The notes under the pieces are model-generated. The model was not told where the DNA came from. It made no database searches and saw nothing but the letters and a program-made list of their open reading frames with translations. A stretch of 64,000 nucleotides of DNA from Pelagomonas calceolata. Taxonomy: Eukaryota. Location: positions 1,736,001 through 1,800,000 of the forward strand of contig CAKKNE010000006.1 in the NCBI GenBank assembly GCA_918797485.1, in the 5' to 3' direction. Positions 1 through 64,000 of the stretch are shown here, one piece after another (within the stretch, counting starts at the first letter, position 1; each line of letters begins with the position of its first letter). Made by a program: the position numbers and the translations under genes.

Positions 1-1866
1 CTGAGTACTGTAGTCCCTAGTCTCGAATCATCACGCCTTTACCGAGGCAGAGACGGTGATTTAGTGCGAATCGCTGCCTGCAGCTTCATTGCGGCCCTGG
101 CTTCGTGCTCTTGCCCACTAAATGCCCCGACTCAATTGAGGCTGTTGGGTTCCTTAGATGATTCAAGTGGTCACGCCCTTGAGACTGTGCGCGCCGCTGC
201 AGCTACAGCAGTGCGCGTACTCTCAATGAGCTATTTTGGAGTGGTTGCGTACACAAACGGCGCTTTTAATGAGCCAGATGAAGTGCTATTATCTCAGACC
301 GTATTCAAGTATCTGGACATTGTGCGCAAAGGGACAACCGCGAGCCTCGCCAGAGGCTCGTGTAACTGCCTCGGCGCCTTGCCTGCATGGCTTGTTGTCA
401 GGGATAAATCAACACTTGATGTAGTATTTGAGACCTTAATTGTTCGTGCATGGCGCTTCAACATGGTTGCTGGCGAAAAGGATGCTGAAACAAGGCGCGG
501 TGCTTTAGTTGCACTCAAGGAAATAGTCACCATCATCGATTCAAGACATCTGATACGGAAGCGAGCCTTGAAGCTCCATGCTTCATTTGTGCACAATGCT
601 GCCCGAGACTTTGGCCTTGATAAGCGTGGTGACGTTGGGTCCTGGTGTCGTATTTGCGGACTTAAAGCCGCTGTGTCTCTAGCTTCAGTTATAAATCCGC
701 AGTGCAATCTTACGTCCACCTCTTGCAAATCCCGTATTGTACCTTGTCTTCTCACGCGAGCTGCAAGAATCACTGCCGATTGTGGCTGTGTCAATTTTGT
801 ACTAGCCAGGCCATTCCTGCACGTCGACTCAATTTTCAGTTGGGGGGCAAGGGAGTCACAGGAGCTTTGCTGCTCTCTACTACGGCATCTTAGCGAGAAG
901 CTTGACACCGTTCGGAAAATTTCCTTGCAGTTACTGCCAATGCTTTTTAAACGCGCCCCCGCTGTCCCAATGCGAAATGAGATTGAAGTCAGGCTGTTTG
1001 CTAATGGAAAAAGTACTGAGCTTCCAAGCCGTCTATGCACGTGTCTTCAGCTTAAGGGGGCCTATCATAGTGCGATTCTCTCTGGTTTGATTCAGTCCGC
1101 TGGCTCCAGAGACTCAAAGATGGGTAGCCTGTTTAGACATGCTTTAGTTCACCATGCAATGACAGAGGCCAAGACTCAAGATAATTCAGATACATCTTAC
1201 CTTGCCCGGTCGTTTGTCCTCAAGACACGTACTCTTGGTTCCAGGGTATCGAAGGCACCCTCTGTCGAAGAGAGAAGCAGAATGCATCTACCTCTTCTTA
1301 GATGCCTAACTGCCCTGATTGAGGCAGGGGCTCTCAATCCGATTTTCCAAACCGCGAGTCGTGTGCACAGTGATCCAAATGCTCTTGGGCTTGATCTGGT
1401 GATTTCGCTAACCTTGTTGGCTTCATATCAACATTCGAGTGATGTTAAAAAAATCTGTGCTGCAGTGGATGCTCTCCTGGCCTATCTTTCTGCCGCGGCA
1501 GTGTCTGCTCCGGTACTTGCACACCGTTCTCTTGCCACGCTTCTCCAATGTCTGCATTCCCCATACCCGCGCACCCGTGCTTACATTGCAGAACAACTAT
1601 ATGCTAGGCTAGTTGAACTCTCCATGGTCCGTGATTGCTTTGTGGGTATGGGACCACTGTCTGCTGCCCAAGAGCTGCTTTGTGATATCAACTGGGGTGC
1701 TGAAGTAAATATGAAATTCTTCGATGATGTGATCTTCCGATTGTGCCATATCCTTATGATCGAAAAAGGCCACATTCAGTCACAAGAGGCGCCGCCCAAA
1801 GTCAATCACCCGGAATGTGACGAACTAGAGTCATATGCATACTTGGTTAGAGTGGCTGGTTATTAG
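1..1866 (+). CDS. TBCD: Tubulin-specific chaperone D, C-terminal part (5' end outside window)
   Basis: Frame is open from base 1 (LSTVVPSLESSRLYRGRDGDLVRIAAC). TBCD-like motifs: DFGLDKRGDVGSWCR, LSEKLDTVRK, LHSPYPRTRAYIAEQLY and C-terminal ESYAYLVRVAGY. Confidence 0.88.
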   Translation: MSTVVPSLESSRLYRGRDGDLVRIAACSFIAALASCSCPLNAPTQLRLLGSLDDSSGHALETVRAAAATAVRVLSMSYFGVVAYTNGAFNEPDEVLLSQTVFKYLDIVRKGTTASLARGSCNCLGALPAWLVVRDKSTLDVVFETLIVRAWRFNMVAGEKDAETRRGALVALKEIVTIIDSRHLIRKRALKLHASFVHNAARDFGLDKRGDVGSWCRICGLKAAVSLASVINPQCNLTSTSCKSRIVPCLLTRAARITADCGCVNFVLARPFLHVDSIFSWGARESQELCCSLLRHLSEKLDTVRKISLQLLPMLFKRAPAVPMRNEIEVRLFANGKSTELPSRLCTCLQLKGAYHSAILSGLIQSAGSRDSKMGSLFRHALVHHAMTEAKTQDNSDTSYLARSFVLKTRTLGSRVSKAPSVEERSRMHLPLLRCLTALIEAGALNPIFQTASRVHSDPNALGLDLVISLTLLASYQHSSDVKKICAAVDALLAYLSAAAVSAPVLAHRSLATLLQCLHSPYPRTRAYIAEQLYARLVELSMVRDCFVGMGPLSAAQELLCDINWGAEVNMKFFDDVIFRLCHILMIEKGHIQSQEAPPKVNHPECDELESYAYLVRVAGY

Positions 1867-2543
1867 TCAATCTTCGTGCAGTAGCATCAATTACGAATGG
1901 GGGGGGAGCCAGATTTGACGGTTCACATCGCAAGCCTGATCGCAGTCTGCAAGTCTGGAAGTTTCTAGGTTAAGATTACTTACGCCTGTTCCCACCTTAT
2001 GACGAAGAGCGGGCCGAAATGGCTGGGATCTGACGTTTTTAGTGGCCGCGAACGTCGCGCCAGCGGCGTTTCGTGCCGCGTCGCGTATGCTTCTGGCACG
2101 CGATCAGGTTGATGACCACATTTGCGCATCTGCCCCACATCGCTGGTACTTGAGGGCCCTCAGGAAACCGAGTTACCAGCGTATGGGCGAATTTTGTTTT
2201 GGAAATTGTTTCTTAAAGACGAGCAAACTGACAGGCTGAAACATTTTCCTTCGCGCCCGCCCGGCGCGAAAAGTACACCATTGCCGGAATCTACATTCCG
2301 AAATTTCTCAGAGTCTGACTTTCAAGCTGCTAAAATACTAGGTTGCAATGTGCCTAGGAGCACAGCAGTGCACTGATCCCCGTGCTGCCTGGCCCCGTTC
2401 GTACTACTTACGTGAAGAAGGGTACTACTGCCTGTTCTTAGAGCCTGAGCTCTTACCCTGAGAATACCCGGACGGTACGCTTGCTAAACTTAGCTAAACA
2501 AATCGTCGCAACTGGCAGGCTGCTATCTTCGCTAGATCGTCGA

Positions 2544-2880
2544 ATTAGACCATGAGCCCACTTGCGAAGTGGGCCCGGAGCTCGCGATCCATCGAAGTGT
2601 CACGGGGTGCGAGCAGCCTCCAGAGTGCATTATAGACATTCGATAGCCCCTTCCCGTCGCGATTCCAGAATCTTAGAACGTCTGCAGCTGCGACAAAACT
2701 CGTAGAGTACACCCCATCACCACGAAACACCGAGACCGTCGGATCGGGCTCTCGCGACGCTAAGACAGTCACGATGGCGCATAGACTTGACCGTAGCTTC
2801 GCCCTGTCGTGTCCGGGCAGCAGCTCGTCCAGTGCCAGTTTTTAGCCACCTCGCGCCGAGATTTCGTGCCTCGAAGACGA
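2544..2880. repeat. Dispersed degenerate repeat family E, copy 1 (related copies ~47230-47355 and ~49629-49985)
   Basis: Shared blocks: ttagacca(t/c)gagcccact..tgcgaagtgggcccg (2544, 49629); ctc(tc/tt)gcgacgctaagac (~2750, ~47237, ~49955); gaccgtagcttcgccc (~2789, ~47275); cgagatttcgtgc (~2857, ~47340). Confidence 0.7.
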
Positions 2881-3676
2881 GAAACGGCCTGATTTTCGTT
2901 GCGCTGCCCCTGGGCAATGAATCCTAGCACTGGACGAGCTACAGGCTCACACGGCTGCACGAAGCTCCAAACCGAGCCGGTGCTAGAAAAGATGCACCTC
3001 AGACTGAGTTCTCGCGCTGCCAATCCAATTCCCCCCCGGCGCAACGTCTCGGCTATAATTTGGGCTACCTTAGTTACATTATCAGTGTCCTCCAGGTATT
3101 GTTAAGTGCTAGGGGCGTTTTTAGGTTGGGAGAATAAGGACTATCGGGGCAGGGTTATATTTCTCGCCCCCACCCACTGGAGTCTTGTGTCTTGTCTCGT
3201 GTGTCTAAAACGAGTCCATCATTTTAAGTATAGTCCTTGATCGTCGTTGATCGCCGGCGGGCCCGGGTTTGGGCCCGGGTTTGGCACGCACAAATTTGAA
3301 CCCTTTACCGTGACCTGCCAAATTTTTGCAGTTGAGGACAATGACTGTATGCGGCAGCCTGGCATAGGTAGCGAAAGACATTCCAGGCCCTTCAGACTAT
3401 TAATCCCCCATGGCCGCCCAACACTATTATGCCTACCTAGGAGTGCCAGTTCCGCCGGCGGCCCGAATCCACTGAGTCGTGGTCGGGCCCGGGGCGGCTC
3501 CGGCGAACTCCCGGGCCGCCGGGTTCTGGCCACTGACTCGGAGCCTGACTCAGACTTCAGGCCTACTCAGGCTCAGGCTCAGGCTCAGGCTACTAGAAGG
3601 TCCAGCTAGCTAGTTCAGCTGCGCCCGGCTACGGCTAGCACGAGGGCCGTCGGTGCCTGGGAGATCTGTCGCTCAC

Positions 3677-3997
3677 GAAGCCTATCACTTGTCACATGGA
3701 TTCTACCAGTGAGCAGGTTGAGATACATCTTCAAGTAGAAGGGCATCTGATGCGCTCGCGTCCAGGGGGAGTAGAGAGAGAGAAACCTACTACTACTAGC
3801 CCAGGGCCTTCACTGGCAACTTGAAGTTCCTACCCTAGATGTGTATCTCCCACTCTCTAAATTTGAGTCTATACATTGAGTGTCTATTGACGCTACGGTG
3901 TAAACCAATTTACCATAAAACACTCTCGTAGTTAGGTTGGCCCAGCCTTTGGCTGGTGAGCTAGGACCCTGCTACCTTACATAACGCTGCGACATAC
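3677..3997. repeat. Dispersed repeat family A, copy 1 (copy 2 at 34481-34773, same orientation)
   Basis: Both copies run from gaagcctatcacttgtcacatgga to ctaggaccctgctac(c)ttacataacgctgcgacatac, with shared internal blocks such as ccagggggagtagagagaga and tatctcccactctctaa. Confidence 0.9.
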
Positions 3998-4077
3998 CGT
4001 GACTATTGCTACCTAGGTATCTTTGACTCTGCGCCGGTCGTAAACACAGGAGAGTCTTTAATGTATTTTTTTGTAGC

Positions 4078-6893
4078 ATGGCGAAATTAAGCTACGGGGT
4101 TGTTGCTTCGTCTGGGTGTGATCCAGAATTCCCAGCAAGCGAGTTAAACGTGCATTCACCACAAACGCGTGGCTGGCAAACTTCGCGATTCTGCGAGCAA
4201 ATTACCGAGTCCCCCCCCCTCCCTTGAGCCACGGGGTGAACACAAAGGTACCCACAAGAGGTCACAATCGAATTAGCTCGGCCGGCGACAATATCTCAGG
4301 TTCAACTGTTAAGTCATCAGCACAAAATAGTTGTCATACTGAGTTAATGACACTTCGAGATTCATTCTTAGGGACTGATTAGGCAACTCGTGTTGAAATA
4401 TTCATCGGACCCAGAGCCGCCAACCTAGACGATGTGCTTTGGACGCGCTTAGGCTATCTATCTCTGGATCCAAATGAACGAAGCCAGTCGCCTTTCAGTG
4501 TGTACTTCGTGTCGATTCCCTCTTGAAAATCATCTAGGTATAAAGCGAGGGAGCTGAAGTCTGTGTACGTGAATGCGCGAGGCCAATACCTCAAACTCAT
4601 TATGCATCGCTGCCATGTAAACCAAGCCAACCTATTCAATCAGGTTGGCATTATCGCTTTGAATGTATTAGCGCGTTGTTGGGCTTGGCATGGTATAATT
4701 GCGTAATTTAGGTTATTGGGCACTTCACAGAGATCAAAAATCTATCTCGAGGCGCGTGTATTTCCCACGATGACCGTGTTGATGACCTTGCATTTGATTT
4801 TAATGTGCAGACAAAGCCATTTTCCATTTTCTTCTTTATAATTTACGATCTAGGTCGATCCACTGACTGCCAGGCAAATACGATCCCTAGTCGCAGCAAA
4901 AAGTGTTGCCATTGAGGCTGAGGATTTTGAAGCTGCAAAAAAGATTAAACTAGCAGAGCAGAGAATACAAACACTAGGCATTAAGCTTGCCCAAATTGAA
5001 ATCGCTAAACGCCGCGCTGTGCGAGATGAAGACTATGACCGCGCAAAACTTCTTAAGAAGGAGGTTTCTTCTCTGCGAAAATGTGTCAACGAAGCTGTGG
5101 GGCATTGTGATATTGACATGCACGTTGAACAACAGCAGCTAATGCCTCATTTATCTTCCAAAAACAAAGTTGCGCAAGATTTGGTGAGGCACAGCCTATC
5201 TAGTGAGCCGCAGCCTATTGTTGTTGTCCCTGAAAAGTTAGAAGAACAAAAGCAACTTGGGATGAACAATAGTGACAGTCACTTAGGAAAAAAGTCGGGC
5301 ATCTTGAAGACACCACAGTCACCACAGTACACTGGAGGGGAGGAGCATCGTGACCAGTCTAGTGATGTTTTTGAACACATTCAAGTCCGCACCACCCCCA
5401 ACATTCCTCCTTTACCACCCTCAATAGATTCAATGCCGCATTTCTCTGGGGCTCTCAGTGGCTTGCCAAATGTTGCTGAATTACCAGCGCCTGAAGCGTT
5501 TGCTGCTACCGACATTGTTGCAGATGCAGATTTTAGTGCTATTTCGGTATTCCTTGGTGAATACCGTGCTTGTTGTCTCATGTCGAAAAATTGGGCTTTG
5601 CGTGAAGCCGCTTTGGCCAAGACACGTCTACTTGTGAGCGAAGGCTGCTGGGGCCGATCTGAAGATATGGCGCATCTTTGCAGCATTGCCCGACTCGGCA
5701 TTCAGGATAAAGTTGCTCAGGTGTATTTGACTGCCTTGGCGCTCCTTGAAGACGTGATTCAGAAGTTTTCATGTCAAGACTTCAAATCCGCTGATATGCT
5801 TACTGCCATGGAACCTGCCTTAGATGCAATTGTGTCGAAGCTAGGCGACAATCAAGCTCGTCTCCGGGAGAAGGCTGTCGATGCGCTTGCCTCGCCATCT
5901 TATTGCCGGGTCATTGGTGCTCGTCAAATCGCAGCAAAAGTGATGCACTCCTTAGACAAGAAACGACCACCTCATAATAAGTGGCGCCCACTTGCAACAC
6001 GTCTAGAACTACTCAGGCGTCTAGCTCGAGAATATGGCTTGAACAGAGGGGTAGCTTCTGGAAATGGATTGCATGCTCTTGATCTTGGGTCAGTGATTGG
6101 ATTTGTTGAAATCCATGGATGTGCCTCTCACACTTTTGAGGAAGTTAGAACCGCAGCTAAAGATCTGATCGTGGAAATGTTCATTGCAGCATCTGAATCG
6201 GATCGACTTCAAGCACTTGAGCCTTTCCTTCATAAAATTCGACCGAGGCAGGCCGAGGAGTACCGAAACGCACTGACTCGAAGATTACAAAATATCGTGA
6301 ATAATGAGATCACTCATGAATCTAAACCAAGATATGACGTAACGATCTCGCCGCCTGAAGCATCTGCAGCTGACTCTATTTCATTGAAATCGCAGGCTGT
6401 CGGCCATTCCTCCCAAAGTTCTGTAGACGTTTCCACGCCACCAAGTCAAAATATTCAAGAGATACAGCAGACATCCACGTCCTTGATATTTACTTTTACT
6501 TCACACGATTACCTACGGGTGCAACACAGGTTATTGCGCAGCGAAGAGGAAGAGGAGCTCTTTCGCGACCAAATCATGAAACAGCTCGAAGAAAGAGCCT
6601 TCTCAGTAATTTGGATCTGTTTGAATAATTTAGTGAAATGTCGATCACCACGCTGTGATTGTAGGTTCAGGAAGCTTATGCAATCCTAAAACTACATTTT
6701 GATGATGCGGTAGAGAGTCCAGCGAAGGAAAATGTACTACGTGATTGGGTCAATGAGGTTTGTCCCATATATGGAGTTCTCGACACTGCAGACACTCTGC
6801 ACTACTATATAGGTCGGCATGGATATGCATGACAGAGGAGAGGATTCTCGCGACAGAACGTTGTGGGAAGTAGCGACGTGGCTCTTCCAGTAG
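4078..6893 (+). CDS. CEP104: Centrosomal/ciliary tip protein CEP104-like (jelly-roll N-terminus, coiled coil, TOG domain), multi-exon
   Basis: Spliced N-terminus MAKLSYGVVASSGCDPEFPASELNVHSPQTRGWQTSRFCE|YPQEV..LLSHQHKI|ATRVEI..LDPNERSQ|YKARELKSVYV..NLFNQVGIIALN. TOG motifs SKNWALREAAL and LGDNQARLRE. About 8 short introns; stop at 6891-6893. Confidence 0.88.
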
Positions 6894-7249
6894 ATTTGGC
6901 CGTGGCACGGAGCGCTCTCTGGCGCCGCACTACAGCCCTGAAGTTGGGGTATGTCGGGGCATCCAGGGTAGTTAAGGTACTAGTCCGACTCGGCCTCTTG
7001 AGCGTTCAGCTTTTAGCGCGCTCTCCGTGCCCGCGCGCGGCACGGGGCAGCCACAGGGCGCGTGTGGAGGTCCTAGGAACTCATACGCGCCATGCTTAAA
7101 GCGCGCGCGTCGAAAGGTACCCGTCTCGGCGGTCTGCGAGTCCCCACAAGCTGCTGCTCTGCGCGAGGCTCTAAACCGGCGCGCGACCACGAATAGATCC
7201 TCAAATTGCTGGTAGAGAAGCGCGTGACCCACGCGCACAGCGACGTACC

Positions 7250-7810
7250 TCAAGAAGTTCACCAGTTGTCCGTCGCCACATGTCAACCCGCGGTCGGTCG
7301 GGAGAGCATATTCGGTGATGTCCATGGCGGGCCACTTGAACGCCGCTCGACAAAAGATCGACCGTCAGAACGTACGTGTACATTCCAGCGAACGTTCGAA
7401 TGACGCGCCGCGCAAGTGGAACAGACTTTAAGCCGGCGACGCCGACCGCGGGGGATCGGACTCGTCCGAGAGCTGCATTTAGGACGTTAGGCGTACTATC
7501 CTAGGGCCTGTTTGAATACCAGGACGGGCGGGGGGTTGGGGCCACTCTCTGGTACGATAGAAAACCCGCACCACCCCCATCGTGCAACGCTGGCCCTCCG
7601 AGACTACAGGCCTCCCTGCCCTTCAATACCCGCACCCTATACTCCCTCAGCTTCAACTTCCCCCCACGTCAACCTCAAGTTGAAGTAAGGGTAGTTATAG
7701 GTAGCCACGGACCCCCCTCAGACCTCCTCAAACCCACTCCTACTTCTGCTGGGTTCTTCCAGACGCTTTTGGACGTTTATCTGGGCGCTCAAGTAGGTCG
7801 AGTCGGACCA
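7250..7810. repeat. Dispersed repeat family B, copy 1 (copy 2 at ~42349-42925, same orientation)
   Basis: About 560 bp of colinear similarity, e.g. ccgtcgccacatgtcaacccgcgg(t/c)cggtcgggagagcatattcggtga, gaaaacccgcaccacccc, actcctacttctgctggg, gacgcttttggacgt. Confidence 0.9.
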
Positions 7811-8167
7811 AGTACTAGAAGTAGTTTAAGTGAGAACGGTCCACTGGCAGCTGCGTATATTTCGCCGTGATTTACGCGTAATTTGCGGTGCTTATTAACA
7901 AAACCCGCACACATGCAGCTAGAGATCCTAGAAAGGACTTTTGGTAGCTACGCAGCGAGCCAAAAGCAGCACGAGCGCGGCGCATAAGCGTGCACATTAC
8001 TCGCAACAGCATGCAACTGGCAACTGGCTCGGACCTGACAACGTCACGTTTGGGGCAGCCACACTATGTGCGAGGGTGTGATCTGAGGGTGTGATCGGCG
8101 CAAAAGTCTCAAAACGGGTTGGCTCTCTGGACTTAAAGCAGGACACCAATTCAGCTAGTGTCTATTA

Positions 8168-9296
8168 TTATACTTTTGACGCAATGTTGGCGTTAAAATA
8201 TTCGTGCTTCATCGCATCTGCAGCTGAGCAGCGTTGCAACGGATCATAGGCAAGCATCTTCTCAAGTAGACTGCGACCAGTACCATCAATGCGTGGTACA
8301 ACATCGGAAAACGACCTTGGTGGAGGATACTGCATGATTTTGGGGTCTCTATTATAGTCAGGGAGCTCGACAAGTCCAGGATAACTTTGCTGTATGGGCG
8401 ATCCTAGGGTCTTGAAGATGCGCTTCAATTGGTCAGATTCTGATGTACCCGCCTAAGGTGCCGGTTGACTAACTAGGTTGTTTCATAAGGCACGGTCTGC
8501 ACAAATAGAGGTCTCGACGTAGCCATTTCTGCAAAAATACAGCCAATAGACCAAATATCAACAGGTGTGGAGTATGTGCGAGAACCCATGAGAACGTCTG
8601 GTGCTCGGTACCACAGCGTGACAACCTAATTAGCATGTTAATCATGATTGAATATCATTATTCGCACCTCATGCGTATAACTTCGGACCGGAATACCAAA
8701 GGCCCTGGCGAGGCCAAAGTCAGCCAGCTTCAATTTTCCTTCGCGATTTATGAGAAGATTTTGGGGTTTTAGGTCACGATGAAGAACGCGGTGGGTGTGG
8801 CAAAACGCAACGCCACACAGGAGCTGGTACAGAAAGCTTTTCAGGATCGCGGTCTCGAGGCCACCATCGCATATATCAAGGTACTTCTTAAGGTCTTGGT
8901 CCAGATACTCAAAAACCAGAGTCAACCGACGATCTGTGTGCACAACATCGTAGAGACGGACAATGTTCGGATGTTGAAGCTCCTTTAAAAGGGATATTTC
9001 CCGGATTGCCTATGATGTCTTCTTTGGTCTAATCTTCAGCTTTAACTGGCTGGAACACACAGTCGACGGTATGCCTTCGTCTTCTGCCTCTAGACGAATT
9101 TTCTTCAATGCTACAATCTCACCAGTTGCCTAAATCGGAAATTGATGCTAACGCTGTGGTGGCGCTGGCAGCTACTTTGTCTGTTGCTTTGTAAACAACA
9201 CCATATGTACCTATGAGCGCTCATAGAAGGTTGTGATGGATAGAAGGTTGTCATCAAACCTTCTCCAATTTTGTCAATTCGTTGATAGCGATCCAT
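8168..9296 (-). CDS. CDKA: Cyclin-dependent kinase, PSTAIRE (CDC2/CDKA type), 6 exons
   Basis: Spliced reading [84 protein letters not shown] introns of about 50 nt. Confidence 0.93.
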
Positions 9297-9954
9297 TTCT
9301 TGGGGCAAACTCGGCCGATGCTCCCATTGCCTCGCGGCAATCTGCTCTTGTGTAACTGACGTACTAGGGAGCCTGACGGCCGGGGCTTACCGGTAGGCTC
9401 CTCGTCGCCGCGCGCTTGGGGTCTGGCTGCCCTCAGGTGCGCCACACGAGGCAATCGTTTCAAGTGCGCGGCGCCGGCCGGTTACTCAGCCTCAGGGGGT
9501 ACTCTAGAGGTGTACTGGCGGCGTGCGGAGGAATATGGCCCCGAGCCCCAGGAGGTATGCCTGGACTGTGTACTGACACCGGTGAATTGCGAATTTAGCG
9601 AGAAGTAATTATGGGTGGGGGCCGCAATCGCCGAGTCCCGGTACGGTGGGCCTCTGCGGTGACTTCTGCGGTGGGCCGAGCCACTATAATTTTGCTCTCG
9701 TGTGATAACTTGCAGTTCTCTTACTTGCGGACCCCTGGGTGTGTATTCAGGTCGCCAAGCAGTCATAAAGCAGTTCGCATTGACGCGACCCCGTGATTTT
9801 ATGAAGAGTGCCAAGATCAACGAAACACCCGACATTGGACGACGCTTTGGCGTGCCTGGAGCTTAATTGTTAGCTTAACCCTGGTAACCTTCAACACCAT
9901 CTCGGTAATTTTGCTCGCTTTTGGGTGCATTCTCTGCTTATCTCACGGGGATTG

Positions 9955-12866
9955 TTAATTTGCCACTACCAAGCTAGCAGCAAAGATCCAGGAGAGACTC
10001 AGAAATGGGGTTCTCCTGTCGCTGTGCGAATCTATCTTAAACGGATACCAGACATCATGCGGAACTGATATGGCAACAGGGGGAGAGGGCGGTGAGTAAT
10101 CAACAAAATCCGAATCCTTCTTGACAAAGGTCGCGGTTGCTGTTATTGAAATACTCTGACTTGTGCTAGGGACTGTGCTGTGATGGTAATTAATATCAGA
10201 AGTACCAAAGCTTATCCGCGCTCCGATAATTTTTGCCTGGGGGTTACCCTGTGCACCGACATATGTCCATATAAACCCTAAATCTCCCGTAGCTCAATGT
10301 AGAAGAGATCTAGTACACTCACGGTAGTTCATGCTCGTAATTGCATTTTTGCAACTTCCACTGCGCTCTTGCCAGTCGGCGTCATTGCGAGTCGGACGAG
10401 GAAGTTTCAGCCATTGTGAATTGTCACGTGGGTCCGCTGCATTCCCAAAAATTCCAACCTAATGTATTTCTCAGGCTGATGTCTTGTTGTAGAAGGACTT
10501 TGGACATCACGCGGTAGTCTGTCATTTCAAAAGCTGCATTGAAAATATGCGATGTATTGAAGTATCGCCTATTTTGTGTACTCTCAAGGGTGATAATATG
10601 TATTCTCGCTGTGAACATACGGCAAGCCTTTTCCTGCAGCGTGCGGTCCATTGCCAACCTTGAAGGACAAGCTCAGAGTGACGAATTGTTTGTTAGGCAA
10701 AGGGGAGATCTTACGCAAAAGTCACGCAGTTCTGACCGATTTAACTTAAGTAAGCAACCGGAATGAACATTTACGCCAAAAGTTACCTGTGATGTCAACG
10801 CTCAGTTAAAGCAATTTATTCAATATCTGTCAAACCATATTGATCTTGTGGTCTGTGCAAGCCTCATCAGCAATAGCGCCAAGCACCCCGAGGTAACCAA
10901 TCCGATGGGGTATGACGGGGATAGGGCGTCCAAATATATAGCCCGGATTACCTGATTTCATTGACGGAGGAACATCGGCATCACTTCTGAACTGAACGGA
11001 ATACTCCTGCTGAACGACAACTAGACCATCTTCGTCCGTGACTGCAGCTGGAATGTCAGTCAGCACCTATAACTTCCATACTTGTTTTGTCCATATCGTA
11101 TGTAACACGCTTGCTTGCAATGGTAGCATTAACTGCCACAATTTGTTGTTTTCCTTTGTTTTGCACGTCCCCGTTGTGATGTATTGTATACTTGATACTA
11201 GCAATGGTATTGCGACATGCTGGAGCTGGTGGCCTCCGGGCATCTGCTATTAAGCATGGTGTTGTCGATTCTTCTGAGCTCAGTGCAGATGTAAGGGGCT
11301 CCGTGCCACTGTCATAGATAGATTCACAATCTTTGCCCTGGAAAGGACGGCTCAATTCTCCGGTTGTAAAGTTTTGCCAACTCATGTGGTCAACAGCAAC
11401 CTGTGTGATAAAGGAGTACATAAGAGAAAGAGAGAGTTCGCATGGACTCGTGACTGATGTTGGCACATTTACCCAGTTACTTCCCGCGTCCGACATACTT
11501 CCGTGGCTCGTAGTAAAGCTGCTCCCGACACGTAGCTTTGTAGTAAAGCGGCTAATGCCAAGAATACCAATCTGACAAGCTCGGCTCAGGCTCTCGGCGT
11601 CGAAAACCCGAATGCACTTGGTTGTTGTGGCCCTATGACATATACTTAAATACGACTTTATTCTATAAACAGCCACTGACGTTGCAAACTGGGCCAGACC
11701 ATACTCAGAGCACCTATGTTGCCTTGTTTATTTGCTTAGTACCCAAAGAAGACGTGCTCTCCGAGTTGTGTGTTCGTTGGCAATGGAAGACTCCCGGCAA
11801 AAGCTGCCACCTGGCCAGCAGATTATGATTTATGATGTAACGAGGCAAAGCATTGACCGCACAGCATGCGCAAACCAAAGCAGAATCTGCTTCAATGCTT
11901 GAAAAAACAGCACCAATGGAATCGCCGGAATCGTAGTATCTATCCACTATGACCTGCAACAAATACGTTAGCATCACATCATTGGAAGCCACAACACAAT
12001 CACAACTGGCAGGCTTGCTTTCCATTGGGAGTAGCCAAGCTCGGTTTGTGCAAGCTCTTTGTCGACGGTACTTGCGCTAAGCAAGTTAGGATCCTAAATG
12101 AGTTGTGTTTTGAATATCGCGATCCCGTCTGGATGAACTTTGCTTGAGATGGGCACCTTGTAAAATTTTCTTTGGGAATTCGAGTTGTCATATTGAACGC
12201 AGAGCATTCGGTCTACAGAACCTCGCGCGGTGCCTGGGTTGCACAACTAGTCAACTATCCTCCCTTCCCTCATGTTCTGCTTGCACTGAGTTGGTACCTC
12301 GCGTCGATAGAGGAAATTTTGGGTTGACCTGATCCACATCCTTTGTTGAATAGCACCTGGGGTCCGCCGCATAATGATTCGACGTAGTCAGTGCTGGCAC
12401 TGCCGCGCCTGGTTATCTCTCCATTTTGCGTTCCCTCGGGCAGACATGCCTGTATTGCATCAAATCTTTGCCTCTGTGCCTCATCGCACTCCTTATCGCA
12501 ACAGCAATTGTGGTCACATTCACCTACAAGGTAAATTTACGGTAACGTAGAGCCAGACTGTTTACCAGCGGTCAAATCGCATATGCAAGTGCAGTCAAAG
12601 ACTTCGCAGTCACTGTCTCCGCGTCCTGTCTCCCAACAATCACAACTTGGCGGCACCCCGCGATTTGTAGCATATGCATCCCCGGAGGAGCTTGTTGCGG
12701 GCGGATATTTCGAAGACTGGTAGGTAATTTCAGTCGTTTTCGAGAACATAAAAAACGGCCATTCTACCCTGTACTCTTCACTTAGGTTGCAATCTCGCGT
12801 GAGCATACATAGAGCCACCACCCAAATCGTAGACAACCGTTTCGAGCTTTGTTTGATCGGCCCCAT
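9955..12866 (-). CDS. TCTN: Tectonic-family ciliary transition-zone protein, multi-exon
   Basis: Signal-peptide-like start, Cys-rich CTCICDLTAG|ECDHNCCCDKEC, SGNPGYIFGRPI, and C-terminal LPVRFPHDVWYPF followed by a hydrophobic tail, all tectonic hallmarks. Internal exon boundaries are approximate. Confidence 0.85.
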
Positions 12867-13702
12867 CGTACAGTTGCCGGTGCACGCCTCTATAACAATA
12901 CCGTAGGTACCATGTAGGTACAAATACATATATATCCTTAGCAAGAGAACGCCGTAGCGTTGTATAATGTAGCAAGGGCCCTGGGCTGCCTCGGGAGAGA
13001 GTTTCGCGGTACCCGGCGTGAGTATTGGATAAAAGTTGGTCTATCATGATAGAGGCAAAGCCAATAGAACAACTGCGACAGTGCCAGTGTCCGAGTCACG
13101 GTATACTCAACTTCAATTCGAACTTGGACTCGGAATCGTAGTAGCCTGAGTGGGAAGATACATCCTTGGGAATAGGCTAGAGGGTTTCCTCTTTCTACTT
13201 CCTCTGGGCGGAACGTCCACCTCAGGCTATTCTGCCCGGGGCCCTGGGGCCACGGCGCCATGACTAGTACTAACCTCAGGCTGGGTCACGATACCGTATG
13301 ACCGTATAGCACTGCGGCGGCACTGGGCCCGGGTCTCCGAGTTCGGGTCCGAGTGCGACGTCTGTAATTATAGGACGGTGAATACCTGCGAATGAGGCAA
13401 GAACCAAAGGGGTACCACGCACCTTCAAGTTCGAGTTTCGGAGTCACGGTGCAGCGGCTGAGACGGTCCGCCGGAGAGTTCAAGTTACTAGTACCCTTCC
13501 GAGTCCGAGTCAAGTTCGAGTTAAGAATATGCGGCTCTTCTCAGGCTCAGGCTCGGGCTCCTTGAGATACTCCAGTACTAGTGCTCCCCGGGCTCTCTTT
13601 GGTTACAATTACCGAAGTACATGTACCGCAGGTACATGTACCTACGATACCTACCAGCTTGAGTACCGTAGGTACGTTCCCAGCGCACTTGTGTTGCTCT
13701 CA

Positions 13703-16700
13703 ATGTCCTCTCCGAAGATACGTTGGAACAAGCCTCGTTGTCACCCGAGTGACAGTGAGACAAAAAATGTCCCATGCGCACGCTCGGGTCACACCTTGTC
13801 GGTGATTGGCAACACTGGATTCCTGTTCGGTGGGCTGAGTGCAGGCTTGCATGACAAAATAGCACGGCCACTCAATGAATTACACATTCTTAAAATGGGT
13901 AGCTCAGAATTCGAGTGGTGCCTACTAGAGCTTGCTGATGGGCAAAAGCCTTTGGCAAGGTGGCGTCATTCTGCCAGCATCTATGACGGCACCCAAATCA
14001 TTATTTTTGGAGGATACTATACAGCCTCTCTCCGTCTGTCAGATGTGTGGGTGTTCGACACTGTCGCCATGGAGTGGCAGCAGCCGCATTTTGATCAAGA
14101 TCCTGGTTTTATCGCTAATGGTAGTCATCCTGCATCAAGCACTTGGCCAGGTCTTCCTGCCCCTCGTGGAGGTCATTCTGCAACTCTTATTGGGCATTCA
14201 ATGTTCATATTTGGCGGTTATGGCGGCCACGGTTCAATTTGGCGTCTGTTCTTTCTGTTCTTTGCTGCAATATACTTAATCGCTTCCGTGCCGCAGGTTA
14301 CGCAAGACGTGACCTTGATGATCTTCACTGCCTTGATGTTCGAGCGTGGACATGGTCGCGGGTTATTGCGAAGGGACGGTGCCCAGAGCGGCGCTCTGGC
14401 CACCAATCCTGTGCGGTTGAAGCATCATTGTTCATTCTGGGGGGCTGGAATGCATCACAACAGTTTGATGATCTTTTCATAATGGAAACTAAGCTGAATC
14501 CACCAGTATGGTCTTGTGTTGAAGGCTCTTTCTCGGCGCCGCGATGGAATTTCGCAGCCTGCTCTGTAATGGCGATTCCTGCTTGGAAAGTGTTTGTCTA
14601 TGGCGGTCTTGAGGGAGAGTTAGATGGTGATAACAATAGACAAGGTGTGCTTTGTGGGGATATCACTGTTTTAGATGCGGGCCTTAATCGCTGGACCTGT
14701 CCTTTAATTGATGGTCATGTCCAACCCAAAGCCCGTGCAGACTCAGTCCTCGTCTATGACAGCAAGTCTTCCAGGCTCATCCTTTTTGGTGGATGGGCAA
14801 ACGAGTGGCTAGGAGACATATTTACGCTTGATGTGGCACACTTAGTAGGTCCCCCATATGCAATCATGGATCTTTATCCTCAAACTGGGCCAATTACTGG
14901 CTCAACCGCTTTGCAAATCACCGGAATTGACTTTGTCAACACGAAAGACGTTGTCGTTCGTTTTTCTTCTCAGTTTGGCACAGTTGATGTGCATGGAGAA
15001 TTTCTCAGCAGCACGCAATTGGTCTGCACAGCACCAGACTTCAGTGCTTACCCTGCAGGTGCAGTTGATGTACGGGTTGCTCTAAATGGCGACAGCTTTA
15101 CCACGACATCTCAAGTTTATACATTTTTTGCTGTAACTAGTGCGCAGAATTCTCTCATATTTGGCCCAGGGCTTTTAAATGGCGGAGCTTGCAACGAAGA
15201 GACCATGTTTATTATCCAGGCCAAGGACAACTTAAATTGCAATCGTACAACGGGAGGCGATGAATTCATCGCGAGTATCAACCTTTTGGGCGGTGGTGAG
15301 AATGGTGAAGATGTGCAGCTTCGCAATGGCGTAGAAGTACGCGACAATGATGATGGAACCTACTATGTCGGTTTTACAGCTCCTTCTCCCGGAACTTATA
15401 TGGTAGCGGTTGAATTTTTAGGCACGTTTGGCGGCTCCCCGGGGCAGGTACGAGGGAGTCAGGTTAGTGTACATTTTGAGGAATTTGTCCCGAGATCGAA
15501 TAATGCAATGACAGGAAAGCTCGTTTCCTTGGCCGTGCAACAGGACATCCAAACTCTAGCGGCGTTCTGCAAGTCAGTTGCCACTGGTATCCAAGCAAAG
15601 CCTAGTGACAATGGCTGGACAGACTTACAGAATCAAGCAGCATTAGTATCTGTAAAAGAGCACCTAAATATGATCCAGGAAATGAAGCAAGAAATTGATC
15701 TTTTATTTGACCGTCTCGAATGCATTCTATCGCATCATAAAATGCAAGGTATCAATATTGGGCCACAAGAAAAACTAGTAGAATCGTACCGCACTTCTTG
15801 GGAAGCCTCACAGCGTGCAGCCCCGAGCATATTTCTCAAAATAGCTCCACTTGTTAAGGCTGAAGGCACTAGAACAAAGGGCGAGTTGCTGGACTATGAA
15901 GCTCGGGTGCGTGAATTCCAAAAAAGTGTTGAGTCTGCACCTTTTGTACTCTATGAAACAGGGACTTTCAAGGCTATGGAGCTTCTTTCTTTGATGATTG
16001 CTGCTTATGAGGAAGAAGAAGAGCGCTGCAAAAAAATGATTCACCTCTCAAAAATGTTTGAATGTCCAGCTGATGTAGCTACATCCAGGGACTTGCTTTC
16101 TTCTGCCGGGAGAATGCTGAAGAGTTATCAGGAGGTTTGGGCATGTGCGAGAGAATGTGATACTTATATTGAAGAAGCTGGCAATCTTCTTTGGGATGAC
16201 CTAGACGCAGATGGACTTGAGGAGAACGCAAGATTAATACTGACAAAGGTAAAGCAGCATCCTGCCTCTGTAAAGCAGTCGGATGCATATCTTGGCCTTG
16301 AGCGTACAGCAAAGGAATTTCTGATGACATGCCCGGTGATTTCTAGTTTACGACAACAAACTATGCGTGATCGTCACTGGGACGAGATAAGAAAGATCAC
16401 CGTGGTAAGCACCGTACTGGGACAACCTAGTGCTTTCCATGGGATGCGGTTAGCGGATGTTTTGAGCTTAAAGCTCCACCTGCACATAGCCGCTATTGTC
16501 GACGTTACTGACAAAGCCTCGCGTGAAGCAGCACATGAAGAAACACTACGGGCTCTTTCTATAACCTGGGATAATGTAGACTTTCGGGTGGTGTACTACA
16601 AAGACACTGATGTGCCTTTGTTGAAGATGACAGAAGATGATGTCGATCAATTAGAGGCTGACCAGCTTACGTTGCAGAGTATGGTCGCAAGCCGCTACGA

Positions 16701-19700
16701 TCACTTCAGAGCACAAGCAATGGAATGGCAACGCGCACTAGTTGCAGTTTCTGAAGTTGTGCAAATGCTATCCGACATACAACGCACGTGGTCCTACCTA
16801 GAGCCACTATTTATAGGATCAGATGAAGTGAGGCGGGAACTTCCCGAAGATGCAATGCGATTTACTATGATTGATGAGCAAGTTAGAAAAACATTAAAGA
16901 CAATGGCTGATGTTAAAAATGTCAAACAAGCATCTCAATATCGAGGGCTTATAGAGCGTCTTGACAGTATTAATTCAGACCAGGACCTTTGCAAAAAGGC
17001 ACTTGCAGACTTCCTGGCAGGGAAGCGTTGCAAATTCCCCCGGTCAGCACTCTCAGTGTCGTCGATCACACGATCACACGATCACACGATCACACCTGAT
17101 GTATAGGTTCTACTTCACAAGCAGCCACCCACGTCCATTGTTTCAGCCCAATCATAAGGAATATAATTCTTACAGGTGAAGCGGACCTTTTGGATATTCT
17201 TTCAAATGGGTCCTGCCCAGCAAAGGTTATGCGCCACATCAATAAAGTTCTTCTTGCAACAGCTAGCTTGCGTCTTGAAAGCTCGTCTGCAAGCAAGCCA
17301 CGTGCAATTAGTTTTATATCCGGCGTGGGCGAAGAGCAAGTGGATTTTGAGCCAGCCGTATCCTTGGAGGGCAAAGTAGAATTTTACATGCACACGATTC
17401 TCACTGCTCAGCGAGACACATTACAAAAGAACCTTGAGAGATCCCAAAAACGTTACCCTCTGAGACCAAGAGCAGAGTGGTTACTGGAATCAAATCCAGC
17501 TGGTTACTCACTAGATCCGGCACAGATTGCAATATTGGTTGCAAGTATTCAATCGGTCATGGTAATCGAAGGAGCCATGGACAATAATACACTTGTACTA
17601 TACTCTGATCGACAGAAGCAAGATCTCATCGATCTAGTCAGGCTGACACAAACAAACCTGAAGGGTAGCGAGCGACAACGCGTGATGTGCCTAATTACAA
17701 TGGATGCACACACGCGCGACATACTTGGTAAATTAATCAAAGAAGTCTCCGTTGACAAAAATGATTTTCAATGGCAGTCACAACTCAAGCACCGTTTTAT
17801 TGAGAAAGAAGAAGCTGGCCTAGTGGTTGCTTTGACAGAGATACATGTTTGTGATGCTCGTGCGGATTGAGCCTCCTGGCACCCGAGTCTTTTCAGGCCT
17901 TGAAACTGTATATATTCCTTTGCTTGTGTTAGGATTTAGCTATGGTCTGGAATATCTCGGAAATGGTCCCCGCCTTGTCGTTACTCCGCTTACAGACCGG
18001 TTTTATGTCACTGCGACGCAAGCACTCCATCTAAAAATGGGTTGTGCACCCGCGGGTCCTGCCGGGACCGGTTTTCAAGATTAGTGTTTTATTCGAGTTG
18101 GTAATTGAGTGCAAATCTATCAATCACTAGGCAAAACAGAGACAACGAAGGATCTTGCATCTGCGTTAGGAAAATGTTGCTACGTATTCAATTGTCAAAT
18201 GACAGTGCCTATGTCAATTGTCGATTATCCACGTGTTTATCTGAAAACCCAGGTTCTCCGGAAATGGACTTCCAATCACTAGGCAACATTTTCAAGGGAT
18301 TGGCTGCAAGTGGCTCGTGGGGCTGCTTTGATGAGTTCAATCGACTCATTCCTGCGGTTCTTTCTGTGTGCACTGTTCAGTTTAAGGCTGTCTGCGAGGG
18401 CAACGCTCGCTTCGAGCACAATGAAGTCACCACTCACGTCATCTTGATTGAGGGTGACCAGGTCGACCTAGATCCGACTTGCGGCGCATTTATTACAATG
18501 AACCCGGTAAGAAATCATACATTTCTACTGGCGGTGAGGACTTCACGTGGCAGGGATATTTGGGGCGCTCGGAACTGCCTGAGGGTCTCAAAGCTTTATT
18601 CCGCCCCATGACTGTAATGGTGCGTGCGTGTCCTTGCGAAACCCCCACGCCAAATTTTTGAGTTCTAGGTGCCAGATCTAGTGTTGATATGTAGAGAATT
18701 CGCGTCTATATTCAAGTTATGGCTTTCTTACATCTGATACTATCCTTCTCCAGGCGAAAACATGCTCATGGCCGAGGGATACGTAAGTGCTCGAAGCTTA
18801 GCATCAAAATTCTATGGGCTATATTCATTGCTGCGTGATTTACTTTCGAAGCAGTCGTATTACCTACATTGTTGTCCTATGCACATTAGCACAACAAATT
18901 CAACTTGATAGGCATTATGACTGGGGTCTGCGCGCTGTGAAATCAGTCCTTGTCGTTGCAGGGCAGCTTAAAAGGGCCGAGCCAGAGCTGCCAGAAGATC
19001 AATTGTTGATGCGTGCCCTTAGGGATTTTAACATCCCTAAAATTGTCCAACAAGACGAAATCGTGTTTTTTGGTGCGTGATGTGCTTTGTATTTCATGCT
19101 CAAGCTCAGCAAAAACAGGTCTGCTTAATGACTTATTTCCCGGTGTCAATCCACCACGAGTAGTAGACTCGAGCCTTGCCACTTCAATCATCAAAGCCAT
19201 CGAAGAATCTGATCTTTGGCCTGATGAACATTTTACTCTCAAAGTTGCGCAGCTCGACGAACTGTTGGCGATCCGGCATTGTGTTTTTGTCATGGGCCCT
19301 GCAGGTGCTGGGAAATCAGTGACATGGAAGATGCTGGCCCGCGCACGTGACGATAAAGACCCACAGCAAAAAGTTTATATTGCACATCTAAATCCTAAGG
19401 TGATTCCAACTGAAGTTTTATATGGTCACATCATGCTTCAATCACGTGAATGGAAAGATGGACTGTTGAGTTCAATTATGCGAGACCTTGGACAACTTGA
19501 AGATGACAAACCCAAATGGTACGTGCACTCTCCCATTTAATCACAATCATACGCCCCCAGGATAGTGCTTGATGGTAAGTGAATCACTCGTCTGACCTTC
19601 CCGCCCCCCTTCGCTGCAAAGAGCTATCAAGATGCGCCCCACGCCCCCTTTATCAGACGTGAGGTAGCATTGTGTTTTAAGGTGATCTTGATGCAAATTG

Positions 19701-22700
19701 GATTGAGTCAATGAACTCCGTATCAGCCAGTGTCCACCTTGAGTGTAGTATGCACTAAAATATTATTCGCCACTGCAGGTAATGGACGACAATAGAATGC
19801 TTACCCTAGCGTCCAATGAACGTATTCCCCTGAAGCCATGTATGCGGATGTTGTTTGAAATCCGTGACCTTTGTTTTGCCACACCAGCAACAGTAAGCCG
19901 GGCAGGGATTATTTACATAAGTTCCGACGACGGGAATCTGTGGCATTCAATGATAGCCTCATGGGTACAGTCACAGCCGGATGAAGTTTATTCGGCACAA
20001 AGCAAGTCGGCGAGATGCGACGTTGATTTTGGTCTTGATCCTTGAGACACATCTTCTTTACAATCAGGTATTAAGCGACCTTTTCCAGAAGTATGTTTTG
20101 CCAAGCTTGAAGTACTTGCGTGACAACTCAAAAGCAGTCGTCCCTATTGTGGACATGGCGTTAGTCTCAGGACTTTTGAAAATGCTAGAAGGCGCAATTG
20201 TTGCTGAGACCGCCAACGACCGATTCAAATTAGAAATGGTTTTTGTTTTCTGCGCTATCTGGGCATTTGGATCTGCACTTACTTTGTCAGATGACGGTCA
20301 CGACAATCAGGCGGATTTTAGTGAGTGGTGGAAATCTCAATTCAAACAAGTGCGTTTGCCAACACGCGATACTGTGTTTGACTACTGGCTTGATCCAATC
20401 TCGAATAAATTCGAACCATGGCGACAGAACCCTTCATTTCATGCAGTAAATTTTGACTCGCGTACAGCTAAAATGAATGAGGTCACAGTTCCCACAACTG
20501 AAACAGCCAGTATTTGTCATTGGATCAACCTTCTCGTTCAGTGCCGCCAACCTGTGCTGCTTGCTGGGCCTAGTGGTCGACCATGAGATGCTAAGCTAGG
20601 CAAAAGAGAGTCTATTTCTTCTGGCCATTGCTGTGGTGCACACTTCTTCGTTCAGGTACTGGGAAAACGCAACTCGTCACCGGCATACTGCGCGAATTAC
20701 TTCCTACTGAGTTTTCGAGTGTGGGCATCAATATGAATTATTACAGCACGGCAACCATTCTAATCGGCTCATTGGAGGCGCCACTTCAGAAAAGAACCGG
20801 GTCAACATATGGAGCTCCTGGCTCAACTCGACTAATATATTTTATTGGTGCGTGCTGGTTTCATTTGATACCAATGCCATTCATTGTGTGTAGATGACTT
20901 AAACCTACCGTGCGAACCACTGCCGCGAAGAATACTCACCTTTTTCTGTTGTCGAGTGGGAAAGTAGTCGCTGGGGTGGTAAGCACCGCATGGTACTACA
21001 CTGCTAGGCAGCTAGATAAATACAATACACAATCTGCAATTGCCCTGATGCGCCAACACCTGGACTATGCCGGCTGGTATGATCCAGTCAAGCTCACCCT
21101 CAAGAGTGTAATTGATTGTCAATACATGGCATGCATGAACCCAACGGCCGGATCCTTTTTAGTCAATCCGCGTCTTCAACGGCACTTCTCAACTTTTGCC
21201 GTTGGCATGCCAAGCGCCACCAGTCTGTTGACAATATTTCAGACCTTCCTGGATGGACACTTTCAAGCTGAGCAATTCCCAGCCAATGTGTGCAATCAAG
21301 TATCAAATCTCATCAAGGGGGCACTTGCATTACATAAAGAGGTACATGATACTTTTCGTAAGACGGCGTCAAATTTTCATTATGAGTGCAATCCAGTGTC
21401 ATCACGTATTATCTGGGCCACACTACTTTATGGTCTGCTCTTCACAGGTTCAATGTGTGCGCATCGGTGTCCAGACGAGTTTCCCGCGGCAGCATGAACA
21501 CACAGACGTCACCTGGCAAGCGTCTTTGGAGGTCTGTTACTCGCTCGCTCCCATGTTGCGCAATTTACTATACCAGATAGTATTGTATTTCTCTGGATCC
21601 ATGAATCTGAGCGAACTTACGGCGATAGACTTGTCTGCGAATCAGATGTCTTGCGATTTCGGGCAATCCTTCAAAGCACGGCCAAAAAGGCATTCCCAGC
21701 AGTAGGAACAGCCCACCTCTGGGGAGATCATGCTACAACTCCCCTATGCTTTTCTCATTTCCGCGACGTCGCCACCCTTGATTCTCCAGCATACGGGCTA
21801 GTAGAAGATATTGATGCACTACGGAACTGTTTTGAGCGGGTCCTCCGCGATTATAACGAGTTTCATCCTGCTATGGATCTTGTTTTGTTTAGAGACGCGC
21901 TCTTACACGTGGCGCGAATCACGCGAACCATATTTCAGCCCGGGGGGCACATTCTTCTAGTTGGTGTGGGTGGAAGTGGCAAGCAAAGTCTTGCGCGCCT
22001 ATCTACTCACATATGTGGCCATGCGTTGGTGCGCATATGCATAACCTCAAGTTATGGACTTGGGGACTTTAGATTGGATCTGCAAAGCATGCTCACTCGT
22101 TCTGGCACAAAACCGGAGGGCATCGTCTTCTTATTCACAGACTCTCAGATAATCGACGAAAAGTTTTTGGTTTATCTTAATGACCTACTCGCTGGGAGTA
22201 TTCCTGATTTATTTAGCAAAGACGAACGAGATAACTTGGCATCAATGGTGGAGGGTAAAGCGAAAGCAGCGGGCCTTCCCGCAGACACTGCATCATGTTG
22301 GGAGTATTTCTTAACACAAGTTCGAGCCAACCTTCATGTTGCTGTGTGCTTCTCTCCAGTTGGCCCTGATTTTGGGACCTATGCAAAGCGTTTCCCAGCA
22401 CTCATTTCTGGAACCACAATCGATTGGTTTCAACCCTGGCCGAACGATGCTTTGGAATCTGTAGCTGAGAAGCAGCTAAGCGATGTAGAATTCAAATCAC
22501 CTGCCCTGCGATCTGCAATTGAGAGATTTATGCCTCTGAGCTTTGAAATGGCAACTAAGGCGGCTGTGCGCTACAAAAGAGAAGAGGGCAGATTTGTTTA
22601 CTTAACGCCAAAGAGTTATCTTGAAATGCTTGCCTTGTACCGCACACTTCTATTGCGTCGGCGTGAAGAGAACGAGACCGCAACTATGCGCTTGGAAAAC

Positions 22701-25700
22701 GGAATATCACGCTTACGAGAAGCAGCTTCCGCCGTCGGAACACTTGAGCTGGAATTAACAGCAATGGTACAAGCAGCTGATGAAAAACGAGAGCACAGTG
22801 AGGCTATCGCTGCGAGGGTGGCATCTGAAAAGATGATTGTGGAGCGAGAGACAGATAAGGCAAATAGCGAGGCTGCGAAAGTGGCCAACATTCAAGGAGA
22901 AGTGCAGCTCCAGAACGAAGATGCCGAGCGTGACTTGCTTGCTGCTGAGCCTGCAATTCGAGCTGCCACCGCAGCTCTTGATACATTAGATCGACGAGAC
23001 CTAGGTAGCTGCAAGACAATGGCCACCCCGCCGAGCGGCGTTGAAGATGTTTTTAGTGCAGTCTGCGTGCTGTTGGCTGGGATAAACCCAGCAATTGCCG
23101 TCCAGCGCAATGGCAAGGTGAAAAAGGAGGGTCGCAGTTGGGATGCGTGTAAAAAGTCACTGCTCGGTAATATCAATGGCCTAGTTGACGAACTGAAGCA
23201 GTATAAAGCTCTTATAGATAAAGAATGTGTCCCAAAAATTAATTTTAATGAGGTAAGACCATACCTGCAGATGGACCACTTCAATGAAGATGCAATGAAC
23301 AAAAAAAACTCAGCGGCAGCAGGCCTGGTAAAGTGGGTTGAGAATATTGTTCGTTATTATGACATCTGGCAAGATGTGGAGCCTAAGCGTATCAAAGTTG
23401 TTGAGTCAACACGCCAGCTAGAAGCAGCTAACTCAGAGCTAGCTGTGGTGCGCGGAAGAGTCAATGAACTCCAGGCACAACTGCGACAACTTACTTCTGA
23501 ATTTGAGCAAGCTGAAAAAATTAAAAGAGAAGCAGTAGATATTGCAGAAAAGGGCCAACTTAAGCTCGAATTAGCCCAGCGCTTGATCAATGCTCTGGGC
23601 TCTGAGGAAGTAAGATGGGTAAAAGGCGTGGAGCGATTTCGTTTCGAACGAGACCCACTGGTTGGAGATGCTCTTGTGGCGGCTGCATTTATTTCGTTCC
23701 TTCCAGAGTCTCATGTTTTTCTTTGCGTGAATTAGGAAGCCCAAGCGTGACTTGCATTTCAGGTATTGTAGTTTGCGGTGCACTGAGTATTATTGTTTTT
23801 GCCAGCAGCAAAAAAAGTGACTTTTGAAATCAACTTCACTTTGTCAGACCCGCATCACCACACACAATTTTCACTTCGTGCGATACATCGCATTCATCAG
23901 TATACTTTAGGTGGCCCATTCAACAAAAAGTTTCGAGATGAACTTCTCCTCGAATCGTACATACCGTATCTACAAGTAGCTGTAGCAGGCAATTCTGTGC
24001 CCATGCGCCAACTCGATGCTACAACAACAGTTGTGACCTTAATTGCCACTGAAGCGGACGTCGCAGGCTGGAATTCCCAGGGACTCCCCCGTGATCCGGT
24101 CTCCTCCGAGAACGGTGCTATCGTCACTGCCTCAACGCGCTGGCCACTAATGATTGACCCGCAGCTCCAGGGGGTAGCCTGGGTCAAGGCACGGGAATCT
24201 GGGCGTTTGCAGGTACAGAGACTTGGACAGACAGAGTTGATACCTGGGCTGCGATCAGCTATGGCTGGAGGTACTACTATTCTTATTGAAAATATTGGAG
24301 AGCAAATCGACGCAGTCCTGCTGCCCCTCCTGCAACGCGCGATCTTGACAAAGAGAGACCATCAATATATTGCCCTCGGCGATGATGAGGTAGAATATTC
24401 TCCAGGCTTTCGACTTGTCCTACACACAAAACTCTCAAATCCGCCAAACCAGCGCATTATAATTTCCCTCGTAACCACGTCATTGTATCCAAATGGCATT
24501 TAGGCACTATCCTCCAGAGTTGCAGGCCGAACTGACGCTTGTAAATTTTACGGTTACACCCCTTGGGCTGGAAGACCAATTGTTAAGCCTTGTAATCAGG
24601 AAGGAACGCCCAGACCTGGCAGCCAGGAAAGCAGCTGTGATCCACCAAGCGAATGAATTTAAGGTCAGAATCAAACAACTTGAGGATGACATTCTAGTGA
24701 AATTAAGTACAGCAGAAGGTGACATTACAGAAGACCGCGCGCTCATTGAAGGATTAGAGAGCGCCAAGCAACAGAGCCTGGACGCATCGGCAAGACTCAG
24801 TGAAGGGAAGGAGATCAGCACTTCCATCAACAAGACTGCAGAAAGATACCGAATGGTAGCAAAGCGAGGAGCCACGATTTTTTTTCTGATGAATTCCCTA
24901 CACTGCATCCACACGTAATTTGGACCTGATACTTCACTACCGCGATCGCGTGTAAAATAGGTACTACATTTACAGCTTGAATTCATTTGTGGTTATGTTT
25001 CTGCATGGCATTGAACTAGTGCATGATACAGAGCGCAAAGCCAAAGCACCTAAGAAACCCAAAACCATGCTTTCTAAATTAAAATCAGTGACTGCCAAGA
25101 TCATTCAAATGCAACGATTCAATTGGAATGAGGATCTACTCCATCAATCTTTTCTTGCAGGAAAACAGGATTTCCTTTCACTCAGCACACGAGCACTTGA
25201 GAAGAAGACCGCGGAAGAAAAGAATGACGTTTCAGAGGAGGACTTCAATCATAGATGCTTGAGTCTTACAGCTTCGATCACGTCGGTTCTTTTCAGGTAC
25301 ATAGAACGTGGAATTTTTGCTCGTGACCTGCTTACAGTGGCAACACTTCTTTCATTCGCAGTAGCCGAAGCTTCAGATACGCTCGAACATTCTTTATTTC
25401 TTTGTTTGCTTTCGCCCGTCAAAGCCCAAGGGGGAGCTGCTGGAGGCATGACTGAAGATGTGGGCGCTTGGTTACCAGTATTGGTTTGGTCACAAATCAA
25501 GGGATTGGAGAAAGGGGCTGTCGAAAATATTGGATTGGTTGCATTTGAAGGGCTGGGGGATCAAGTGAATAGTGATCCAGATGGATGGCACAAATGGTAT
25601 GAGCATCCAAAACCAGAAACGCAGCCACCACCAGGGGGTTTAAAGTCTATTACTGGGATCTCTATGCTAATTTTACTACGAACTATGCGGGCTGACAGAA

Positions 25701-27730
25701 TCCCAGCTGGACTACAAGCCTATGTTGCATCTATGCTAGGCCCCGCTTTTTCTGAGCCACTGCCTTTTAACATGCTGGACACATACACAGAAAGTTCGGC
25801 CTCGACTCCAATTTTTTTCGTGCTTTTCCCCGGTGTAGACCCTACACCCTGGGTGGAGTTGCTGGGGTCAAAGTTTGATGTCAACTTGCGGAAAGGGACA
25901 CTCAGAAACATTTCTATGGGCCAAGGACAAGAATCACCCGCGGAAGCAACGCTTGATGTGATGGCAAAGCAGGGAGGTTGGATCATGCTTCAGAACATAC
26001 AGCTGATGGAATCGTGGCTGCGCAGATTAGAACGCAAGCTCGAACTGGCCAGCGAAGCAGCTGCGATGAATTTTCGTTGTTTTCTTAGCGCAGAGCCTCC
26101 GCCGCTCCCACATCTCTGTAACATCCCTGAAAGTCTCTTACAGACTTGTATCAAAGTGGCAAATGAAGCACCAGCAGACTTCAAGTCAAATCTGCAACGT
26201 GCATGGGCCTGTTTTTGTCAAGAGCAGCTGGATGATTGCAATCATGCAACGGAATTCAAAAAATGTCTTTTTGGTCTATGCTTTTTTCATGCCCTGATAC
26301 TTGGCCGCCGTCGATTTGGTCAACAAGGCTGGAGTCGTGCATATGGATTCAACACAGGGGACTTGAAAATATGCGCAAATGTACTAACAAGCTATCTGGA
26401 TGCGGCACCCGAACACGCAGAGGGGGGAGGTGTCTTGGTTCCGTGGGACGATCTTCGTTACATATTTGGTGAAATTATGTATGGAGGACATATAACAGAT
26501 TTTTGGGATCGTAGAACAAATGTTTCATACCTGCAGTTTTTTTTTAACCAGAAACTCTTGGAGTCAGGAAAACATCTTGCCCCAGGATTTCCACTGCCAA
26601 ATGGCAACTTAGATCACCAAGAATACGCCACTTACATTGAAAAAGCGCTCCCCATAGAAACACCTGTCGTTTTTGGCCTTCATCCTAACGCGGAAATCGG
26701 ATACTTGACATCTACAGGCGAACAAATTTTGGGGACTGTGCTACGCTTGCGCAAAGGCGGAACTTCAATCCCGGATGGGAGTATTGCAGTTGGGGGTGTG
26801 CGTGAGATCCTGGATTCACTAGTAAAAAGACAACCAAAATGCTTTAATCTAATATTGACTCATGAAAAAGCCAAGCCACTTTTGACCAAATCGGTTGCCC
26901 CCTACGTTGTTGTTGCCACTCAAGAGGCCACGCGAATGAATCTTCTTGTTGAAGAAATTTCTCGTAGTCTTGGCGAGTTGCACAAAGGCTTAAATGGCCA
27001 ATTGAATATGTCCCAACAGATGGAAGACCTATCCACGGCATTGTCGCTTAATGAGGTCCCAGGCCGCAATCCATTTCACTTAGCATCTTGGGAAAAGTTT
27101 GCTTGGCCCAGCAGAAAAAATCTTCAGCATTGGTTTTGTGATTTAGAGCGGCGCATCGAGCAACTCGTGAATTGGGAAGAGAGACTTGAATTACCTCGGT
27201 CTTTGTGGATGAGTCTGTTCAACCCCATGGCATTTCTCACAGCTGTACAGCAGGTTGTGGCTCGAAAGCGAAGTCTGCCGCTTGATAATATGACTATTTC
27301 CACCGACGTCACGATATATCGTCGCCCGGAAGACCTCAACTCCTTGATAAACGAGCCATCAGATGGCGCTTTTATTCACGGACTATTCATGCAAGGCGCA
27401 CGATGGATGACAGTCGAGGAAGCAAGCGCAGCAAATCAAACTAGGCTAACTTCTGGTGTAAAATGTGCCGGTGTCATAGTCGACAGTCATGCCAAAGATC
27501 TCCTGCCTCCGATGCCCGTTTTGTATGTCAAAGCGGTCTCTGTTGAAGCAGAATGGGAACCCACGTCAATCGGTTATCTACGTCCAAACATGTACAATTG
27601 CCCATGTTATTATACTAGTTTCCGTGGTCCCACGTATGTATTTCTTGCCACTTTGGACACAGAAGAACCCGCCACTAAGTGGATCAATGCCGGTGTAGCT
27701 TTGTTGTTGAGCTCAGACGATCACCTCTAG
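13703..27730 (+). CDS. Axonemal outer-arm dynein heavy chain with N-terminal Kelch repeats, IPT/TIG and filamin-type Ig domains (alpha-HC/ODA11-like), about 25 exons
   Basis: Kelch repeats (ARSGHTL..FLFGG, ARWRHSA..IIFGG, PRGGHSA..FIFGG), IPT ([10 protein letters not shown]) and filamin ([15 protein letters not shown]). Motor motifs: P1 [81 protein letters not shown]. Confidence 0.95.
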
Positions 27731-28139
27731 AATTTTTGGTGAACTATCGCTCATCCATCTTCCTAGGTTCAAAGTTAGACATTACTATAGTCTTATTCTT
27801 TCAGGTGGTCTGGCGGCGTGGACGAAGACCGCGCGGCAAGATGCGCCGGACCCTAGGCTTCGATCTCAAGTCTGCTTGTTCACAGTATGCTCACCTACCA
27901 GCAATCATGACACCAAATGCTCTGCTCTCACCGTGACTAGCCGCTGCCTGAGGCCCCGGGCCCGGCTAGGGGTGGGGACCGGCAGTGCTGGTAGATTAAG
28001 GGTAGGTCACATCCCACGTCGGGTAGTTTAACATATCCCGTCCGACGGGATATGTTATACGGTTGGTAGCGCTTACTACCAACAAGCTAGGTTGCCATTA
28101 ACCGGTTAATAACCGGTAATTTACCCATTATTACTCCTC

Positions 28140-28460
28140 GGAGGGGATCTGGGGTAAATAACCCGCTCAATTACCCGACGGGTTTTCGACTAAACCCGTT
28201 TAGTGAGATTAGCGAAAGTCCCCTCCCGGACGAGCGGATGGGCGCAAGCAGCCCGTTGAGCTTTTGTATACGTACAGGTGCGCCAAGGCAAGTACCAAGT
28301 CATGTGGCCCGGCGCGGCCGCCCAGGCCCGCGCCAGTGGCCCTTGAGGCCCCCTCCCCTACCCCTCTATAAGATCCTGAGGTAAATAACCCGTATTAACC
28401 GGTAATTACCCGGGTCACGGTAATTACCCCCGGACGGCGCCTGGGGTAATAACCCCTCAG
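28140..28460. repeat. Dispersed repeat family D (inverted copy split across ~33913-34150 and ~34430-34455)
   Basis: cccctcccctacccctctataagatcctgaggtaaataacccgta(t/c)taaccggtaattacccggg and gagcggatgggcgcaag occur at 28230-28415, and as reverse complement at 33950-34100. Confidence 0.85.
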
Positions 28461-28476
28461 TTAAATGCCAACCTAG

Positions 28477-28810
28477 GTTTCCTGCCGCATCAGGCGACCT
28501 ATCTGGCAGCCCATCGGGTACCCGGCCGCGCCTACGTATCCGCCCCACGCCATAGGTTCCCAAGCCCCCCTGGGAGACCAAATTACCAGCATAGAAGCGA
28601 GTTTTGATTTTTCAGTCCAGAGGTCCCCGAAATACCCGCACGTTAGGCCCCAGATGGGCAACTTCGCGACCGCGTCTCGCCGCGAAAGTGACCCCTTCCC
28701 CCCAGCCCGGTCAGGGGGCGTACAAAGGGACTCTTTGGGACCCCTTAGCCAAAATCGCGCTTGGACAAGTGGCTGGGAACTCGAATCTCAAATTTGGGGT
28801 CCGCCCCCGT
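28477..28810. repeat. Dispersed repeat family C (high-identity inverted copy at 37378-37711)
   Basis: About 335 bp near-identical in opposite orientation. The ORF track gives paired spurious peptides MPIWGLTCGYF.. at 28473-28661(-) and 37527-37919(+). Confidence 0.92.
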
Positions 28811-29364
28811 ATGACTCGGAGGGGTCCACATTTTGCTTCTAAAGGACACGAGACGCGGGGTATGGGGTTCAAGATGCCACCGTCGGGGTTCGTGTCTTAG
28901 GGAGGGTGGTGGGGGGGGGGTGCTGCACCCCAATGCAGCCGCCGCGGAGGCGGCACCGCGGGTATACAAGCTCGCATTTCGCGTCGGCTCCGCGGCTCTA
29001 GGGGCGGCCTAGCACCATGCAAAGCAAATAAATAAATTAGAAATCGAGGACGGAGAGGTAGAGCTCCACATCACGCAGCTTAGCACCCTTCTACCCTCTA
29101 GTGTTACAGAATTTATTATTGCTTCGACGCTCCGCGCGGCCGGAAACAAGCACGAAATGGACGGACAGGGCCATCGCGTGTGATAATATCGTCAGAGCTC
29201 GTCGAGCGAGCGAAACTGCGCGCCGCGCGACGGAAAGACGAGCTCCGCGCCGCCGGCCAGGAGCATCAGCGCGACGGCCGCCGCGAGGCTACCCCTGAGC
29301 GCGCGCCGCGCCGCGCAGGAGACGGCGCGCGGCCGGCCCGCTGCCTCGAAGAGCCACGCGGCGT

Positions 29365-29394
29365 CGGGTTCGGGTTCGGGTTCGGGTTCGGGTT
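29365..29394. repeat. (CGGGTT)5 microsatellite
   Basis: Five exact tandem CGGGTT units about 230 bp upstream of RPB2. Confidence 0.9.
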
Positions 29395-29619
29395 TTACAC
29401 GGCGCGCGACCCCCTAGTCGCTCCCGCTCCTCCGGGACCCATCCGTCGGGCTAGGACAGAGTAAGGTGGTCGCACGGACCTCCCGTCCAGAGCTCGCGGG
29501 TTTCTACGTCGACAGCTGGCCATTGTGGTCTGCCGTCGTCAGTATTCTTGCTTTTAAACCTTTAGCAGCGCAACGAAGCTGGAAATATAGTAACGTAGGT
29601 AGGCTGGAATCTGCTAAAG

Positions 29620-32600
29620 ATGGACATCACGCAAGAGGTATTCTATATAAATTTTGAGCGTATATTAGCGACGATATTCTACGTGCTAGGACGCTTGGAC
29701 TGTGATCAGTGCATATTTCGCGGAGAAGGGCCTTGTGCGTCAACAACTAGATTCGTTCGATGAGTTCATACAAAACACGATGCAAGAATTGGTGGATGAT
29801 AGTGGTGAATTGCACGTGGAACCAGAGGCACAATACCTGCCTGGCCAGAAGTCATTGCATCGAAATAAGTTTACGGTGGTATTCAATCAAGTTTACGTCT
29901 CAAAACCAACAGCAACTGAACGGGATGGGACTACAAGTAACATGTTCCCTCACGAAGCACGACTGCGCAATATGACATACTCGTCACCCATATATGTTGA
30001 TATTAGCTGTATTGAACCAGAATCGACAGCTACACTGCACCAAGGCTGCCAGGCAGAACTTTACATAGAAAATGACTGGTATCCTTGCGTAGTTGATGAA
30101 CTCAAGTCTGGGCGTGCAAACGTTACCTATGAAACTGCCGGGCCACTCCAAGACAGCGATAAAGTGGTAATTGTCAAAGAAAGCGACGTAGAAGTTTCTA
30201 GCCGCATACGGTTACCGAGTGGCCTAGCTAAGGCACATAGAACAGATTCTCCAAAGGAGTTTTTGGGCTATGTTCCAATCATGTTGCGTAGTCGTTTCTG
30301 TGTTCTTGCTGATAAATCCGACAGGGAACTCTGTGAGCTTGGCGAATGTGTTTATGATCAAGGGGGCTATTTTATCATCAATGGCTCAGAAAAGGTTGTG
30401 GTAGCACAAGAGCGCATGTCTAACAATCACGTGTACTGCTTTAGAAAGAAGCAGCCTCACAAGTAAGCCGCACTACTACTTTACTTTGCTATTTATCTAA
30501 TATCACCCTTTATAGATACTCATGGGTGGTTGAATGCCGTTCCCATGTTGAACATGGTGCTCGACCAACTAGCACCGTATATATGCAGATGTATAACAAG
30601 GCAGGTCGTGGTCAGTCTCAAGGCAATCAAATCAGGATGACATTGCCATATGTTCGCGTAGACATTCCTGTGATCATTGTCTTTCGCGCACTAGGTTTTG
30701 TTGCAGACCGGGATATCCTCGAGCACGTTGTTTACGATTTTTCAGATACAGACATGATGGAACGGCTACGGCCATCTCTGGACGAAGCGTTTGTGGTTCA
30801 GAATCAAACGATTGCCCTTGACTTCATTGGGCGCAGAGGAAGTGCCACGAACATTGGACGCTCTAAGCGTGTACAGTATGCAAAAGAATTACTACAAAAG
30901 GAAGTTTTGCCACATGTTGGTACAGAAGAGCAATCGGACACGAAGAAGGCTTTTTTTGTTGGCTACATAGTACACAAGTTGCTCATGTGTTCACTCGAGC
31001 GCATTGATGAAGATGATCGTGATCATTACGGCAAGAAGCGGCTGGACCTAGCTGGGCCATTATTGGGTGGCTTATTCCGAATGTTGTTTCGTAAACTTAC
31101 CAAGGATGTTCTCGCTTACCTACAAAAATGCATTGACGAAGCTCGAGATTTCAATCTAGCGTGCGTTAATTATTCTATATAGTAAATGATTTTATTGATG
31201 TTAAAACTCCACAGCTCCGCAATTAAATCTCGACTGATTACCGACGGACTGCGATATTCTTTGGCCACGGGAAATTGGGGCGACAGAAAGGATGCGTCAC
31301 GTGCTGGAGTTTCGCAAGTGTTGAATCGATTGACCTATGCATCAACTCTCTCTCACCTTCGGCGATTAAATACCCCTCTGGGACGAGAGGGTAAACAGGC
31401 GAAGCCAAGGCAGCTACATAACACACATTGGGGGTTTATCTGCCCAGCTGAGACTCCAGAAGGACAGGCAGTTGGTCTCGTAAAGAATTTGGCATTGATG
31501 GCATATGTATCAGTAGGTAGCCCTCAAAGTCCTATCCTTGAATTTCTTGAGGAATGGTCGATGGAGAATCTGGAAGAAATTTCACCACAGACAATAGCAG
31601 ATCCGGGGACGACAAAAATATTTGTTAACGGTAGCTGGATTGGTGTGCATCGTGACCCATGTACGCTTGAGGCTACCTTGAGGTCTCTTCGTCGACAAAT
31701 TGATATAGATCCCGAAGTTTCTGTAGTACGTGACATCAAGGAAAAGGAACTTAGGGTGTATACGGATGCAGGACGGGTCTGTCGACCACTTTTGATTGTT
31801 GAATCAGATCATGCATCTACGTGGAAAGATCCACTGAATCATAGTTCATCTAGTCCTGCACAAAAGCTCAAACTACGCAAGCCCCACATTCATAAGTTAG
31901 TCAATGGTGAGTTGGGATGGACGCAGCTCCTGGTTAAAGGTCTGGTGGAGCTGGTTGACACGGAGGAGGAGGAGGCAACCATGATTGCAATGATTCCATC
32001 TGACCTGAACGAACCATATTCCTCAACATATACACATTGCGAGATCCATCCTTCAATGATACTTGGCATTTGTGGGTCTATTATTCCATTCCCTGATCAT
32101 AATCAATCACCTCGCAATACATATCAGTCGGCAATGGGCAAGCAGGCCATGGGAATTTATGCATCGAACTTTCAGCAGCGCATGGATACCTTAGCTCACG
32201 TGTTACATTACCCACAGAAGCCATTAGCAACGACACGAGCAATGGAACATCTCCATTTTCGTGAACTTCCTAGTGGTGTTAACGCGATTGTGGCTATCAT
32301 GTGCTACACGGGATATAATCAGGCCCCCTCCAGCGCCCTTTCTTCTTTAAAATCAGGTCCACTGACTTTATTGTTGATATGCAGGAAGACTCCCTGATCA
32401 TGAATCAAGCAGCGATTGACCGTGGCCTCTTTCGTTCCTCTTTTTATCGGACTTATGTGGATCAAGAACGCAGTCACGTGACTGGCGACGCTGCTGGACT
32501 TTACTGTGAAACTTTTGAGCGGCCTGGTCAAGACCACTGCGTCGCCATGCGGCATGGATCATACGAAAAAGTTGACTGTGATGGCCTTGTCTCTCCGGGG

Positions 32601-33636
32601 GTGCGTGTATCCGGTGCTGACATCCTGATTGGGAAAACAGTTCCTGTACTAAATGGAGGTGAAACAAGTGGCTTAGTAAAACGCGACTCCTCGACTGCAA
32701 TGCGTCCTAATGAGTCTGGCCTAGTTGATCAGGTAATCTAAGTTGCAATTGCTATCATATGAATGCCACCTCCTGGTAGGTCATGTTATCGACAAACCAA
32801 GATGGCATGAAGTTTACCAAGGTAAGAACACGCTCTGTCAGGATCCCGCAAATAGGAGACAAATTTGCCTCACGGCACGGGCAAAAAGGAACCATTGGCA
32901 TGACCTATGCTCAAGAAGATATGCCATGGACGCGTAATGGTATATCACCCGACATTATCGTCAATCCACATGCGATTCCTTCACGCATGACGATCGGCCA
33001 TTTGGTAGAATGTTTACAGTCTAAAGTAGGTGCTCTTACAGGTAAAGAGGGAGATGCCACTCCATTTACGGATGTTTCTGTTGATCACATCGCTGCTGTT
33101 TTGCACGAACTTGGCTACCATCGTCATGGAAATGAAGTCATGTACTCTGGGCATACAGGACGAGCAATTCATGCCAAAGTTTTTCTAGGCCCAACCTTTT
33201 ACCAACGGCTCAAACACCTCGTTGACGACAAAATCCATGCTCGCTCACGTGGTCCTGTTACAATGCTCACACGCCAGCCCATGGAAGGCCGCGCACGAGA
33301 TGGTGGTCTTCGAATGGGTGAAATGGAACGAGATTGCCTCGTCTCTCACGGCGTTTCTAGTTTTTTGCGTGATCGAATGTTTGCAAATTCTGACCCCTAT
33401 GCCATTCACATTTGCACTTGTTGCGGTCTAGTCGCCCATGCTGATTTGCGGAAGCATATTTACTGGTGTAACAACAAAAATTGCCAGCGTGCCGCCAACT
33501 CAAGCGTCGTGCGTGTGCACATTCCATATGCTTGCAAGCTTCTCTTCCAGGTATGGTGCATTTCTTTTCTCAATAACTCACCTGATATTGGTAGGAATTA
33601 ATGGCGATGTGCATTGCACCACGAATCTGCATCTGA
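29620..33636 (+). CDS. RPB2: RNA polymerase II second-largest subunit, 7 exons
   Basis: [115 protein letters not shown]. Confidence 0.97.
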
Positions 33637-33912
33637 GGATACTAATCAAGCCCGGCTATATTAATCATACCCTTGTTAATCCTGCCTGGGAATCATATCA
33701 AAGGAAGATAGGATCAAAATCAGAGGCTCTAGGCCAGCAAATAGATTGCGGGTGTGCACGGGACTAGCCATTTATGTCCGCAGCGTGACTACTAGTCCCA
33801 CTTTGACGACCACGAGAACGGGGATGGTGTTGGCGGCCCCCGGGCCCAAACACCTGACTAGCCAAAGTTCTTTCTTTGTGCGGGGCGCGCCCGGGCTGCT
33901 AGGTTCCCACTT

Positions 33913-34150
33913 ACCTGAGGGGTTATTCACCCCTGGCGCCGCCTGAAATAACCCGGGTAATTACCGGTTAGTACGGGTTATTTACCTCAGGATCTTATAG
34001 AGGGGTAGGGGAGGGGCCCAATGGGCCATTGGCGCGGGCTTGGCGCACCTGCACGTATCCAAAGGCACAATGGGGGCTACTTGCGCCCATCCGCTCGCCC
34101 GGAGGGGTCATTTTCGCTAATCACACTCAGGCTAAACGGGCCCGGGTTTT
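33913..34150. repeat. Repeat family D, inverted copy
   Basis: Reverse complement of ~28195-28460 with short insertions (CTCAGG at 34126, CCCGGG at 34141). Confidence 0.85.
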
Positions 34151-34480
34151 GCTTTGCCAGCCCGGGCCTGAGTGCATCGCCCTAACTTGAACCAAACGAA
34201 AGCGTGTCGTGCGTCGTTGCTGTGGGCGAAACGCCGACGAGGAGGCGCTGTTTGGAGCAACCTGACGAGCACATAGGCTGTGGAGTCTAAGACAAAGCTA
34301 AAGATAAATCACTGGCGATTGAGCCCCGACTCGGACTCGGAGCCTCCAGAGCTCGCGGGTTTCCACGTCGATAGCCTAGGGCCTGAGTGAAAACCGTTTA
34401 GTGATTAAGTACCGTGACCGGGTTATGACCGGCGGGTTATTCACCCCAGATCCCCCCGGCCCCGGCGGGCCGGGCCTCAT

Positions 34481-34773
34481 GAAGCCTATCACTTGTCACA
34501 TGGACTTTGCCTGTGAATAAACTGAGTTGATACATCCTCTAGTGGAAGCGCATCTAGTGGACGCTCGCGCCCAGGGGGAGTAGAGAGAGAAACCTACTAG
34601 CCCTTCCTACCCTAGATATGTATCTCCCACTCTCTAATATTTGAGTCTATACATCGAGTGTCAAAAGCACTACGGTGTAACAACAGTTCACTATAAAACA
34701 CTCTCGCAGTCAGGCCTATCAGCTCTAAGCTGGTTAGCTAGGACCCTGCTACTTACATAACGCTGCGACATAC
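34481..34773. repeat. Repeat family A, copy 2
   Basis: Colinear with 3677-3997. Confidence 0.9.
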
Positions 34774-34857
34774 TCTTGCTACGTAGGTACCAGCAAGTAC
34801 CAGGTAAGCACAAGCCCTACCCGTAAATAGCTAGTCCGCTCGCAGGACCCAGTTGAC

Positions 34858-37165
34858 ATGACATGGGTGTCACGGTCTCTTCGCCGACTTCTTATATCTT
34901 CCTCTGTGTACCGTGCGAGCACGTCTTGTCCGAACCAGTGTAGCGGCCACGGCGAATGCACAGCCGAGAACGTGTGTTTGTGCGATACTGGTTGGGCATA
35001 CTATGCTGACTGTTCTGGTCGTGCGGCGACGGCGCCCTTATGGGGTACACTTATTATTTAGTGAAGAGTACTCACAGGTCTTTGTCCAATTGCTACTGCG
35101 TGGGTCGACAAGGCTAGCGCTCCCGGCAGGGCGCATGGTGACATGGAATGTGGAAACATAGGCGTATGTAATCGGAACGACGCATTTACCTGCGCACAGA
35201 TTAGTTATGTTGATTGCTTGCGTGATTTTGGTTTTTAGGGGAGTTGCTCATGCCCACCTGGTTTTACGGGTGAAGCTTGCCAGCGCTGTCCATCCCCAGT
35301 GTTACTAATTTATCTAGATGTTAGATGCCAATACCGTAGTTGAATGTCCTCAAGAGTGCAGCAACTATGGCAACTGCATCACTATGCACCATGCTGCACT
35401 AGACTACGGCCCTGGGCAGGGCATGACCCAGCTTGATGATGTGAATGACATAAAGGGCCCTTTATACACCAATTGGGAAGCAGAATCTCTTATGATGTGC
35501 GCTTGCGATTGGGGGGTATTTGGGCCTGAGTGTGAGGCACGCATGTGCCCCAAAGGTTTCGATCCTCTTCTGAGAAGTACTACGACTTACTATCGCGAGA
35601 TTAACGTGACAACAAATTCAACAGCAGTAGGATCAAGCATCAATGGAACGTTCGTGATGAGTTTCAATGGGTTTGACTTTGAGTTCAACGCCAATGCAAC
35701 ACTCTTTGGCGAGGCAGAATGTGAAGCAGCCTGGGAATCGCTAGACAATGTTGAGCAAGTAGTTTGCTTTCGTGGTGCCATAAATCAAGCAGGGGGTGCT
35801 ACTTACAACATTAAATTTCTAGCTTGGCCTGCAGTCCCAATGCAGAACAATATCTTTAGCCACGAGGGCAATCCACCGCTCACAGCTTTTACGTGTGACG
35901 CATCTGATGCCAGAGTCTGGCCACGTGGCGGCGGCAACGTCGCTGCATGTCATGTTGAGGATGTTGCGAATACTGATATTCGCGAGTACAAGTTCTGCAG
36001 CGGCCGCGGTACCTGCGACTTTTCTACTGGATCATGTAGCTGCTATGCTAATTTTGAGGGTGTTGCTTGCGGCAGCAGTATTGCCACTATTTCAGAGGAG
36101 GGCGTTGATGTGTTGCTACTGTATGCAACTGAGAATTCATTTCAAAATACTCTGCTGAAGTTAGACGCTACTGCTAATCCCTCAGACTCGTTTAATTTTC
36201 TTGAGATTGTTTCTGGTAGTAGTGAGGTGACCATGTTTACAATCGAAGGGGACGGGGATATCACGGTTGCTAAGGGCGATGTGAAGATTCTCACGGGCGA
36301 ACTATCGTTATACTCCGGTCTTCGGATCATTGATGGAGGCGCAAGTATCACAACAGGGGGTCTTCGCGTCCTCTCCGGAGGTACTACGATCAATGAAGGT
36401 GGCCTAAAAGTTATTGGCAATACGCTTTTGTGGGGCAATGTTTTAGCTCACAACGGATCATACATTTTCTCCTCGAATGCAAGCGGACACAACGATGGAA
36501 GTATTATGGAGGTTCGTGCAACACAGGACGCATTTGCTGGTGCTGTTCTTGAAATTGGCGCAGACCGCAATAGGTCAGACTCTTTCGACTTATTTCGCGT
36601 AACAGTAGACAACGGACCATCTTCTCGTGAAGTTTTTGCTATCACAGGTCAGGGTCGCACCACAATCAAGCATGGCGGTCTCACCGTGACGGGAGCTGCT
36701 GTTGTCAAGTCTGGCGGTCTACTAATTGAAGCCGGTGGCATAACTATCACATCTGGTGGTCTGACTATCTCCAGTGTTGGTATTACATCTGCCGGCTCCA
36801 TCACTGTGACCACTGGGTCCATCACGGCTCCATCGATAATCAGTACCGGCGGAGTATCTGCTAGCAGTTACACAACCACTTCAGACGGACGTTACAAGAC
36901 AAATGTCACTTCCCTGCGGAATCGTGCTGCTCGCTTGCTGGAATTAAATGGCGTGAGCTTCCAATGGCGAGGCGATTCTGGGTTCGACAAAGAGACTCAT
37001 TTTGGATTCATTGCCCAGGAGGTGGAGCTTGTTTTCCCAGAAATTGTCAGAGAAAGCAGTTTTGGCATCCGTTCTTTGCAGCTCGAAGCGATTGCGCCCC
37101 TTCTCGTTGAAGCCTTTCGCGCCTTGCACCGCCGCTTGACCATTCTTGAACGTAGACTTCGTTGA
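34858..37165 (+). CDS. Secreted EGF/tenascin-like (mastigoneme SIG/Ocm-type) protein with Gly-rich beta-repeat region and C-terminal peptidase S74 (intramolecular chaperone) domain, 4 exons
   Basis: CPNQCSGHGEC..DCSG|LCPIATAWVD..ECGNIGVCNRND|GSCSCPPGFTGEACQR|..CPQECSNYGNC..CPKGFDPL..CSGRGTCD; then (GGLxIxxG)n repeats; then SDGRYKTNV..LNGVSFQW..GFIAQEVELVFPEIV..IAPLLVEAFRAL and a coiled-coil end. Confidence 0.85.
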
Positions 37166-37377
37166 TCTGAGCACGCTTTTGGACGTCTTTCAGAAGGGGA
37201 AAGTAGGCGCGGGGATGTGGTGCTCTGAGTCAGGGCCGGCGGCTGTGGGGATCCGGAGGGTCATGTGATGAGCCCCCTACAGTAAATTCAGTGCCAGAAT
37301 CTCCAGCAGGTAAATTTTCCAAGTGGGTCCGCGCAAACCCGGGATTAGGGGAGCCTGTGATGCATAGGGAAATAGAG

Positions 37378-37711
37378 ACGGGGGCGGACCCCAAATTTGA
37401 GATTCGAGTTCCCAGCCACTTGTCCAAGCGCGATTTTGGCTAAGGGGTCCCAAAGGGTCCCTTTGTACGCCCCGAGACCGGACTGGGGGGGAGGGGTCAC
37501 TTTCGAGGCGAGACGCGGTCGCGAAGTTGCCCATCTGGGGCCTAACGTGCGGGTATTTCAGGGACCTCTGGACTGAAAAATCAAAACTCGCTTCTATGCT
37601 GGTAATTTGGTCTCCCAGGGGCCCTCGGGTACCTATGGCGTGGGGCGGATGCGTAGGCGCGGCCGGGTACCCGATGGGCTGCCAGATAGGTCGCCTGACG
37701 CGGCACGAAAC
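37378..37711. repeat. Repeat family C, inverted copy
   Basis: Reverse complement of 28477-28810. Confidence 0.92.
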
Positions 37712-37997
37712 GCCACTGGCGCGACCTTCGCAGGCCACTAAAATTTCCAAACCTAATCGTTTCGCTTACCCGTTTCGGTCACGTCCTAGAGGGGTAGGGA
37801 GTCCCCTCTGGCTCAATTCGCGATCGCACCAGACGTCTAGTTATAGAGATACGGCAAATTTGGTCTCTCTCGGTGTCCGCTGGGGGCCCGGGCTGCGTCA
37901 ACGACGCCTGCGCGGGTAACTACTACGCATTTTTGTAGGTACTGGTGGAAGGTCAAAATTTCAGGGCGGACGCATGACCTTTTGGCGAGAGTTTGGT

Positions 37998-38340
37998 AAG
38001 CGTTTGGGCCCGAATCTAAGTGTTTGACATAAGAAGTGTTTAAACGAAATTGTAAGTGTTTGGGCTGGTCTTAGTGGGTTCTAGTAGGCACAAAGGGGGC
38101 TAAAAGGAGTACAAACCAGAATATCTCGGCGTATAGGGCTGCGTTCGGCCTAAGGCACGTCGTTGGTGGCTATGTTGCGGCGGTGGCAGGCTCAGGGGCG
38201 CTGATAGGGGCAATCGCACGTGCGGGTACTGCGGCGCGCAAGTGTTTTCAGCTAAATTCAAGTGTTTGGGCAAGCCTGAGTGTTGGCAAGTGTTTGGAGG
38301 CCTCTCTGACGGGAGAAGTAAACGTTTGGTAAGTGTTTGC
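37998..38340. repeat. Dispersed AAGTGTTT(G) motif cluster upstream of RPN1
   Basis: About 8-10 copies of aagtgttt/aagcgttt (e.g. near 38018, 38034, 38054, 38240, 38260, 38288, 38331); one copy is interrupted by CCTGAG at ~38273-38281. Confidence 0.7.
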
Positions 38341-38599
38341 GTCCTACCCTGGAAGGTAAGGGTGCCTCTTCCACGGGTGGGCTTCAAGGGGATTTGGGCC
38401 TCAGGCCTGCCACCGGCGGGGCCCACCCTGCGTCGCGCGCGCCTCAGGTGCCGGGCGCGAGGCATCCCCGCCAACCACGCCGCGGCGAGGCAGTCCCCGC
38501 CAGCCACGTACGGCAGAGATAGGAGTTGGGTCGGCTTGGCGCGGCGTTTACAAAAAGTGAGACAGGTACTGCGGCACGGTCGGCTGTGCTTTTGTTACA

Positions 38600-41500
38600 A
38601 TGGACCGGCCTGCTGCGTCATGCCAGAATGCGAAGGACACTACTGCTAGCCGATGCGGTGGGCTCTCGTAAGCGCTGCGTCGTATTGTTTCCTAAGCTAA
38701 CGACGCAAACTGATACAGGCCTGAAGATCAAACTCTTATGGAGGGACTAGAGCTCGCCGTCGCACGCTTACAGGACGTACGTCCGATGAGTATTTTATTC
38801 TGGCAAGCTTTTCTCGCTCGTAGGCAAATCCAGTGGTAGTTAGCACCGCCTTGGAATATTTAGTCAAGGAAGTACGGAATGCAACCTCATCAATGACTTC
38901 GGTGCCCAAGCCATTGAAATACTTGCGTCCGCACTACGATACTCTGAAACACTGTCACGCTATGGCGAAGGAATCAGTGCCATCAAAGAAGTTGATGGCA
39001 GATCTCCTTGCTGTCTTGGCAATGACCATGTCGGAGCCAGGTTCACACGAGATCCTCCATTTTAAAAAGCAGGGAACCATCAATGACCTTGGCAGCTGGG
39101 GCCACGAATTTGTGAGGGCGCTCGCTGGGGAGCTTGGGGCTGAATACACGGCAAGGCAATTAAGTGACAAGAAGGGAAGAAAGGACAACTTCACCGCGGA
39201 TCTTATCAGTCTTGTTGATGAAATCGTCCCGTGCTTGCCCGCGCTGGTGATTAGGACTCTAGTTTCACAGTATACTTGGCTCAGGTTTCATCTGCAACAC
39301 AATGCATACGCAGAAGCAGTTGATCTTCTTATTGAGACACAGAGTATATCTAAACTTCTAGGTAACTACCCACTGCGGCCTGAAAAGACCCTAGTGGATG
39401 ATAGTAACTTCAAAAGGGTCTGTCTTTATTTGCTGCGGTGTGGAACATATATCGCAGATCCAGACGACCTTAAGTGTTTGAGGCAGAGTGCATTCCAGAT
39501 TTACCGGCGGCATGGCTATTGCTCCGCTGCCTTGGGCGTTGCTTTAAAAATGGGAGATGATGATGAGGCCACACCATTCAACACACGATGTAAGGAGCTT
39601 TTTGATACGACGGACGGTCTGATGCGTAAGCAGATGGCATTCTTGCTTGCGCGGCACCATAGCAACTTTGAGTACGTTGAAGATTTGGAAGTTGATGCAA
39701 TCATTGGGAATAATAAACTGAAGTCCTACTATGCGCAAATTCCGTGTTTGCCAGGTTTCACCTTTGACGTGAATAGCACTTTAGGCTGACCTTGGGCGAG
39801 ACCTAGATATTCTTGATGCGAAGACACCTGAAGATATATACAAAAGCCACCTTGGGGACTCCGCATCCTCGCGTGCATCCAGCACAAGTGCACCCAATGT
39901 AGACTCCGCCCGAGCAAACCTCGCCGCAACATTTGTCAATGCCTTTGTGAACGCTGGTTTCTGCAAGGACCTTCTCATGACCCCTGATGGCAATACATGG
40001 TTGTACAAGAATAAAGAGCATGGTATGCTAGCCGCTGCTGCATCTCTAGGGATGATAATGATGTGGAATATAGAAGAGGGCCTAACGATTATCGATAAGT
40101 TTTTGTACAGCAACGAGGAATATGTCAGGGCCGGTGCTTGCCTTGCTATCGGCATTGTTTCGTCTTCAATTCGTCACGAGTCGGACCCACCTATTGCTCT
40201 CTTACCTGAGCACGTTGAATCTTCTTCTTCCATTATACGCTCAGCAGCTATTGTTGGTCTTGGTGTTGCATACGCTGGCTCTGGTCGAGAGGATGTGCTT
40301 GATACTTTAGCGCCTATAATTACAAACTCCGATGCCATGATTGAAGTAGCCTTTGCCGCTGTCAGTCTTGGTCAGATCTATACTGGGACATGCAACTCGG
40401 ACATTGCATCCCTGATTGTGCAGAAACTGATGGAGGCGTCTGACGCCAGCCTTGAAATATCGGAGTCAAATTTCCTTGGGCTTGGGCTTGGCCTCTTATT
40501 CTTTGGTCGGGGCGAAAAAGGAGACGCAATGCTTGAAGTCCTAAAGACGATAGAGCACCCTGTGGGCCTTTGCGCATCGGTCACCCTTGAAACTTGTGCA
40601 TATGCTGCCACGGGTGATGTGCTGCAAATCCAGAAAATGCTTCACATTTGCGCGGAACAACGTGATTCACCTTTGATATTCCCTGGGTCGGTAGAAACAA
40701 CAGAAAATCAGTCAGCAGCACCTAAAAAACCTAATCTCGTAGCCAGGCATCAGTCCATGGCTGTCCTTGGCATCGCGCTCGTGGCAACTGGCGAAGATAT
40801 CGGGGCAGAAATGACTTTGCGTACTTTTGATCATCTGCTTCATTATGGTGAGCCCCCTGTGCGTTGTGCTGTTCCGCTTGCTCTTTCACTACTGCGTATC
40901 TCATATCCTGATTATGGGATCGTTGACCAAATGAGCCGCCTAACACATGATGCTGACAACCAAGTTTCCCTAAACGCAATCGTTGGCCTTGGACTTGTTG
41001 GCGCCGGCACAAACAACAGCCGAATCGCGGGGCTTCTGCGTTTGCTCGCTGAGCATGCGCGTGAGCCCTCGACACTCTTTGTTGTTCGTCTTGCTCAGGG
41101 CCTACTTCATATGGGGAAGGGACTCCTCACCATATCTCCCTTTCATGCAGATCGAACTCTCATATCCAAGGCCGCCATGGGCTCCATTCTGACATTCCTA
41201 CATTGCTGCCTTGACATGAAACAAACAATACTGGACAAAAACCATTATCTTCTGTCTGAAACAGCGTACTATAGAATTCCCGGCGAGGGAAAGGGTACCA
41301 ACGATGTCTGATCATGCAGGTACCACCTTGCCTCTGCTATGGCACCAAGATTTTTATTCACAGTTGATGTCAATCTCAACTTACTTCCTGTGTCTGTTCG
41401 TGTCGGGCAGGCAGTTGAGACTGTTGGTCAGGCAGGCAACCCCAAAACCATAACCGGTTTTCAGACACACACTACTCCAGTCCTTCTTGGTGTTGATGAT

Positions 41501-41611
41501 CGCGCTGAGCTTGCATCCGATGAGCTCTGTTCAAAATCTCACATTCTAGAGGGCGTTGTTATTGTTGAGCCTGAGCAGAGTACACAAGGTGCCTTAGAGT
41601 GCAAGACCTAA
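38600..41611 (+). CDS. RPN1: 26S proteasome regulatory subunit RPN1/PSMD2, 6 exons
   Basis: [120 protein letters not shown]. Confidence 0.95.
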
Positions 41612-42049
41612 AAGTTGTCAATCCAAATTATGAAATGGGTGCTTCCAGTGCCAATGGATCGAAAATATTGGGGATTGTTCAACAACAACGGGCAGCTGCA
41701 AGTTGGCACCAAACGATAAGGTGGGTCGACATTATCGCGATTGGGCAAGCGACGAGCCTTCTCAGTTAGAGGGTTTGTCTACCGGCCCGAGGCTCGCCCT
41801 GGGGCCAGAAGTCTTTTCGACGCAGTATTGATGCAGGCTTGGAGGGGCGAAGGTCGGCTCTACTTCTCTGTGAGTTCTTGGTACTAGAGCTTTGGTTGCC
41901 ACCGCCTACTTCCCTGAGTTTTGTTGCTTGGGTTCTTGTTGCTAGAATGATCTTTTTGTTAGAGCCAGGGGCGTCAATGTGAGGTAAAACCGGGGCGAGT
42001 AGTATACTTGTAATAAATTAGAGTCGAGGATGGAGGACACGCAATGGTC

Positions 42050-42183
42050 CACATCACAGCGCTCGGCGCTTTTCGCCCGCACGCCGACAGCGCGAGTAGC
42101 GGCCGTACGCGGACGACTACCTTGACCGCATCGTCATGCCCCCTGGGGGGGCGCGCCGCCGACGATCGGTCTAACTCATCCAT
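42050..42183 (-). pseudogene. Possible kinesin motor N-terminal fragment
   Basis: MDELD..DDAVKVVVRVRPLL matches the first beta-strand motif of kinesin motors, but no further motor motifs (P-loop, switch I/II) follow. Confidence 0.3.
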
Positions 42184-42348
42184 TATCGACTATGAATGGC
42201 CCGCCGGGACGCGCTCGGCGCGTACCACGCGGGTTTCAGGTTTGGGTAAATCCATGTAGCACATCATCATATATTCTGTATCCATTACATCGTTATACGT
42301 ATGCGAATGTAGAGAGCACCTGACCAACGCAAACAGCGGTGCACCTCC

Positions 42349-42925
42349 AGAAGTCCACCAGCTATCCGTCGCCACATGTCAACCCGCGGCCGGTCGGGAG
42401 AGCATATTCGGTGAATGTCGATCGCGGGCCGCTTGGGCACCTATCGACAAAATTCGACCGGTATGACGTACGTATGCATTCCAGCGTATGTTGGAATGAC
42501 GCCCCGACGCGCCGCGCCAGTGGAAGGGACTTAAGGCCCGCGACGCCGACCGCGGGGAGTCGAACTCGTCCGAGAGCGGTCTTTAGGACGCTAGGCGTAT
42601 TATCATAGGCTATATTCGAATGCCAGCGCGGGTGGGGGGTTGGGCGCATTCTCTGGTGCAAGGAAAACCCGCACCACCCCCCTCACGCACCGCTGGCCCT
42701 CCAAGACTACAGCCCCCCACCGCGCGGGTTTTAGCTCTCCGTAGTATCTCAGCTTCAACCCCCATTGACGTCAACCTCAATTTGAAGTAAGGGTAGTCAT
42801 AGGCAGCCACAGACCCCTCTCAGACCAACCCCACAAACTGACCCCCACAAACTACTCCTACTTCTGCTGGGATCTTCCCGACGCTTTTGGACGTCTTCGG
42901 GACGCGCCAACTAGGTCAGGTCGGA
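42349..42925. repeat. Repeat family B, copy 2
   Basis: Colinear with 7250-7810. Confidence 0.9.
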
Positions 42926-43086
42926 GGAAGTAGTTGGTAAGAAAAGGGGGGACTCGGATAGTTTTAAAAAGATTTCAAAAAAATGGATTATGTATGCTTT
43001 ATGGCTCATCCGTCAGAATGAGACATAAAGTATACATAATCCCTATACTACTGAATTGTTAATAGGCCGGGATATATATGCGCCGC

Positions 43087-44799
43087 TCAGGATCGCTGGG
43101 CACCCTTGAGTCGTCGCGCTTCATCGACGAGCTCCCGGAGTTCAGGGTGGTGCTTTTCGAGCTTGGTGCGCTGTGCCTCGGAAAGAGCGTTACGCGCCAA
43201 ATTCTTGTCGCCGCGCTCTACCGCCCTGCGGAGCTGGTTTGAAATTGGGTCGTAGAGCCGCTTGTCAATGACCTTCATCACATCTAATTGGCGAGCGGCC
43301 CCGGTATAATCGATGCCGCGGCCGTCGGCGCGTAAATGAGCGTCGTGCAGCATCCGGTGCATGTCGCCGCTGTCGACGAACTGGCACAGAGGCACGGCCG
43401 ACCGCCGCGACACGTCGACCAGCGCGAGCTTGTAGAAGAGATCGACCGGTCTGTCCGTGCCAAGGCCATATAACGATGCCTTGGTCCGGTCCCAGTCGTC
43501 GGGCATATCCGGCGGGGCCATTTTGATGAGCGAAGTCAGGCGCCTCAGGCTTTTTTGCCCGTTAGCTCTGCGTGCGCCCTTCGACTCCCAGAACTTGGGC
43601 ACGTGACGCCTTCTAGACGATTTCTGTGCGTACTCGTGGAAAAGAACGGAAGCCTGCGGCGCGTACATGTCATAGCCGTGCGTCCATGCGCGCACACCAA
43701 TGGAGATCTCCTCGCCCATGAAGACCATCGGTAGGCAGCAATCGTACCGAACGCGGTGTACAAAGTGGCCCCTGGCAAAAGAAAAGCCCGCGGCCCAGTA
43801 CGGCTGGAGCATCGGCACGTCGCGGATGGCCGGAACGCGCTCGGGCTGCGCGCCATGCCGCAGATAGCCCGGCGAGCCCTCGAAATCGCTGTTGCACATA
43901 ATAGGGCGGGTCTTACGCAAAGAATCGCCAGAGGGCGACACGCTGCCTTCCAAGTCGGTCAAGTAAGTCGACAAAACAGCCATCTCGTTCCGCGTCCGCT
44001 TCCACTGGTCGATGATCCCGACGTCCCATCCATTGACAAACACACAATGCGCGTCGACCTGCAGCGCAAAGGCCTCGCCGCGGTACATGCGGTAGCCGAC
44101 ATGGCGCGCGTAGACCGGGCCTGTCGCGTCGTTCGCGTCCATCGCGTAGACCCGTACTTGAGAGCTGTACTTGCAGAGGGGCTGGTGTGGGTCCTCGCTG
44201 CATGGTACGGGTGGGTCGGCACACCCCACATCCCCGGGCCGGTTCTGCTGCACCGCCGCGACAACGACTCGCCTCGGGTGCGTCGCCCGCGCTAACGCGG
44301 AAGCCGCCGTGTCCCGGCACTGCCAGTCTCGGTACGAAGCGATCATTAGGAAAATCGTCGGCTCGCCGTTTACGGCGTCGACGTGCGCTAGCTCGTCGAC
44401 GCCCACCGGCGGCTCCCAGAACGTCGGCACGAGGAGGCCCGTCTGCTCATCACGCTCCATCGTGAAGCCATCGCGCTCCTGGTGCACGGCGAGCGGCGCC
44501 ACGGCGTCGAGCGGTTGTGCTTCGGTGTCGTGTTTCGCGCTCGGCGCCGACTGTCGCTGCTCCGCGGAGGCCGCCGCTGCGATGCGTGCAGCCTCGCGCG
44601 CGCGCCGTGCGGCATCACGCAGCGGAAACTCCGAGGCCAGCGGCACGGGCTCGGCGCTTGCGCGCCGGGACGGCGTGGCCCATACGAAGAAGAGCAGGCC
44701 GGTCCACGAGACGATGAGGGCCAGCGCCGAAAGCCGGACGAACTGGGCCGCACTGGAGCCGCGCCGCCGCTGTCGCGGCCGCATCGTGTTTTGCACCAT
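43087..44799 (-). CDS. GT60-family (Skp1/Gnt1-like) GlcNAc transferase, type II membrane, intronless, high GC
   Basis: TM segment (LSALALIVSWTGLLFFVW), then TIFLMIASYRDWQC, GPVYARH, LQVDAH, AVLSTY, YWAAGFSF, FMGEEISIGVRAWTHGYDMYAP. The likely start is MVQNT (44799) or MRPR (44784), not the ORF-track start. Confidence 0.85.
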   Translation of the reverse strand: MVQNTMRPRQRRRGSSAAQFVRLSALALIVSWTGLLFFVWATPSRRASAEPVPLASEFPLRDAARRAREAARIAAAASAEQRQSAPSAKHDTEAQPLDAVAPLAVHQERDGFTMERDEQTGLLVPTFWEPPVGVDELAHVDAVNGEPTIFLMIASYRDWQCRDTAASALARATHPRRVVVAAVQQNRPGDVGCADPPVPCSEDPHQPLCKYSSQVRVYAMDANDATGPVYARHVGYRMYRGEAFALQVDAHCVFVNGWDVGIIDQWKRTRNEMAVLSTYLTDLEGSVSPSGDSLRKTRPIMCNSDFEGSPGYLRHGAQPERVPAIRDVPMLQPYWAAGFSFARGHFVHRVRYDCCLPMVFMGEEISIGVRAWTHGYDMYAPQASVLFHEYAQKSSRRRHVPKFWESKGARRANGQKSLRRLTSLIKMAPPDMPDDWDRTKASLYGLGTDRPVDLFYKLALVDVSRRSAVPLCQFVDSGDMHRMLHDAHLRADGRGIDYTGAARQLDVMKVIDKRLYDPISNQLRRAVERGDKNLARNALSEAQRTKLEKHHPELRELVDEARRLKGAQRS

Positions 44800-46290
44800 C
44801 GACGTGCCGTCTTTGTGTACCAGGACGGCAGTGAGGCTAGTGTGTCTAGTTTGGCTGTGTCCCGGCCACGAGGAGACTGATAACATGATACCATAGTTAG
44901 GACACTCGTTCACACAGACGTCGCCATGGTAAGGTTTCCCAGGCATGAAAGCCGCCCGCGCTGGCAGAGGCGGATGAAATAAAGCGGCGGCGCCGTCGAC
45001 GCCTACCAGAGATCCGAGAGAAGCACGTCTTAGTTGTCGTCGTCCGAAGAAGACGACTTGCCAGACCACTCGACCGCTAAAGTTTCAGCCTTGTAGAGGT
45101 AAAGTCCACGTCCACCTGCACTTCTTGCAGGTCGAACTTTCGCGATGTTGGCTTTAACATCGCCGTGTGAAGTTAATTTTTTGAGGCTCTCGAAGCTTAG
45201 CTCGCAGTCCTCGGGCTTGACTAGTACTACTCTCCACGACTCCCTCACGCCAGAGAACAAACCATAGACTTAAAACTCATGCGCCCTCCCGCTGTTCCGG
45301 CAGCGACATCAAGTGGACGACGATGCTGATGCGATAGATGTCCGGCGCCGGATCGTTGGCGCGCATGACCTCGTGTCGAACATAACGAAGCCCCATCAGC
45401 ATCATCAGGCTACGCCGCCCCGGGAGTGGGTAAAATTTTTAATAGAGCGTACGGGTTGGCCGCCTGTGCGAGTGGAGGAGTGCGCGGGCTAGACCCAGGT
45501 GCGAAGGGACCCCTTAATGACACCGAACAAGAGGTATCCCCCAGCTCCCGCCTCCTGCGGCTAGGTTGATTTGTTGGCGCACCCGGGCCCGGGCCATAAC
45601 GGCAACCTAGTCGGTCGGGCAGGGGGCGCCGCCGGGATCCTAACAATGGACACATCCGAGTCTATAAAGGAACAGCATTTCCAATACTATGTCTTGACGA
45701 GAAACCCGGGCCCGCGTTCGAGTTAGCGAGAAAGATGATTGCTAACTCCTGAGCTATGGAAGTGTTGCACGTCGTCGTCACGGTAGGAGGGTGTTTTTAT
45801 AATTATCTCAGCGAATGGGTGTTCTGTTCTCAATTGTATTTGTTTGTTGAGACGAATTATGTAGGGCAATCTCTTTTAGAAAGGGGGAATGGGAAGAAAG
45901 GGGCGTCCGACGAACTTGAAATCCCGTAATAAATTATTTTACGCATCATGATTATGGTAATTTCGGGGGAATGGGAAACAAGGGGGAACGCGATGGATTT
46001 GCAGTCTCCCAGCCCCGGGGGTGCTCTGTTTTGATGCGACTCAGGTCGAATGACCTGGGGAGTGACAAAACCAACACCCCCTACTCTCTCGAAGTCACGG
46101 TGACGCCGTGACGTTAGCTGTCGTCTGATATGTTAGTCGCAGGCTAATTCATTCTTAATTGATTAGAGCTAAGGGAAGGTAAGGCAGGATGTTAGTCCAA
46201 AGAACAAACCGATTTCCGGCCTTGGGGACACAGGGGCCCGGGGGTGGGGTCTCGCCACTAGTACTACGGTGACCCCACCAACCCGAGGTA

Positions 46291-46800
46291 CTAGCTTTGC
46301 CTCCTCCTCCCTGGACGAACTCGCCGAGACCTGCCTCGCTCACGGGCTTTCGCGTCCTTATCAATCTCAATTCGTTGTGTTTCTTCTTGCTCTGCCTTGC
46401 TTTGTCTAGGTGGGTCTCGTAGGTCACAATGCTGAACTTTCAACTTAATGTTCCCATATTTAATGTCAGAAAGGCAGCCATTTTCAATCAACACAGTTTT
46501 CAAGACTTCGACGTCGGACCAAATTTTTCGACCCGTCATCAAGGCCATTCGTGGGAGCTCAGCTACATCTTCCTTCTCAAAACCAGCGATCCTACCTAGC
46601 CGGTTATTCAATTGGTCCTTTAGATCTGCAACCAGTGATATTGATGATATGCGGATCTCCACAGGGGCCGCCATCTCGATCATGTTCAGATGTGAATTCG
46701 CGCCAGCATGGCCCTCTGTGCCATTTGCCTCTTCTGTCATTCGAGGGGAGTCCTCTTTAACTATCGTTATAAATGCATCAGATACCACCATGTAAGCCAA
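46291..46800 (-). CDS. Hypothetical protein with possible ubiquitin-like fold
   Basis: 169-aa ORF. VEIRISSISLVADLKDQLNNRLG..RMALMTGRKIWSDVEVL resembles the beta-grasp pattern. A GTAC cluster like those before other genes lies immediately upstream. Confidence 0.4.
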   Translation of the reverse strand: MAYMVVSDAFITIVKEDSPRMTEEANGTEGHAGANSHLNMIEMAAPVEIRISSISLVADLKDQLNNRLGRIAGFEKEDVAELPRMALMTGRKIWSDVEVLKTVLIENGCLSDIKYGNIKLKVQHCDLRDPPRQSKAEQEETQRIEIDKDAKARERGRSRRVRPGRRRQS

Positions 46801-48311
46801 TTGGCGCCCTATGCGAGCAGAGAGATAGCAAAGCCTATACCTTCACCTACCTACGGTACGTACCGTAGGTACCGTAGAGATACCCGTACCGTACCGTACC
46901 GTACCGTGGTACCTACAGACTGCATTTTACCCTGCCGCAATGAACAAATTCACGCGATATCCAACTTGAACGCTGTGAGGCGCCACCAGCCGAAATAGGG
47001 CCGAAATAGGGGCGGGAAGGGCTACAACGACCTACAACGACCCACAACGACCCCCTCCCCCTACCACCTTGGCCACATTCACGGTCCCCGCCCGATTTCG
47101 GTTGCCGTGAGGCTCCGCAGGGTTTGGTATCGTAGCGCAGCTCAGATTGCGGCTTCTGAAGGGGTTGTATTTGTCCTCAGTCCCAAAAGTCGTCGATTTA
47201 TTTATGTGCCGCGTACACCGAGAACCTCGAATCGGTCTCGCGACGCTAAGACGGACACTAAGATACGCCCAGATGACCGTAGCTTCGCCCGATCGTACAG
47301 GGTAGCAGCTGCGCGGAGGACAGCTTTGCGCACGCCCGGCGAGATTTCGTGCGTACGAAGGTGGGGATTTGCCTGTAGCAGCTGGATCTTGGCGCTACTT
47401 GCGTTTTTTTTTTGCTGAAAAGCAGAGTATCCCGCATTTCAGGGCGCTCGGGCAGCCCGAGTGATACGGCTCAAGCGGGCGGCCATCCTCGCATCGTGCG
47501 GGATTATCTCGTCTATTCGGCCTTTTCTCGTAAGCCAGGATGGTAGGAGGTCGAAGTGCTGTCGAATGTCGATAATGCACTCCGTGCGAGTGTAAGACCA
47601 GAGGGGTACGCACCTTTGGGAATACCGTGACAGCCTGAGTGGCTTAGACCAGCTCTTAGACCGTCCACGGCGGGAGACCGTGACTCCGGGGAGAGCCACC
47701 TTAAAATACACTCCTAGTTTTGTTTAACGGTGTTTACGGTTTTATTTCGAATCATGTGTGGTGTGTATGAGTGTGTATAGGGCCGGGTATAAAAATAGGG
47801 GCCCGGTCACGGTGGGGGTGCGAACTTGTATTTCGTTCTCTAATCGCACTGGCACTCCGACTCCCAGTAGGAGACTCGGAGTCTGGCGACTACCCAGGCT
47901 ACTCGCCGCGACGAACTTCGATCTATCTGGTTGGATGCTTGCGATTTATCGAAGTGCCACGGGGTGCTGTGGCTCTAAGGAAGATTCAAAGAATGAACTT
48001 GAACTTTGTTGAACCCGTGTCCCGCCTGGGGGACTCGGAGTCACGGCCCAGTCTATGCCTCTATATCTATATTACCTCTGGTTTAAGTTTAGTCGAGGGC
48101 TGGTTCTCGGTCCACTATATAGTGACCGGAGGAAGTTGGATAGAGGAAACGGCGCTACTAGATTCGGCGCTTGAGGCCGTTTATCATCGCAGTTATGCTA
48201 GATATTCAACGTCAAAGTGCCTTCCCATGACTCAGAATTGTGGGAATCAACGCATATATTCCAAGCATAAAGTTTGTGTGCTCATTCCGCAATCGCGCTG
48301 ATGTACATTTG

Positions 48312-49293
48312 CTACGCAAAAATAGAAAAATCGGCTTCAAAAGGGACCTATATTTAGAGAAATTAAGTCAGATAAGCTGAGCAAAGGTGAAAGCAGTTAT
48401 GGAGGGAGTTGAGCTGAAAAAAGGCTGGGGTTGCGCCTCCGAAGAAGTACACACTGCACTACAGTAAATTTTGCCTTCAATTCTGCACCGAAAGAGTACC
48501 ATGTAATCTCCCTTGTACTCCGGAATTAAGCCAGTAATAAGGGGCACCGAGCCAGGGACCTTGGACTCAGAAATGATGCTGAAAATACCCAGCATGGCGA
48601 GTCTACCATTATTGATCTCGACCTGACGCCCACGGATCTTGTCTTTGTTTTCATCAAACCAATTGAATGGGTCGTAGAGGTTAAAGATTAACTCAAAACG
48701 GTTGCCTTTGATAGGCGGATAATAGCCAGGGAGTCCACCATTGCAGTAGTGCTGCGGAAGAATCTCGCCGTACGATTCGAGCATGCCGATTATCCCGAAT
48801 ATCTGAATCTTACCAGCGAGTGGGATCGCATCCCACTGCTCCGGGGGGGTGAGGCCAGGTTCGTACCCCGAGTAGGGAAGCTTGGCATGTGGCCCAGAGA
48901 CAACTGGGGTCGACTGTGCAAGGTATCCAAGAAACGCTGCCATTGCCACACGACCGTGCTTGATCTCCGCATGTCGTAGATAACCGATAGTAGCTTCGTT
49001 GCCAAGCGTCCAGAAATCAAGATTTAGACACCCTGCGCGGAGCAAAGTCGATCAGGTGATACGTGATATGGTGCCAGAAACACACCGAGCGGGTCCCACA
49101 GACCGAGAGACTGGCCAAGGAAATCAGGATTTGACTCAGCTAGTGCCGCCATGTCCTCTTTGGTCGCCGAGAGCACGCTCACAGTATTGTGCTTCGGCGC
49201 AACGTACGCGAGTGCGTGCGCAGAAAGGGCAAGCGCTAGAGTGACCTATGATGACTCTAATTATTAAGGCAATCAACATTGAAATACCTTCAT
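48312..49293 (-). CDS. Light-harvesting (fucoxanthin-chlorophyll a/c binding, LHC family) protein with bipartite-like presequence, 4 exons
   Basis: MK|VTLALALSAHALAYVAP..LGLWDPL|GCLNLDFW..YLRHAEIKHGRVAMAA..RQVEINNGRLAMLG..DYM|VPFEADFSIFA*. Confidence 0.93.
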
Positions 49294-50944
49294 TTTGCTG
49301 TTGCTTGAGCTTACTTGCTGAACTGGATCGCTAGAGCTAAGGATCCCACTAGGGGCATCGCTCCTCCGCGAACAAATCCTGCTTTGTGAAACCTGAGCAG
49401 GAGGGTCTCATGCCGGCGCTAGAGTGAGTGGAAAGGGTGATATTTAATTCACCGACATTCCGAGGCACTGGCTGGAAGTCGCAAGTTCAAGTTGTCGCCT
49501 CCCCGGGCGCCGTCCCTCTACGCCGTCCCCATAAGCCGTCGCTACCAGAATACGCTAGGTAAATCTATTTCTTCAACACCGGCCTTAGCGCAATGGCCAT
49601 CCACTATCGCGGCCAGATGATCGTCGAGTTAGACCACGAGCCCACTCAGGCTTGCGAAGTGGGCCCGACGCTTACAAACTATCGAAACATCACGGGGTGC
49701 CATTGCGACGAGCGTGCTAGTAGGTGCCGTCGTGGCGAGCAGCGGCCGCCGGAGTGCATTAGTGACTTTCGACAGGATTTCTGCAATCCGGATCGGTTAA
49801 TGTGTGGGGCCCCGCAGCGATTTATAGGATCGTTAGCGCAGCTCAGGATTCGGCTTAGAGTTCCAAACGGTCACAGTTGTCCACGGCCCCAAAAAGCAGT
49901 CGAGATAACCCCATCGCTGGCGAAACGCCGAGAACTTGAAACGCCAAATCGGGCTCTTGCGACGCTAAGACGGTCACTTTGGCACGCCAAATTCACCGCG
50001 GCTTCGAGTGCGGCCTGCCAGTCATACGCGAGTAGCGGCCACACGGGGACACCTTTCAGCAACCTCACGTCCTCTACACCCCCAAGCTCGAGCCCCCAAT
50101 CTCCAGGCGATGGCGTGCTCCAACTATCGGTGTGTACTTATTGTCATGCTAATAGATTTTTGGTGTACAGCCAAACTGCCAGCGACAACCTCGGGTTTGC
50201 GTTGGAAAGTCCTAGATAAAAAGACTAGGGCCGCGGGCAGCGCACTTTACCCCAAACCTGCCGCGACGCAAATCGGACGTGGGCTGCGCTCTGTGGCAGC
50301 GCTTCGGCGCCAAAAGGTACGCGCATGAGTGGGCGATGTTGAGCGGCTGAACACAACTGATATGTGCTATGTTATGGCGATCTTCCTGGAGCCTTCTGAG
50401 GCCTCCCGGAGAGTAGGTAGATAGTGGCGGAGTTGTAAAGGGGGGTATTCGGGCTTTGCAGGGGGGTCGACAAACTGCGCGTCACGGCCAACTTTCAGTG
50501 AATGCGCGTTCCTGGCACCACTGCTCATCACGCGGTCCATTACGACGGGGTTGTGCCGGCTTGGGGTGGTTGCATGAGACGAAGTAGCCTAGTAGTACCG
50601 CGCGCCGCGGCGCTGCCACGGTAATTCAGTTTGTCTCCACTTGAATGCAAGTTGTTTCAAGTTGGAGGGGTCCTGGGGAGTAGTCGGGTTGTACTGTCAT
50701 GACGTCCCGGGGGAGTCAAATGCCTGCCTCTTGGGTGCGCTGCCAGGGGATGGGTAGTAGAGATAGGGCAGTCTAGGGTTGGGTAGATTGGAGAGGAGGG
50801 CCTGAGAGAGGTGCTTGGAGCCAACACTTTTTTAGTGTGGTTGGCCCTCGACAGCTCCCTAGATAGAGTATCAGTGGCCTCGGTAAGCCCCCCCCCAATT
50901 CTTACCCGCACCTTCTGTTGGGTACACCGTACCGTAATGGCCTC

Positions 50945-52724
50945 ATGGCGGACACGGGGAAGGTGCAAGGTAAAATCGCTATGTGTGAGTCAAAGGTCGA
51001 TGATGCGTGGGAGCACAACGACGTCTCGCCGCGCGGCCGTGGCCCCCGCGGCACGCAACAGTGTCTCACATGCGACGGAGGCGATCATCTCCATTCGTCA
51101 GGCGCATGGGTTCATGGCGAAAAACCACACGGGACTCTTGATGTATCGGGCGATGCGGCAGCTGCGATTGCTCAAAGTAATGAAGTACCCAAAAATCACA
51201 GGCCACAGCGCGTGCCTCGCATCGGCAAATACTTTCGACGACATATTAAGAAGCCAACACGGCGCTTGAAGCCTCCTAAAGGCAAGGTGATCGACGGAAG
51301 GCACGAACAGTACACCTTATCATACACAATGCAACTGGGAATTCAAAGGTCTGTTGAATATGCGCATTCGGTAGTGTTTTCAGTGTGCAATTCTTTCGTG
51401 CGCTTAAGAACATTGGCGCTAGGCACTACCAGACAGCTTTGACGCAGCATGCGTGGAGACAACTAAGACGAAATTCCCTCCGGAAGGAAGCGATGTGACA
51501 CCAGAGCACGCAATGCGACATTCTTTTACCGTCAAGGACTATGCGCCTTGTGTGTTCTCTCGTATCCGGGCTTTGATGGGCGTGACTCCAGAGCTCTACC
51601 TAGAGTCACTGTGCTCAGGACTATCATTCATTGACTTCATTGCCAATTCCCGGAGTGGACAGTTCTTTTTCTACTCTTTTGACGGGGTATTCATGATCAA
51701 GACTGTGCGACAGGACGAAAAGGACTTTCTTCTCAGGCTACTGCCCGGCTACTACAAGCACCTGCTCAAGCATGCCCTGAGACCAAATAATTTGTCAGGG
51801 GCCAACGACGTGTCTTTCTACCCTAATGGGAACGCGTCGCTTCTCACTCGCTTTTATGGACTTCATTGCACAAAGCTGAGGCATCTCCGGCGAAAGGTCC
51901 ATTTTGTTGTAATGTCATCGATCTATGGTGCAAACACATCATCGCGGATGATCCAATTCGACCTCAAGGGCTCCCAGTACAATCGAAGTGCACAGAAGGA
52001 AGACAAAGTCCTCAAAGATAATGATTGCATCGCCATGGGAGTCAAGTTGCGCGTCAGCAGGGATAAAGCAGATGCTTTGCTAGAATCTGCACGCCATGAT
52101 GCAGCATTTCTTGCGCGTCATGGTGTCATGGACTATTCCCTCCTTGTTGGCATATTCCAGCCCGACGACGCACCTCAAAACACTCTATTGTCTGACCCGA
52201 CACCAATCAGAGAGACGGATTATACCACAAGTATCCAAATGACAAATGATTCTCCTAGACCCTCTCTGAATGAAGTACCAGCCAGCGAGCAACTCTCTGA
52301 ATTCAACTCTCGTCATTTTTCAAGGCTACCAAGCTCCCTCAGTACGCCCAAAGAAATAAACGAGAAGAGTACTTATGCTATCAGTACCACTCAGTCGCCC
52401 AAGGCACCATGGGGTCTAAATGCTGCTGAGAATCAGAATCCATGCGGTATGCGCAATACCAAGACATCCACCAAAGTAAACGCAGACGAGGCTAGGCTTC
52501 CTGCTGCTTACGATGTTGCCATTGAGGGCCTGTCAGACAGCGGCCAGCGTGAACTCTACTACCTCGGCATCATCGATATTTTGCAGAAGTATACTGTTCG
52601 AAAGCACCTAGAGACCGACCTCAATATCATCACAAGGGGACTTAAACATTACAAGGAATGCTCCTGTGTATCACCAAACGAGTACCGCGATCGCTTTCTC
52701 AAGTTCCTCAGTCGCATATTCTGA
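50945..52724 (+). CDS. Phosphatidylinositol phosphate kinase (PIP5K family), 2 exons
   Basis: HEQYTLSYTMQLGI, FTVKDYAPCVF, SRSGQFFFYS, FMIKT, SLLTRFYG, FDLKGS, LKDND, MDYSLLVG, YYLGIIDILQ, SCVSPNEYRDRF. Confidence 0.92.
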
Positions 52725-53257
52725 GTTGCCAGGCAGATAGCTCGATTAGTGAGATACCTAGCACAGCGCTGGTAGATTCTGTGTGTTATATGCGCATAGG
52801 GCTCGACAGCCGCACTTAAAGGCCTCAGGAGAATATCCCGAGCCTCCGGGCGAATATCGCCAGCAAAAAAAACGCCGCATATGTAGGGCAAGGCAAAAGA
52901 AGGGCAGCTTTCCTTCGGCATCTAGATACTAGTACTAGAAGTAGTTTGAACAGCCCCGGGCGGCGGCGGAAGTGCGGGGCATGGAGACAGGTACCTACTA
53001 GTAGCAGCTTGTGCTGGCGGCCAGTGTCCAATTTAAGTCCGAGTCACGGTCTGTTTTATTAGTTCTTCTTCCTTGACTGGAATAATCTAGTTCATTTCTG
53101 TCTCGCTGGCGACCTCTCTAGCCCTCTCCCCAGCTCCTCTCCCCACTGGCACTGACTGGTCTCTGACTGGCGGTGACTGGAGTGCCACCTGGCAGTGGAT
53201 TATGATGATACTCTAGATGCAGCGTGCTGGCATTCTGCTGGTAGTCAGGCGAGTGGC

Positions 53258-56200
53258 TCAGAAACCAGTGTTGGAGTCAGAGAAAAAAGACCCAAATGCG
53301 CCGAACAATGATTTCGCGCCAGTTGAAGGGTCACGGCCATCAACTGTAGTGGGCTGATGTGGAGACCTGGTACCGATCGCACCGCCAGGCGCGCGCACTT
53401 CTGGCAGCCTTGGTGGACCAGCAGGTGCAGCGAGGCCGGGCCTGGCGGGCCGGCCGAAGAGGCAGCTTAGGCGGGCAGCGATCTCATCAGCGCCGCCCTC
53501 CTCACCACTGGCCACTGCGTGCACGACATCAGGTTGCGATGGGACCGGCAAGCATGGGACTGGCGCGGGCTGCGTGACCCGCCAGGCGGAAGGAGCAGCC
53601 GCGGGTGCACGTTGCCACAGGGCCTGACCGTCGGACGTTCCTGCACCACTATCCTGGACAGGCGATGGCGCACGCAAAGTCAATGGCGATGATGTGGTGA
53701 CGCGCGTGACTGTCGGCGGCGCACGGGGCCTGATGGTAGCCGGCGTGGCGGGCCGGCCAGCACGATCGGTCGATGGCGATGGACGCGTGGTTGGCAGCAT
53801 GGCGCCCCCGTGCAACGCAACAGCCGATACGCGACGCTTTCGCGCCACCGCCGATTCAGACGGCGCAGATTCGGCAGGTGGACGCCGCGACGCACGCATA
53901 GGGGGCGGCAGCGGTGAGGGCTGAAGTGGCGAGACAGCGGGGACATCGGAGCCCTCAGACTCATCGGACGTGGAATGCCGGTCCGGACTGGGTGGCGTGG
54001 ACGGCACCGGGGGTGCCGAGGTGCCAGCGTCATCAGGCGTGTCCGCATGCCCCGCCGCGCGAGCGGCGGCCTCTTTCTTACGGCGCTGCTTTTGGCGCTT
54101 CGCCTTCTTTTTCTCGCGTGCTTTGGCCGACCTCGCCTCGCGCTCAGCCTCCTCAGCCTCGAGCTCTTCGACGAGGCTCCGCCGTGCAGCCTCTGCCGGG
54201 CCGTCTGCAGCTACTGGCGCGGCCGCGACGTTAGCGTCAGTTTCGCCTCTCTTTCCACCGTTTCCGTCGCATCGCGCCCGCTCGCGCTGTTTGAGCAGGA
54301 TCCTGAGGCGTGCGTGGCGCGCGGCCTGCGCAGGATGCACTGGTAGGGGTTGGGACGGAGCTGTATGCGCGTGCGTCCCCGCCGCCACGCGCGAGACTCA
54401 AGCAAATTTTGGGAAAGGTACAACGGCGTGCGGCGCTGCAAGCTCGCCTTCCGGTCGCGTGAGCAGTCAGCGAGCGGCGCACGGTAGTCGGCCACAAGAC
54501 GGGCGGCAGCGTCAACGTCGCCACGCGCGACAAGAAGCGCGACAGCCGTATCTCCTCGTGCGTTGCGCGCGGCAACGAGCTCGGGAAGGCGGTCATCAGC
54601 GCGTGCGGCATCCAGGACGGGCCAGAGCACGTCGAGGTGCCCCTTTCGTGCGGCGAGGAGTGCGGCCTCGCCCGACGGCGGCGCTCCAGCGCTGATCAGC
54701 GCGCTCGCAAGCTCAGCGCGGCCGGCGCCTGCGGCAAGCGTGAGCGCGTCCTCACGTGGCGTCGCGCCGCGGACGGGTCTTGCAGGGTCCGCACCAGCGC
54801 GAAGCAGCGCGCGTGCTGCACGCGATGCGCCCTTGGCGACCTGCGCGCATTCGTGTTGGTGCCACTCGCGCACGATTCCGCTTCGCCGCGCTTTTTTGCT
54901 GGTTCGCGGCAGGCGAAGATGAGTGACACGCGCGCCAGCTCTGATCGACGGCGTGCCACCCTCCTCTCACACCGAGTGTGCGCACGAGTTAGGCAACTGT
55001 GCTTTGCATTCAACGCCGGGGTGCGGACGGCAAGGTGCAGCGCCGTCTCGCCATGAGCATCCTCGGCGTCGATGTCAGCGCCGGCGGCCGCGAGCACAGG
55101 CACAATTGCCGCTGCCGCTGTGTCTGCATCCGCGCGGTGACCGCGCGCGCACGCGAGGTGCAACGGTGTTCGTGCCGAGCCAGCGGCGACGTCGCGGTGC
55201 GCTGCGTCGGCGCCTGCACGCAGGCACCGCCGGACCGCGTCCGCGGCGCCCGTACGCGCGGCCGCGAGCAGGCACGCATCGGCGTCGCTGCGCGCGATAT
55301 CCGTCGACGACACACTGACAGTGACAGTCGCGCGCACGCGTAGCGCGCCGTCGGTGCCGATGAGGTCACGCGCACGCAGCTCTGTGTGCGCAGCAAACTT
55401 CGGCCAGCCCCAATCCTGGACCGCGGGTGGCGGCGCGGCGCGGAAGACCTGTGTTGCCCATTTCGCATATCCACGTGACGCGTCGCCCGACGCATGGTCG
55501 ACAGACATGGTGAACCTGCGGCGGCGGCAGCGCAGCAGTTGGTACAAGCGTGGGCGCATATGAGGGCGGCGCAACGCACGTCGCGTGTTTCTGCCAGCCG
55601 AACGGGAGCGTGGCGGCGTCGCGAACCGAGAGGTAGAGTGAAACGTGCCCGGCATTGTCTGCACCGTCCCCGTCGAGAAAGTAGTACAAAAGCCATCGGT
55701 TGCCCGCCGCGTCAACGAAGCCGGCGTCATGGTACATGCCCTTGTGCGCGCGTGCGGCGTCCGACCTGCGTGCCGTCTCGAAATCGGGCACGACCCAGCG
55801 GCATACTACGGTCGTTGGACGTGCCTGCGGCGCCCAGCCGCCGGCAGCTGTCGTACCACCGCCCGCTGCGCCCGCCGCACGCGCGGCTGCCTCGCCGGAG
55901 CCGCCGCCGGCCTCAGCCGGGGCCGCCGGCATCGCCGTGCCGCCAGAGCTGTTGGCGGCGCCCGGCGGCGGCCGTGGAGGTGGCGGCAGCGCGGCGACGA
56001 GGTGCGTGATGGCGACTCGCGTGCCGCTAGCCTCTGTCGCACCAGCGACCACCGCACGGTTCGCCGCCTCGGCAGCCGCGAAGCGCACGCACGCAGCGCC
56101 GCCGCCGGCGACGAGCGCACACGCCTCGACGGCGCCGTGCGGCTCGAGCAGCGTGGCGACATGGGCGCTGGTCGCTGAGACCGCAAGGCCCGACACAACG

Positions 56201-57023
56201 ACGACGCGGCCTGCCGGTCCTGCGCCGCGAGAAAACCGCGCGAACGTCGTCCCCAGAACGTCGACAGCGGCGGCGCTGACGGTTTTCGCAAGGCGCGTGG
56301 GAGACGCAGCAGCAAGCGTGCGCCGCAGCGCACGCGCCGAGGCGTCGTCATCGCCGTCATTGTCCACCGCGCGCGCCACCGCGGCAAGCACGTCTTCCGA
56401 AGCGTCGCGCGCAATGACACTCGCGCTACCGGCAACGGCCTGACCTTCCGCGTGCGTCGCAGGTTCCGAAGGGACACGTCCGGGATCTTCCAGGTCGTTC
56501 CCTGTCTCGGTGGCAGCGCCCGGCGCAGCCGCGCCTGGCGCGGCGGGGCTCGCTGCCGAACGGGTCTTATGCTGCGCCGCAACGGGGGCGCGTGCGTCGC
56601 TGTCCTTTTGCGGGAGTGGGACTCTGTGTGGATATCAACCAGTGAGTTAGGATTATGCGGGGACCTTCGTGAACCTCCACGCCATCGAGCAGACGCGGTG
56701 ACCGGGACAACGTCGTGTCGATAGCGCGGACCTCCACGCCATGCGTGCGGCGCTAAAATTTGATTTCCACACAGAGAGCCATACCGTACTCGGCCGGGCT
56801 TCTCCTCCGCTACGATGACGTCCTGGTCGCGCAACACAAGAAGTCGCGCCGTGTGCTCTGCGTCGATGACGTCGCCGTCCAGGAGAAAGGAATACGCGAG
56901 ATTGTCGCGCCTCCTACTGTATTCCCTAAACATCACGCCTAGCTTCTGATCGAGGCGCAGTTTAAAGTGCGTGTTATCTTTTGATTTGACATCGAGGACG
57001 CGAATCGTCACGTACTGTGCCAT
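53258..57023 (-). CDS. Multidomain protein: SUMO/Rad60-like UBL, RRM-like, MATH, ankyrin repeats, coiled coil and low-complexity tail (multi-exon, high GC)
   Basis: UBL exon (HFKLRLDQKLGVMF..FLLDGDVIDAEHTA..LRDQDVI); RRM (VVVSGL..LEPHGAV..ACVRFA); MATH (RWVVPDF..GNRWLL..HVSLYL..DWGWPKF..DGALRVRATV); ankyrins (RTPLHLAC, GETALHLA|VAKG). Exon joins inferred from GT-AG phase; joining of the UBL exon is less certain. Confidence 0.7.
56624..56774. mobile_element. Introner-like MITE with ~15-bp terminal inverted repeats inside intron 1 of the minus-strand gene
   Basis: Termini CTGTGTGGATATCAA ... TTGATTTCCACACAG and an internal repeated cctccacgccat. On the minus strand the terminal CAG provides the 3' splice site (intron 56784-56624, phase 2). 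Confidence 0.8.
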
Positions 57024-57954
57024 CACCACCGTACCGGGAACGTCGCCGAGGAGTAACAATCTAATTAAGTCTAGCGCCAGCTCACGCGATTGATGGATGA
57101 CGACTGCGCACAGTCAGCAAATGGCTATGCGCAAGCGGTAAGTCGCGCACAGCTGAATTCAATAGTGAGCTAGTTATAACGCACTAGATTTTCCAGGGCT
57201 TTGTTACATGCATGTTTATCTTTCGGCGCCCGGAGCTATATAATAAAAATACGCACCACATGCGGAAAATTCATCCCAAAGCCCCAATGTATACGCACAT
57301 ATACCCGCGGCGTCTGGTAGATATGTATATGGTACTCTGTCTTTTTATCGTCGATGAAGTGTGGGCACGTTGCACAAGGTAGTTACAGTTGCTTCTTCTT
57401 GGGTTCTTGCGTCTTGAGCGTGGGGAAAGGGAATCTTGACGGGCTCGGCCGGTCTACAACGGCGAGCCGCCGACGGGGCACGGCTGAGGCACGTTCGCAT
57501 GCGCGTCGAACATGACGAAGCCGCCGTCGGCGATCTGCACGAAGATGTCGTCGCCGCCGGCGGTGTGGGGCACCATTTTCTCGATGCGACTTTTCACTAC
57601 TCTGAGCCTGAGAGGTCCGTAGGAGGCCCTGACGTCTCTACGCGTCCGCTGGCACGAGGTAGCTGAGAGTATCGGCGAAGTTTAGGTAGGCCTTAGGATC
57701 ACTTGACGCAGAACATACCGTACCTAGAGGGAACGGCAATATAACGGACGCGGCAATATAAGGGACGGCCCGGTTAGGCAATATAGGACTACTCTGGGGG
57801 ACTCAGATGTATGGGAGATGGCTCCTGGCTGTCCGGCCGCCTTCGCTTCTCCGCGCTGCTGTGTGTGCTGCCTGTGTACAACAAACAACGAACCATACTC
57901 TTTAGTACGCGAGGATGTTTGCATAGCGGCACCTGCTAGCAGACAAAGAGCTGC

Positions 57955-60312
57955 ATGTCCGCCCCTGCTCCGAGCCGGCGTTCGGCAGCTCTCGCCTTAG
58001 AGCAGTTGACTGCGGAGATACGATCCGAGCTATATCTTCTCTTGGATGATGTGGGTGGTCAAATATGCCTGGTCCTGGATCGCGGCATCGGCGGACAGCT
58101 GGATCACGTCGTGCCTGGCGGTGCAGAGGCACTCCGGTCGCACGGCGTCCGTTTCGTGCGCTCACTGCGGCCAGAGCTCGACGCAGTGCGCGAACACCGA
58201 GTTGTGTATCTCGTCCGTCCGACGGTTGCTGCGATGATGCTGATTGCTGGCCACGTGATGAACGAAAACATGGCCGAGGTCACACCGCGACGGTTTCACG
58301 TCTTTATGGTGCCGCGGACCACTGTCCTCTGCACACACGTGCTTGAGGAAGCGGGCGTTCTGCCGCACGTTCGCGTCGGCGCGTACCGCCTCGATGCCAT
58401 TGCGCTCGACACCGACGTACTCTCGCTCGAACTCCCAGACAGCCTGCGCGAGGTCGCGGTCGATGGCGACCCGACAGCACTCGAGTGTGTTACTCAATTT
58501 CTGCTGCGTTTCGAACAGCTTTACGGGACACCGCGTGAAGTCCGGACGTTCGGCACAGCAGCGCGTGGCGTTGCTGAGCGCCTCGCGCGCGCTGACCTCC
58601 GGGCCGAGCGCGCGCGCTGCCGCGCGCGCAGCGGCGGTGATGGGGTTGCTACCGCCGCGGGGCCGCGCGACTTCGGCGGCGTGCTGCCACAGTGCAACCT
58701 TAGCGACGCGGCTGATGCGCGCGCGCGCCGCGACGTTGACACGTTGGTGATTATTGACCGACTTGCCGACCTCGTCACGCCCATGGTGACGCCTCTCACC
58801 TACGAGGGGCTCGTCGACGAGGTGATGGGTGGCATCCACCACGGCTGTGCGCGCCTACCCCGCGCTGTTGTCGCGGATGATGCCGATGAGACAGCTTCCG
58901 CCGCCGCTGCAGACGCCGACGGCGACCGCGTCGCCTACGCGCTCAACTCACGCGATGCGCTCTACGCCGAGGTCCGCGACCTCAACATCGAAGAACTCGG
59001 CGCTCGTCTGGGCGATCGCGCCAAGGCGATACGCGCAGCGTGCGACACAGCGTAGATGTCCAAGTTCGGAGATTATCCCCGATTTTTGTGGCTTCAGCGA
59101 GATGCCCTGACCCTTAGTCCCAATCGTGTCGAGAGGATTCCCTTAGAGGCCGGTTTCGTACAGGTATGACGCATTCCGCGCCCGCCGCGACGCGTCCATC
59201 ACAGAGATCCACGACTTCGTGAAGCGCATCCCGGGCCTAGCGGCGGCGTACCGGAGCCTCCAGACGCACATCCGCCTCGCGGAGTGCGTCGCACGCGCGA
59301 CAGATGCACGCGCCTTCCGCGCACGATGGCATGCCGAGCGGACTTTCCTCGAGGGCGAGCCCGCGTTCGACGTAATCGATGACCTCCTCGCGACGCGAGA
59401 GCCGCCATTCTCGCTCCTTCGCCTCGCGTGTCTTGCGTCGCTCACGACGGGCGGCCTTCGCGCCGCGCGGCACGACGCGCTCCGCCGTGGCGTACTGCAG
59501 ACGTATGGCTTCGAGCTCCTCGGCACGCTCCACCACCTGGAACGCGTCGGCCTGCTCGCACGTGCTCGCGACGCGACGGCGGCAGGCCTCGTCCTCGGTG
59601 GTGGCGGCGCCCGCACGCCCTTTGCCGCACTTCGGCGCGCGCTGCGCCTTGTGGTCGCCGACGTTAATCCACGCCAGCCGAGCGACGCCGCATACGCGAC
59701 ACCCCGGCGTGAGGCGCTAGCTGTCTTCACTCAAGTTGCATTCAATTCGTAGTCGGCGCCCCGTGCCGGGCTCCCTGCACTGCGCGCCTATACCTAAGCG
59801 GACCCCGGATGGGATATTGCACTGCCCAGACTGAGGGGGACAGGCGGAATTGTCACCGACAGATCGCATTTGCACAGGTTTCCTCGGGCTATGCGCCGAT
59901 CTCAGTCCGCCTCGTCGAAGCGATCGCCGCGCCGGATGACGCCGCACTCGCTACGGCGCTCCCGCAAGTTCCCGGCCTCCCGCATCTTGCATATGCACCC
60001 CGTGCGTTCTCGCGCGAGGAACTTGGATGCGCGTTCGACGACGCCGGGGCGGGCGTGCTCGCCGCCGGCGCGCTGCACCGTGTTTCACCCGGGTCACCAG
60101 CGAGCCCCGGTGCCAAGCCCGTTCTGGTTGTTGTTTTTGTTGGAGGAGTGACGTACGCCGAGATTGCAGCGCTGCGCCTGCTTTCGCGCCGGCCCGACTT
60201 TCCATTCACCGTGCTAGTTGCTGCCACCGCCGTGATTAACGGCGCCGGGCTCCTCCAAACTCTCGTGATGGAAATGGAAAATAGCCTGCAGAAAACCCAT
60301 GCTACAGCCTAG
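57955..60312 (+). CDS. VPS33: Vacuolar protein sorting 33 (Sec1/Munc18 family), 3 exons, high GC
   Basis: VVYLVRP, FMVPRTTVLC..LEEAGV, LDTDVLSLE, LVIIDRLADLVTPMVTPLTYEGLVDE, LYAEVRDLN, SLQTHIRLAE, LQTYGFE, SGYAPISVRLVE, VVFVGGVTYAEIAALR. Confidence 0.93.
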
Positions 60313-60976
60313 CCTAGCAATCGTCCATTTGAATGAAGGAAGTTAGTTTTAATTTATTAATTAAGCGGGACCTGAGAAAAGGAACAAGCTCCTAAAGCGC
60401 CTTCATCCTGCTTGGGGTAGGATGCCCAATCGAGCTTCAACTCGGACACGGCGATAAGGTCACGGTCACGTAACTTGAACCGTCAATGAACGATAGATGA
60501 TGACAGACACAGACGTAGCATTTTTTACACCTTTCGATATTTTAGAGGTCGATTAAGCCCCATTTGCTGCGCTCACAGGACAACCGACCTCTGATCTCCA
60601 AAATGATATAAAAAACGACAAGTAGTATATTTATAAACTTGGACGCTCTGAATGTCACGGTGACGAATATATTAATAATGCGCAACCTATATGCATGATC
60701 GCTAACCAGGTGAAGATAAACCTTGGTTCGCACCAACAGTATCTCATCGGCGTCGCCATGGCAAAACGACACCCATGAGGAAACGACAATCAATGAATCA
60801 TGATGGCCTTCAATTCAACTTGTGCCAGTGACACTCAAACCGCGCGCGGCCCGGGCCGGGTAGGGCGAATTGAACCTAAGCGCTCGAGAACTCGTCACGC
60901 ACTTTCACGGAGGCCTTTAAAGTAGGTTTTGGGGTCTCCTGGGCCGGTGGGCCCGCCGTCGCTGTCGCCCGCCCAT

Positions 60977-62354
60977 CGAGCTGGACCTTTAAAGGTCCAG
61001 CTCGTATAAAACCTAACCCGCACGTTACGCAACCCTAACCCGGACGCGAACCCTAACCCGCACGTTACGAAAACCCGCGCGGCTAACCTGATTTATATAA
61101 TACGAAATTACCTGATAAACCCGCCACTTGTCATTTCGGCGATAGTATGCCGAACCTACGGACTGTGAATGTTAAATATATAGTTGGTAGGTTCGACATT
61201 CGACAATTACCTGGTTAACTCGTCGAATGTCACTTCGGCGATAGTTTGTCGAACCTACGGACTGCGAATGTTAATATATAGTTGGTAGGTTCGACATTCG
61301 TCATTTCGGCGATAGTTTGTCGAACCTGCGGACTGCGAATGTTAAATATATAGTTGGTAGGTTCGACATTCGTCAAATGTCATTTCGGCGATAGTTTGCC
61401 GATAGTATAACTGACGTTGTCTAGTAGCCATTCTGTCTTCACAAATGTTGCTCCCACAACTCCCGTCGCGTCTCTAAACGCGGTAATATCCATGGGAGCA
61501 TAACCGTCCAAAATATCGTCAAAAATAGATCTATCCACCCGTTCTCCTGACTTTAGTTGGCGAAGGATTCCCTCACGACTTTTGGTCTTGTATTTCATTG
61601 TTATCTCCATGTCCTCGTCATCACCTCCTCCGTGGGCGACAGCAATTGCTTCGGTTAAACTGTACTTAACCTTAAAGTATTTATTACTGGTAGTCTGCTT
61701 TTTCTTGACTATATTTGTCAAGGTGACGTAAATTTCATTTGGCACCTCTTCCTTCTTCTCAAAGAGGTAATCCATGAGTTCCCTGTTTTTCGTGTCGATT
61801 GGATCAGCCATCTGAACGTGACGTGAAGTTATCGCTAGACTTTTTGGCGAGTATGTGATGTGTTGGTACTGAGGAAGGCCTCTGCCCGGAGGACTTTTGA
61901 GATATATTAACATTCGCAGTCTGTAGGTTCGGCAAACTATCGCCGAAATGACATTTGACGAATGTCGAACCTACCAACTATATATTTAACATTCGCAGTC
62001 CGCAGGTTCGACAAACTATCGCCGAAATGACGAATGTCGAACCTACCAACTATATATTAACATTCGCAGTCCGTAGGTTCGACAAACTATCGCCGAAGTG
62101 ACATTCGACGAGTTAACCAGGTAATTGTCGAATGTCGAACCTACCAACTATATATTTAACATTCACAGTCCGTAGGTTCGGCATACTATCGCCGAAATGA
62201 CAAGTGGCGGGTTTATCAGGTAATTTCGTATTATATAAATCAGGTTAGCCGCGCGGGTTTTCGTAACGTGCGGGTTAGGGTTCGCGTCCGGGTTAGGGTT
62301 GCGTAACGTGCGGGTTAGGTTTTATACGAGCTGGACCTTTAAAGGTCCAGCTCG
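60977..62354. mobile_element. Non-autonomous foldback-type element, 1378 bp, with 426-bp TIRs (60977-61402, 61929-62354) and 4-bp CCAT TSD
   Basis: The arms appear to be exact reverse complements. Each end is the palindrome CGAGCTGGACCTTTAAAGGTCCAGCTCG. CCAT lies at 60973-60976 and 62355-62358. Arms contain CCCTAA-like units and ~71-bp subrepeats. Confidence 0.93.
61380..61811 (-). CDS. Orphan 143-aa cargo ORF inside the foldback element
   Basis: Uninterrupted, intronless, AT-rich ORF MADPIDTKNRELMDYLFEKKEEVPNEIYVTLTNIVKK... filling the spacer. Its last codons and stop lie inside the left TIR. No transposase motif recognised. Confidence 0.6.
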   Translation of the reverse strand: MADPIDTKNRELMDYLFEKKEEVPNEIYVTLTNIVKKKQTTSNKYFKVKYSLTEAIAVAHGGGDDEDMEITMKYKTKSREGILRQLKSGERVDRSIFDDILDGYAPMDITAFRDATGVVGATFVKTEWLLDNVSYTIGKLSPK

Positions 62355-63206
62355 CCATTGCTCTCTGATAGTGTACTACCAGTAACTTGAGGTAATTAAT
62401 AGATAGATAAACAAATAACATGCCAGTGAAATTGAAACTTGAAGTAAAGAAGGACCCGGGCACGGGGACCGTGACGCTTCCCCTCTGGGCAACCCCGCGG
62501 CGGCCCCCGATGCGCCCCTGACGCTGCCGCGGTATTTCGGTTCAATACGGCCTTACGTCGCACCCTAAAACTGTATCCTTGCCTCTCCATACATCAGAGA
62601 TATGAGGTCCGGAAATCGGCATAGCTCCCCCACAGCTGGTAGTATTAGTCTTGTTGGAACCGTGACCCTCTGTATGATCGATAGACCGCCTCCTAAAACT
62701 TCTTCTGCCGCAGACCGCGTCTCCAGCGGACCCCATCTTGTTGAGCTTTAGTTGAACTGTATGAAACCGTTGTTGCGGGCTGAAATAGAACATTAGGCAG
62801 AGGAGTGGACACAAGCGAGCCAAAGTAATGCGTTAGCCGTCGAGCGGCACGCGGGTTCGTGTCGTTCCGCCTCGAACTTGAAAACGAACTCAGCCTGAGC
62901 CTGCCAGTAAGGCGCTTGAAGGGACTCGGATTTGCTCGGACAATCGGGAGGTCCGGCCACAGAGTACACGCCTCCTCTTCCTATGCAGCCTTTCGGGTGG
63001 CCTTGGCGCATCAAAACGGAACCCTGGTAATCAAATTTATACCCAACATTATTTTGGCCCTTACTATGTTTTTGGTTGTATCCGCTGATACCTACGGTAC
63101 TTGCTGGTACCGTAGGTACCGCAGTACCAGTATTGCGAGGTATGGAGAGGTATATGTAAGAAAGAATTGCGGCTGTTTTATGCATGCGTTGCGTTCGTAA
63201 TTAGGC

Positions 63207-64000
63207 ATGGATCAGCGATTGAGTGCAATCTCTGACCTGGGAAAGATATGGGTGACCGAGGCACATGTTCTTTCGATGTACTCGATGGTCGAGCATGGCC
63301 CAAAAATTCAGTCCCATGCTACCGGATTAGAGCTAGCAATGCTGTCCGGTACAAATTCTATCCAATTCCAGGATCATATCGGCCTACAGACAGAACTTGC
63401 TGAAGAGACTATCGCGACCGCAGGGATGGAGGCATTAGTCGTGGAAGGATTAGAACACATTAAGATGTTGTACACATTCAGGAGTGTGGGACGCGCAGTG
63501 CCAGTGGTAAATAATTTGAGTATAGAGAATAAGTACAAGTTGGACCTGGAGACGTTTCAAGTGCTGACTCCACAAATCGAGAAGATCAAACGCTTTATGG
63601 AATTTCAGGAGAGATGCATCGCAATGCTTTTGCAAAGCATGCAGGACCTTGCGATCAAACAGGTCCGCGGGAATAATACTGACCGCCACTACAATGCAAT
63701 TACAAAGTTAATGGATCTACTTCAAAAATTAGACAACCTCAAAGACATTAAAGCCTCACTGACAACTGATTTCTCTCGTTACAACCGTGTGTTGCAAGTA
63801 TTGCGAATGGACTTGCCTAATGGAGATAGTCTTGCCCGGGAGAAGCACAAACTGCAACTATTTTTATCTAACTTCAAATATTCAAACTCGCTTATCCTTA
63901 ATAATTTAAGAGACGCCTTGAAGCGAATTCCCAATCATGAACTCGTGCTGATAGATATTCTTCAACAAAATGTCGAGTTTATCGAGAATGGCCGCTATGT
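63207..64000 (+). CDS. CYFIP: CYFIP/Sra1/PIR121 (WAVE regulatory complex subunit), N-terminal part, runs off the window
   Basis: Frame is open to the window end and absent from the ORF track. MLYTFRSVGRAVP, FQVLTPQIEKIKRFMEFQ and LDNLKDIKASLTTDFSRYNR match CYFIP N-terminal motifs. A short upstream exon is possible. Confidence 0.85.
   Translation, partial: MDQRLSAISDLGKIWVTEAHVLSMYSMVEHGPKIQSHATGLELAMLSGTNSIQFQDHIGLQTELAEETIATAGMEALVVEGLEHIKMLYTFRSVGRAVPVVNNLSIENKYKLDLETFQVLTPQIEKIKRFMEFQERCIAMLLQSMQDLAIKQVRGNNTDRHYNAITKLMDLLQKLDNLKDIKASLTTDFSRYNRVLQVLRMDLPNGDSLAREKHKLQLFLSNFKYSNSLILNNLRDALKRIPNHELVLIDILQQNVEFIENGRY

Follow-up and report, generated by a model that had tools for sequence, protein, structure and literature searches.

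The non-coding DNA of the window, the whole stretch of 64,000 nucleotides analysed here, is crowded with short insertions that follow a single rule: a dinucleotide XY becomes XY-C-revcomp(XY)-G-XY, a gain of 6 nt at a site which may be any dinucleotide. Every word recognised in these tracts is a product of this rule, among them AA-CTTG-AA, GT-CACG-GT, CA-CTGG-CA and CT-CAGG-CT as well as GA-CTCG-GA, CC-CGGG-CC, TA-CTAG-TA and AT-CATG-AT. The rule is a real mutational signature and behaves like the footprints of hairpin-type excision, with a tip that sets it outside the hAT class. The insertions, referred to below as scars, are probably excision footprints of a cut-and-paste DNA transposon which duplicates 2 bp of its target and has C...G ends. 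No description of the rule was found in the open-access full-text literature, and it goes unmentioned in the accessible portions of two pelagophyte genome papers (one of them 10.1101/2021.10.25.465678).

A single rule for the intergenic words

Counting of rule 8-mers over the whole window gave 113 occurrences, against 17.8 expected from an order-2 and 33.8 from an order-4 Markov background, with all 16 dinucleotide forms present and C/G ranking top among the 16 cells of tip letters. A control with a free middle (XY-C-PQ-G-XY) was found 311 times in the window for 255 expected. With the strands pooled, the predicted core ranked first of 256 for 10 of the 16 dinucleotides, and 2nd, 3rd, 7th, 8th, 11th and 21st for the remaining six. 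The rule pattern also came first when 123 kb outside ORFs were scanned for T-a-rc(T)-b-T forms in general, the targets being 2-4 nt and the tips 0-2 nt long (355 vs 16.1 for 8 words), and loci beyond the window also carry it in excess (345 vs 18.7 and 144 vs 9.3 expected).

GGTCACGGT accounts for 6 of the 19 GTCACGGT sites and AACTTGAACTT for 2 of the 15 AACTTGAA sites, which places the outer letters outside the unit. The bases preceding and following the scars in the loci are near uniform, and around 328 isolated scars no base exceeds 0.31 at any of ten flank positions. A lesser excess is also present in the C..C, G..G and G..C tip cells of the loci, which we reason to be the product of a second hit within or beside an earlier scar; other tip cells are near background. 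A weak analogue with a 3-bp target (XYZ-C-rc-G-XYZ, with A/T in the target) was counted at 21 sites, vs 4-10 in seven control cells; none of these sites was seen with an empty allele.

An earlier sequence-only reading of this DNA had quoted many of the words, and they do occur at the positions it gave, with AAGTTCAAGTT beginning one base later. It had taken each word for a 3-nt target around a fixed core; the target is instead 2 nt, and the core, made of C, the reverse complement and G, varies with it. Its description of five non-coding tracts as packed with such words is borne out by 6, 17, 5, 5 and 2 intact rule 8-mers, where 200 dinucleotide shuffles of each tract gave means of 0.075, 0.2, 0.065, 0.125 and 0.005 and a maximum of 2. 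In a comparison of the kind that it proposed, intergenic DNA (22.3 kb) holds 96 rule 8-mers vs 7.7 expected, and genic DNA including introns (41.7 kb) 17 vs 10.7, the limits between the two being hand-drawn from ORFs and Pfam matches.

Of the 13 intergenic blocks, 12867-13766 has the highest density, 18.9 per kb, and three have at most one unit. Within tract 13040-13580, 6 of the intact scars lie in an LTR copy and 11 outside it, in unassigned DNA. If the minus-strand coding region starts near 12866, as is likely, block 12867-13766 would be a divergent promoter region, shared with a dynein heavy chain gene of about 14 kb with introns in which only two rule 8-mers occur (18711 and 19494). Neighbouring scars are spaced by 6 more often than expected, in 25 of 462 gaps vs about 5-12 at nearby distances. 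The coordinates of these and the other features are collected in Table 1.

Table 1. Scars, scar-rich tracts, genes and repeats of the window.
Feature	Position	Strand	Details
Coding region left of the tract	9890..12866	-	ORFs; start likely near 12866; no Pfam match
Dynein heavy chain gene	13767..27730 (start approximate)	+	Pfam Kelch, DHC_N2, AAA_8, MT, Dynein_C
Scar-rich tract	13040..13580		17 intact 8-mers vs shuffle mean 0.2, max 2; 1 more after peeling
Scar starts, first part of the tract	13043, 13082, 13090, 13095, 13127, 13143		AT, TG, TC, GT, GA, AG
Scar starts, middle	13221, 13275, 13326, 13424, 13443, 13479		CT, CT, GG, TT, GT, TT
Scar starts, last part	13486, 13498, 13504, 13540, 13546		TA, TC, TC, CT, CT
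Tract	3500..3610		6 intact scars, including a tandem run of four CT scars (CTCAGG x4.3)
Tract	47800..48045		5 intact scars (GT, CA, GA, AA, GA)
Tract	52920..53260		5 intact scars (TA, TA, TC, GT, CA)
Tract	60440..60480		2 intact scars (GT, AA)
Polymorphic AT scar	13043..13050		wild contigs have AT where the window has ATCATGAT; predicted by the rule and not among the words of the earlier reading
GT scar	28414..28421		missing from paralogous repeat 33899-34127
CT scar	49645..49652		missing from paralogous repeat 2535-2610
3-bp analogue XYZ-C-rc-G-XYZ	2306, 46103, 50585, 53626		also in the loci
Family A copy 1	3772..4012	+	compared with copy 2 (34476-34789)
Decayed solo family A copy	12939..13197	-	score 74, shuffle max 36; 6 intact scars
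TA-bounded 9-nt insertion	12899..12909		TA -> TACCGTAGGTA; polymorphic
Second TA-bounded 9-nt insertion	13664..13674		polymorphic; 9 letters missing at 13663 in 3 of 4 runs
TA-bounded words	12895-12925, 13600-13680, 46848-46907, 63085-63130		also in the flanks of many LTR copies in L001-L124
177-aa ORF of the 1,378-bp element	61380-61913	-	

The window is gene-dense and eukaryotic, with genes for tubulin cofactor D, CEP104, dynein heavy chain, RPB2, RPN1, a light-harvesting protein, PIP5K and Sec1. Its GC content is mostly about 0.45-0.55 and reaches 0.63-0.71 across much of 53-60 kb. Low-GC regions of Pelagomonas calceolata are described, in the accessible part of the genome paper, as having 52% vs 63% GC and as rich in dynein and RPB2 genes (10.1101/2021.10.25.465678), and the traits of the window match them. 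Positions 12000-18000 are found almost whole in marine metagenomes, 20 runs from 13 studies containing at least half of their words. The link of the words to a low-GC domain, also suggested earlier, does not appear in the rates outside ORFs: loci with GC below 0.56 (30) have 5.5 per kb, and those with GC of at least 0.56 (27) have 5.3 per kb (each locus above 1.5 kb); since all were picked by an LTR, these rates show only that scars extend beyond the low-GC region.

Some features of gene content and distribution were recorded alongside. Two GC-rich islands (0.59-0.71) in the low-GC region, 43087-45069 and 53258-57059, encode a GlcNAc transferase and an ankyrin/MATH protein. A 615-aa ORF at 35318-37165 combines EGF-like repeats with Peptidase_S74 (endosialidase chaperone), a phage-type domain in an algal gene. 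Viral contigs, which served as breadth test and control, had no scar-rich locus among 121 and 217 loci, a result with no bearing on other eukaryotes.

Insertion polarity, polymorphism and the +3 class

Comparison with empty sites reveals the direction of the change. At the AT scar at 13043, the 6 letters are missing in all four wild runs (X4, X10, X12 and X14, the first flagged as a possible source), and across orthologous contigs 7 of the 8 rows with a 6-nt indel fit the rule; counted as distinct events, 6 of 7 do, and the indels of any size between these contigs number 64. Within the window, one GT and one CT scar are missing from paralogous repeats (Table 1). The idea that the words are accumulated footprints which segregate as 6-nt insertions, put forward before any comparison, is thus upheld by paralogues, orthologues and the LTR copies described below.

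Family A is a 203-bp repeat with a purine tract in front, present mostly as solo copies. It is likely a Copia LTR, because in one locus (L045) a Copia-like RNase H region lies upstream of it, with an Atlas match to 'Copia protein (Fragment)' at 0.96; no full element was seen among the copies, and we take the repeat to bear a likeness to a primer site. A 26-base pattern taken from family A matched 125 stretches, and the 124 loci available for them fall into 103 clusters. When 103 LTR copies are set against their majority sequence, insertions are most often 6 nt long, and the rule fully reduces 20 of 24 distinct 6-nt, 3 of 5 12-nt and 3 of 3 18-nt insertions. A greedy undoing of insertions in 105 copies recovered 68 mirror-type 6-nt events, 59 of them with C/G tips, at 14 of the 16 dinucleotides; these counts are per copy, and some events are perhaps inherited rather than independent. 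The C/G-tip scars thereby amount to 59 per 767 substitutions (about 8 per 100), and the load is 4-5 per kb of non-coding DNA.

Scars are unevenly shared among the copies. Among 57 well-covered LTR copies, 37 have none and 11 have at least 3, where Poisson expectations are 22.9 and 3.7 (dispersion p=4e-10), and their number is unrelated to substitutions (rho -0.02). Such clumping, independent of divergence, fits either a few locally hopping elements or hot chromatin. In the decayed copy 12939-13197 the score rises from 51 to 68 once the scars are peeled, and purine-rich side remnants extend to about 13220. The extras which had been noticed in copy 1 relative to copy 2 are real and consist of three nested scars at 3811-3829 (TT, AA, CA), a CC near-fit with one substitution and two +3 TA events, to which an AC scar at 3996 can be added. 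One locus (L114) shares its right flank with copy 1, differs in its left flank and lacks the scars of copy 1.

A second class of event adds 3 nt. When the pairing of two XY-C-Y'X' overhangs is enumerated, +6 is obtained for all 16 dinucleotides, and +3 only for AT, CG, GC and TA, through a 5-nt overlap with one C:C mismatch. The 3-nt events have the form XY-C/G-XY at palindromic sites in 17 of 21 cases by script label, or 18 with one copy (L101) read by hand; the count of 18 has p about 1e-8 against a 25% null of random triplet duplications, and several of these events are not tandem duplications. Only 5 of the 59 +6 events lie at palindromic sites, which make up 51 of 202 sites (p=0.001), and the summed +6/+3 rate is equal at palindromic and other sites (23/80, p=0.44). 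Over all non-coding DNA the +6 scars per 1000 are 1.4 for CG, 1.7 for GC, 4.6 for AT, 3.9 for TA and 4.2-7.3 for the others, a deficit that is clear for CG and GC and mild for AT and TA, the latter being a point against the pairing model. The +3 class at palindromic TA also explains the 'tactac' remarked on earlier in copy 1 as two +3 events.

Proposed hairpin excision and competing explanations

The C and G are missing from the empty site and the flanks are unbiased, so both letters were supplied from outside, most simply as the terminal bases of an element with a 2-bp target duplication. The form of the scars argues strongly for a hairpin intermediate and moderately for a transposon behind it. 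Such an element would enter XY without sequence preference, giving XY[C...G]XY. At excision, the first nick would fall one base inside the element and leave its terminal C on each flank, after which the 3'-OH would attack the opposite strand at the junction and produce a flank hairpin with C at the tip. A host nuclease would open the hairpin 2 nt beyond the tip, and the resulting 5-nt 3' overhangs, XY-C-Y'X', would anneal by their last two bases and be filled in to yield +6. At a palindromic XY, alternative pairing along all 5 nt with one C:C mismatch would yield +3. Nested and tandem tracts would reflect repeat visits to the same few hundred bases, perhaps with slippage after the first scar.

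Among known superfamilies, hAT elements make an 8-bp target duplication, unlike the net +6 with a 2-nt repeat of the scars, and the Muta1/Transib/RAG group makes longer target duplications. PIF/Harbinger elements have a 3-bp duplication and G-starting ends, where the scars have a 2-bp target and a C tip. Tc1/mariner footprints, like the scars, leave element end bases between two 2-bp target copies; these elements are TA-specific, whereas the 6-nt class uses 14 of the 16 dinucleotides and adds a mirror copy of the target. The ends of CACTA/EnSpm (CMC) elements begin with C and their duplications are of 2-4 bp, with 2 bp in some CACTA/EnSpm/Kyakuja members. CACTA/EnSpm and Kyakuja-type elements are for this reason the best candidates for the source, as far as C...G ends and a 2-bp duplication can be read from the scars alone. 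Examples are Chlamydomonas Tcr3 and Tcr1, with superfamily names as in the accessible part of PMC9940879. No footprint rule for CACTA/EnSpm or Kyakuja elements was found in the open-access full-text literature.

Flank hairpins, their opening by the host and joining at microhomologies are established for hAT, Transib, RAG and Muta1, according to the portions available of two papers (PMC5873905, PMC5499845). The scars share with such footprints the inverted flank copy at the joint and products which fit overhang pairing. As excerpted from PMC5873905, Ac/Ds (hAT) scars resemble ours in their P nucleotides from flank hairpins, opening by a host nuclease and microhomology joining, and arms below 3 nt dominate in Candida hAT footprints. 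Ac/Ds footprints differ in being heterogeneous, with a palindrome centred on the complement of the element-adjacent flank base (same excerpts); our scars have near-uniform flanks, a constant C/G centre foreign to the flank, a 2-bp duplication and two dominant products, +6 and +3. As the flanks are not C/G, we discarded a hAT-like model in which C-XY-G would be a target of 4 bp. The available text of PMC5499845 describes for Muta1 (MULE), Transib and RAG a hairpin on the flanking DNA opened by an enzyme other than the transposase, as we propose; it also gives Muta1 excision as more than 90% precise, with no element base at the hairpin tip and a product of 43+43 nt, and Tc1/mariner elements as cutting without hairpins, all unlike the scars.

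The element itself was not found: the window and about 360 kb of loci, which together carry several hundred scars, showed none that combines C...G ends with a variable duplication of 2 bp. The search combined an inverted-repeat scan with duplication filters, clustering of repeat families, views of their ends, large indels between orthologues and contig ends; the inverted-repeat scan gave 179 candidates, and GC- and TA-word noise dominates among the matches listed. Contigs from short reads end where repeats are young, so this negative result carries less weight. No transposase family was matched in a Pfam scan of a small part of the genome, which covered 29 ORFs of the window and, in the loci, 73 of 77 long low-GC ORFs and 48 of 80 shorter ones, with 80 long high-GC locus ORFs outside the scan. 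Transposase_21/23/24, the CACTA/EnSpm (CMC) transposase families according to the accessible text of PMC5751038, were likewise without a match in these 29, 73 and 48 ORFs, which represent little of the genome. Nor did any site in the material compared show the empty, the filled and the scarred state together. Clustering of scars within about 200 bp also counts against a transposon, ordinary local hopping being looser than this.

As no element or transposase was found, a host enzyme of the Spo11/Topo VI type stays a rival, kept alive also by the clumped events and by the overhangs these enzymes leave. According to this explanation, which we consider unlikely, Spo11/Topo VI or a domesticated transposase would cut open promoter chromatin with a 2-nt stagger; the gap would be filled, an untemplated C added and the ends sealed to hairpins before opening and joining, all without an element. 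The accessible text of PMC11922745 reports SPO11 breaks with a 2-nt 5' overhang, and Topo VI likewise, in agreement with the 2-nt duplication of the scars, and SPO11 is reported in the likely host in the part available of 10.1101/2021.10.25.465678. Events also cluster by locus and not by age, as hot spots would. The G at -3 favoured by mouse SPO11, a bias reported to be plastic in the excerpts at hand, has no parallel in the flanks of the scars. TA-bounded words and decayed elements occupy the same tracts, so transposons do visit them. The enzyme would also need C-specific terminal addition at both ends and hairpin sealing, an extra step for a C which a transposon end provides directly; we know of no precedent for either reaction with Spo11 or Topo VI. 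It is doubtful that open chromatin is the target of a dedicated host mutator whose mirror insertions, of 6 and 3 nt, leave the frame intact. Were there one, promoter variation in one of the most abundant ocean eukaryotes would have a major source that has gone unrecognised.

Polymerase template switching or templated end-joining, copying two bases across and back, with slippage then expanding the arrays, seems improbable to us. The excess of spacing 6 (25 of 462 neighbour gaps) and the CTCAGG x4.3 array at 3566, which resembles a young microsatellite, speak for it, and slippage may indeed lengthen tandem runs, but it cannot start them. This process leaves unexplained the constant C/G missing from the empty site (59 of 68 events), the fixed 2-nt arm and the palindrome-only +3 class.

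The original proposal of several families (CACTA with CAC, PIF/Harbinger with GGG/GGC termini), each with a 3-bp target around a fixed terminal core, is very improbable: the weak 3-bp analogue speaks for it, yet one rule with constant C/G tips yields all the words, the cores follow the target exactly, the third base is not conserved and no 3-bp empty allele was seen. Ordinary transcription-factor sites maintained by selection in promoters, which had been named as the reading that would overturn a footprint origin, are hardly credible even though the words are almost confined to intergenic DNA, for scarcity in genes is also expected from selection against insertions, and the words are polymorphic insertions in retroelement copies, at 14 of the 16 dinucleotides, following one local rule.

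If the scars are excision footprints, they would spell out a cleavage geometry: a 2-bp stagger, a first nick one base inside the element and a hairpin opened 2 nt past its tip. No characterised superfamily shows this geometry in the portions of the literature compared. For elements that duplicate 2 bp, such as EnSpm/Kyakuja, it would be a sharp prediction, their chemistry not having been reconstituted to our knowledge, and the palindrome-only +3 product would make a repair intermediate readable from genome sequence alone. The scars are in any case a large class of mutation, as their ratio to substitutions in LTR copies indicates, and +6 and +3 both preserve the reading frame. Motif finders will mistake the scar words for promoter elements, and tandem scars may seed hexanucleotide microsatellites.

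TA-bounded insertions and other repeats

A second vocabulary, of TA-bounded insertions, comprises TACCGTAGGTA, TACCGCAGTA, TACCACGGTA and TACCAGCAAGTA, which are chained and polymorphic as 9-nt units; in the scan outside ORFs, TACCGTAGGTA occurred 87 times vs 0.1 expected. Such words stand on both sides of tract 13040-13580, and the 9 letters inserted at 12899 are missing in X10, X12, X14 and a minor X4 contig. At 12899 and 13663 the insertion lies between two TA copies, as in Tc1/mariner footprints, and the TA-bounded words are likely footprints of this type with bases of both element ends. A contig labelled as giant-virus (L125) contains a tandem TA-bounded word and none of ten counted 6-nt scar words. 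Typical LTRs end in TG...CA. The Copia-like LTR ends in TA...TA, and many of its copies lie within TA-word chains (L001-L124, and in the window 3772-4012, 12939-13197 and 34580-34780), which suggests that it targets these chains.

At 60977-62354 lies an element of 1,378 bp. Its 426-bp inverted repeats are perfect, both ends carry a palindrome of 28 bp and the termini are C...G; a 4-bp duplication (CCAT) and internal 71/99-bp and telomere-like repeats complete it. Its 177-aa ORF (Table 1) had no match in Pfam, PHROGs or Atlas. The element was considered as a source of the scars and rejected, since despite its C...G ends it makes a 4-bp duplication and no +10 scar class exists. An 850-bp repeat at 6961-7812, with a second copy at about 42300-42935, is skipped in contigs of two runs; its ends read TA|C...G|TA or show a GTAC duplication, and as other copies also end in G|TA it looks TA-specific. 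Finally, three sets of dispersed repeats, 28477-28810/37378-37711, 28202-28476/33899-34127 and 2535-2876/47215-47360/49619-50006, also occur in other loci.

Follow-up and report, generated by a model that had tools for sequence, protein, structure and literature searches.

The beta and beta-prime subunits of bacterial RNA polymerase have lineage-specific domain insertions, and Pol I and Pol III have built-in TFIIF-like modules. In the alga Pelagomonas calceolata the second-largest subunit of RNA polymerase II (RPB2) likewise has an extra module, predicted to be folded and situated at a factor-binding site on the polymerase surface, but its fold and origin are different, as it is a putative eukaryotic chromatin-type barrel inside RPB2 itself. 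The closest described systems are the Agenet/Tudor domains, such as those of FXR1/2, ZGPAT, PHF1/19, TDRD3, SMN and ADCP1/AGDP3, which the insert resembles in predicted fold and strand order (structural Z scores of 6.6-7.5), in the pattern G-x-x-A-E-x...W-Y-P-C...V-x-Y...R-x-R and in a weak Pfam match. Unlike the Agenet/Tudor readers, the insert is present as a single copy in a core Pol II subunit, and the first and fourth aromatic residues and the acidic/Asn partner of the methyl-binding cage are missing. In having an incomplete cage with its first aromatic replaced it is similar to the first Tudor domain of SETDB1 (TD1) and the Tudor domain of Drosophila Polycomblike (Pcl). The Tudor domain of LBR, also a structural match, reportedly binds histone H3 in a methylation-independent manner. 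The SETDB1, Pcl and LBR domains, however, belong to proteins of chromatin or the nuclear envelope and mostly have other readers next to them, whereas the insert is in a polymerase. The KOW domains of Spt5 and NusG belong to the same class of small beta-barrels (Z 5.6-6.9) and act on the polymerase's upstream face, but they are part of a separate factor, whereas the insert is acidic and its sequence relatives are Agenet/Tudor proteins.

A full-text literature search outside subscription journals returned no description of a Tudor domain in RPB2. The main text of a 2026 survey of elongation-factor domains names neither Tudor, Agenet nor pelagophytes (PMC13289920), and the accessible portions of PMC7994806 and PMC13175633 contain nothing further on the protrusion loop in which the insert is found. 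The insert is real and apparently unreported, a domain insertion specific to one lineage in core Pol II and a variant of known parts. Few eukaryotic proteins are as conserved as the core subunits of Pol II, and an RPB2 with an entire folded domain inserted in it is unusual.

The window, the whole 64,000-nucleotide stretch of P. calceolata DNA that was analyzed, contains the RPB2 gene at 29620..33636 on the forward strand. The gene has seven exons (29620-29637, 29690-30462, 30516-31160, 31215-32322, 32385-32732, 32780-33550, and 33595-33636), the joints of which are present in RNA contigs, and its spliced translation of 1234 aa has no internal stop and is identical to a database protein (P0122). 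RPB2 chains in the PDB match the window protein with E-values of 1e-46 to 1e-57, compared with ~1e-24 for RPC2/NRPD2; the gene is Pol II RPB2, nearer to Pol II than to Pol I, III or IV. The Pfam domain RNA_pol_Rpb2_1 (E 9.8e-52) was matched in two stretches which flank the insert on both sides, and the motifs quoted in the initial annotation share one open frame (29690-30463, +), which bears out its claim of an in-frame insertion in RPB2. The whole expanded protrusion loop, residues 112-192 (30005..30247, +), is made up of the inserted barrel, its two linkers and the strands of the native hairpin; all of it is in exon 2, and neither border has an intron.

The RNA check that the initial annotation had called for agrees with this assignment. 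In the RNA contigs of four runs, which come from three studies, six short introns of RPB2 are spliced out; these introns are 44-62 nt long and mostly AT-richer, and intron 4 (32323-32384) is of the GC-AG type, with a GC donor. The spliced contigs of these four runs (X3, X9, X11, and X13, two of them recorded as poly-A RNA and two guessed to be RNA) cover 29688-30462 with no gaps and no differences (4/4 runs), which refutes an intron for the major transcript. No joint across the insert was found in any of eight RNA runs, of which only these four span it in full; the contigs of the other four (X15, X17, X18, and X20) cover it partially, with no difference listed inside it. Contigs drop rare variants, and a minor insert-skipping isoform could escape them. 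The insert is an exonic, in-frame, transcribed part of RPB2.

The initial annotation gave the length of the insert as about 75 aa; between its own anchors we counted 84 aa (107 minus 23), while with our anchors the loop is 87 aa, whereas a count from the alignment with a mammalian RPB2 chain gives 21 aa. Among the best 120 of 2863 RPB2 relatives found, eight (P0002-P0009) have a loop of 77-88 aa. The remaining 112 of these 120 are insert-free: 101 of them have a loop of 10-53 aa, with a median of 33, 11 were unparsed, and a profile of the insert matched none of the 112. When the profile was searched against 1.84 billion representatives there were 20 matches, two of which are further insert-bearing RPB2 fragments. 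A word-seeded profile search, in which the top 7993 candidates were scored, returned 12 matches, all RPB2, consisting of the eight known proteins and four fragments with 77-98% identity to the window protein. From 38 proteins we parsed 16 distinct barrels, a count that leaves out P0208. No second copy of the domain was found within the 64-kb window.

AlphaFold modeling, fold searches and Pfam Agenet delimit a putative Tudor/Agenet-like barrel at residues L122-P182 (30035..30217, +). DSSP applied to the AlphaFold model assigns its approximately 60 residues to four strands (model positions 16-21, 24-34, 37-45, and 54-63), followed by a helical turn and one last strand, both short. The initial annotation had allowed for the segment being disordered; instead, the model, built from an eight-sequence alignment, is a beta-barrel with a mean pLDDT of 80.8 that rises to 93-95 over the first three strands. 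Confidence is lower (pLDDT 73-85) in the variable loop that joins strands 3 and 4 (30140..30181, +), which is longer in the Pelagomonadales-type group than in other carriers. In a full-length RPB2 model, the C-terminal half of which is poor, the barrel has a pLDDT of 87-91 and the linkers 68-71, and the native hairpin strands are kept (83-95 and 167-181 in the numbering of P0002). On these models the barrel is predicted to fold independently and to be suspended, via two flexible linkers, from the native hairpin, which stays intact, at the protrusion tip.

The leading structural matches to the barrel model are the Tudor domains of FXR2 (Z 7.5), ZGPAT (7.4), FXR1 (7.3), and PHF1 (7.2), which superpose with an rmsd of 1.9-2.7 over 51-54 residues, followed by those of LBR and TDRD3 (both 6.9), although Z scores below 8 may reflect nothing beyond a common arrangement. 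Tudor domains head both structural match lists; a NusG KOW domain (Z 6.9) is level with LBR and TDRD3, and Spt5 KOW domains are at 5.6-5.8. Foldseek gave no match to the barrel model at E 0.001 (best E 0.05). The structural tie between Tudor and KOW is resolved toward Tudor by the sequence kinship of the insert with Agenet/Tudor proteins. Pfam Agenet (PF05641) was identified in six of the eight members, with a best E of 3.3e-5; the window copy itself scores 15.8 bits (E 0.021) against a gathering cut-off of 27 bits. Of the 18 non-RPB2 matches to the insert profile, several of whose E-values are sums over repeats, 15 carry Tudor-, Agenet- or chromo-like families (11 of them Agenet), mostly as tandem repeats, and one carries a KOW family, while no KOW family was listed for the eight insert members in Pfam at E up to 10. 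Together, the model and the sequence matches point to a Tudor/Agenet-like (Royal family) barrel in the RPB2 protrusion, as the initial annotation had proposed.

Single-sequence searches were less informative, with Pfam returning only OAF_C (E 0.059), which was rejected, and a phmmer search of the PDB returning no match at E up to 10. The insert profile matched Tudor-SN in the PDB at E 0.2, ranked under viral VP17 (0.093), and the ESM Atlas provided no usable match for the insert, although its Rpb2 clusters scored 0.77-0.78. The closest free relatives, P0190 and P0201, also have the C-terminal R-x-R motif, and the donor was probably a tandem Agenet/Tudor-repeat protein of the kind closest to the insert, the cage having been lost later.

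A methyl-Lys/Arg reader, the function suggested in the initial annotation, requires comparison with a known cage, which in TDRD3 is formed by Y566, Y573, F591, and Y594 plus N596 (PMC3281842). We derived the register from range starts (model position 10 = TDRD3 555) and sequence alignment, with no residue-by-residue superposition, and in it Y566 corresponds to model position 21, i.e. I132, provided that strand 1 is ungapped. We take SMN W102 to fall on position 21 as well. At this first cage position (I132, 30065..30067, +) the residue is non-aromatic, I or V, in 16/16 variants. In an alternative register based on Tudor-SN (HMMER) the first aromatic is at position 19, which is L, I or V in 13/13, and a tyrosine at position 20 is restricted to the close group of the window protein (3/16). 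The second (Y137, 30080..30082, +) and third (Y153, 30128..30130, +) positions are each Tyr in 15/16 variants, each tyrosine being missing from one variant (P0009 and P0191); the Chrysocystis copy is without the second. In 53BP1 the acid two residues after the third aromatic contacts the ligand. The equivalent position and the fourth cage position (T155-A156, 30134..30139, +) are acidic in 0/16 and aromatic in 0/16 variants, respectively, and the residue five after the third aromatic is mostly Pro, with Asn in 1/13. As the 16 variants were selected by motif, only the non-motif positions are informative in that set. By comparison, among 15 free relatives, counted after P0193, P0196, and P0203 had been left out as unrelated repeats, position 21 is F in 5/15 and the +2 position is D or E in 8/15.

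The aromatic cage is half lost: the two tyrosines are retained and the first and fourth aromatics are not. In SETDB1 TD1 the first aromatic is replaced and the two that are left form an inactive, incomplete cage, as confirmed by mutation, and the domain does not bind methyl-lysine (PMC5727127); the Pcl Tudor domain is likewise described as having an incomplete cage and not binding methyl-lysine (PMC7725500). Based on the half-lost cage and these parallels, a canonical methyl-Lys/Arg reader, with two of its four aromatics and no acidic partner, is unlikely.

All named carriers of the insert are pelagophytes: Pelagophyceae sp. CCMP2097, Chrysocystis fragilis, and the sequence cluster which holds Aureococcus anophagefferens. 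The named pelagophyte non-carriers are Aureoumbra lagunensis and Chrysoreinhardia sp., in each of which the loop has 20 aa, and the other non-carriers listed are diatoms, oomycetes, brown and yellow-green algae, a dictyochophyte, plants, and animals. In RPB2 trees built without the loop, from 28 and 15 selected rows, CCMP2097 branches first, the window alga is in the clade containing Aureococcus, and Aureoumbra plus Chrysoreinhardia (100/99) are placed beside the Chrysocystis clade (86/91), within the carriers. This nesting of non-carriers among carriers suggests that the insert was probably gained once in the pelagophyte ancestor and lost at least once, in Aureoumbra and Chrysoreinhardia. However, an AU test did not reject a tree in which all insert-bearing RPB2s form one clade (p 0.17), so ancestral gain plus loss is unproven by RPB2 alone. 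In a published six-gene tree the Sarcinochrysidales are a major lineage with both families and Chrysoreinhardia is grouped with Chrysocystis (PMC12168098), a topology on which a loss, possibly two, would also be required. The insert marks most of the sampled branches of an abundant marine algal class, for which Aureoumbra and Chrysoreinhardia provide natural loss comparisons.

The RefSeq model of A. anophagefferens (XP_009040276.1, P0146) is without 61 aa of the domain. Since P0144, P0148, and P0139 share its flanks but contain the domain, and one of them is from a transcriptome set, the gap is likely an annotation error, although a minor isoform is conceivable. That this reference model skips the domain may explain why the insert went unnoticed. 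As a separate observation on the genus without the Tudor insert, the RPB2 of Chrysoreinhardia (P0177/P0179/P0187) has a 340-aa intein-like segment (~938-1274 of P0177), with a Cys at its start and an Asn at its end, before the conserved SRHGQK motif.

The site of the insert suggests a partner for it. The loop corresponds to the yeast Rpb2 segment from K133 (left anchor), and in yeast there are high-confidence cross-links from K133 and K148 to Tfg1 K333, Tfg2 K279, and Tfg2 K142, that is, to the dimerization domain of TFIIF and to the Tfg2 linker (PMC2810376). According to PMC7111264, the protrusion borders the upstream DNA exit, is contacted by DSIF, and has an extension of LEO1 inserted beside it. 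The net charge of the barrel is negative in 15/16 variants, the exception being the Chrysocystis copy (net +1), and its acids are concentrated on the first hairpin, with acidic residues in 12/16 and 14/16 variants. The native loop is also net negative, in 93% of the 101 insert-free RPB2s. We favor, at a probability of about 0.5, the reading that the insert is a module which docks a basic segment of another protein regardless of methylation. A barrel from an Agenet/Tudor-repeat protein would have entered the protrusion of RPB2 at its outer hairpin loop, likely in the ancestor of the pelagophytes, and then lost its methyl cage, and its acidic face would bind a basic partner passing this site. 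TFIIF, through its dimerization module or the Tfg2/RAP30 linker, is the best candidate because it cross-links to the same loop in yeast, followed by an unmodified histone tail or an elongation factor. Such docking would tune initiation or elongation in a dispensable manner, and the absence of the insert from Aureoumbra and Chrysoreinhardia indicates that it is not essential. At the least, the TFIIF-contacting protrusion loop is shown to tolerate a domain of 60 residues, and as the domain is small and predicted to fold alone its ligand should be cheap to test.

The alternative that fares best, although it is improbable in our estimation, is that the insert is a folded passenger, a Tudor repeat which entered a tolerant surface loop and has been kept because it is harmless, with no partner. 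The residues G125, A128, E129, W136, C139, R178, and R180 are invariant in 13/13 loops chosen by length, but these are mostly core or turn residues, and across carriers the barrel is only 37-65% identical, compared with 78-92% for the RPB2 core. Invariant residues of structural appearance together with a fast divergence of the barrel would also be expected of a passenger under folding constraint alone. Moreover, in the close variant P0209 seven of the eight real changes over 254 aa are within the 81-aa loop. This faster divergence, the loop-biased changes, the loss in two genera and the one basic copy keep the passenger reading alive. On the other hand, the insert persists in all the main sampled branches although Aureoumbra and Chrysoreinhardia are viable with a loop of 20 aa, the barrel has diverged less than the linkers that hold it (10-48% identity), and both tyrosines and the first-hairpin acids are retained in most variants.

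It is doubtful that pelagophyte Pol II has a hard-wired chromatin-type reader, in which the RPB2 barrel would bind histone tails, a modified CTD or an elongation factor by the upstream DNA exit. If true, transcription would be coupled to nucleosome handling without a separate adaptor. Nothing in our analysis supports reading of the CTD, which the initial annotation had raised.

We similarly consider it unlikely that the barrel is a non-canonical methyl reader, whose two tyrosines, aliphatic first position and nearby acids would form a shallow pocket, perhaps completed by a partner, for low-methylated Lys/Arg on histones, the CTD or an elongation factor. Its Tudor/Agenet ancestry, the conservation of Y137 and Y153, the presence of the known readers PHF1 and TDRD3 among the best fold matches and the position of the protrusion at the upstream DNA exit are all compatible with such a pocket; the two aromatics and the acidic/Asn partner missing from all variants, the inactivity of the same pattern in SETDB1 TD1 and the existence of a variant without each tyrosine argue against it.

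A KOW/NusG-like clamp on upstream DNA or RNA would be consistent with the Z scores of the NusG and Spt5 domains and with a site near upstream DNA, but we consider it very improbable given the net negative charge of nearly all variants and the single KOW family among the 18 non-RPB2 matches. Finally, a stop-free in-frame intron or an assembly artefact is scarcely credible: 14 in-frame GT..AG pairs could excise at least 150 nt and the RefSeq model omits part of the domain, but the RNA runs have no joint there, the true introns are far shorter and mostly AT-richer, and the domain is conserved at the protein level across genera, including in the three Aureococcus-type proteins with the same flanks as that model.

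The surroundings of the RPB2 gene have features of their own. Directly upstream of RPB2, the frame at 24956-27730 (+) resembles the C-terminal portion of a dynein heavy chain. Downstream, at 35318-37165 (+), a 615-aa frame appears to have Cys-rich, EGF-like repeats and glycine-rich, beta-repeat-like text, and its C-terminal end looks similar to a phage tail-fibre chaperone (S74-like). Low-GC regions of the P. calceolata genome have been described to contain rpb2-domain genes, with no mention of Tudor in the accessible text (10.1101/2021.10.25.465678). The surroundings of RPB2 fit these regions in their low GC, short introns and dynein-like neighbor. RPB2 is bracketed by a non-coding repeat in inverted copies (28097-28476 and 33899-34455), whose best arm is 69 nt at 97% complementarity, with further arms of 20-36 nt, and a direct repeat of 31 nt has its copies at 29486 and 34345; these are possibly dispersed repeats of the low-GC regions. 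A short telomere-like run, about five copies of a 6-nt unit, is also present upstream of the gene at 29366-29394.

What the first reader, a model, noticed from the sequence alone, without database searches (positions are those of the whole stretch)
34858..37165. Mastigoneme-type EGF protein fused to a phage-tail-fibre-like beta repeat and S74 autocleaving chaperone
Seen: N-terminal Cys-rich EGF modules in the spacing typical of stramenopile SIG/Ocm mastigoneme proteins, then GGLxI/VxxG repeats (~36250-36870), then SDGRYKTNV..GFIAQEV..LLVEA (36881-37165) with the Ser/Lys dyad intact. Established: S74/ICA domains trimerise triple beta-helix phage tailspikes and MYRF, then self-cleave at the Ser of S-D-x-R-x-K. 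Inference: a trimeric secreted fibre, possibly a flagellar-hair filament, assembled using a phage-type chaperone.
Basis: partly seen in the sequence, partly recalled or inferred. Interest (0 to 1): 0.7.

Follow-up and report, generated by a model that had tools for sequence, protein, structure and literature searches.

The report
Flagellar-hair subunit with self-cleaving viral fibre
A marine alga's spliced gene joins a complete flagellar-hair-type building block to a virus-like fibre stalk and a self-cutting assembly domain; the same fusion occurs from water moulds to algae, and it likely forms a three-chain end piece or fine filament of the stiff hairs that these organisms swim with.

Summary
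RNA contigs from 4 runs (3 studies) show one spliced transcript, with a poly(A) tail in 2 of them, encoding 713 aa. The N-terminal half is a whole tubular-mastigoneme-type subunit: the family profile covers PDB 9UFE chain BA 5-363 of 366, E 7e-66. A 270-aa Gly-repeat stalk and a Peptidase_S74 domain with intact Ser/Lys follow. Stalk plus S74 is predicted as an intertwined trimer (0.89, best control 0.12; possibly from memory of solved fibres). The fusion recurs in oomycetes, a xanthophyte and pelagophyte-like sequences, and head plus stalk in bolidophytes; stalks run 248-2302 aa. A published table counts no S74 domain in 5 non-flagellate downy-mildew assemblies and 3-13 in 4 zoospore formers (one lineage contrast, confounded by viral inserts). 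Best reading: a trimeric end piece or filament root of the flagellar hair (0.55). Location, cleavage and secretion are untested, this copy's signal peptide is weak, and its stalk (~19 nm) is far shorter than a terminal filament. Ten paper searches found no description, but the 9UFE paper was not available. The scan noted similar fusions in two other genomes.

The parts
34843..37299 (+). Spliced, polyadenylated transcript (5' ends of contigs 34828-34843; poly(A) after 37299)
   Evidence: tables 5, 7, 8
34858..35020 (+). Coding exon 1: 23-aa leader (weak signal peptide) and most of EGF-like module 1
35021..35077 (+). Intron 1, 57 nt, GT-AG
35078..35181 (+). Coding exon 2: linker and start of EGF-like module 2
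35182..35238 (+). Intron 2, 57 nt, GC-AG
35239..35287 (+). Coding exon 3: end of EGF-like module 2
35288..35339 (+). Intron 3, 52 nt, GT-AG
35345..35548 (+). EGF-like module 3 with long loop (residues 108-175), as in 9UFE chains
35552..35986 (+). Alpha/beta insertion domain (residues ~177-321); aligns with the same place in 9UFE chain BA; predicted fold like a domain of mycobacteriophage Bxb1 tail-tip and capsid proteins
   Evidence: Z 12.7, rmsd 2.1, 104 aligned
35996..36070 (+). EGF-like module 4 (residues 325-349); 9UFE chain BA ends here
36071..36880 (+). Stalk, residues 350-619: two ~55-aa knob units (about 36101-36265 and 36503-36670) and 7-residue Gly repeats; predicted triple beta-helix
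36881..37165 (+). Peptidase_S74 intramolecular chaperone (residues 620-713): Ser620, Asp621, Lys625, G-F-I-A-Q motif at 661, C-terminal heptad helix; stop codon

Best explanation
The gene encodes one 713-aa protein made of a complete mastigoneme-type subunit, a Gly-repeat stalk and an S74 chaperone, which likely forms a three-chain end piece of the tubular flagellar hair. Shown: the domain order, the single transcript and the conservation of the fusion. Inferred steps: (1) the leader takes the chain into the ER, where hairs are assembled; (2) three S74 domains trimerise through their C-terminal helices and zip the stalk into a triple beta-helix; (3) Ser620/Lys625 cut off the last 94 residues; (4) the three heads join the lattice of related shaft subunits at one end of the tube, and the stalk projects as the root, or in species with long stalks a large part, of a fine filament. 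Stalk length (248-2302 aa in the family, roughly 17-160 nm) would set how far it projects.
For: Head: the family profile aligns without a break to 9UFE chain BA 5-363 of 366 (E 7e-66); all six 9UFE chains score E 4e-45 or better and the next hit (teneurin) is 2e-8. Trimer: score 0.89, best of 3 controls 0.12, runs agree in at least 97% of contacts, partner pLDDT at least 90, closest inter-chain contacts mostly n to n+6/7. The tool's mark was reached by 21 of 30 solved pairs and 0 of 23 single chains (eukaryotes 17 of 29, only 1 of 7 without an older solved relative); the counts hold only roughly for three copies and the pass may be from memory of solved fibres. S74: Pfam; top Foldseek hit MyRF ICA 7DC3 (E 0.011, prob 1.00); heptad a/d positions 8 of 8 hydrophobic in the best of 7 registers. 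Catalytic motif kept in 31 of 31 loci with a downstream S74 and 104 of 107 distinct head+S74 proteins, the other 3 mis-parsed (P0124 is intact); many rows are near-copies. Range: named head+S74 proteins in Phytophthora, Pythium, Aphanomyces, Achlya and Tribonema; named heads with stalk in Triparma, Tetraparma, Chrysophaeum and Plasmopara; Aureococcus in the cluster of P0006. Fibre-bearing heads (54 rows) are one side of a branch against 5 fibre-less rows (SH-aLRT 99). PF13884 counts 0,0,0,0,0 in Peronospora and Hyaloperonospora assemblies against 6,7,3,13 in Plasmopara and three Phytophthora (PMC6264045 supplement); only Plasmopara among those downy mildews has flagella. A Phytophthora head query returned Plasmopara but no named Peronospora, Hyaloperonospora or Bremia among 35 hits. 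The window itself encodes a dynein heavy chain and a CEP104-like protein.
Against: No localisation, proteomic or cleavage evidence for any member. None of the six 9UFE chains (209-748 aa) matches the stalk or S74. The stalk here is about 19 nm (estimate), whereas terminal filaments measured in open-ocean heterokonts are 0.3-0.4 um. This copy's leader is weak (1.57). The downy-mildew contrast is probably a single loss event, counts all S74 proteins, and may include polinton-like virus genes, which carry S74 fibres and occur in oomycete genomes. No diatom, brown-algal or eustigmatophyte member was named in any search, though these were capped, word-limited and mostly unnamed. S74 is dispensable in some paralogues: 8 of 38 loci with at least 2 kb downstream end after 322-336 aa without it, and 3 more are still open at the locus end. 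The search of the P. parasitica zoospore proteome supplement found no S74 label. Tip against base against side cannot be told from sequence.
Confidence: 0.55

Rival explanations
1. It belongs to the hair but elsewhere: a base anchor, a nucleating trimer that starts tube assembly in the ER, or (in chrysophytes) the lateral hairs.
For: Same head homology and co-occurrence data. A short 19-nm stalk suits an anchor or seed. Two paralogue sets appear in oomycetes, bolidophytes and pelagophyte-like sequences (support 94), enough for two ends of a tube. Ochromonas hairs carry lateral filaments of two sizes (PMC2108286 abstract).
Against: In the passages seen, lateral hairs are listed only for Chrysophyceae and Synurales, while Pelagophyceae have bipartite or tripartite hairs (PMC6492006); the family is in oomycetes, bolidophytes and pelagophytes too. 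No transmembrane segment in the protein (best 19-residue hydropathy 1.26).
Confidence: 0.2
2. It is a secreted trimeric adhesin or surface fibre of the motile stage that reuses the mastigoneme fold as a head but is not built into hairs.
For: Viral S74 fibres are attachment proteins. Stalk length and C-terminal end vary widely, as in adhesins. The fusion is not among the 9UFE chains. Anything specific to zoospores would show the same loss in downy mildews.
Against: The head is a whole shaft-type subunit with its cysteines and the W-x-D-K linker kept from oomycetes to algae, which suggests conserved lattice contacts. There is no recognisable receptor-binding domain at the stalk end: after cleavage the chain would end in plain repeats.
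Confidence: 0.2
3. The fusion is an assembly chimera, or an endogenous viral fibre gene lying next to a host mastigoneme gene.
For: Repeats flank the gene; polinton-like viruses in protist genomes carry S74 fibres.
Against: Single spliced contigs span both halves in 3 RNA runs; DNA contigs of other studies are colinear; head and S74 lie in one open frame in 31 loci; the neighbours are RPB2 and RPN1; only 2 viral contigs matched, over the last 105 residues alone.
Confidence: 0.02

Closest known systems
Tubular mastigoneme proteins of stramenopiles (PDB 9UFE chains, OCM3/5/6; PnMas1-3; Sig family)
   Same: Leader, three EGF-like modules, insertion domain and a fourth EGF-like module in the order and length of 9UFE chain BA (366 aa) and similar to chain EA/OCM5.
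   Different: The known chains end after the last EGF module; here 364 more residues follow (stalk and S74). No member of this subfamily is shown to be in a hair. Identity to 9UFE chains is low in the insertion domain.
Phage tail fibres and tailspikes with a C-terminal S74 intramolecular chaperone (K1F endosialidase 3GW6, 3GUD, T5 L-fibre 4UW8, 6F45)
   Same: S-D-x-R-x-K at the domain start, G-x-I-A-Q motif, C-terminal helix, upstream beta-repeat stalk; PHROG tail-fibre families match at E 2e-20 to 1e-6; structural matches Z 6.3-7.4.
   Different: Intron-containing nuclear gene of a eukaryote, with a disulfide-rich secretory head and no enzyme or recognisable receptor-binding domain.
MYRF/MrfA ICA domain
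   Same: Eukaryotic S74-type domain with Ser/Lys dyad, working in cellular proteins (PMC3742443, PMC8326128 passages); best Foldseek hit 7DC3.
   Different: [quoted passage not shown] Here the S74 is C-terminal, has no membrane anchor and would act inside the secretory pathway on a long structural stalk.
Fibre proteins of eukaryotic DNA viruses (polinton-like viruses; chlorovirus P22, PDB 8H2I)
   Same: Large modular fibres ending in PF13884 (PMC12220804 passages); the first knob unit matches 8H2I chain cU 1064-1121 at E 3.5e-5 and chlorovirus models (E about 0.009).
   Different: No virus genes nearby; host gene between RPB2 and RPN1 with a mastigoneme head.

Membership tests
Peptidase S74 / ICA | Profile match above the curated cut-off | tested here: met
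   PF13884 59 bits against 22, E 5.6e-16
Peptidase S74 / ICA | Catalytic Ser and Lys five residues apart, followed-by-Asp Ser | tested here: met
   Ser620, Asp621, Lys625; same spacing as MYRF S578, D579, K583
Peptidase S74 / ICA | C-terminal trimeric coiled coil | tested here: met
   Predicted helix ORF 589-614; 8 of 8 a/d hydrophobic in the best register; helix residues in the predicted trimer interface. Prediction only
Peptidase S74 / ICA | Autocleavage before the Ser after trimerisation | not testable with these tools
   Needs expression or proteomics
Triple beta-helix fibre | Three chains interdigitated with a short repeat | tested here: met
   Predicted: score 0.89, best control 0.12, n to n+6/7 inter-chain contacts (may be from memory); lag-7 Gly periodicity, 0 of 2000 shuffles
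Tubular mastigoneme (MAS/Ocm/Sig) proteins | Three to four EGF-like modules in the family's order, with homology over the full subunit | tested here: met
   Profile A4 7-343 against 9UFE BA 5-363, E 7e-66; window ORF alone hits all six chains at E 1e-10 to 4e-7
Tubular mastigoneme (MAS/Ocm/Sig) proteins | Signal peptide, no transmembrane segment | tested here: inconclusive
   35 of 37 family leaders hydrophobic (the 2 misses lack their N-terminus); the window's leader has the usual position and length but scores 1.57; no strong 19-residue segment. No signal-peptide predictor was available
Tubular mastigoneme (MAS/Ocm/Sig) proteins | Same fold as the solved 9UFE chains | tested here: inconclusive
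   Head model pLDDT 89.9; 9UFE was not listed in either structure search and may not be in those libraries
Tubular mastigoneme (MAS/Ocm/Sig) proteins | Restricted to stramenopiles with flagellate stages | tested here: inconclusive
   All named members are stramenopiles; most rows are unnamed; Aureococcus is non-motile in culture (recalled); absence in non-flagellate downy mildews rests
Tubular mastigoneme (MAS/Ocm/Sig) proteins | Located in the flagellar hair | not testable with these tools
   No localisation data found; orthology of the P. parasitica candidate PPTG_16769 could not be checked
MYRF family | Ndt80-type DNA-binding domain before, and transmembrane segment after, the ICA | tested here: not met
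   No such Pfam match; protein ends with the S74 helix

The most novel reading that the evidence does not exclude
This family supplies the so far unidentified fine filaments or end caps of the tripartite hair that defines stramenopiles: early in their history a mastigoneme subunit was fused to a virus-derived self-cleaving fibre, lineages tune filament length by adding 7-residue repeats, and two ancient paralogues serve two filaments or the two ends of the tube. The shaft subunits' own insertion domain resembles a phage tail and capsid decoration domain, so the hair may be partly built from viral parts.
Probability: 0.4. Interest if true: 0.88.

Novelty: new variant of a known kind. Interest (0 to 1): 0.72.

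Why it matters
Tubular hairs reverse flagellar thrust and define the stramenopiles (diatoms, kelps, oomycetes, many marine grazers). Shaft proteins are known, but the role of the terminal filaments is described as unclear (PMC9310263) and I found no protein assigned to them. A conserved gene that is half shaft subunit and half trimeric fibre is a concrete candidate that can be tagged or knocked out. It would also be a use of the phage-type self-cleaving chaperone in a eukaryotic host protein apart from MYRF, this time in the domain's original job of folding a fibre and inside the secretory pathway.

Tried and rejected
No whole genome is held for the window, so copy number and the other hair genes of this organism could not be checked. 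The monomer model of the 615-aa ORF was poor (pLDDT 57.5); its beta-solenoid matches were not used, since the stalk is predicted to fold only as a trimer. ESM Atlas hits were all under 0.9 and are leads only. The S74 tree (93 rows, 101 columns; 46 of the 92 non-family rows kept) is unresolved: 7 changes against 31 shuffled, and one clade is not rejected (p-AU 0.68) but not shown; no MYRF or polinton-like virus rows were in it, so no donor is claimed. In the head tree P0138 was dropped for lack of a head match. Supplement searches for S74 labels in the P. parasitica and Aurantiochytrium proteomes found none; the labels there are coarse, so this is not absence. The Cafeteria preprint text has no relevant passage and its supplements were not seen. 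RNA runs X15 and X16 hold the gene unspliced, which may be DNA in the library, and were not used as expression evidence. Hee 2019 and Harada 2026 are not held; the 9UFE paper was not found. Literature searches without a paper linking mastigonemes to S74: (listings capped at 20-40 rows). The knob and repeat part alone matched no PHROG family under E 0.3. Rejected: separate genes, chimera, endogenous virus, MYRF orthologue.

Full report
Gene and host. The window is eukaryotic: RPB2 lies upstream and RPN1 downstream of the gene, and it also encodes a dynein heavy chain, a CEP104-like protein and a light-harvesting protein. The closest named relatives are Aureococcus anophagefferens (member of the cluster of P0006, 70% identical to the ORF) and Chrysophaeum taylorii (46%), and the head tree groups the window with them at SH-aLRT 100. 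A ciliated pelagophyte is inferred. Four metatranscriptome runs from 3 studies all skip 35021-35077, 35182-35238 (GC-AG) and 35288-35339. Single contigs run from about 34840 to 37299 in X18, X19 and X20, and two end in poly(A). The joined frame is 713 aa without internal stop, with an in-frame stop upstream at 34828. DNA contigs from two runs not marked as the source are colinear over the gene.

Head. The exon-4 ORF hits the six chains of PDB 9UFE, named tubular mastigoneme protein or OCM3/5/6, at E 1e-10 to 4e-7. A profile of 11 family members aligns in one stretch, positions 7-343, with chain BA 5-363 of 366 (E 7e-66); the best hit outside 9UFE is teneurin at 2e-8. So residues 24-349 are a whole subunit of the chain-BA type: leader, three EGF-like modules, an insertion domain and a fourth EGF-like module, at which the known chain ends. 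A model of the exon-4 part of the head from 78 sequences has pLDDT 89.9. Its insertion domain matches mycobacteriophage Bxb1 tail-tip protein 9D93 Ma (Z 12.7, rmsd 2.1, 104 aligned), Bxb1 capsid 9D9W (9.2) and phage Patience 8GIU (8.2), with sheath proteins below; 9UFE was not listed and may not be in the structure libraries. Leaders: 35 of 37 family proteins scored have an 8-residue hydropathy of 2.0 or more, the 2 misses being truncated; the window's 23-residue leader scores only 1.57, and a related leader is kept in loci 90% identical. Secretion is inferred from the family.

Stalk and chaperone. Residues 350-619 hold two ~55-aa knob units and Gly repeats with lag-7 periodicity (0.41; 0 of 2000 shuffles). 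The first knob matches chlorovirus P22 (8H2I cU, E 3.5e-5) and, weakly, a streptococcal phage tail-fibre lyase (Z 5.6). Residues 620-713 match PF13884 (E 5.6e-16), with Ser620, Asp621 and Lys625 spaced like MYRF S578, D579 and K583, whose roles I read in passages of PMC3742443 and PMC8326128. Three copies of ORF residues 288-615 were folded without the alignment: score 0.89 in three runs, best of 3 controls 0.12, at least 97% of contacts shared, pLDDT at least 90, and closest inter-chain contacts mostly n to n+6/7, as expected of an intertwined beta-helix. The tool's mark was reached by 21 of 30 solved pairs and 0 of 23 single chains, on eukaryotes by 17 of 29 but only 1 of 7 without an older solved relative; the counts hold roughly for three copies, and like complexes are solved, so the pass may be from memory.

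Family. A profile of insertion domain, EGF4 and first knob found 26 of 77 hits above 230 bits, 20 of the 26 with PF13884, then a gap to fibre-less relatives at 123 bits or less. Of the best 150 representatives at 50% identity, 79 have the head with an adjacent knob and 30 of these an S74; many are fragments. Named head+S74 proteins come from Phytophthora pseudosyringae, fragariae, idaei, cactorum and rubi, Pythium oligandrum, Aphanomyces euteiches, Achlya hypogyna, Tribonema minus and one EukProt entry without a stated taxon; heads with stalk but no S74 in the listed model come from Triparma (3 species), Tetraparma, Chrysophaeum, Plasmopara, P. infestans, P. ramorum, Nothophytophthora and an entry labelled GSMAST32. 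No diatom, brown alga or eustigmatophyte was named. In 80 metagenome loci (the best 80 of 123), 31 have an S74 downstream in the same open frame, all 31 with Ser and Lys; among the 38 with at least 2 kb downstream, 27 have it, 8 end after 322-336 aa without it and 3 are still open. Across 107 distinct proteins with head and S74, many near-copies, the stalk is 248-2302 aa; at 0.48 nm per 7 residues (recalled strand spacing) that is about 17-160 nm, and 19 nm here. Fibre-bearing heads form one side of a branch against 5 fibre-less rows (99), and two paralogue sets are suggested in oomycetes, bolidophytes and pelagophyte-like rows (94 for one set). The fusion therefore probably predates the split of oomycetes and ochrophytes (inference). 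The S74 tree does not name a donor.

Link to flagella. In a supplementary table of PMC6264045, PF13884 counts are 0 in five assemblies of Peronospora and Hyaloperonospora and 6, 7, 3 and 13 in Plasmopara halstedii, P. infestans, P. ramorum and P. sojae (p 8.7e-7 by the authors' chi-square). [quoted passage not shown] This fits, but it is probably one loss event, it counts every S74 protein, and polinton-like viruses with S74 fibres occur in protist genomes including oomycetes (PMC12220804 passages). In the P. parasitica zoospore proteome (PMC12223298, supplement rows) a 1061-aa tenascin-like EGF protein, PPTG_16769, has 22, 12, 14, 18 spectra in cell-body and 28, 24, 44, 48 in flagellar fractions; I could not test whether it is the orthologue, so it is a lead only.

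Mechanism. Known S74 domains trimerise, fold the beta-helix upstream and cut themselves off. Applied here, this gives a rod with three shaft-type heads at one end. Each 9UFE protein is deposited as 3 chains; whether that reflects three-fold symmetry I could not check. Hairs are assembled in the perinuclear space and end in one to three terminal filaments (PMC2108286, abstract only), measured at 0.3-0.4 um with an unclear role in open-ocean heterokonts (PMC9310263 passages). A 19-nm stalk cannot be such a filament alone, so I favour an end piece or filament root (0.55) over another position in the hair (0.2) and a non-hair surface fibre (0.2).

Novelty. Ten searches of the held literature found no paper linking mastigoneme proteins to S74. 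The 9UFE paper, Hee 2019 and Harada 2026 were not seen and could mention such proteins; for the last two I saw only citing passages. UniRef already labels some members 'Peptidase S74 domain-containing protein'. The scan's earlier notes e1-7134731 and e1-7171631 describe mastigoneme-head fibres with other end pieces in other genomes; they agree with my reading, which I had stated before seeing them, and I did not test their loci. PMC4576200, PMC5756292 and PMC6492006 were read as passages for background. Verdict: a real, conserved and apparently undescribed variant of the mastigoneme family, with a testable role; interest 0.72.

Noticed in passing
window 35182-35238: GC-AG intron confirmed by RNA contigs; all three introns are 52-57 nt with weak donor sites.
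   Followed up: partly
window 33870-34830 and 37340-37990: Non-coding flanks hold dispersed repeats: very high summed contig depth with many loose ends, and 16-mers that recur in the window (189 of 635 downstream).
   Followed up: partly
window 37251: A 12-base insertion in the 3' UTR is present in 6 of the 8 runs laid: a population variant.
   Followed up: no
window 13382-27730 and 4854-6689: Dynein heavy chain with N-terminal Kelch, TIG and filamin domains, and a CEP104-like gene: the host is probably ciliated.
   Followed up: no
L023:2025-2990, L028, L032:6709-7716, L033; P0300, P0333, P0341: Paralogues with the same head and stalk end in a different short helical domain instead of S74; weak hit to a phage head-fibre family (phrog_6994, E 0.064). 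End pieces seem to have been swapped.
   Followed up: partly
L059:3852-9845 and L071:1876-4846: Very long stalks: 1998 open residues ending in S74 (L059) and more than 990 residues of a near-perfect 14-residue repeat (L071).
   Followed up: partly
window 35552-35986; P0137: The insertion domain resembles a domain of phage tail-tip, capsid and sheath proteins, and in the fibre-less PITG_15241 type it matches PHROG major tail protein (E 3e-11) and tail sheath (E 7e-9) families.
   Followed up: partly
P0121 and P0122 (Triparma retinervis jg12443, jg12444): The two paralogue types have consecutive gene numbers, each on a contig of 5105 bases, so they are probably neighbours.
   Followed up: no
PMC12223298 supplement, PPTG_16769 and PPTG_14518: Two secreted EGF proteins in the P. 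parasitica zoospore proteome (1061 aa tenascin-like; 812 aa labelled protein autoprocessing) are candidates for family members; sequences not available here.
   Followed up: no
P0006, P0009: Two different paralogues share an identical C-terminal stalk end and S74: gene conversion or an assembly join.
   Followed up: no

Follow-up and report, generated by a model that had tools for sequence, protein, structure and literature searches.

The window, i.e. the whole 64-kb stretch of DNA that was analysed, harbours a 1378-bp element with perfect terminal inverted repeats (TIRs), which probably derives from a Polinton-like virus (PLV) as a non-autonomous form and owes its insertion to a viral integrase. 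The ends of the element, its target-site duplication (TSD), the corresponding empty site, a truncated gene in its interior and the virus-like context in which relatives of this gene occur were observed directly.

Architecture and insertion site of the element

The element is bounded by two identical arms of 426 nt each (60977..61402 on the + strand and 61929..62354 on the − strand), which are 100% complementary, and its termini are CG..CG. Each arm is tipped by the same perfect palindrome of 28 bp (60977..61004 and 62327..62354), for which the left copy is predicted to form a single-strand hairpin of -14.0 kcal/mol. It is the longest perfect palindrome within the window, where four others of at least 16 bp are present (16, 16, 16 and 24 bp). 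Further inward, each arm contains three telomere-like CCTAACCCG units (61009..61064, + strand, and 62267..62322, − strand), starting at arm positions 36, 58 and 76, and all six matches to CCTAACCC in the window fall within the element. The identical 426-bp TIRs with a perfect palindrome at each end, as well as the three telomere-like units inward of it, had been claimed in a first-pass annotation of this DNA and are borne out here.

The inner part of each arm is occupied by subrepeats. The left array (61122..61402, + strand) comprises three full units and 24 nt of a fourth, while the right array (61902..62225, − strand) is 27 bp longer and extends beyond the perfect arm to 61902. An array of subrepeats of ~71 bp, as described earlier, is thus present, but the spacing is not a uniform 71 bp: successive starts are separated by 99, 71 and 79 bp. 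An internal inverted repeat allows the 71-bp unit to fold. A search against Rfam gave three matches, every one far under the gathering score. The subrepeats and the telomere-like units are probably protein-binding sites; no support emerged for a telomere function of the CCTAACCCG units. The GC contrast with the surroundings is weak, with a GC content of 0.45 for the element and 0.51–0.53 for its flanks, yet 0.43 for one neighbouring host ORF.

At both sides the element is flanked by CCAT (60973..60976 and 62355..62358, both + strand), a duplication that stops at 4 bp without further extension. In three of four wild seawater RNA runs (three studies) the site is crossed by one contig that contains a single CCAT and no element. 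The contig matches the window up to 60972 and picks up again at 62355; as a separate small difference, 3 bp immediately upstream are missing from it. The skipped segment ends in CC..CG, i.e. not in splice sites. The single CCAT in this wild empty allele implies that the 4-bp duplication is a true TSD and that the site is polymorphic. The CCAT duplication had been read from the sequence, and a search for empty sites in other strains had been proposed along with it; the empty allele of the wild samples agrees with the original reading. The further claim of a recent, non-autonomous insertion is likewise supported.

In all three host DNA runs, short-read contigs connect either flank with the adjoining terminal palindrome and both arms with the interior. 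At the element termini and at the junction between ORF and arm, neither loose ends nor joints are recorded in listings from which some records are filtered out. These runs may come from the assembly's own strain. The arm contigs have 1.3–2.3 times the depth of the interior, a depth that is not equivalent to copy number. A second copy of the element's ends is not apparent in any of the three runs, and nothing points to further copies of the element in the host strain.

The left neighbour of the element is a Sec1-family gene, and the right neighbour presumably resembles CYFIP. Their transcripts run towards each other and terminate at 60932 and 62426, as seen in one stranded RNA run of which ~6 in 100 was read, such that the element occupies a gap of ~115 bp between them. 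Elsewhere in the window, a light-harvesting gene has fucoxanthin-chlorophyll proteins as its best match, which places the host among the haptophyte or ochrophyte algae.

A number of other repeats and compositional features were observed in the window. Within the 3′ part of the Sec1-family transcript lies a motif of 45–50 bp (60540-60592) that recurs in several near-identical copies at other places in the host genome; five loose-end groups in each of the three DNA runs reflect such copies, and polyA RNA contains a further copy in abundance. The motif has no match in Rfam. An inverted pair of 334 bp with 96% identity (28477-28810 and 37378-37711), with a weaker match at 2037-2200, is probably a small dispersed repeat. 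Older intergenic repeat pairs, 72–77% identical, are located at 7212-7814/42309-42932, 3672-4019/34476-34789 and 28202-28476/33899-34127, and a perfect 24-bp palindrome is located in a TACCG-rich array at 46848-46871. The GC content is 0.60–0.70 at 54001-60000 and 0.45–0.50 in the first 35 kb, with the element situated just beyond the GC-rich block.

The truncated gene and its virus-like relatives

The interior of the element contains a truncated ORF of 143 aa (61383..61811, − strand), of which 136 aa belong to a viral accessory gene family and the final 7 aa are read from the left arm. The homology breaks exactly at the boundary of the left arm (61402/61403). Full-length relatives are 159–167 aa long, and the window ORF aligns through residue 137 of a 159-aa relative, lacking the last 22 aa. 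The statement in the first-pass annotation that no transposase is encoded holds, as no transposase domain was found in the element, but the interior is not empty in view of this 143-codon ORF. Between the start of the ORF and the right array lies a unique spacer of 90 bp (61812..61901), which is unmatched in the virus-like loci described below. In the stranded RNA run mentioned above (~6 in 100 read), no sense-strand reads cover 61428-61803, and the antisense depth over the ORF is below 3, compared to 140–300 for the left neighbour.

Relatives of the ORF were identified by 11 matches among 23 candidates (one of which is the ORF itself) and by 17 in a representative library. The family has no match at cut-off to any Pfam, PHROG or NCBIfam family. 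An alignment search of prokaryote genomes gave no relatives, a scan with a back-translated motif pattern gave no matches, and in viral contigs a narrow alignment gave none and a broad one gave one. The closest relatives, with 90–94% identity, are located on contigs of at most 2.2 kb without known gene context. Seven of the relatives are truncated, and their tails were compared with the arm: P0014 matches, with the same junction as in the window (from which it may not be independent), P0009 shows a weak match (reached by 4 of 300 shuffles, in one of seven tests), and the other five show nothing.

The nearest relatives with gene context, at 56–63% identity, are encoded in five loci obtained from 159 candidate stretches in a metagenome scan with the ORF. 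All five are either the contig L001 or syntenic with it, and the interior of the element is thus homologous to a gene of PLV-type genomes. L001 spans 20.5 kb of a 21-kb contig and is open at both ends; L002–L005 are syntenic with its middle part at 74–88% DNA identity. L001 encodes a DUF5906 helicase-primase (E 4e-14, with Pfam and PHROG hits), an S74 fibre chaperone (E 6e-13) and a 2OG-Fe oxygenase. Its match to an rve integrase is weak (E 0.003, below cut-off), with DDE-type motifs present. A motif scan revealed Walker A/B ATPase motifs along with motifs of PolA-like and R-H-Y recombinase-like type, whereas neither a pPolB nor a protease motif was found in a contig that may be incomplete. 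The ATPase and integrase are called on motifs. No relatives of the ATPase and integrase were found in phages.

The putative capsid protein of L001 has 392 aa. Its structural model is poor (pLDDT 38), with a best Z of 6.0 that is tied with non-viral β-sandwiches, and superimposes on a poxvirus scaffold and the PBCV-1 capsid with an rmsd of 4.5–4.6 over 164–166 residues. All eight VIA rows aligning at least 159 residues, among the 50 matches listed, are double-jelly-roll capsid or scaffold proteins (Z 4.6–6.0), a range that by itself would prove little. The best rows by probability in Foldseek, obtained with the same poor model, include a virophage capsid and poxvirus scaffolds. No relatives of the candidate were found in viral contigs, phages or PDB sequences. 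The gene set of L001, i.e. a capsid-like protein, packaging-ATPase motifs, a primase-helicase and an rve integrase, is that of a PLV. The absence of a protease motif and the 392-aa capsid candidate, both of which distinguish L001 from the EMALE virophages, make it PLV-like and not virophage-like. In DNA, L001 is ~75% identical to the window ORF and has a different upstream region; L001 is therefore a relative of the element and not its parent. The arms have no match in L001–L005.

Several other features of these loci were noted. Near the relatives of the ORF, accessory genes vary between near-identical flanks, like swappable cassettes, and are set apart by a common AT-rich intergenic motif. 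Upstream of the helicase-primase, at L001 14934-15508, two direct repeats of ~300 bp with imperfect inverted repeats form a possible origin or end junction. By eye, a host ORF in the window (35318-37165, + strand) presumably has a C-terminus like an intramolecular chaperone domain of the S74 type, following EGF-like repeats.

Related copies in wild samples

Contigs from wild samples suggest that several derivatives of one parent exist in the wild, and that gene and ends travelled together more than once. Each of these derivatives is represented by a single contig of depth 3–6 from an RNA library. In a contig from the wild run X19, the arm continues past the palindrome, beyond which lies another, GC-rich flank; this constitutes a second insertion site with an unreadable TSD. 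Contigs from X15 and X19, belonging to two studies, share a subrepeat that is joined to a different interior. In an X15 contig, 73 bp of the outer arm are joined to a sequence with two collinear motifs of the ORF; this two-motif pattern, which was chosen after seeing the data, has one match in the window and none in 100 shuffles. A further X15 contig spans the ORF, showing 8 differences over 427 letters; it takes in 9 bp of the left arm as well and diverges upstream of 61820. An X16 contig crosses the junction between ORF and arm without any difference. A pattern scan with a 24-mer taken from a wild inner junction gave no matches. High depth of wild runs over the telomere-like units, in 31-bp pieces, was treated as originating from telomere repeats of other organisms.

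Origin of the element

The element behaves as a non-autonomous TIR element and can probably be assigned to the palindrome-ended PLVs as a derivative. It shares the end traits of palindrome-ended PLVs and virophages: TIRs of several hundred bp, a palindrome at the TIR tip beside the TSD, and a short TSD within the rve-type range of 3–6 bp. Genes for capsid, ATPase, replicase and integrase are absent between the TIRs, where one truncated accessory ORF is found, so that the element is at most a derivative and not a complete virus. A full-length genome with these ends was not found, the terminal palindrome having no matches in viral collections and prokaryote genomes, and the link between ends and virus is therefore one that we infer. 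A scan with a 20-mer of the subrepeat gave no matches, and no known transposase was found alongside the element's ends. In view of its palindrome-tipped ends, the wild empty site and the truncated viral gene, the element is likely the reduced, helper-dependent form of a small DNA virus that integrates, and not an ordinary transposon. The first-pass annotation had proposed a derivative of an undescribed transposon or integrated linear replicon. The ends do look like those of hairpin-ended linear replicons, but "undescribed" probably does not apply, as the ORF points to PLVs and such ends have been reported before.

Palindromes in TIRs beside TSDs are described for virophage subtypes 1, 2, 5 and 6 and for PLV subtype 4 of Halocafeteria seosinensis (10.64898/2026.07.28.741278), and the element shows the same layout at its ends. 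In both systems the order at both ends is TSD, palindrome and a TIR of several hundred bp. The same preprint ties the palindromes to non-pPolB replicases and RVE integrases, proposes hairpin priming while calling for tests, and notes gene-poor fragments that keep TIRs and TSDs; these fragments may include ones as small as the 1.4-kb element. The palindrome has 28 bp in the element and 52 nt in virophage subtype 5 of Halocafeteria. The element further differs from the Halocafeteria viruses in its size of 1.4 kb, its single truncated accessory gene and its fucoxanthin-chlorophyll algal host, as well as in the empty site and second site seen in wild samples. TSDs are mostly 3–5 bp in EMALE virophages (PMC8547959) and ~4–6 bp in PLVs (PMC12220804). 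The mid-GC EMALEs of Cafeteria burkhardae resemble the element and L001 in having TSDs of mostly 3–5 bp, a primase-helicase and an rve integrase with a tyrosine recombinase, and no pPolB; the main text of that report mentions neither palindrome nor hairpin (PMC8547959).

In the proposed mechanism, an L001-type PLV that lacks protein priming would copy its linear genome from fold-back palindromic ends. Internal deletion, or copy-back of one end, may have led to the observed arrangement, in which a gene stub lies between one end and its perfect inverted copy; the longer right array would be compatible with both routes alike. The rve integrase of a full-length virus would have joined the element to the chromosome with a 4-bp stagger, leaving the footprint that is seen, and both integrase and replicase would be supplied by a co-occurring full-length virus. 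Copy-back (snap-back) defective genomes of hairpin-primed DNA viruses, e.g. the parvoviruses, consist of an end, a gene fragment and a perfect inverted copy of the end, as in the element. They differ from it in that parvoviruses are single-stranded and have neither an rve integrase nor a TSD.

That the 1.4-kb form itself moved is somewhat favoured over the collapse of a full-length provirus in place. More tentatively, hairpin-ended PLVs of marine algae might spawn a family of end-only miniature satellites that use the replicase and integrase of a passing virus. If true, such satellites would be the viral equivalent of MITEs or of copy-back defective genomes, spreading through wild algal genomes, and the 1.4-kb copy would define the minimal set of cis signals that hairpin-primed copying and integration require. 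The element bears on the question how linear ends are copied in those PLVs and virophages that lack a protein-primed polymerase, for which a single report of a hairpin-priming model was found in the literature (10.64898/2026.07.28.741278). It adds a second host lineage with the TSD-palindrome-TIR layout and an exact integration footprint of 4 bp with a matching empty allele, and, at 1.4 kb, provides a natural substrate of a size suited to direct assays. Viral remnants may also be present among the TIR repeats of protist genomes that are labelled "foldback" or left unclassified.

Among the known transposon families, Sola elements have a 4-bp TSD. Membership of Galileo was rejected in view of the TSD of 4 bp instead of 7 and the lack of a transposase domain. 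Ginger1 has a fitting 4-bp TSD but TG..CA ends, and Maverick/Polinton elements have a 6-bp TSD, AG termini and a pPolB, unlike the 4-bp TSD and CG termini of the element (PMC6839031).

The most viable alternative, although rather unlikely, is a foldback-type cut-and-paste transposon of unspecified superfamily that captured a viral gene fragment, with the palindromes and subrepeats serving as transposase sites. Galileo-type elements typically have long, internally repetitive TIRs of variable inner extent and short non-autonomous copies (PMC3573991), and the term "Foldback" used in the first-pass annotation is indeed apt for the shape of the element, though not beyond it. That the arms are unmatched in the viral sequences searched, and that parts of them are also found with other interiors in wild contigs, would agree with such an origin. 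However, Galileo is described as having a 7-bp TSD, a P-family transposase, many copies per genome and no viral cargo (PMC3573991), and the mismatches in TSD length and termini with Galileo and Ginger1 argue against this reading. So do the absence of another copy of the ends in the three host DNA runs and the viral, non-host nature of the cargo, while the second wild junction sets the arm against apparently the same gene (as judged by the pattern chosen after seeing the data).

An origin from the hairpin termini of a giant virus, or from a mobile element residing in its genome, with a host or viral enzyme carrying out the insertion, is improbable. TIRs and terminal hairpins are known from giant viruses (PMC12747079), and a member of the ORF family occurs in a giant-virus bin. 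This member is a distant relative, however, with 35% identity, a GC3 of 0.20 compared to 0.47 and a long separate branch, and the arms have no match in its bin. In an unrooted tree of 27 rows, which carries a long-branch warning, the window ORF is placed among the L001-type sequences, apart from the giant-virus copy (branch 94/89). Moreover, a clean 4-bp TSD requires an integrase acting on both ends.

It is very doubtful that the palindromes are protelomerase targets, cut and sealed by a tyrosine-recombinase-like protein of L001-type viruses. L001 does encode a 357-aa protein (7982-9055, − strand) with R...H...Y motifs in recombinase-like spacing, and a recombinase-like gene is found close to the relative of the ORF in L001, L002 and L005. 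This protein, for which three close relatives were found, has no match in Pfam, NCBIfam, PHROG or PDB, and its model, with a pLDDT of 35 and no fold match, is too poor to inform. In mid-GC EMALEs ordinary tyrosine recombinases adjoin rve (PMC8547959), and no literature was found that links PLVs with protelomerase. Furthermore, a resolved telomere carries a half site, whereas both ends of the element carry the whole palindrome.

Finally, an assembly artefact or chance inverted duplication can be dismissed as extremely improbable: no single contig spans the whole element, but all four junctions occur in independent contigs of the three DNA runs, and the wild empty allele lacks exactly the element.
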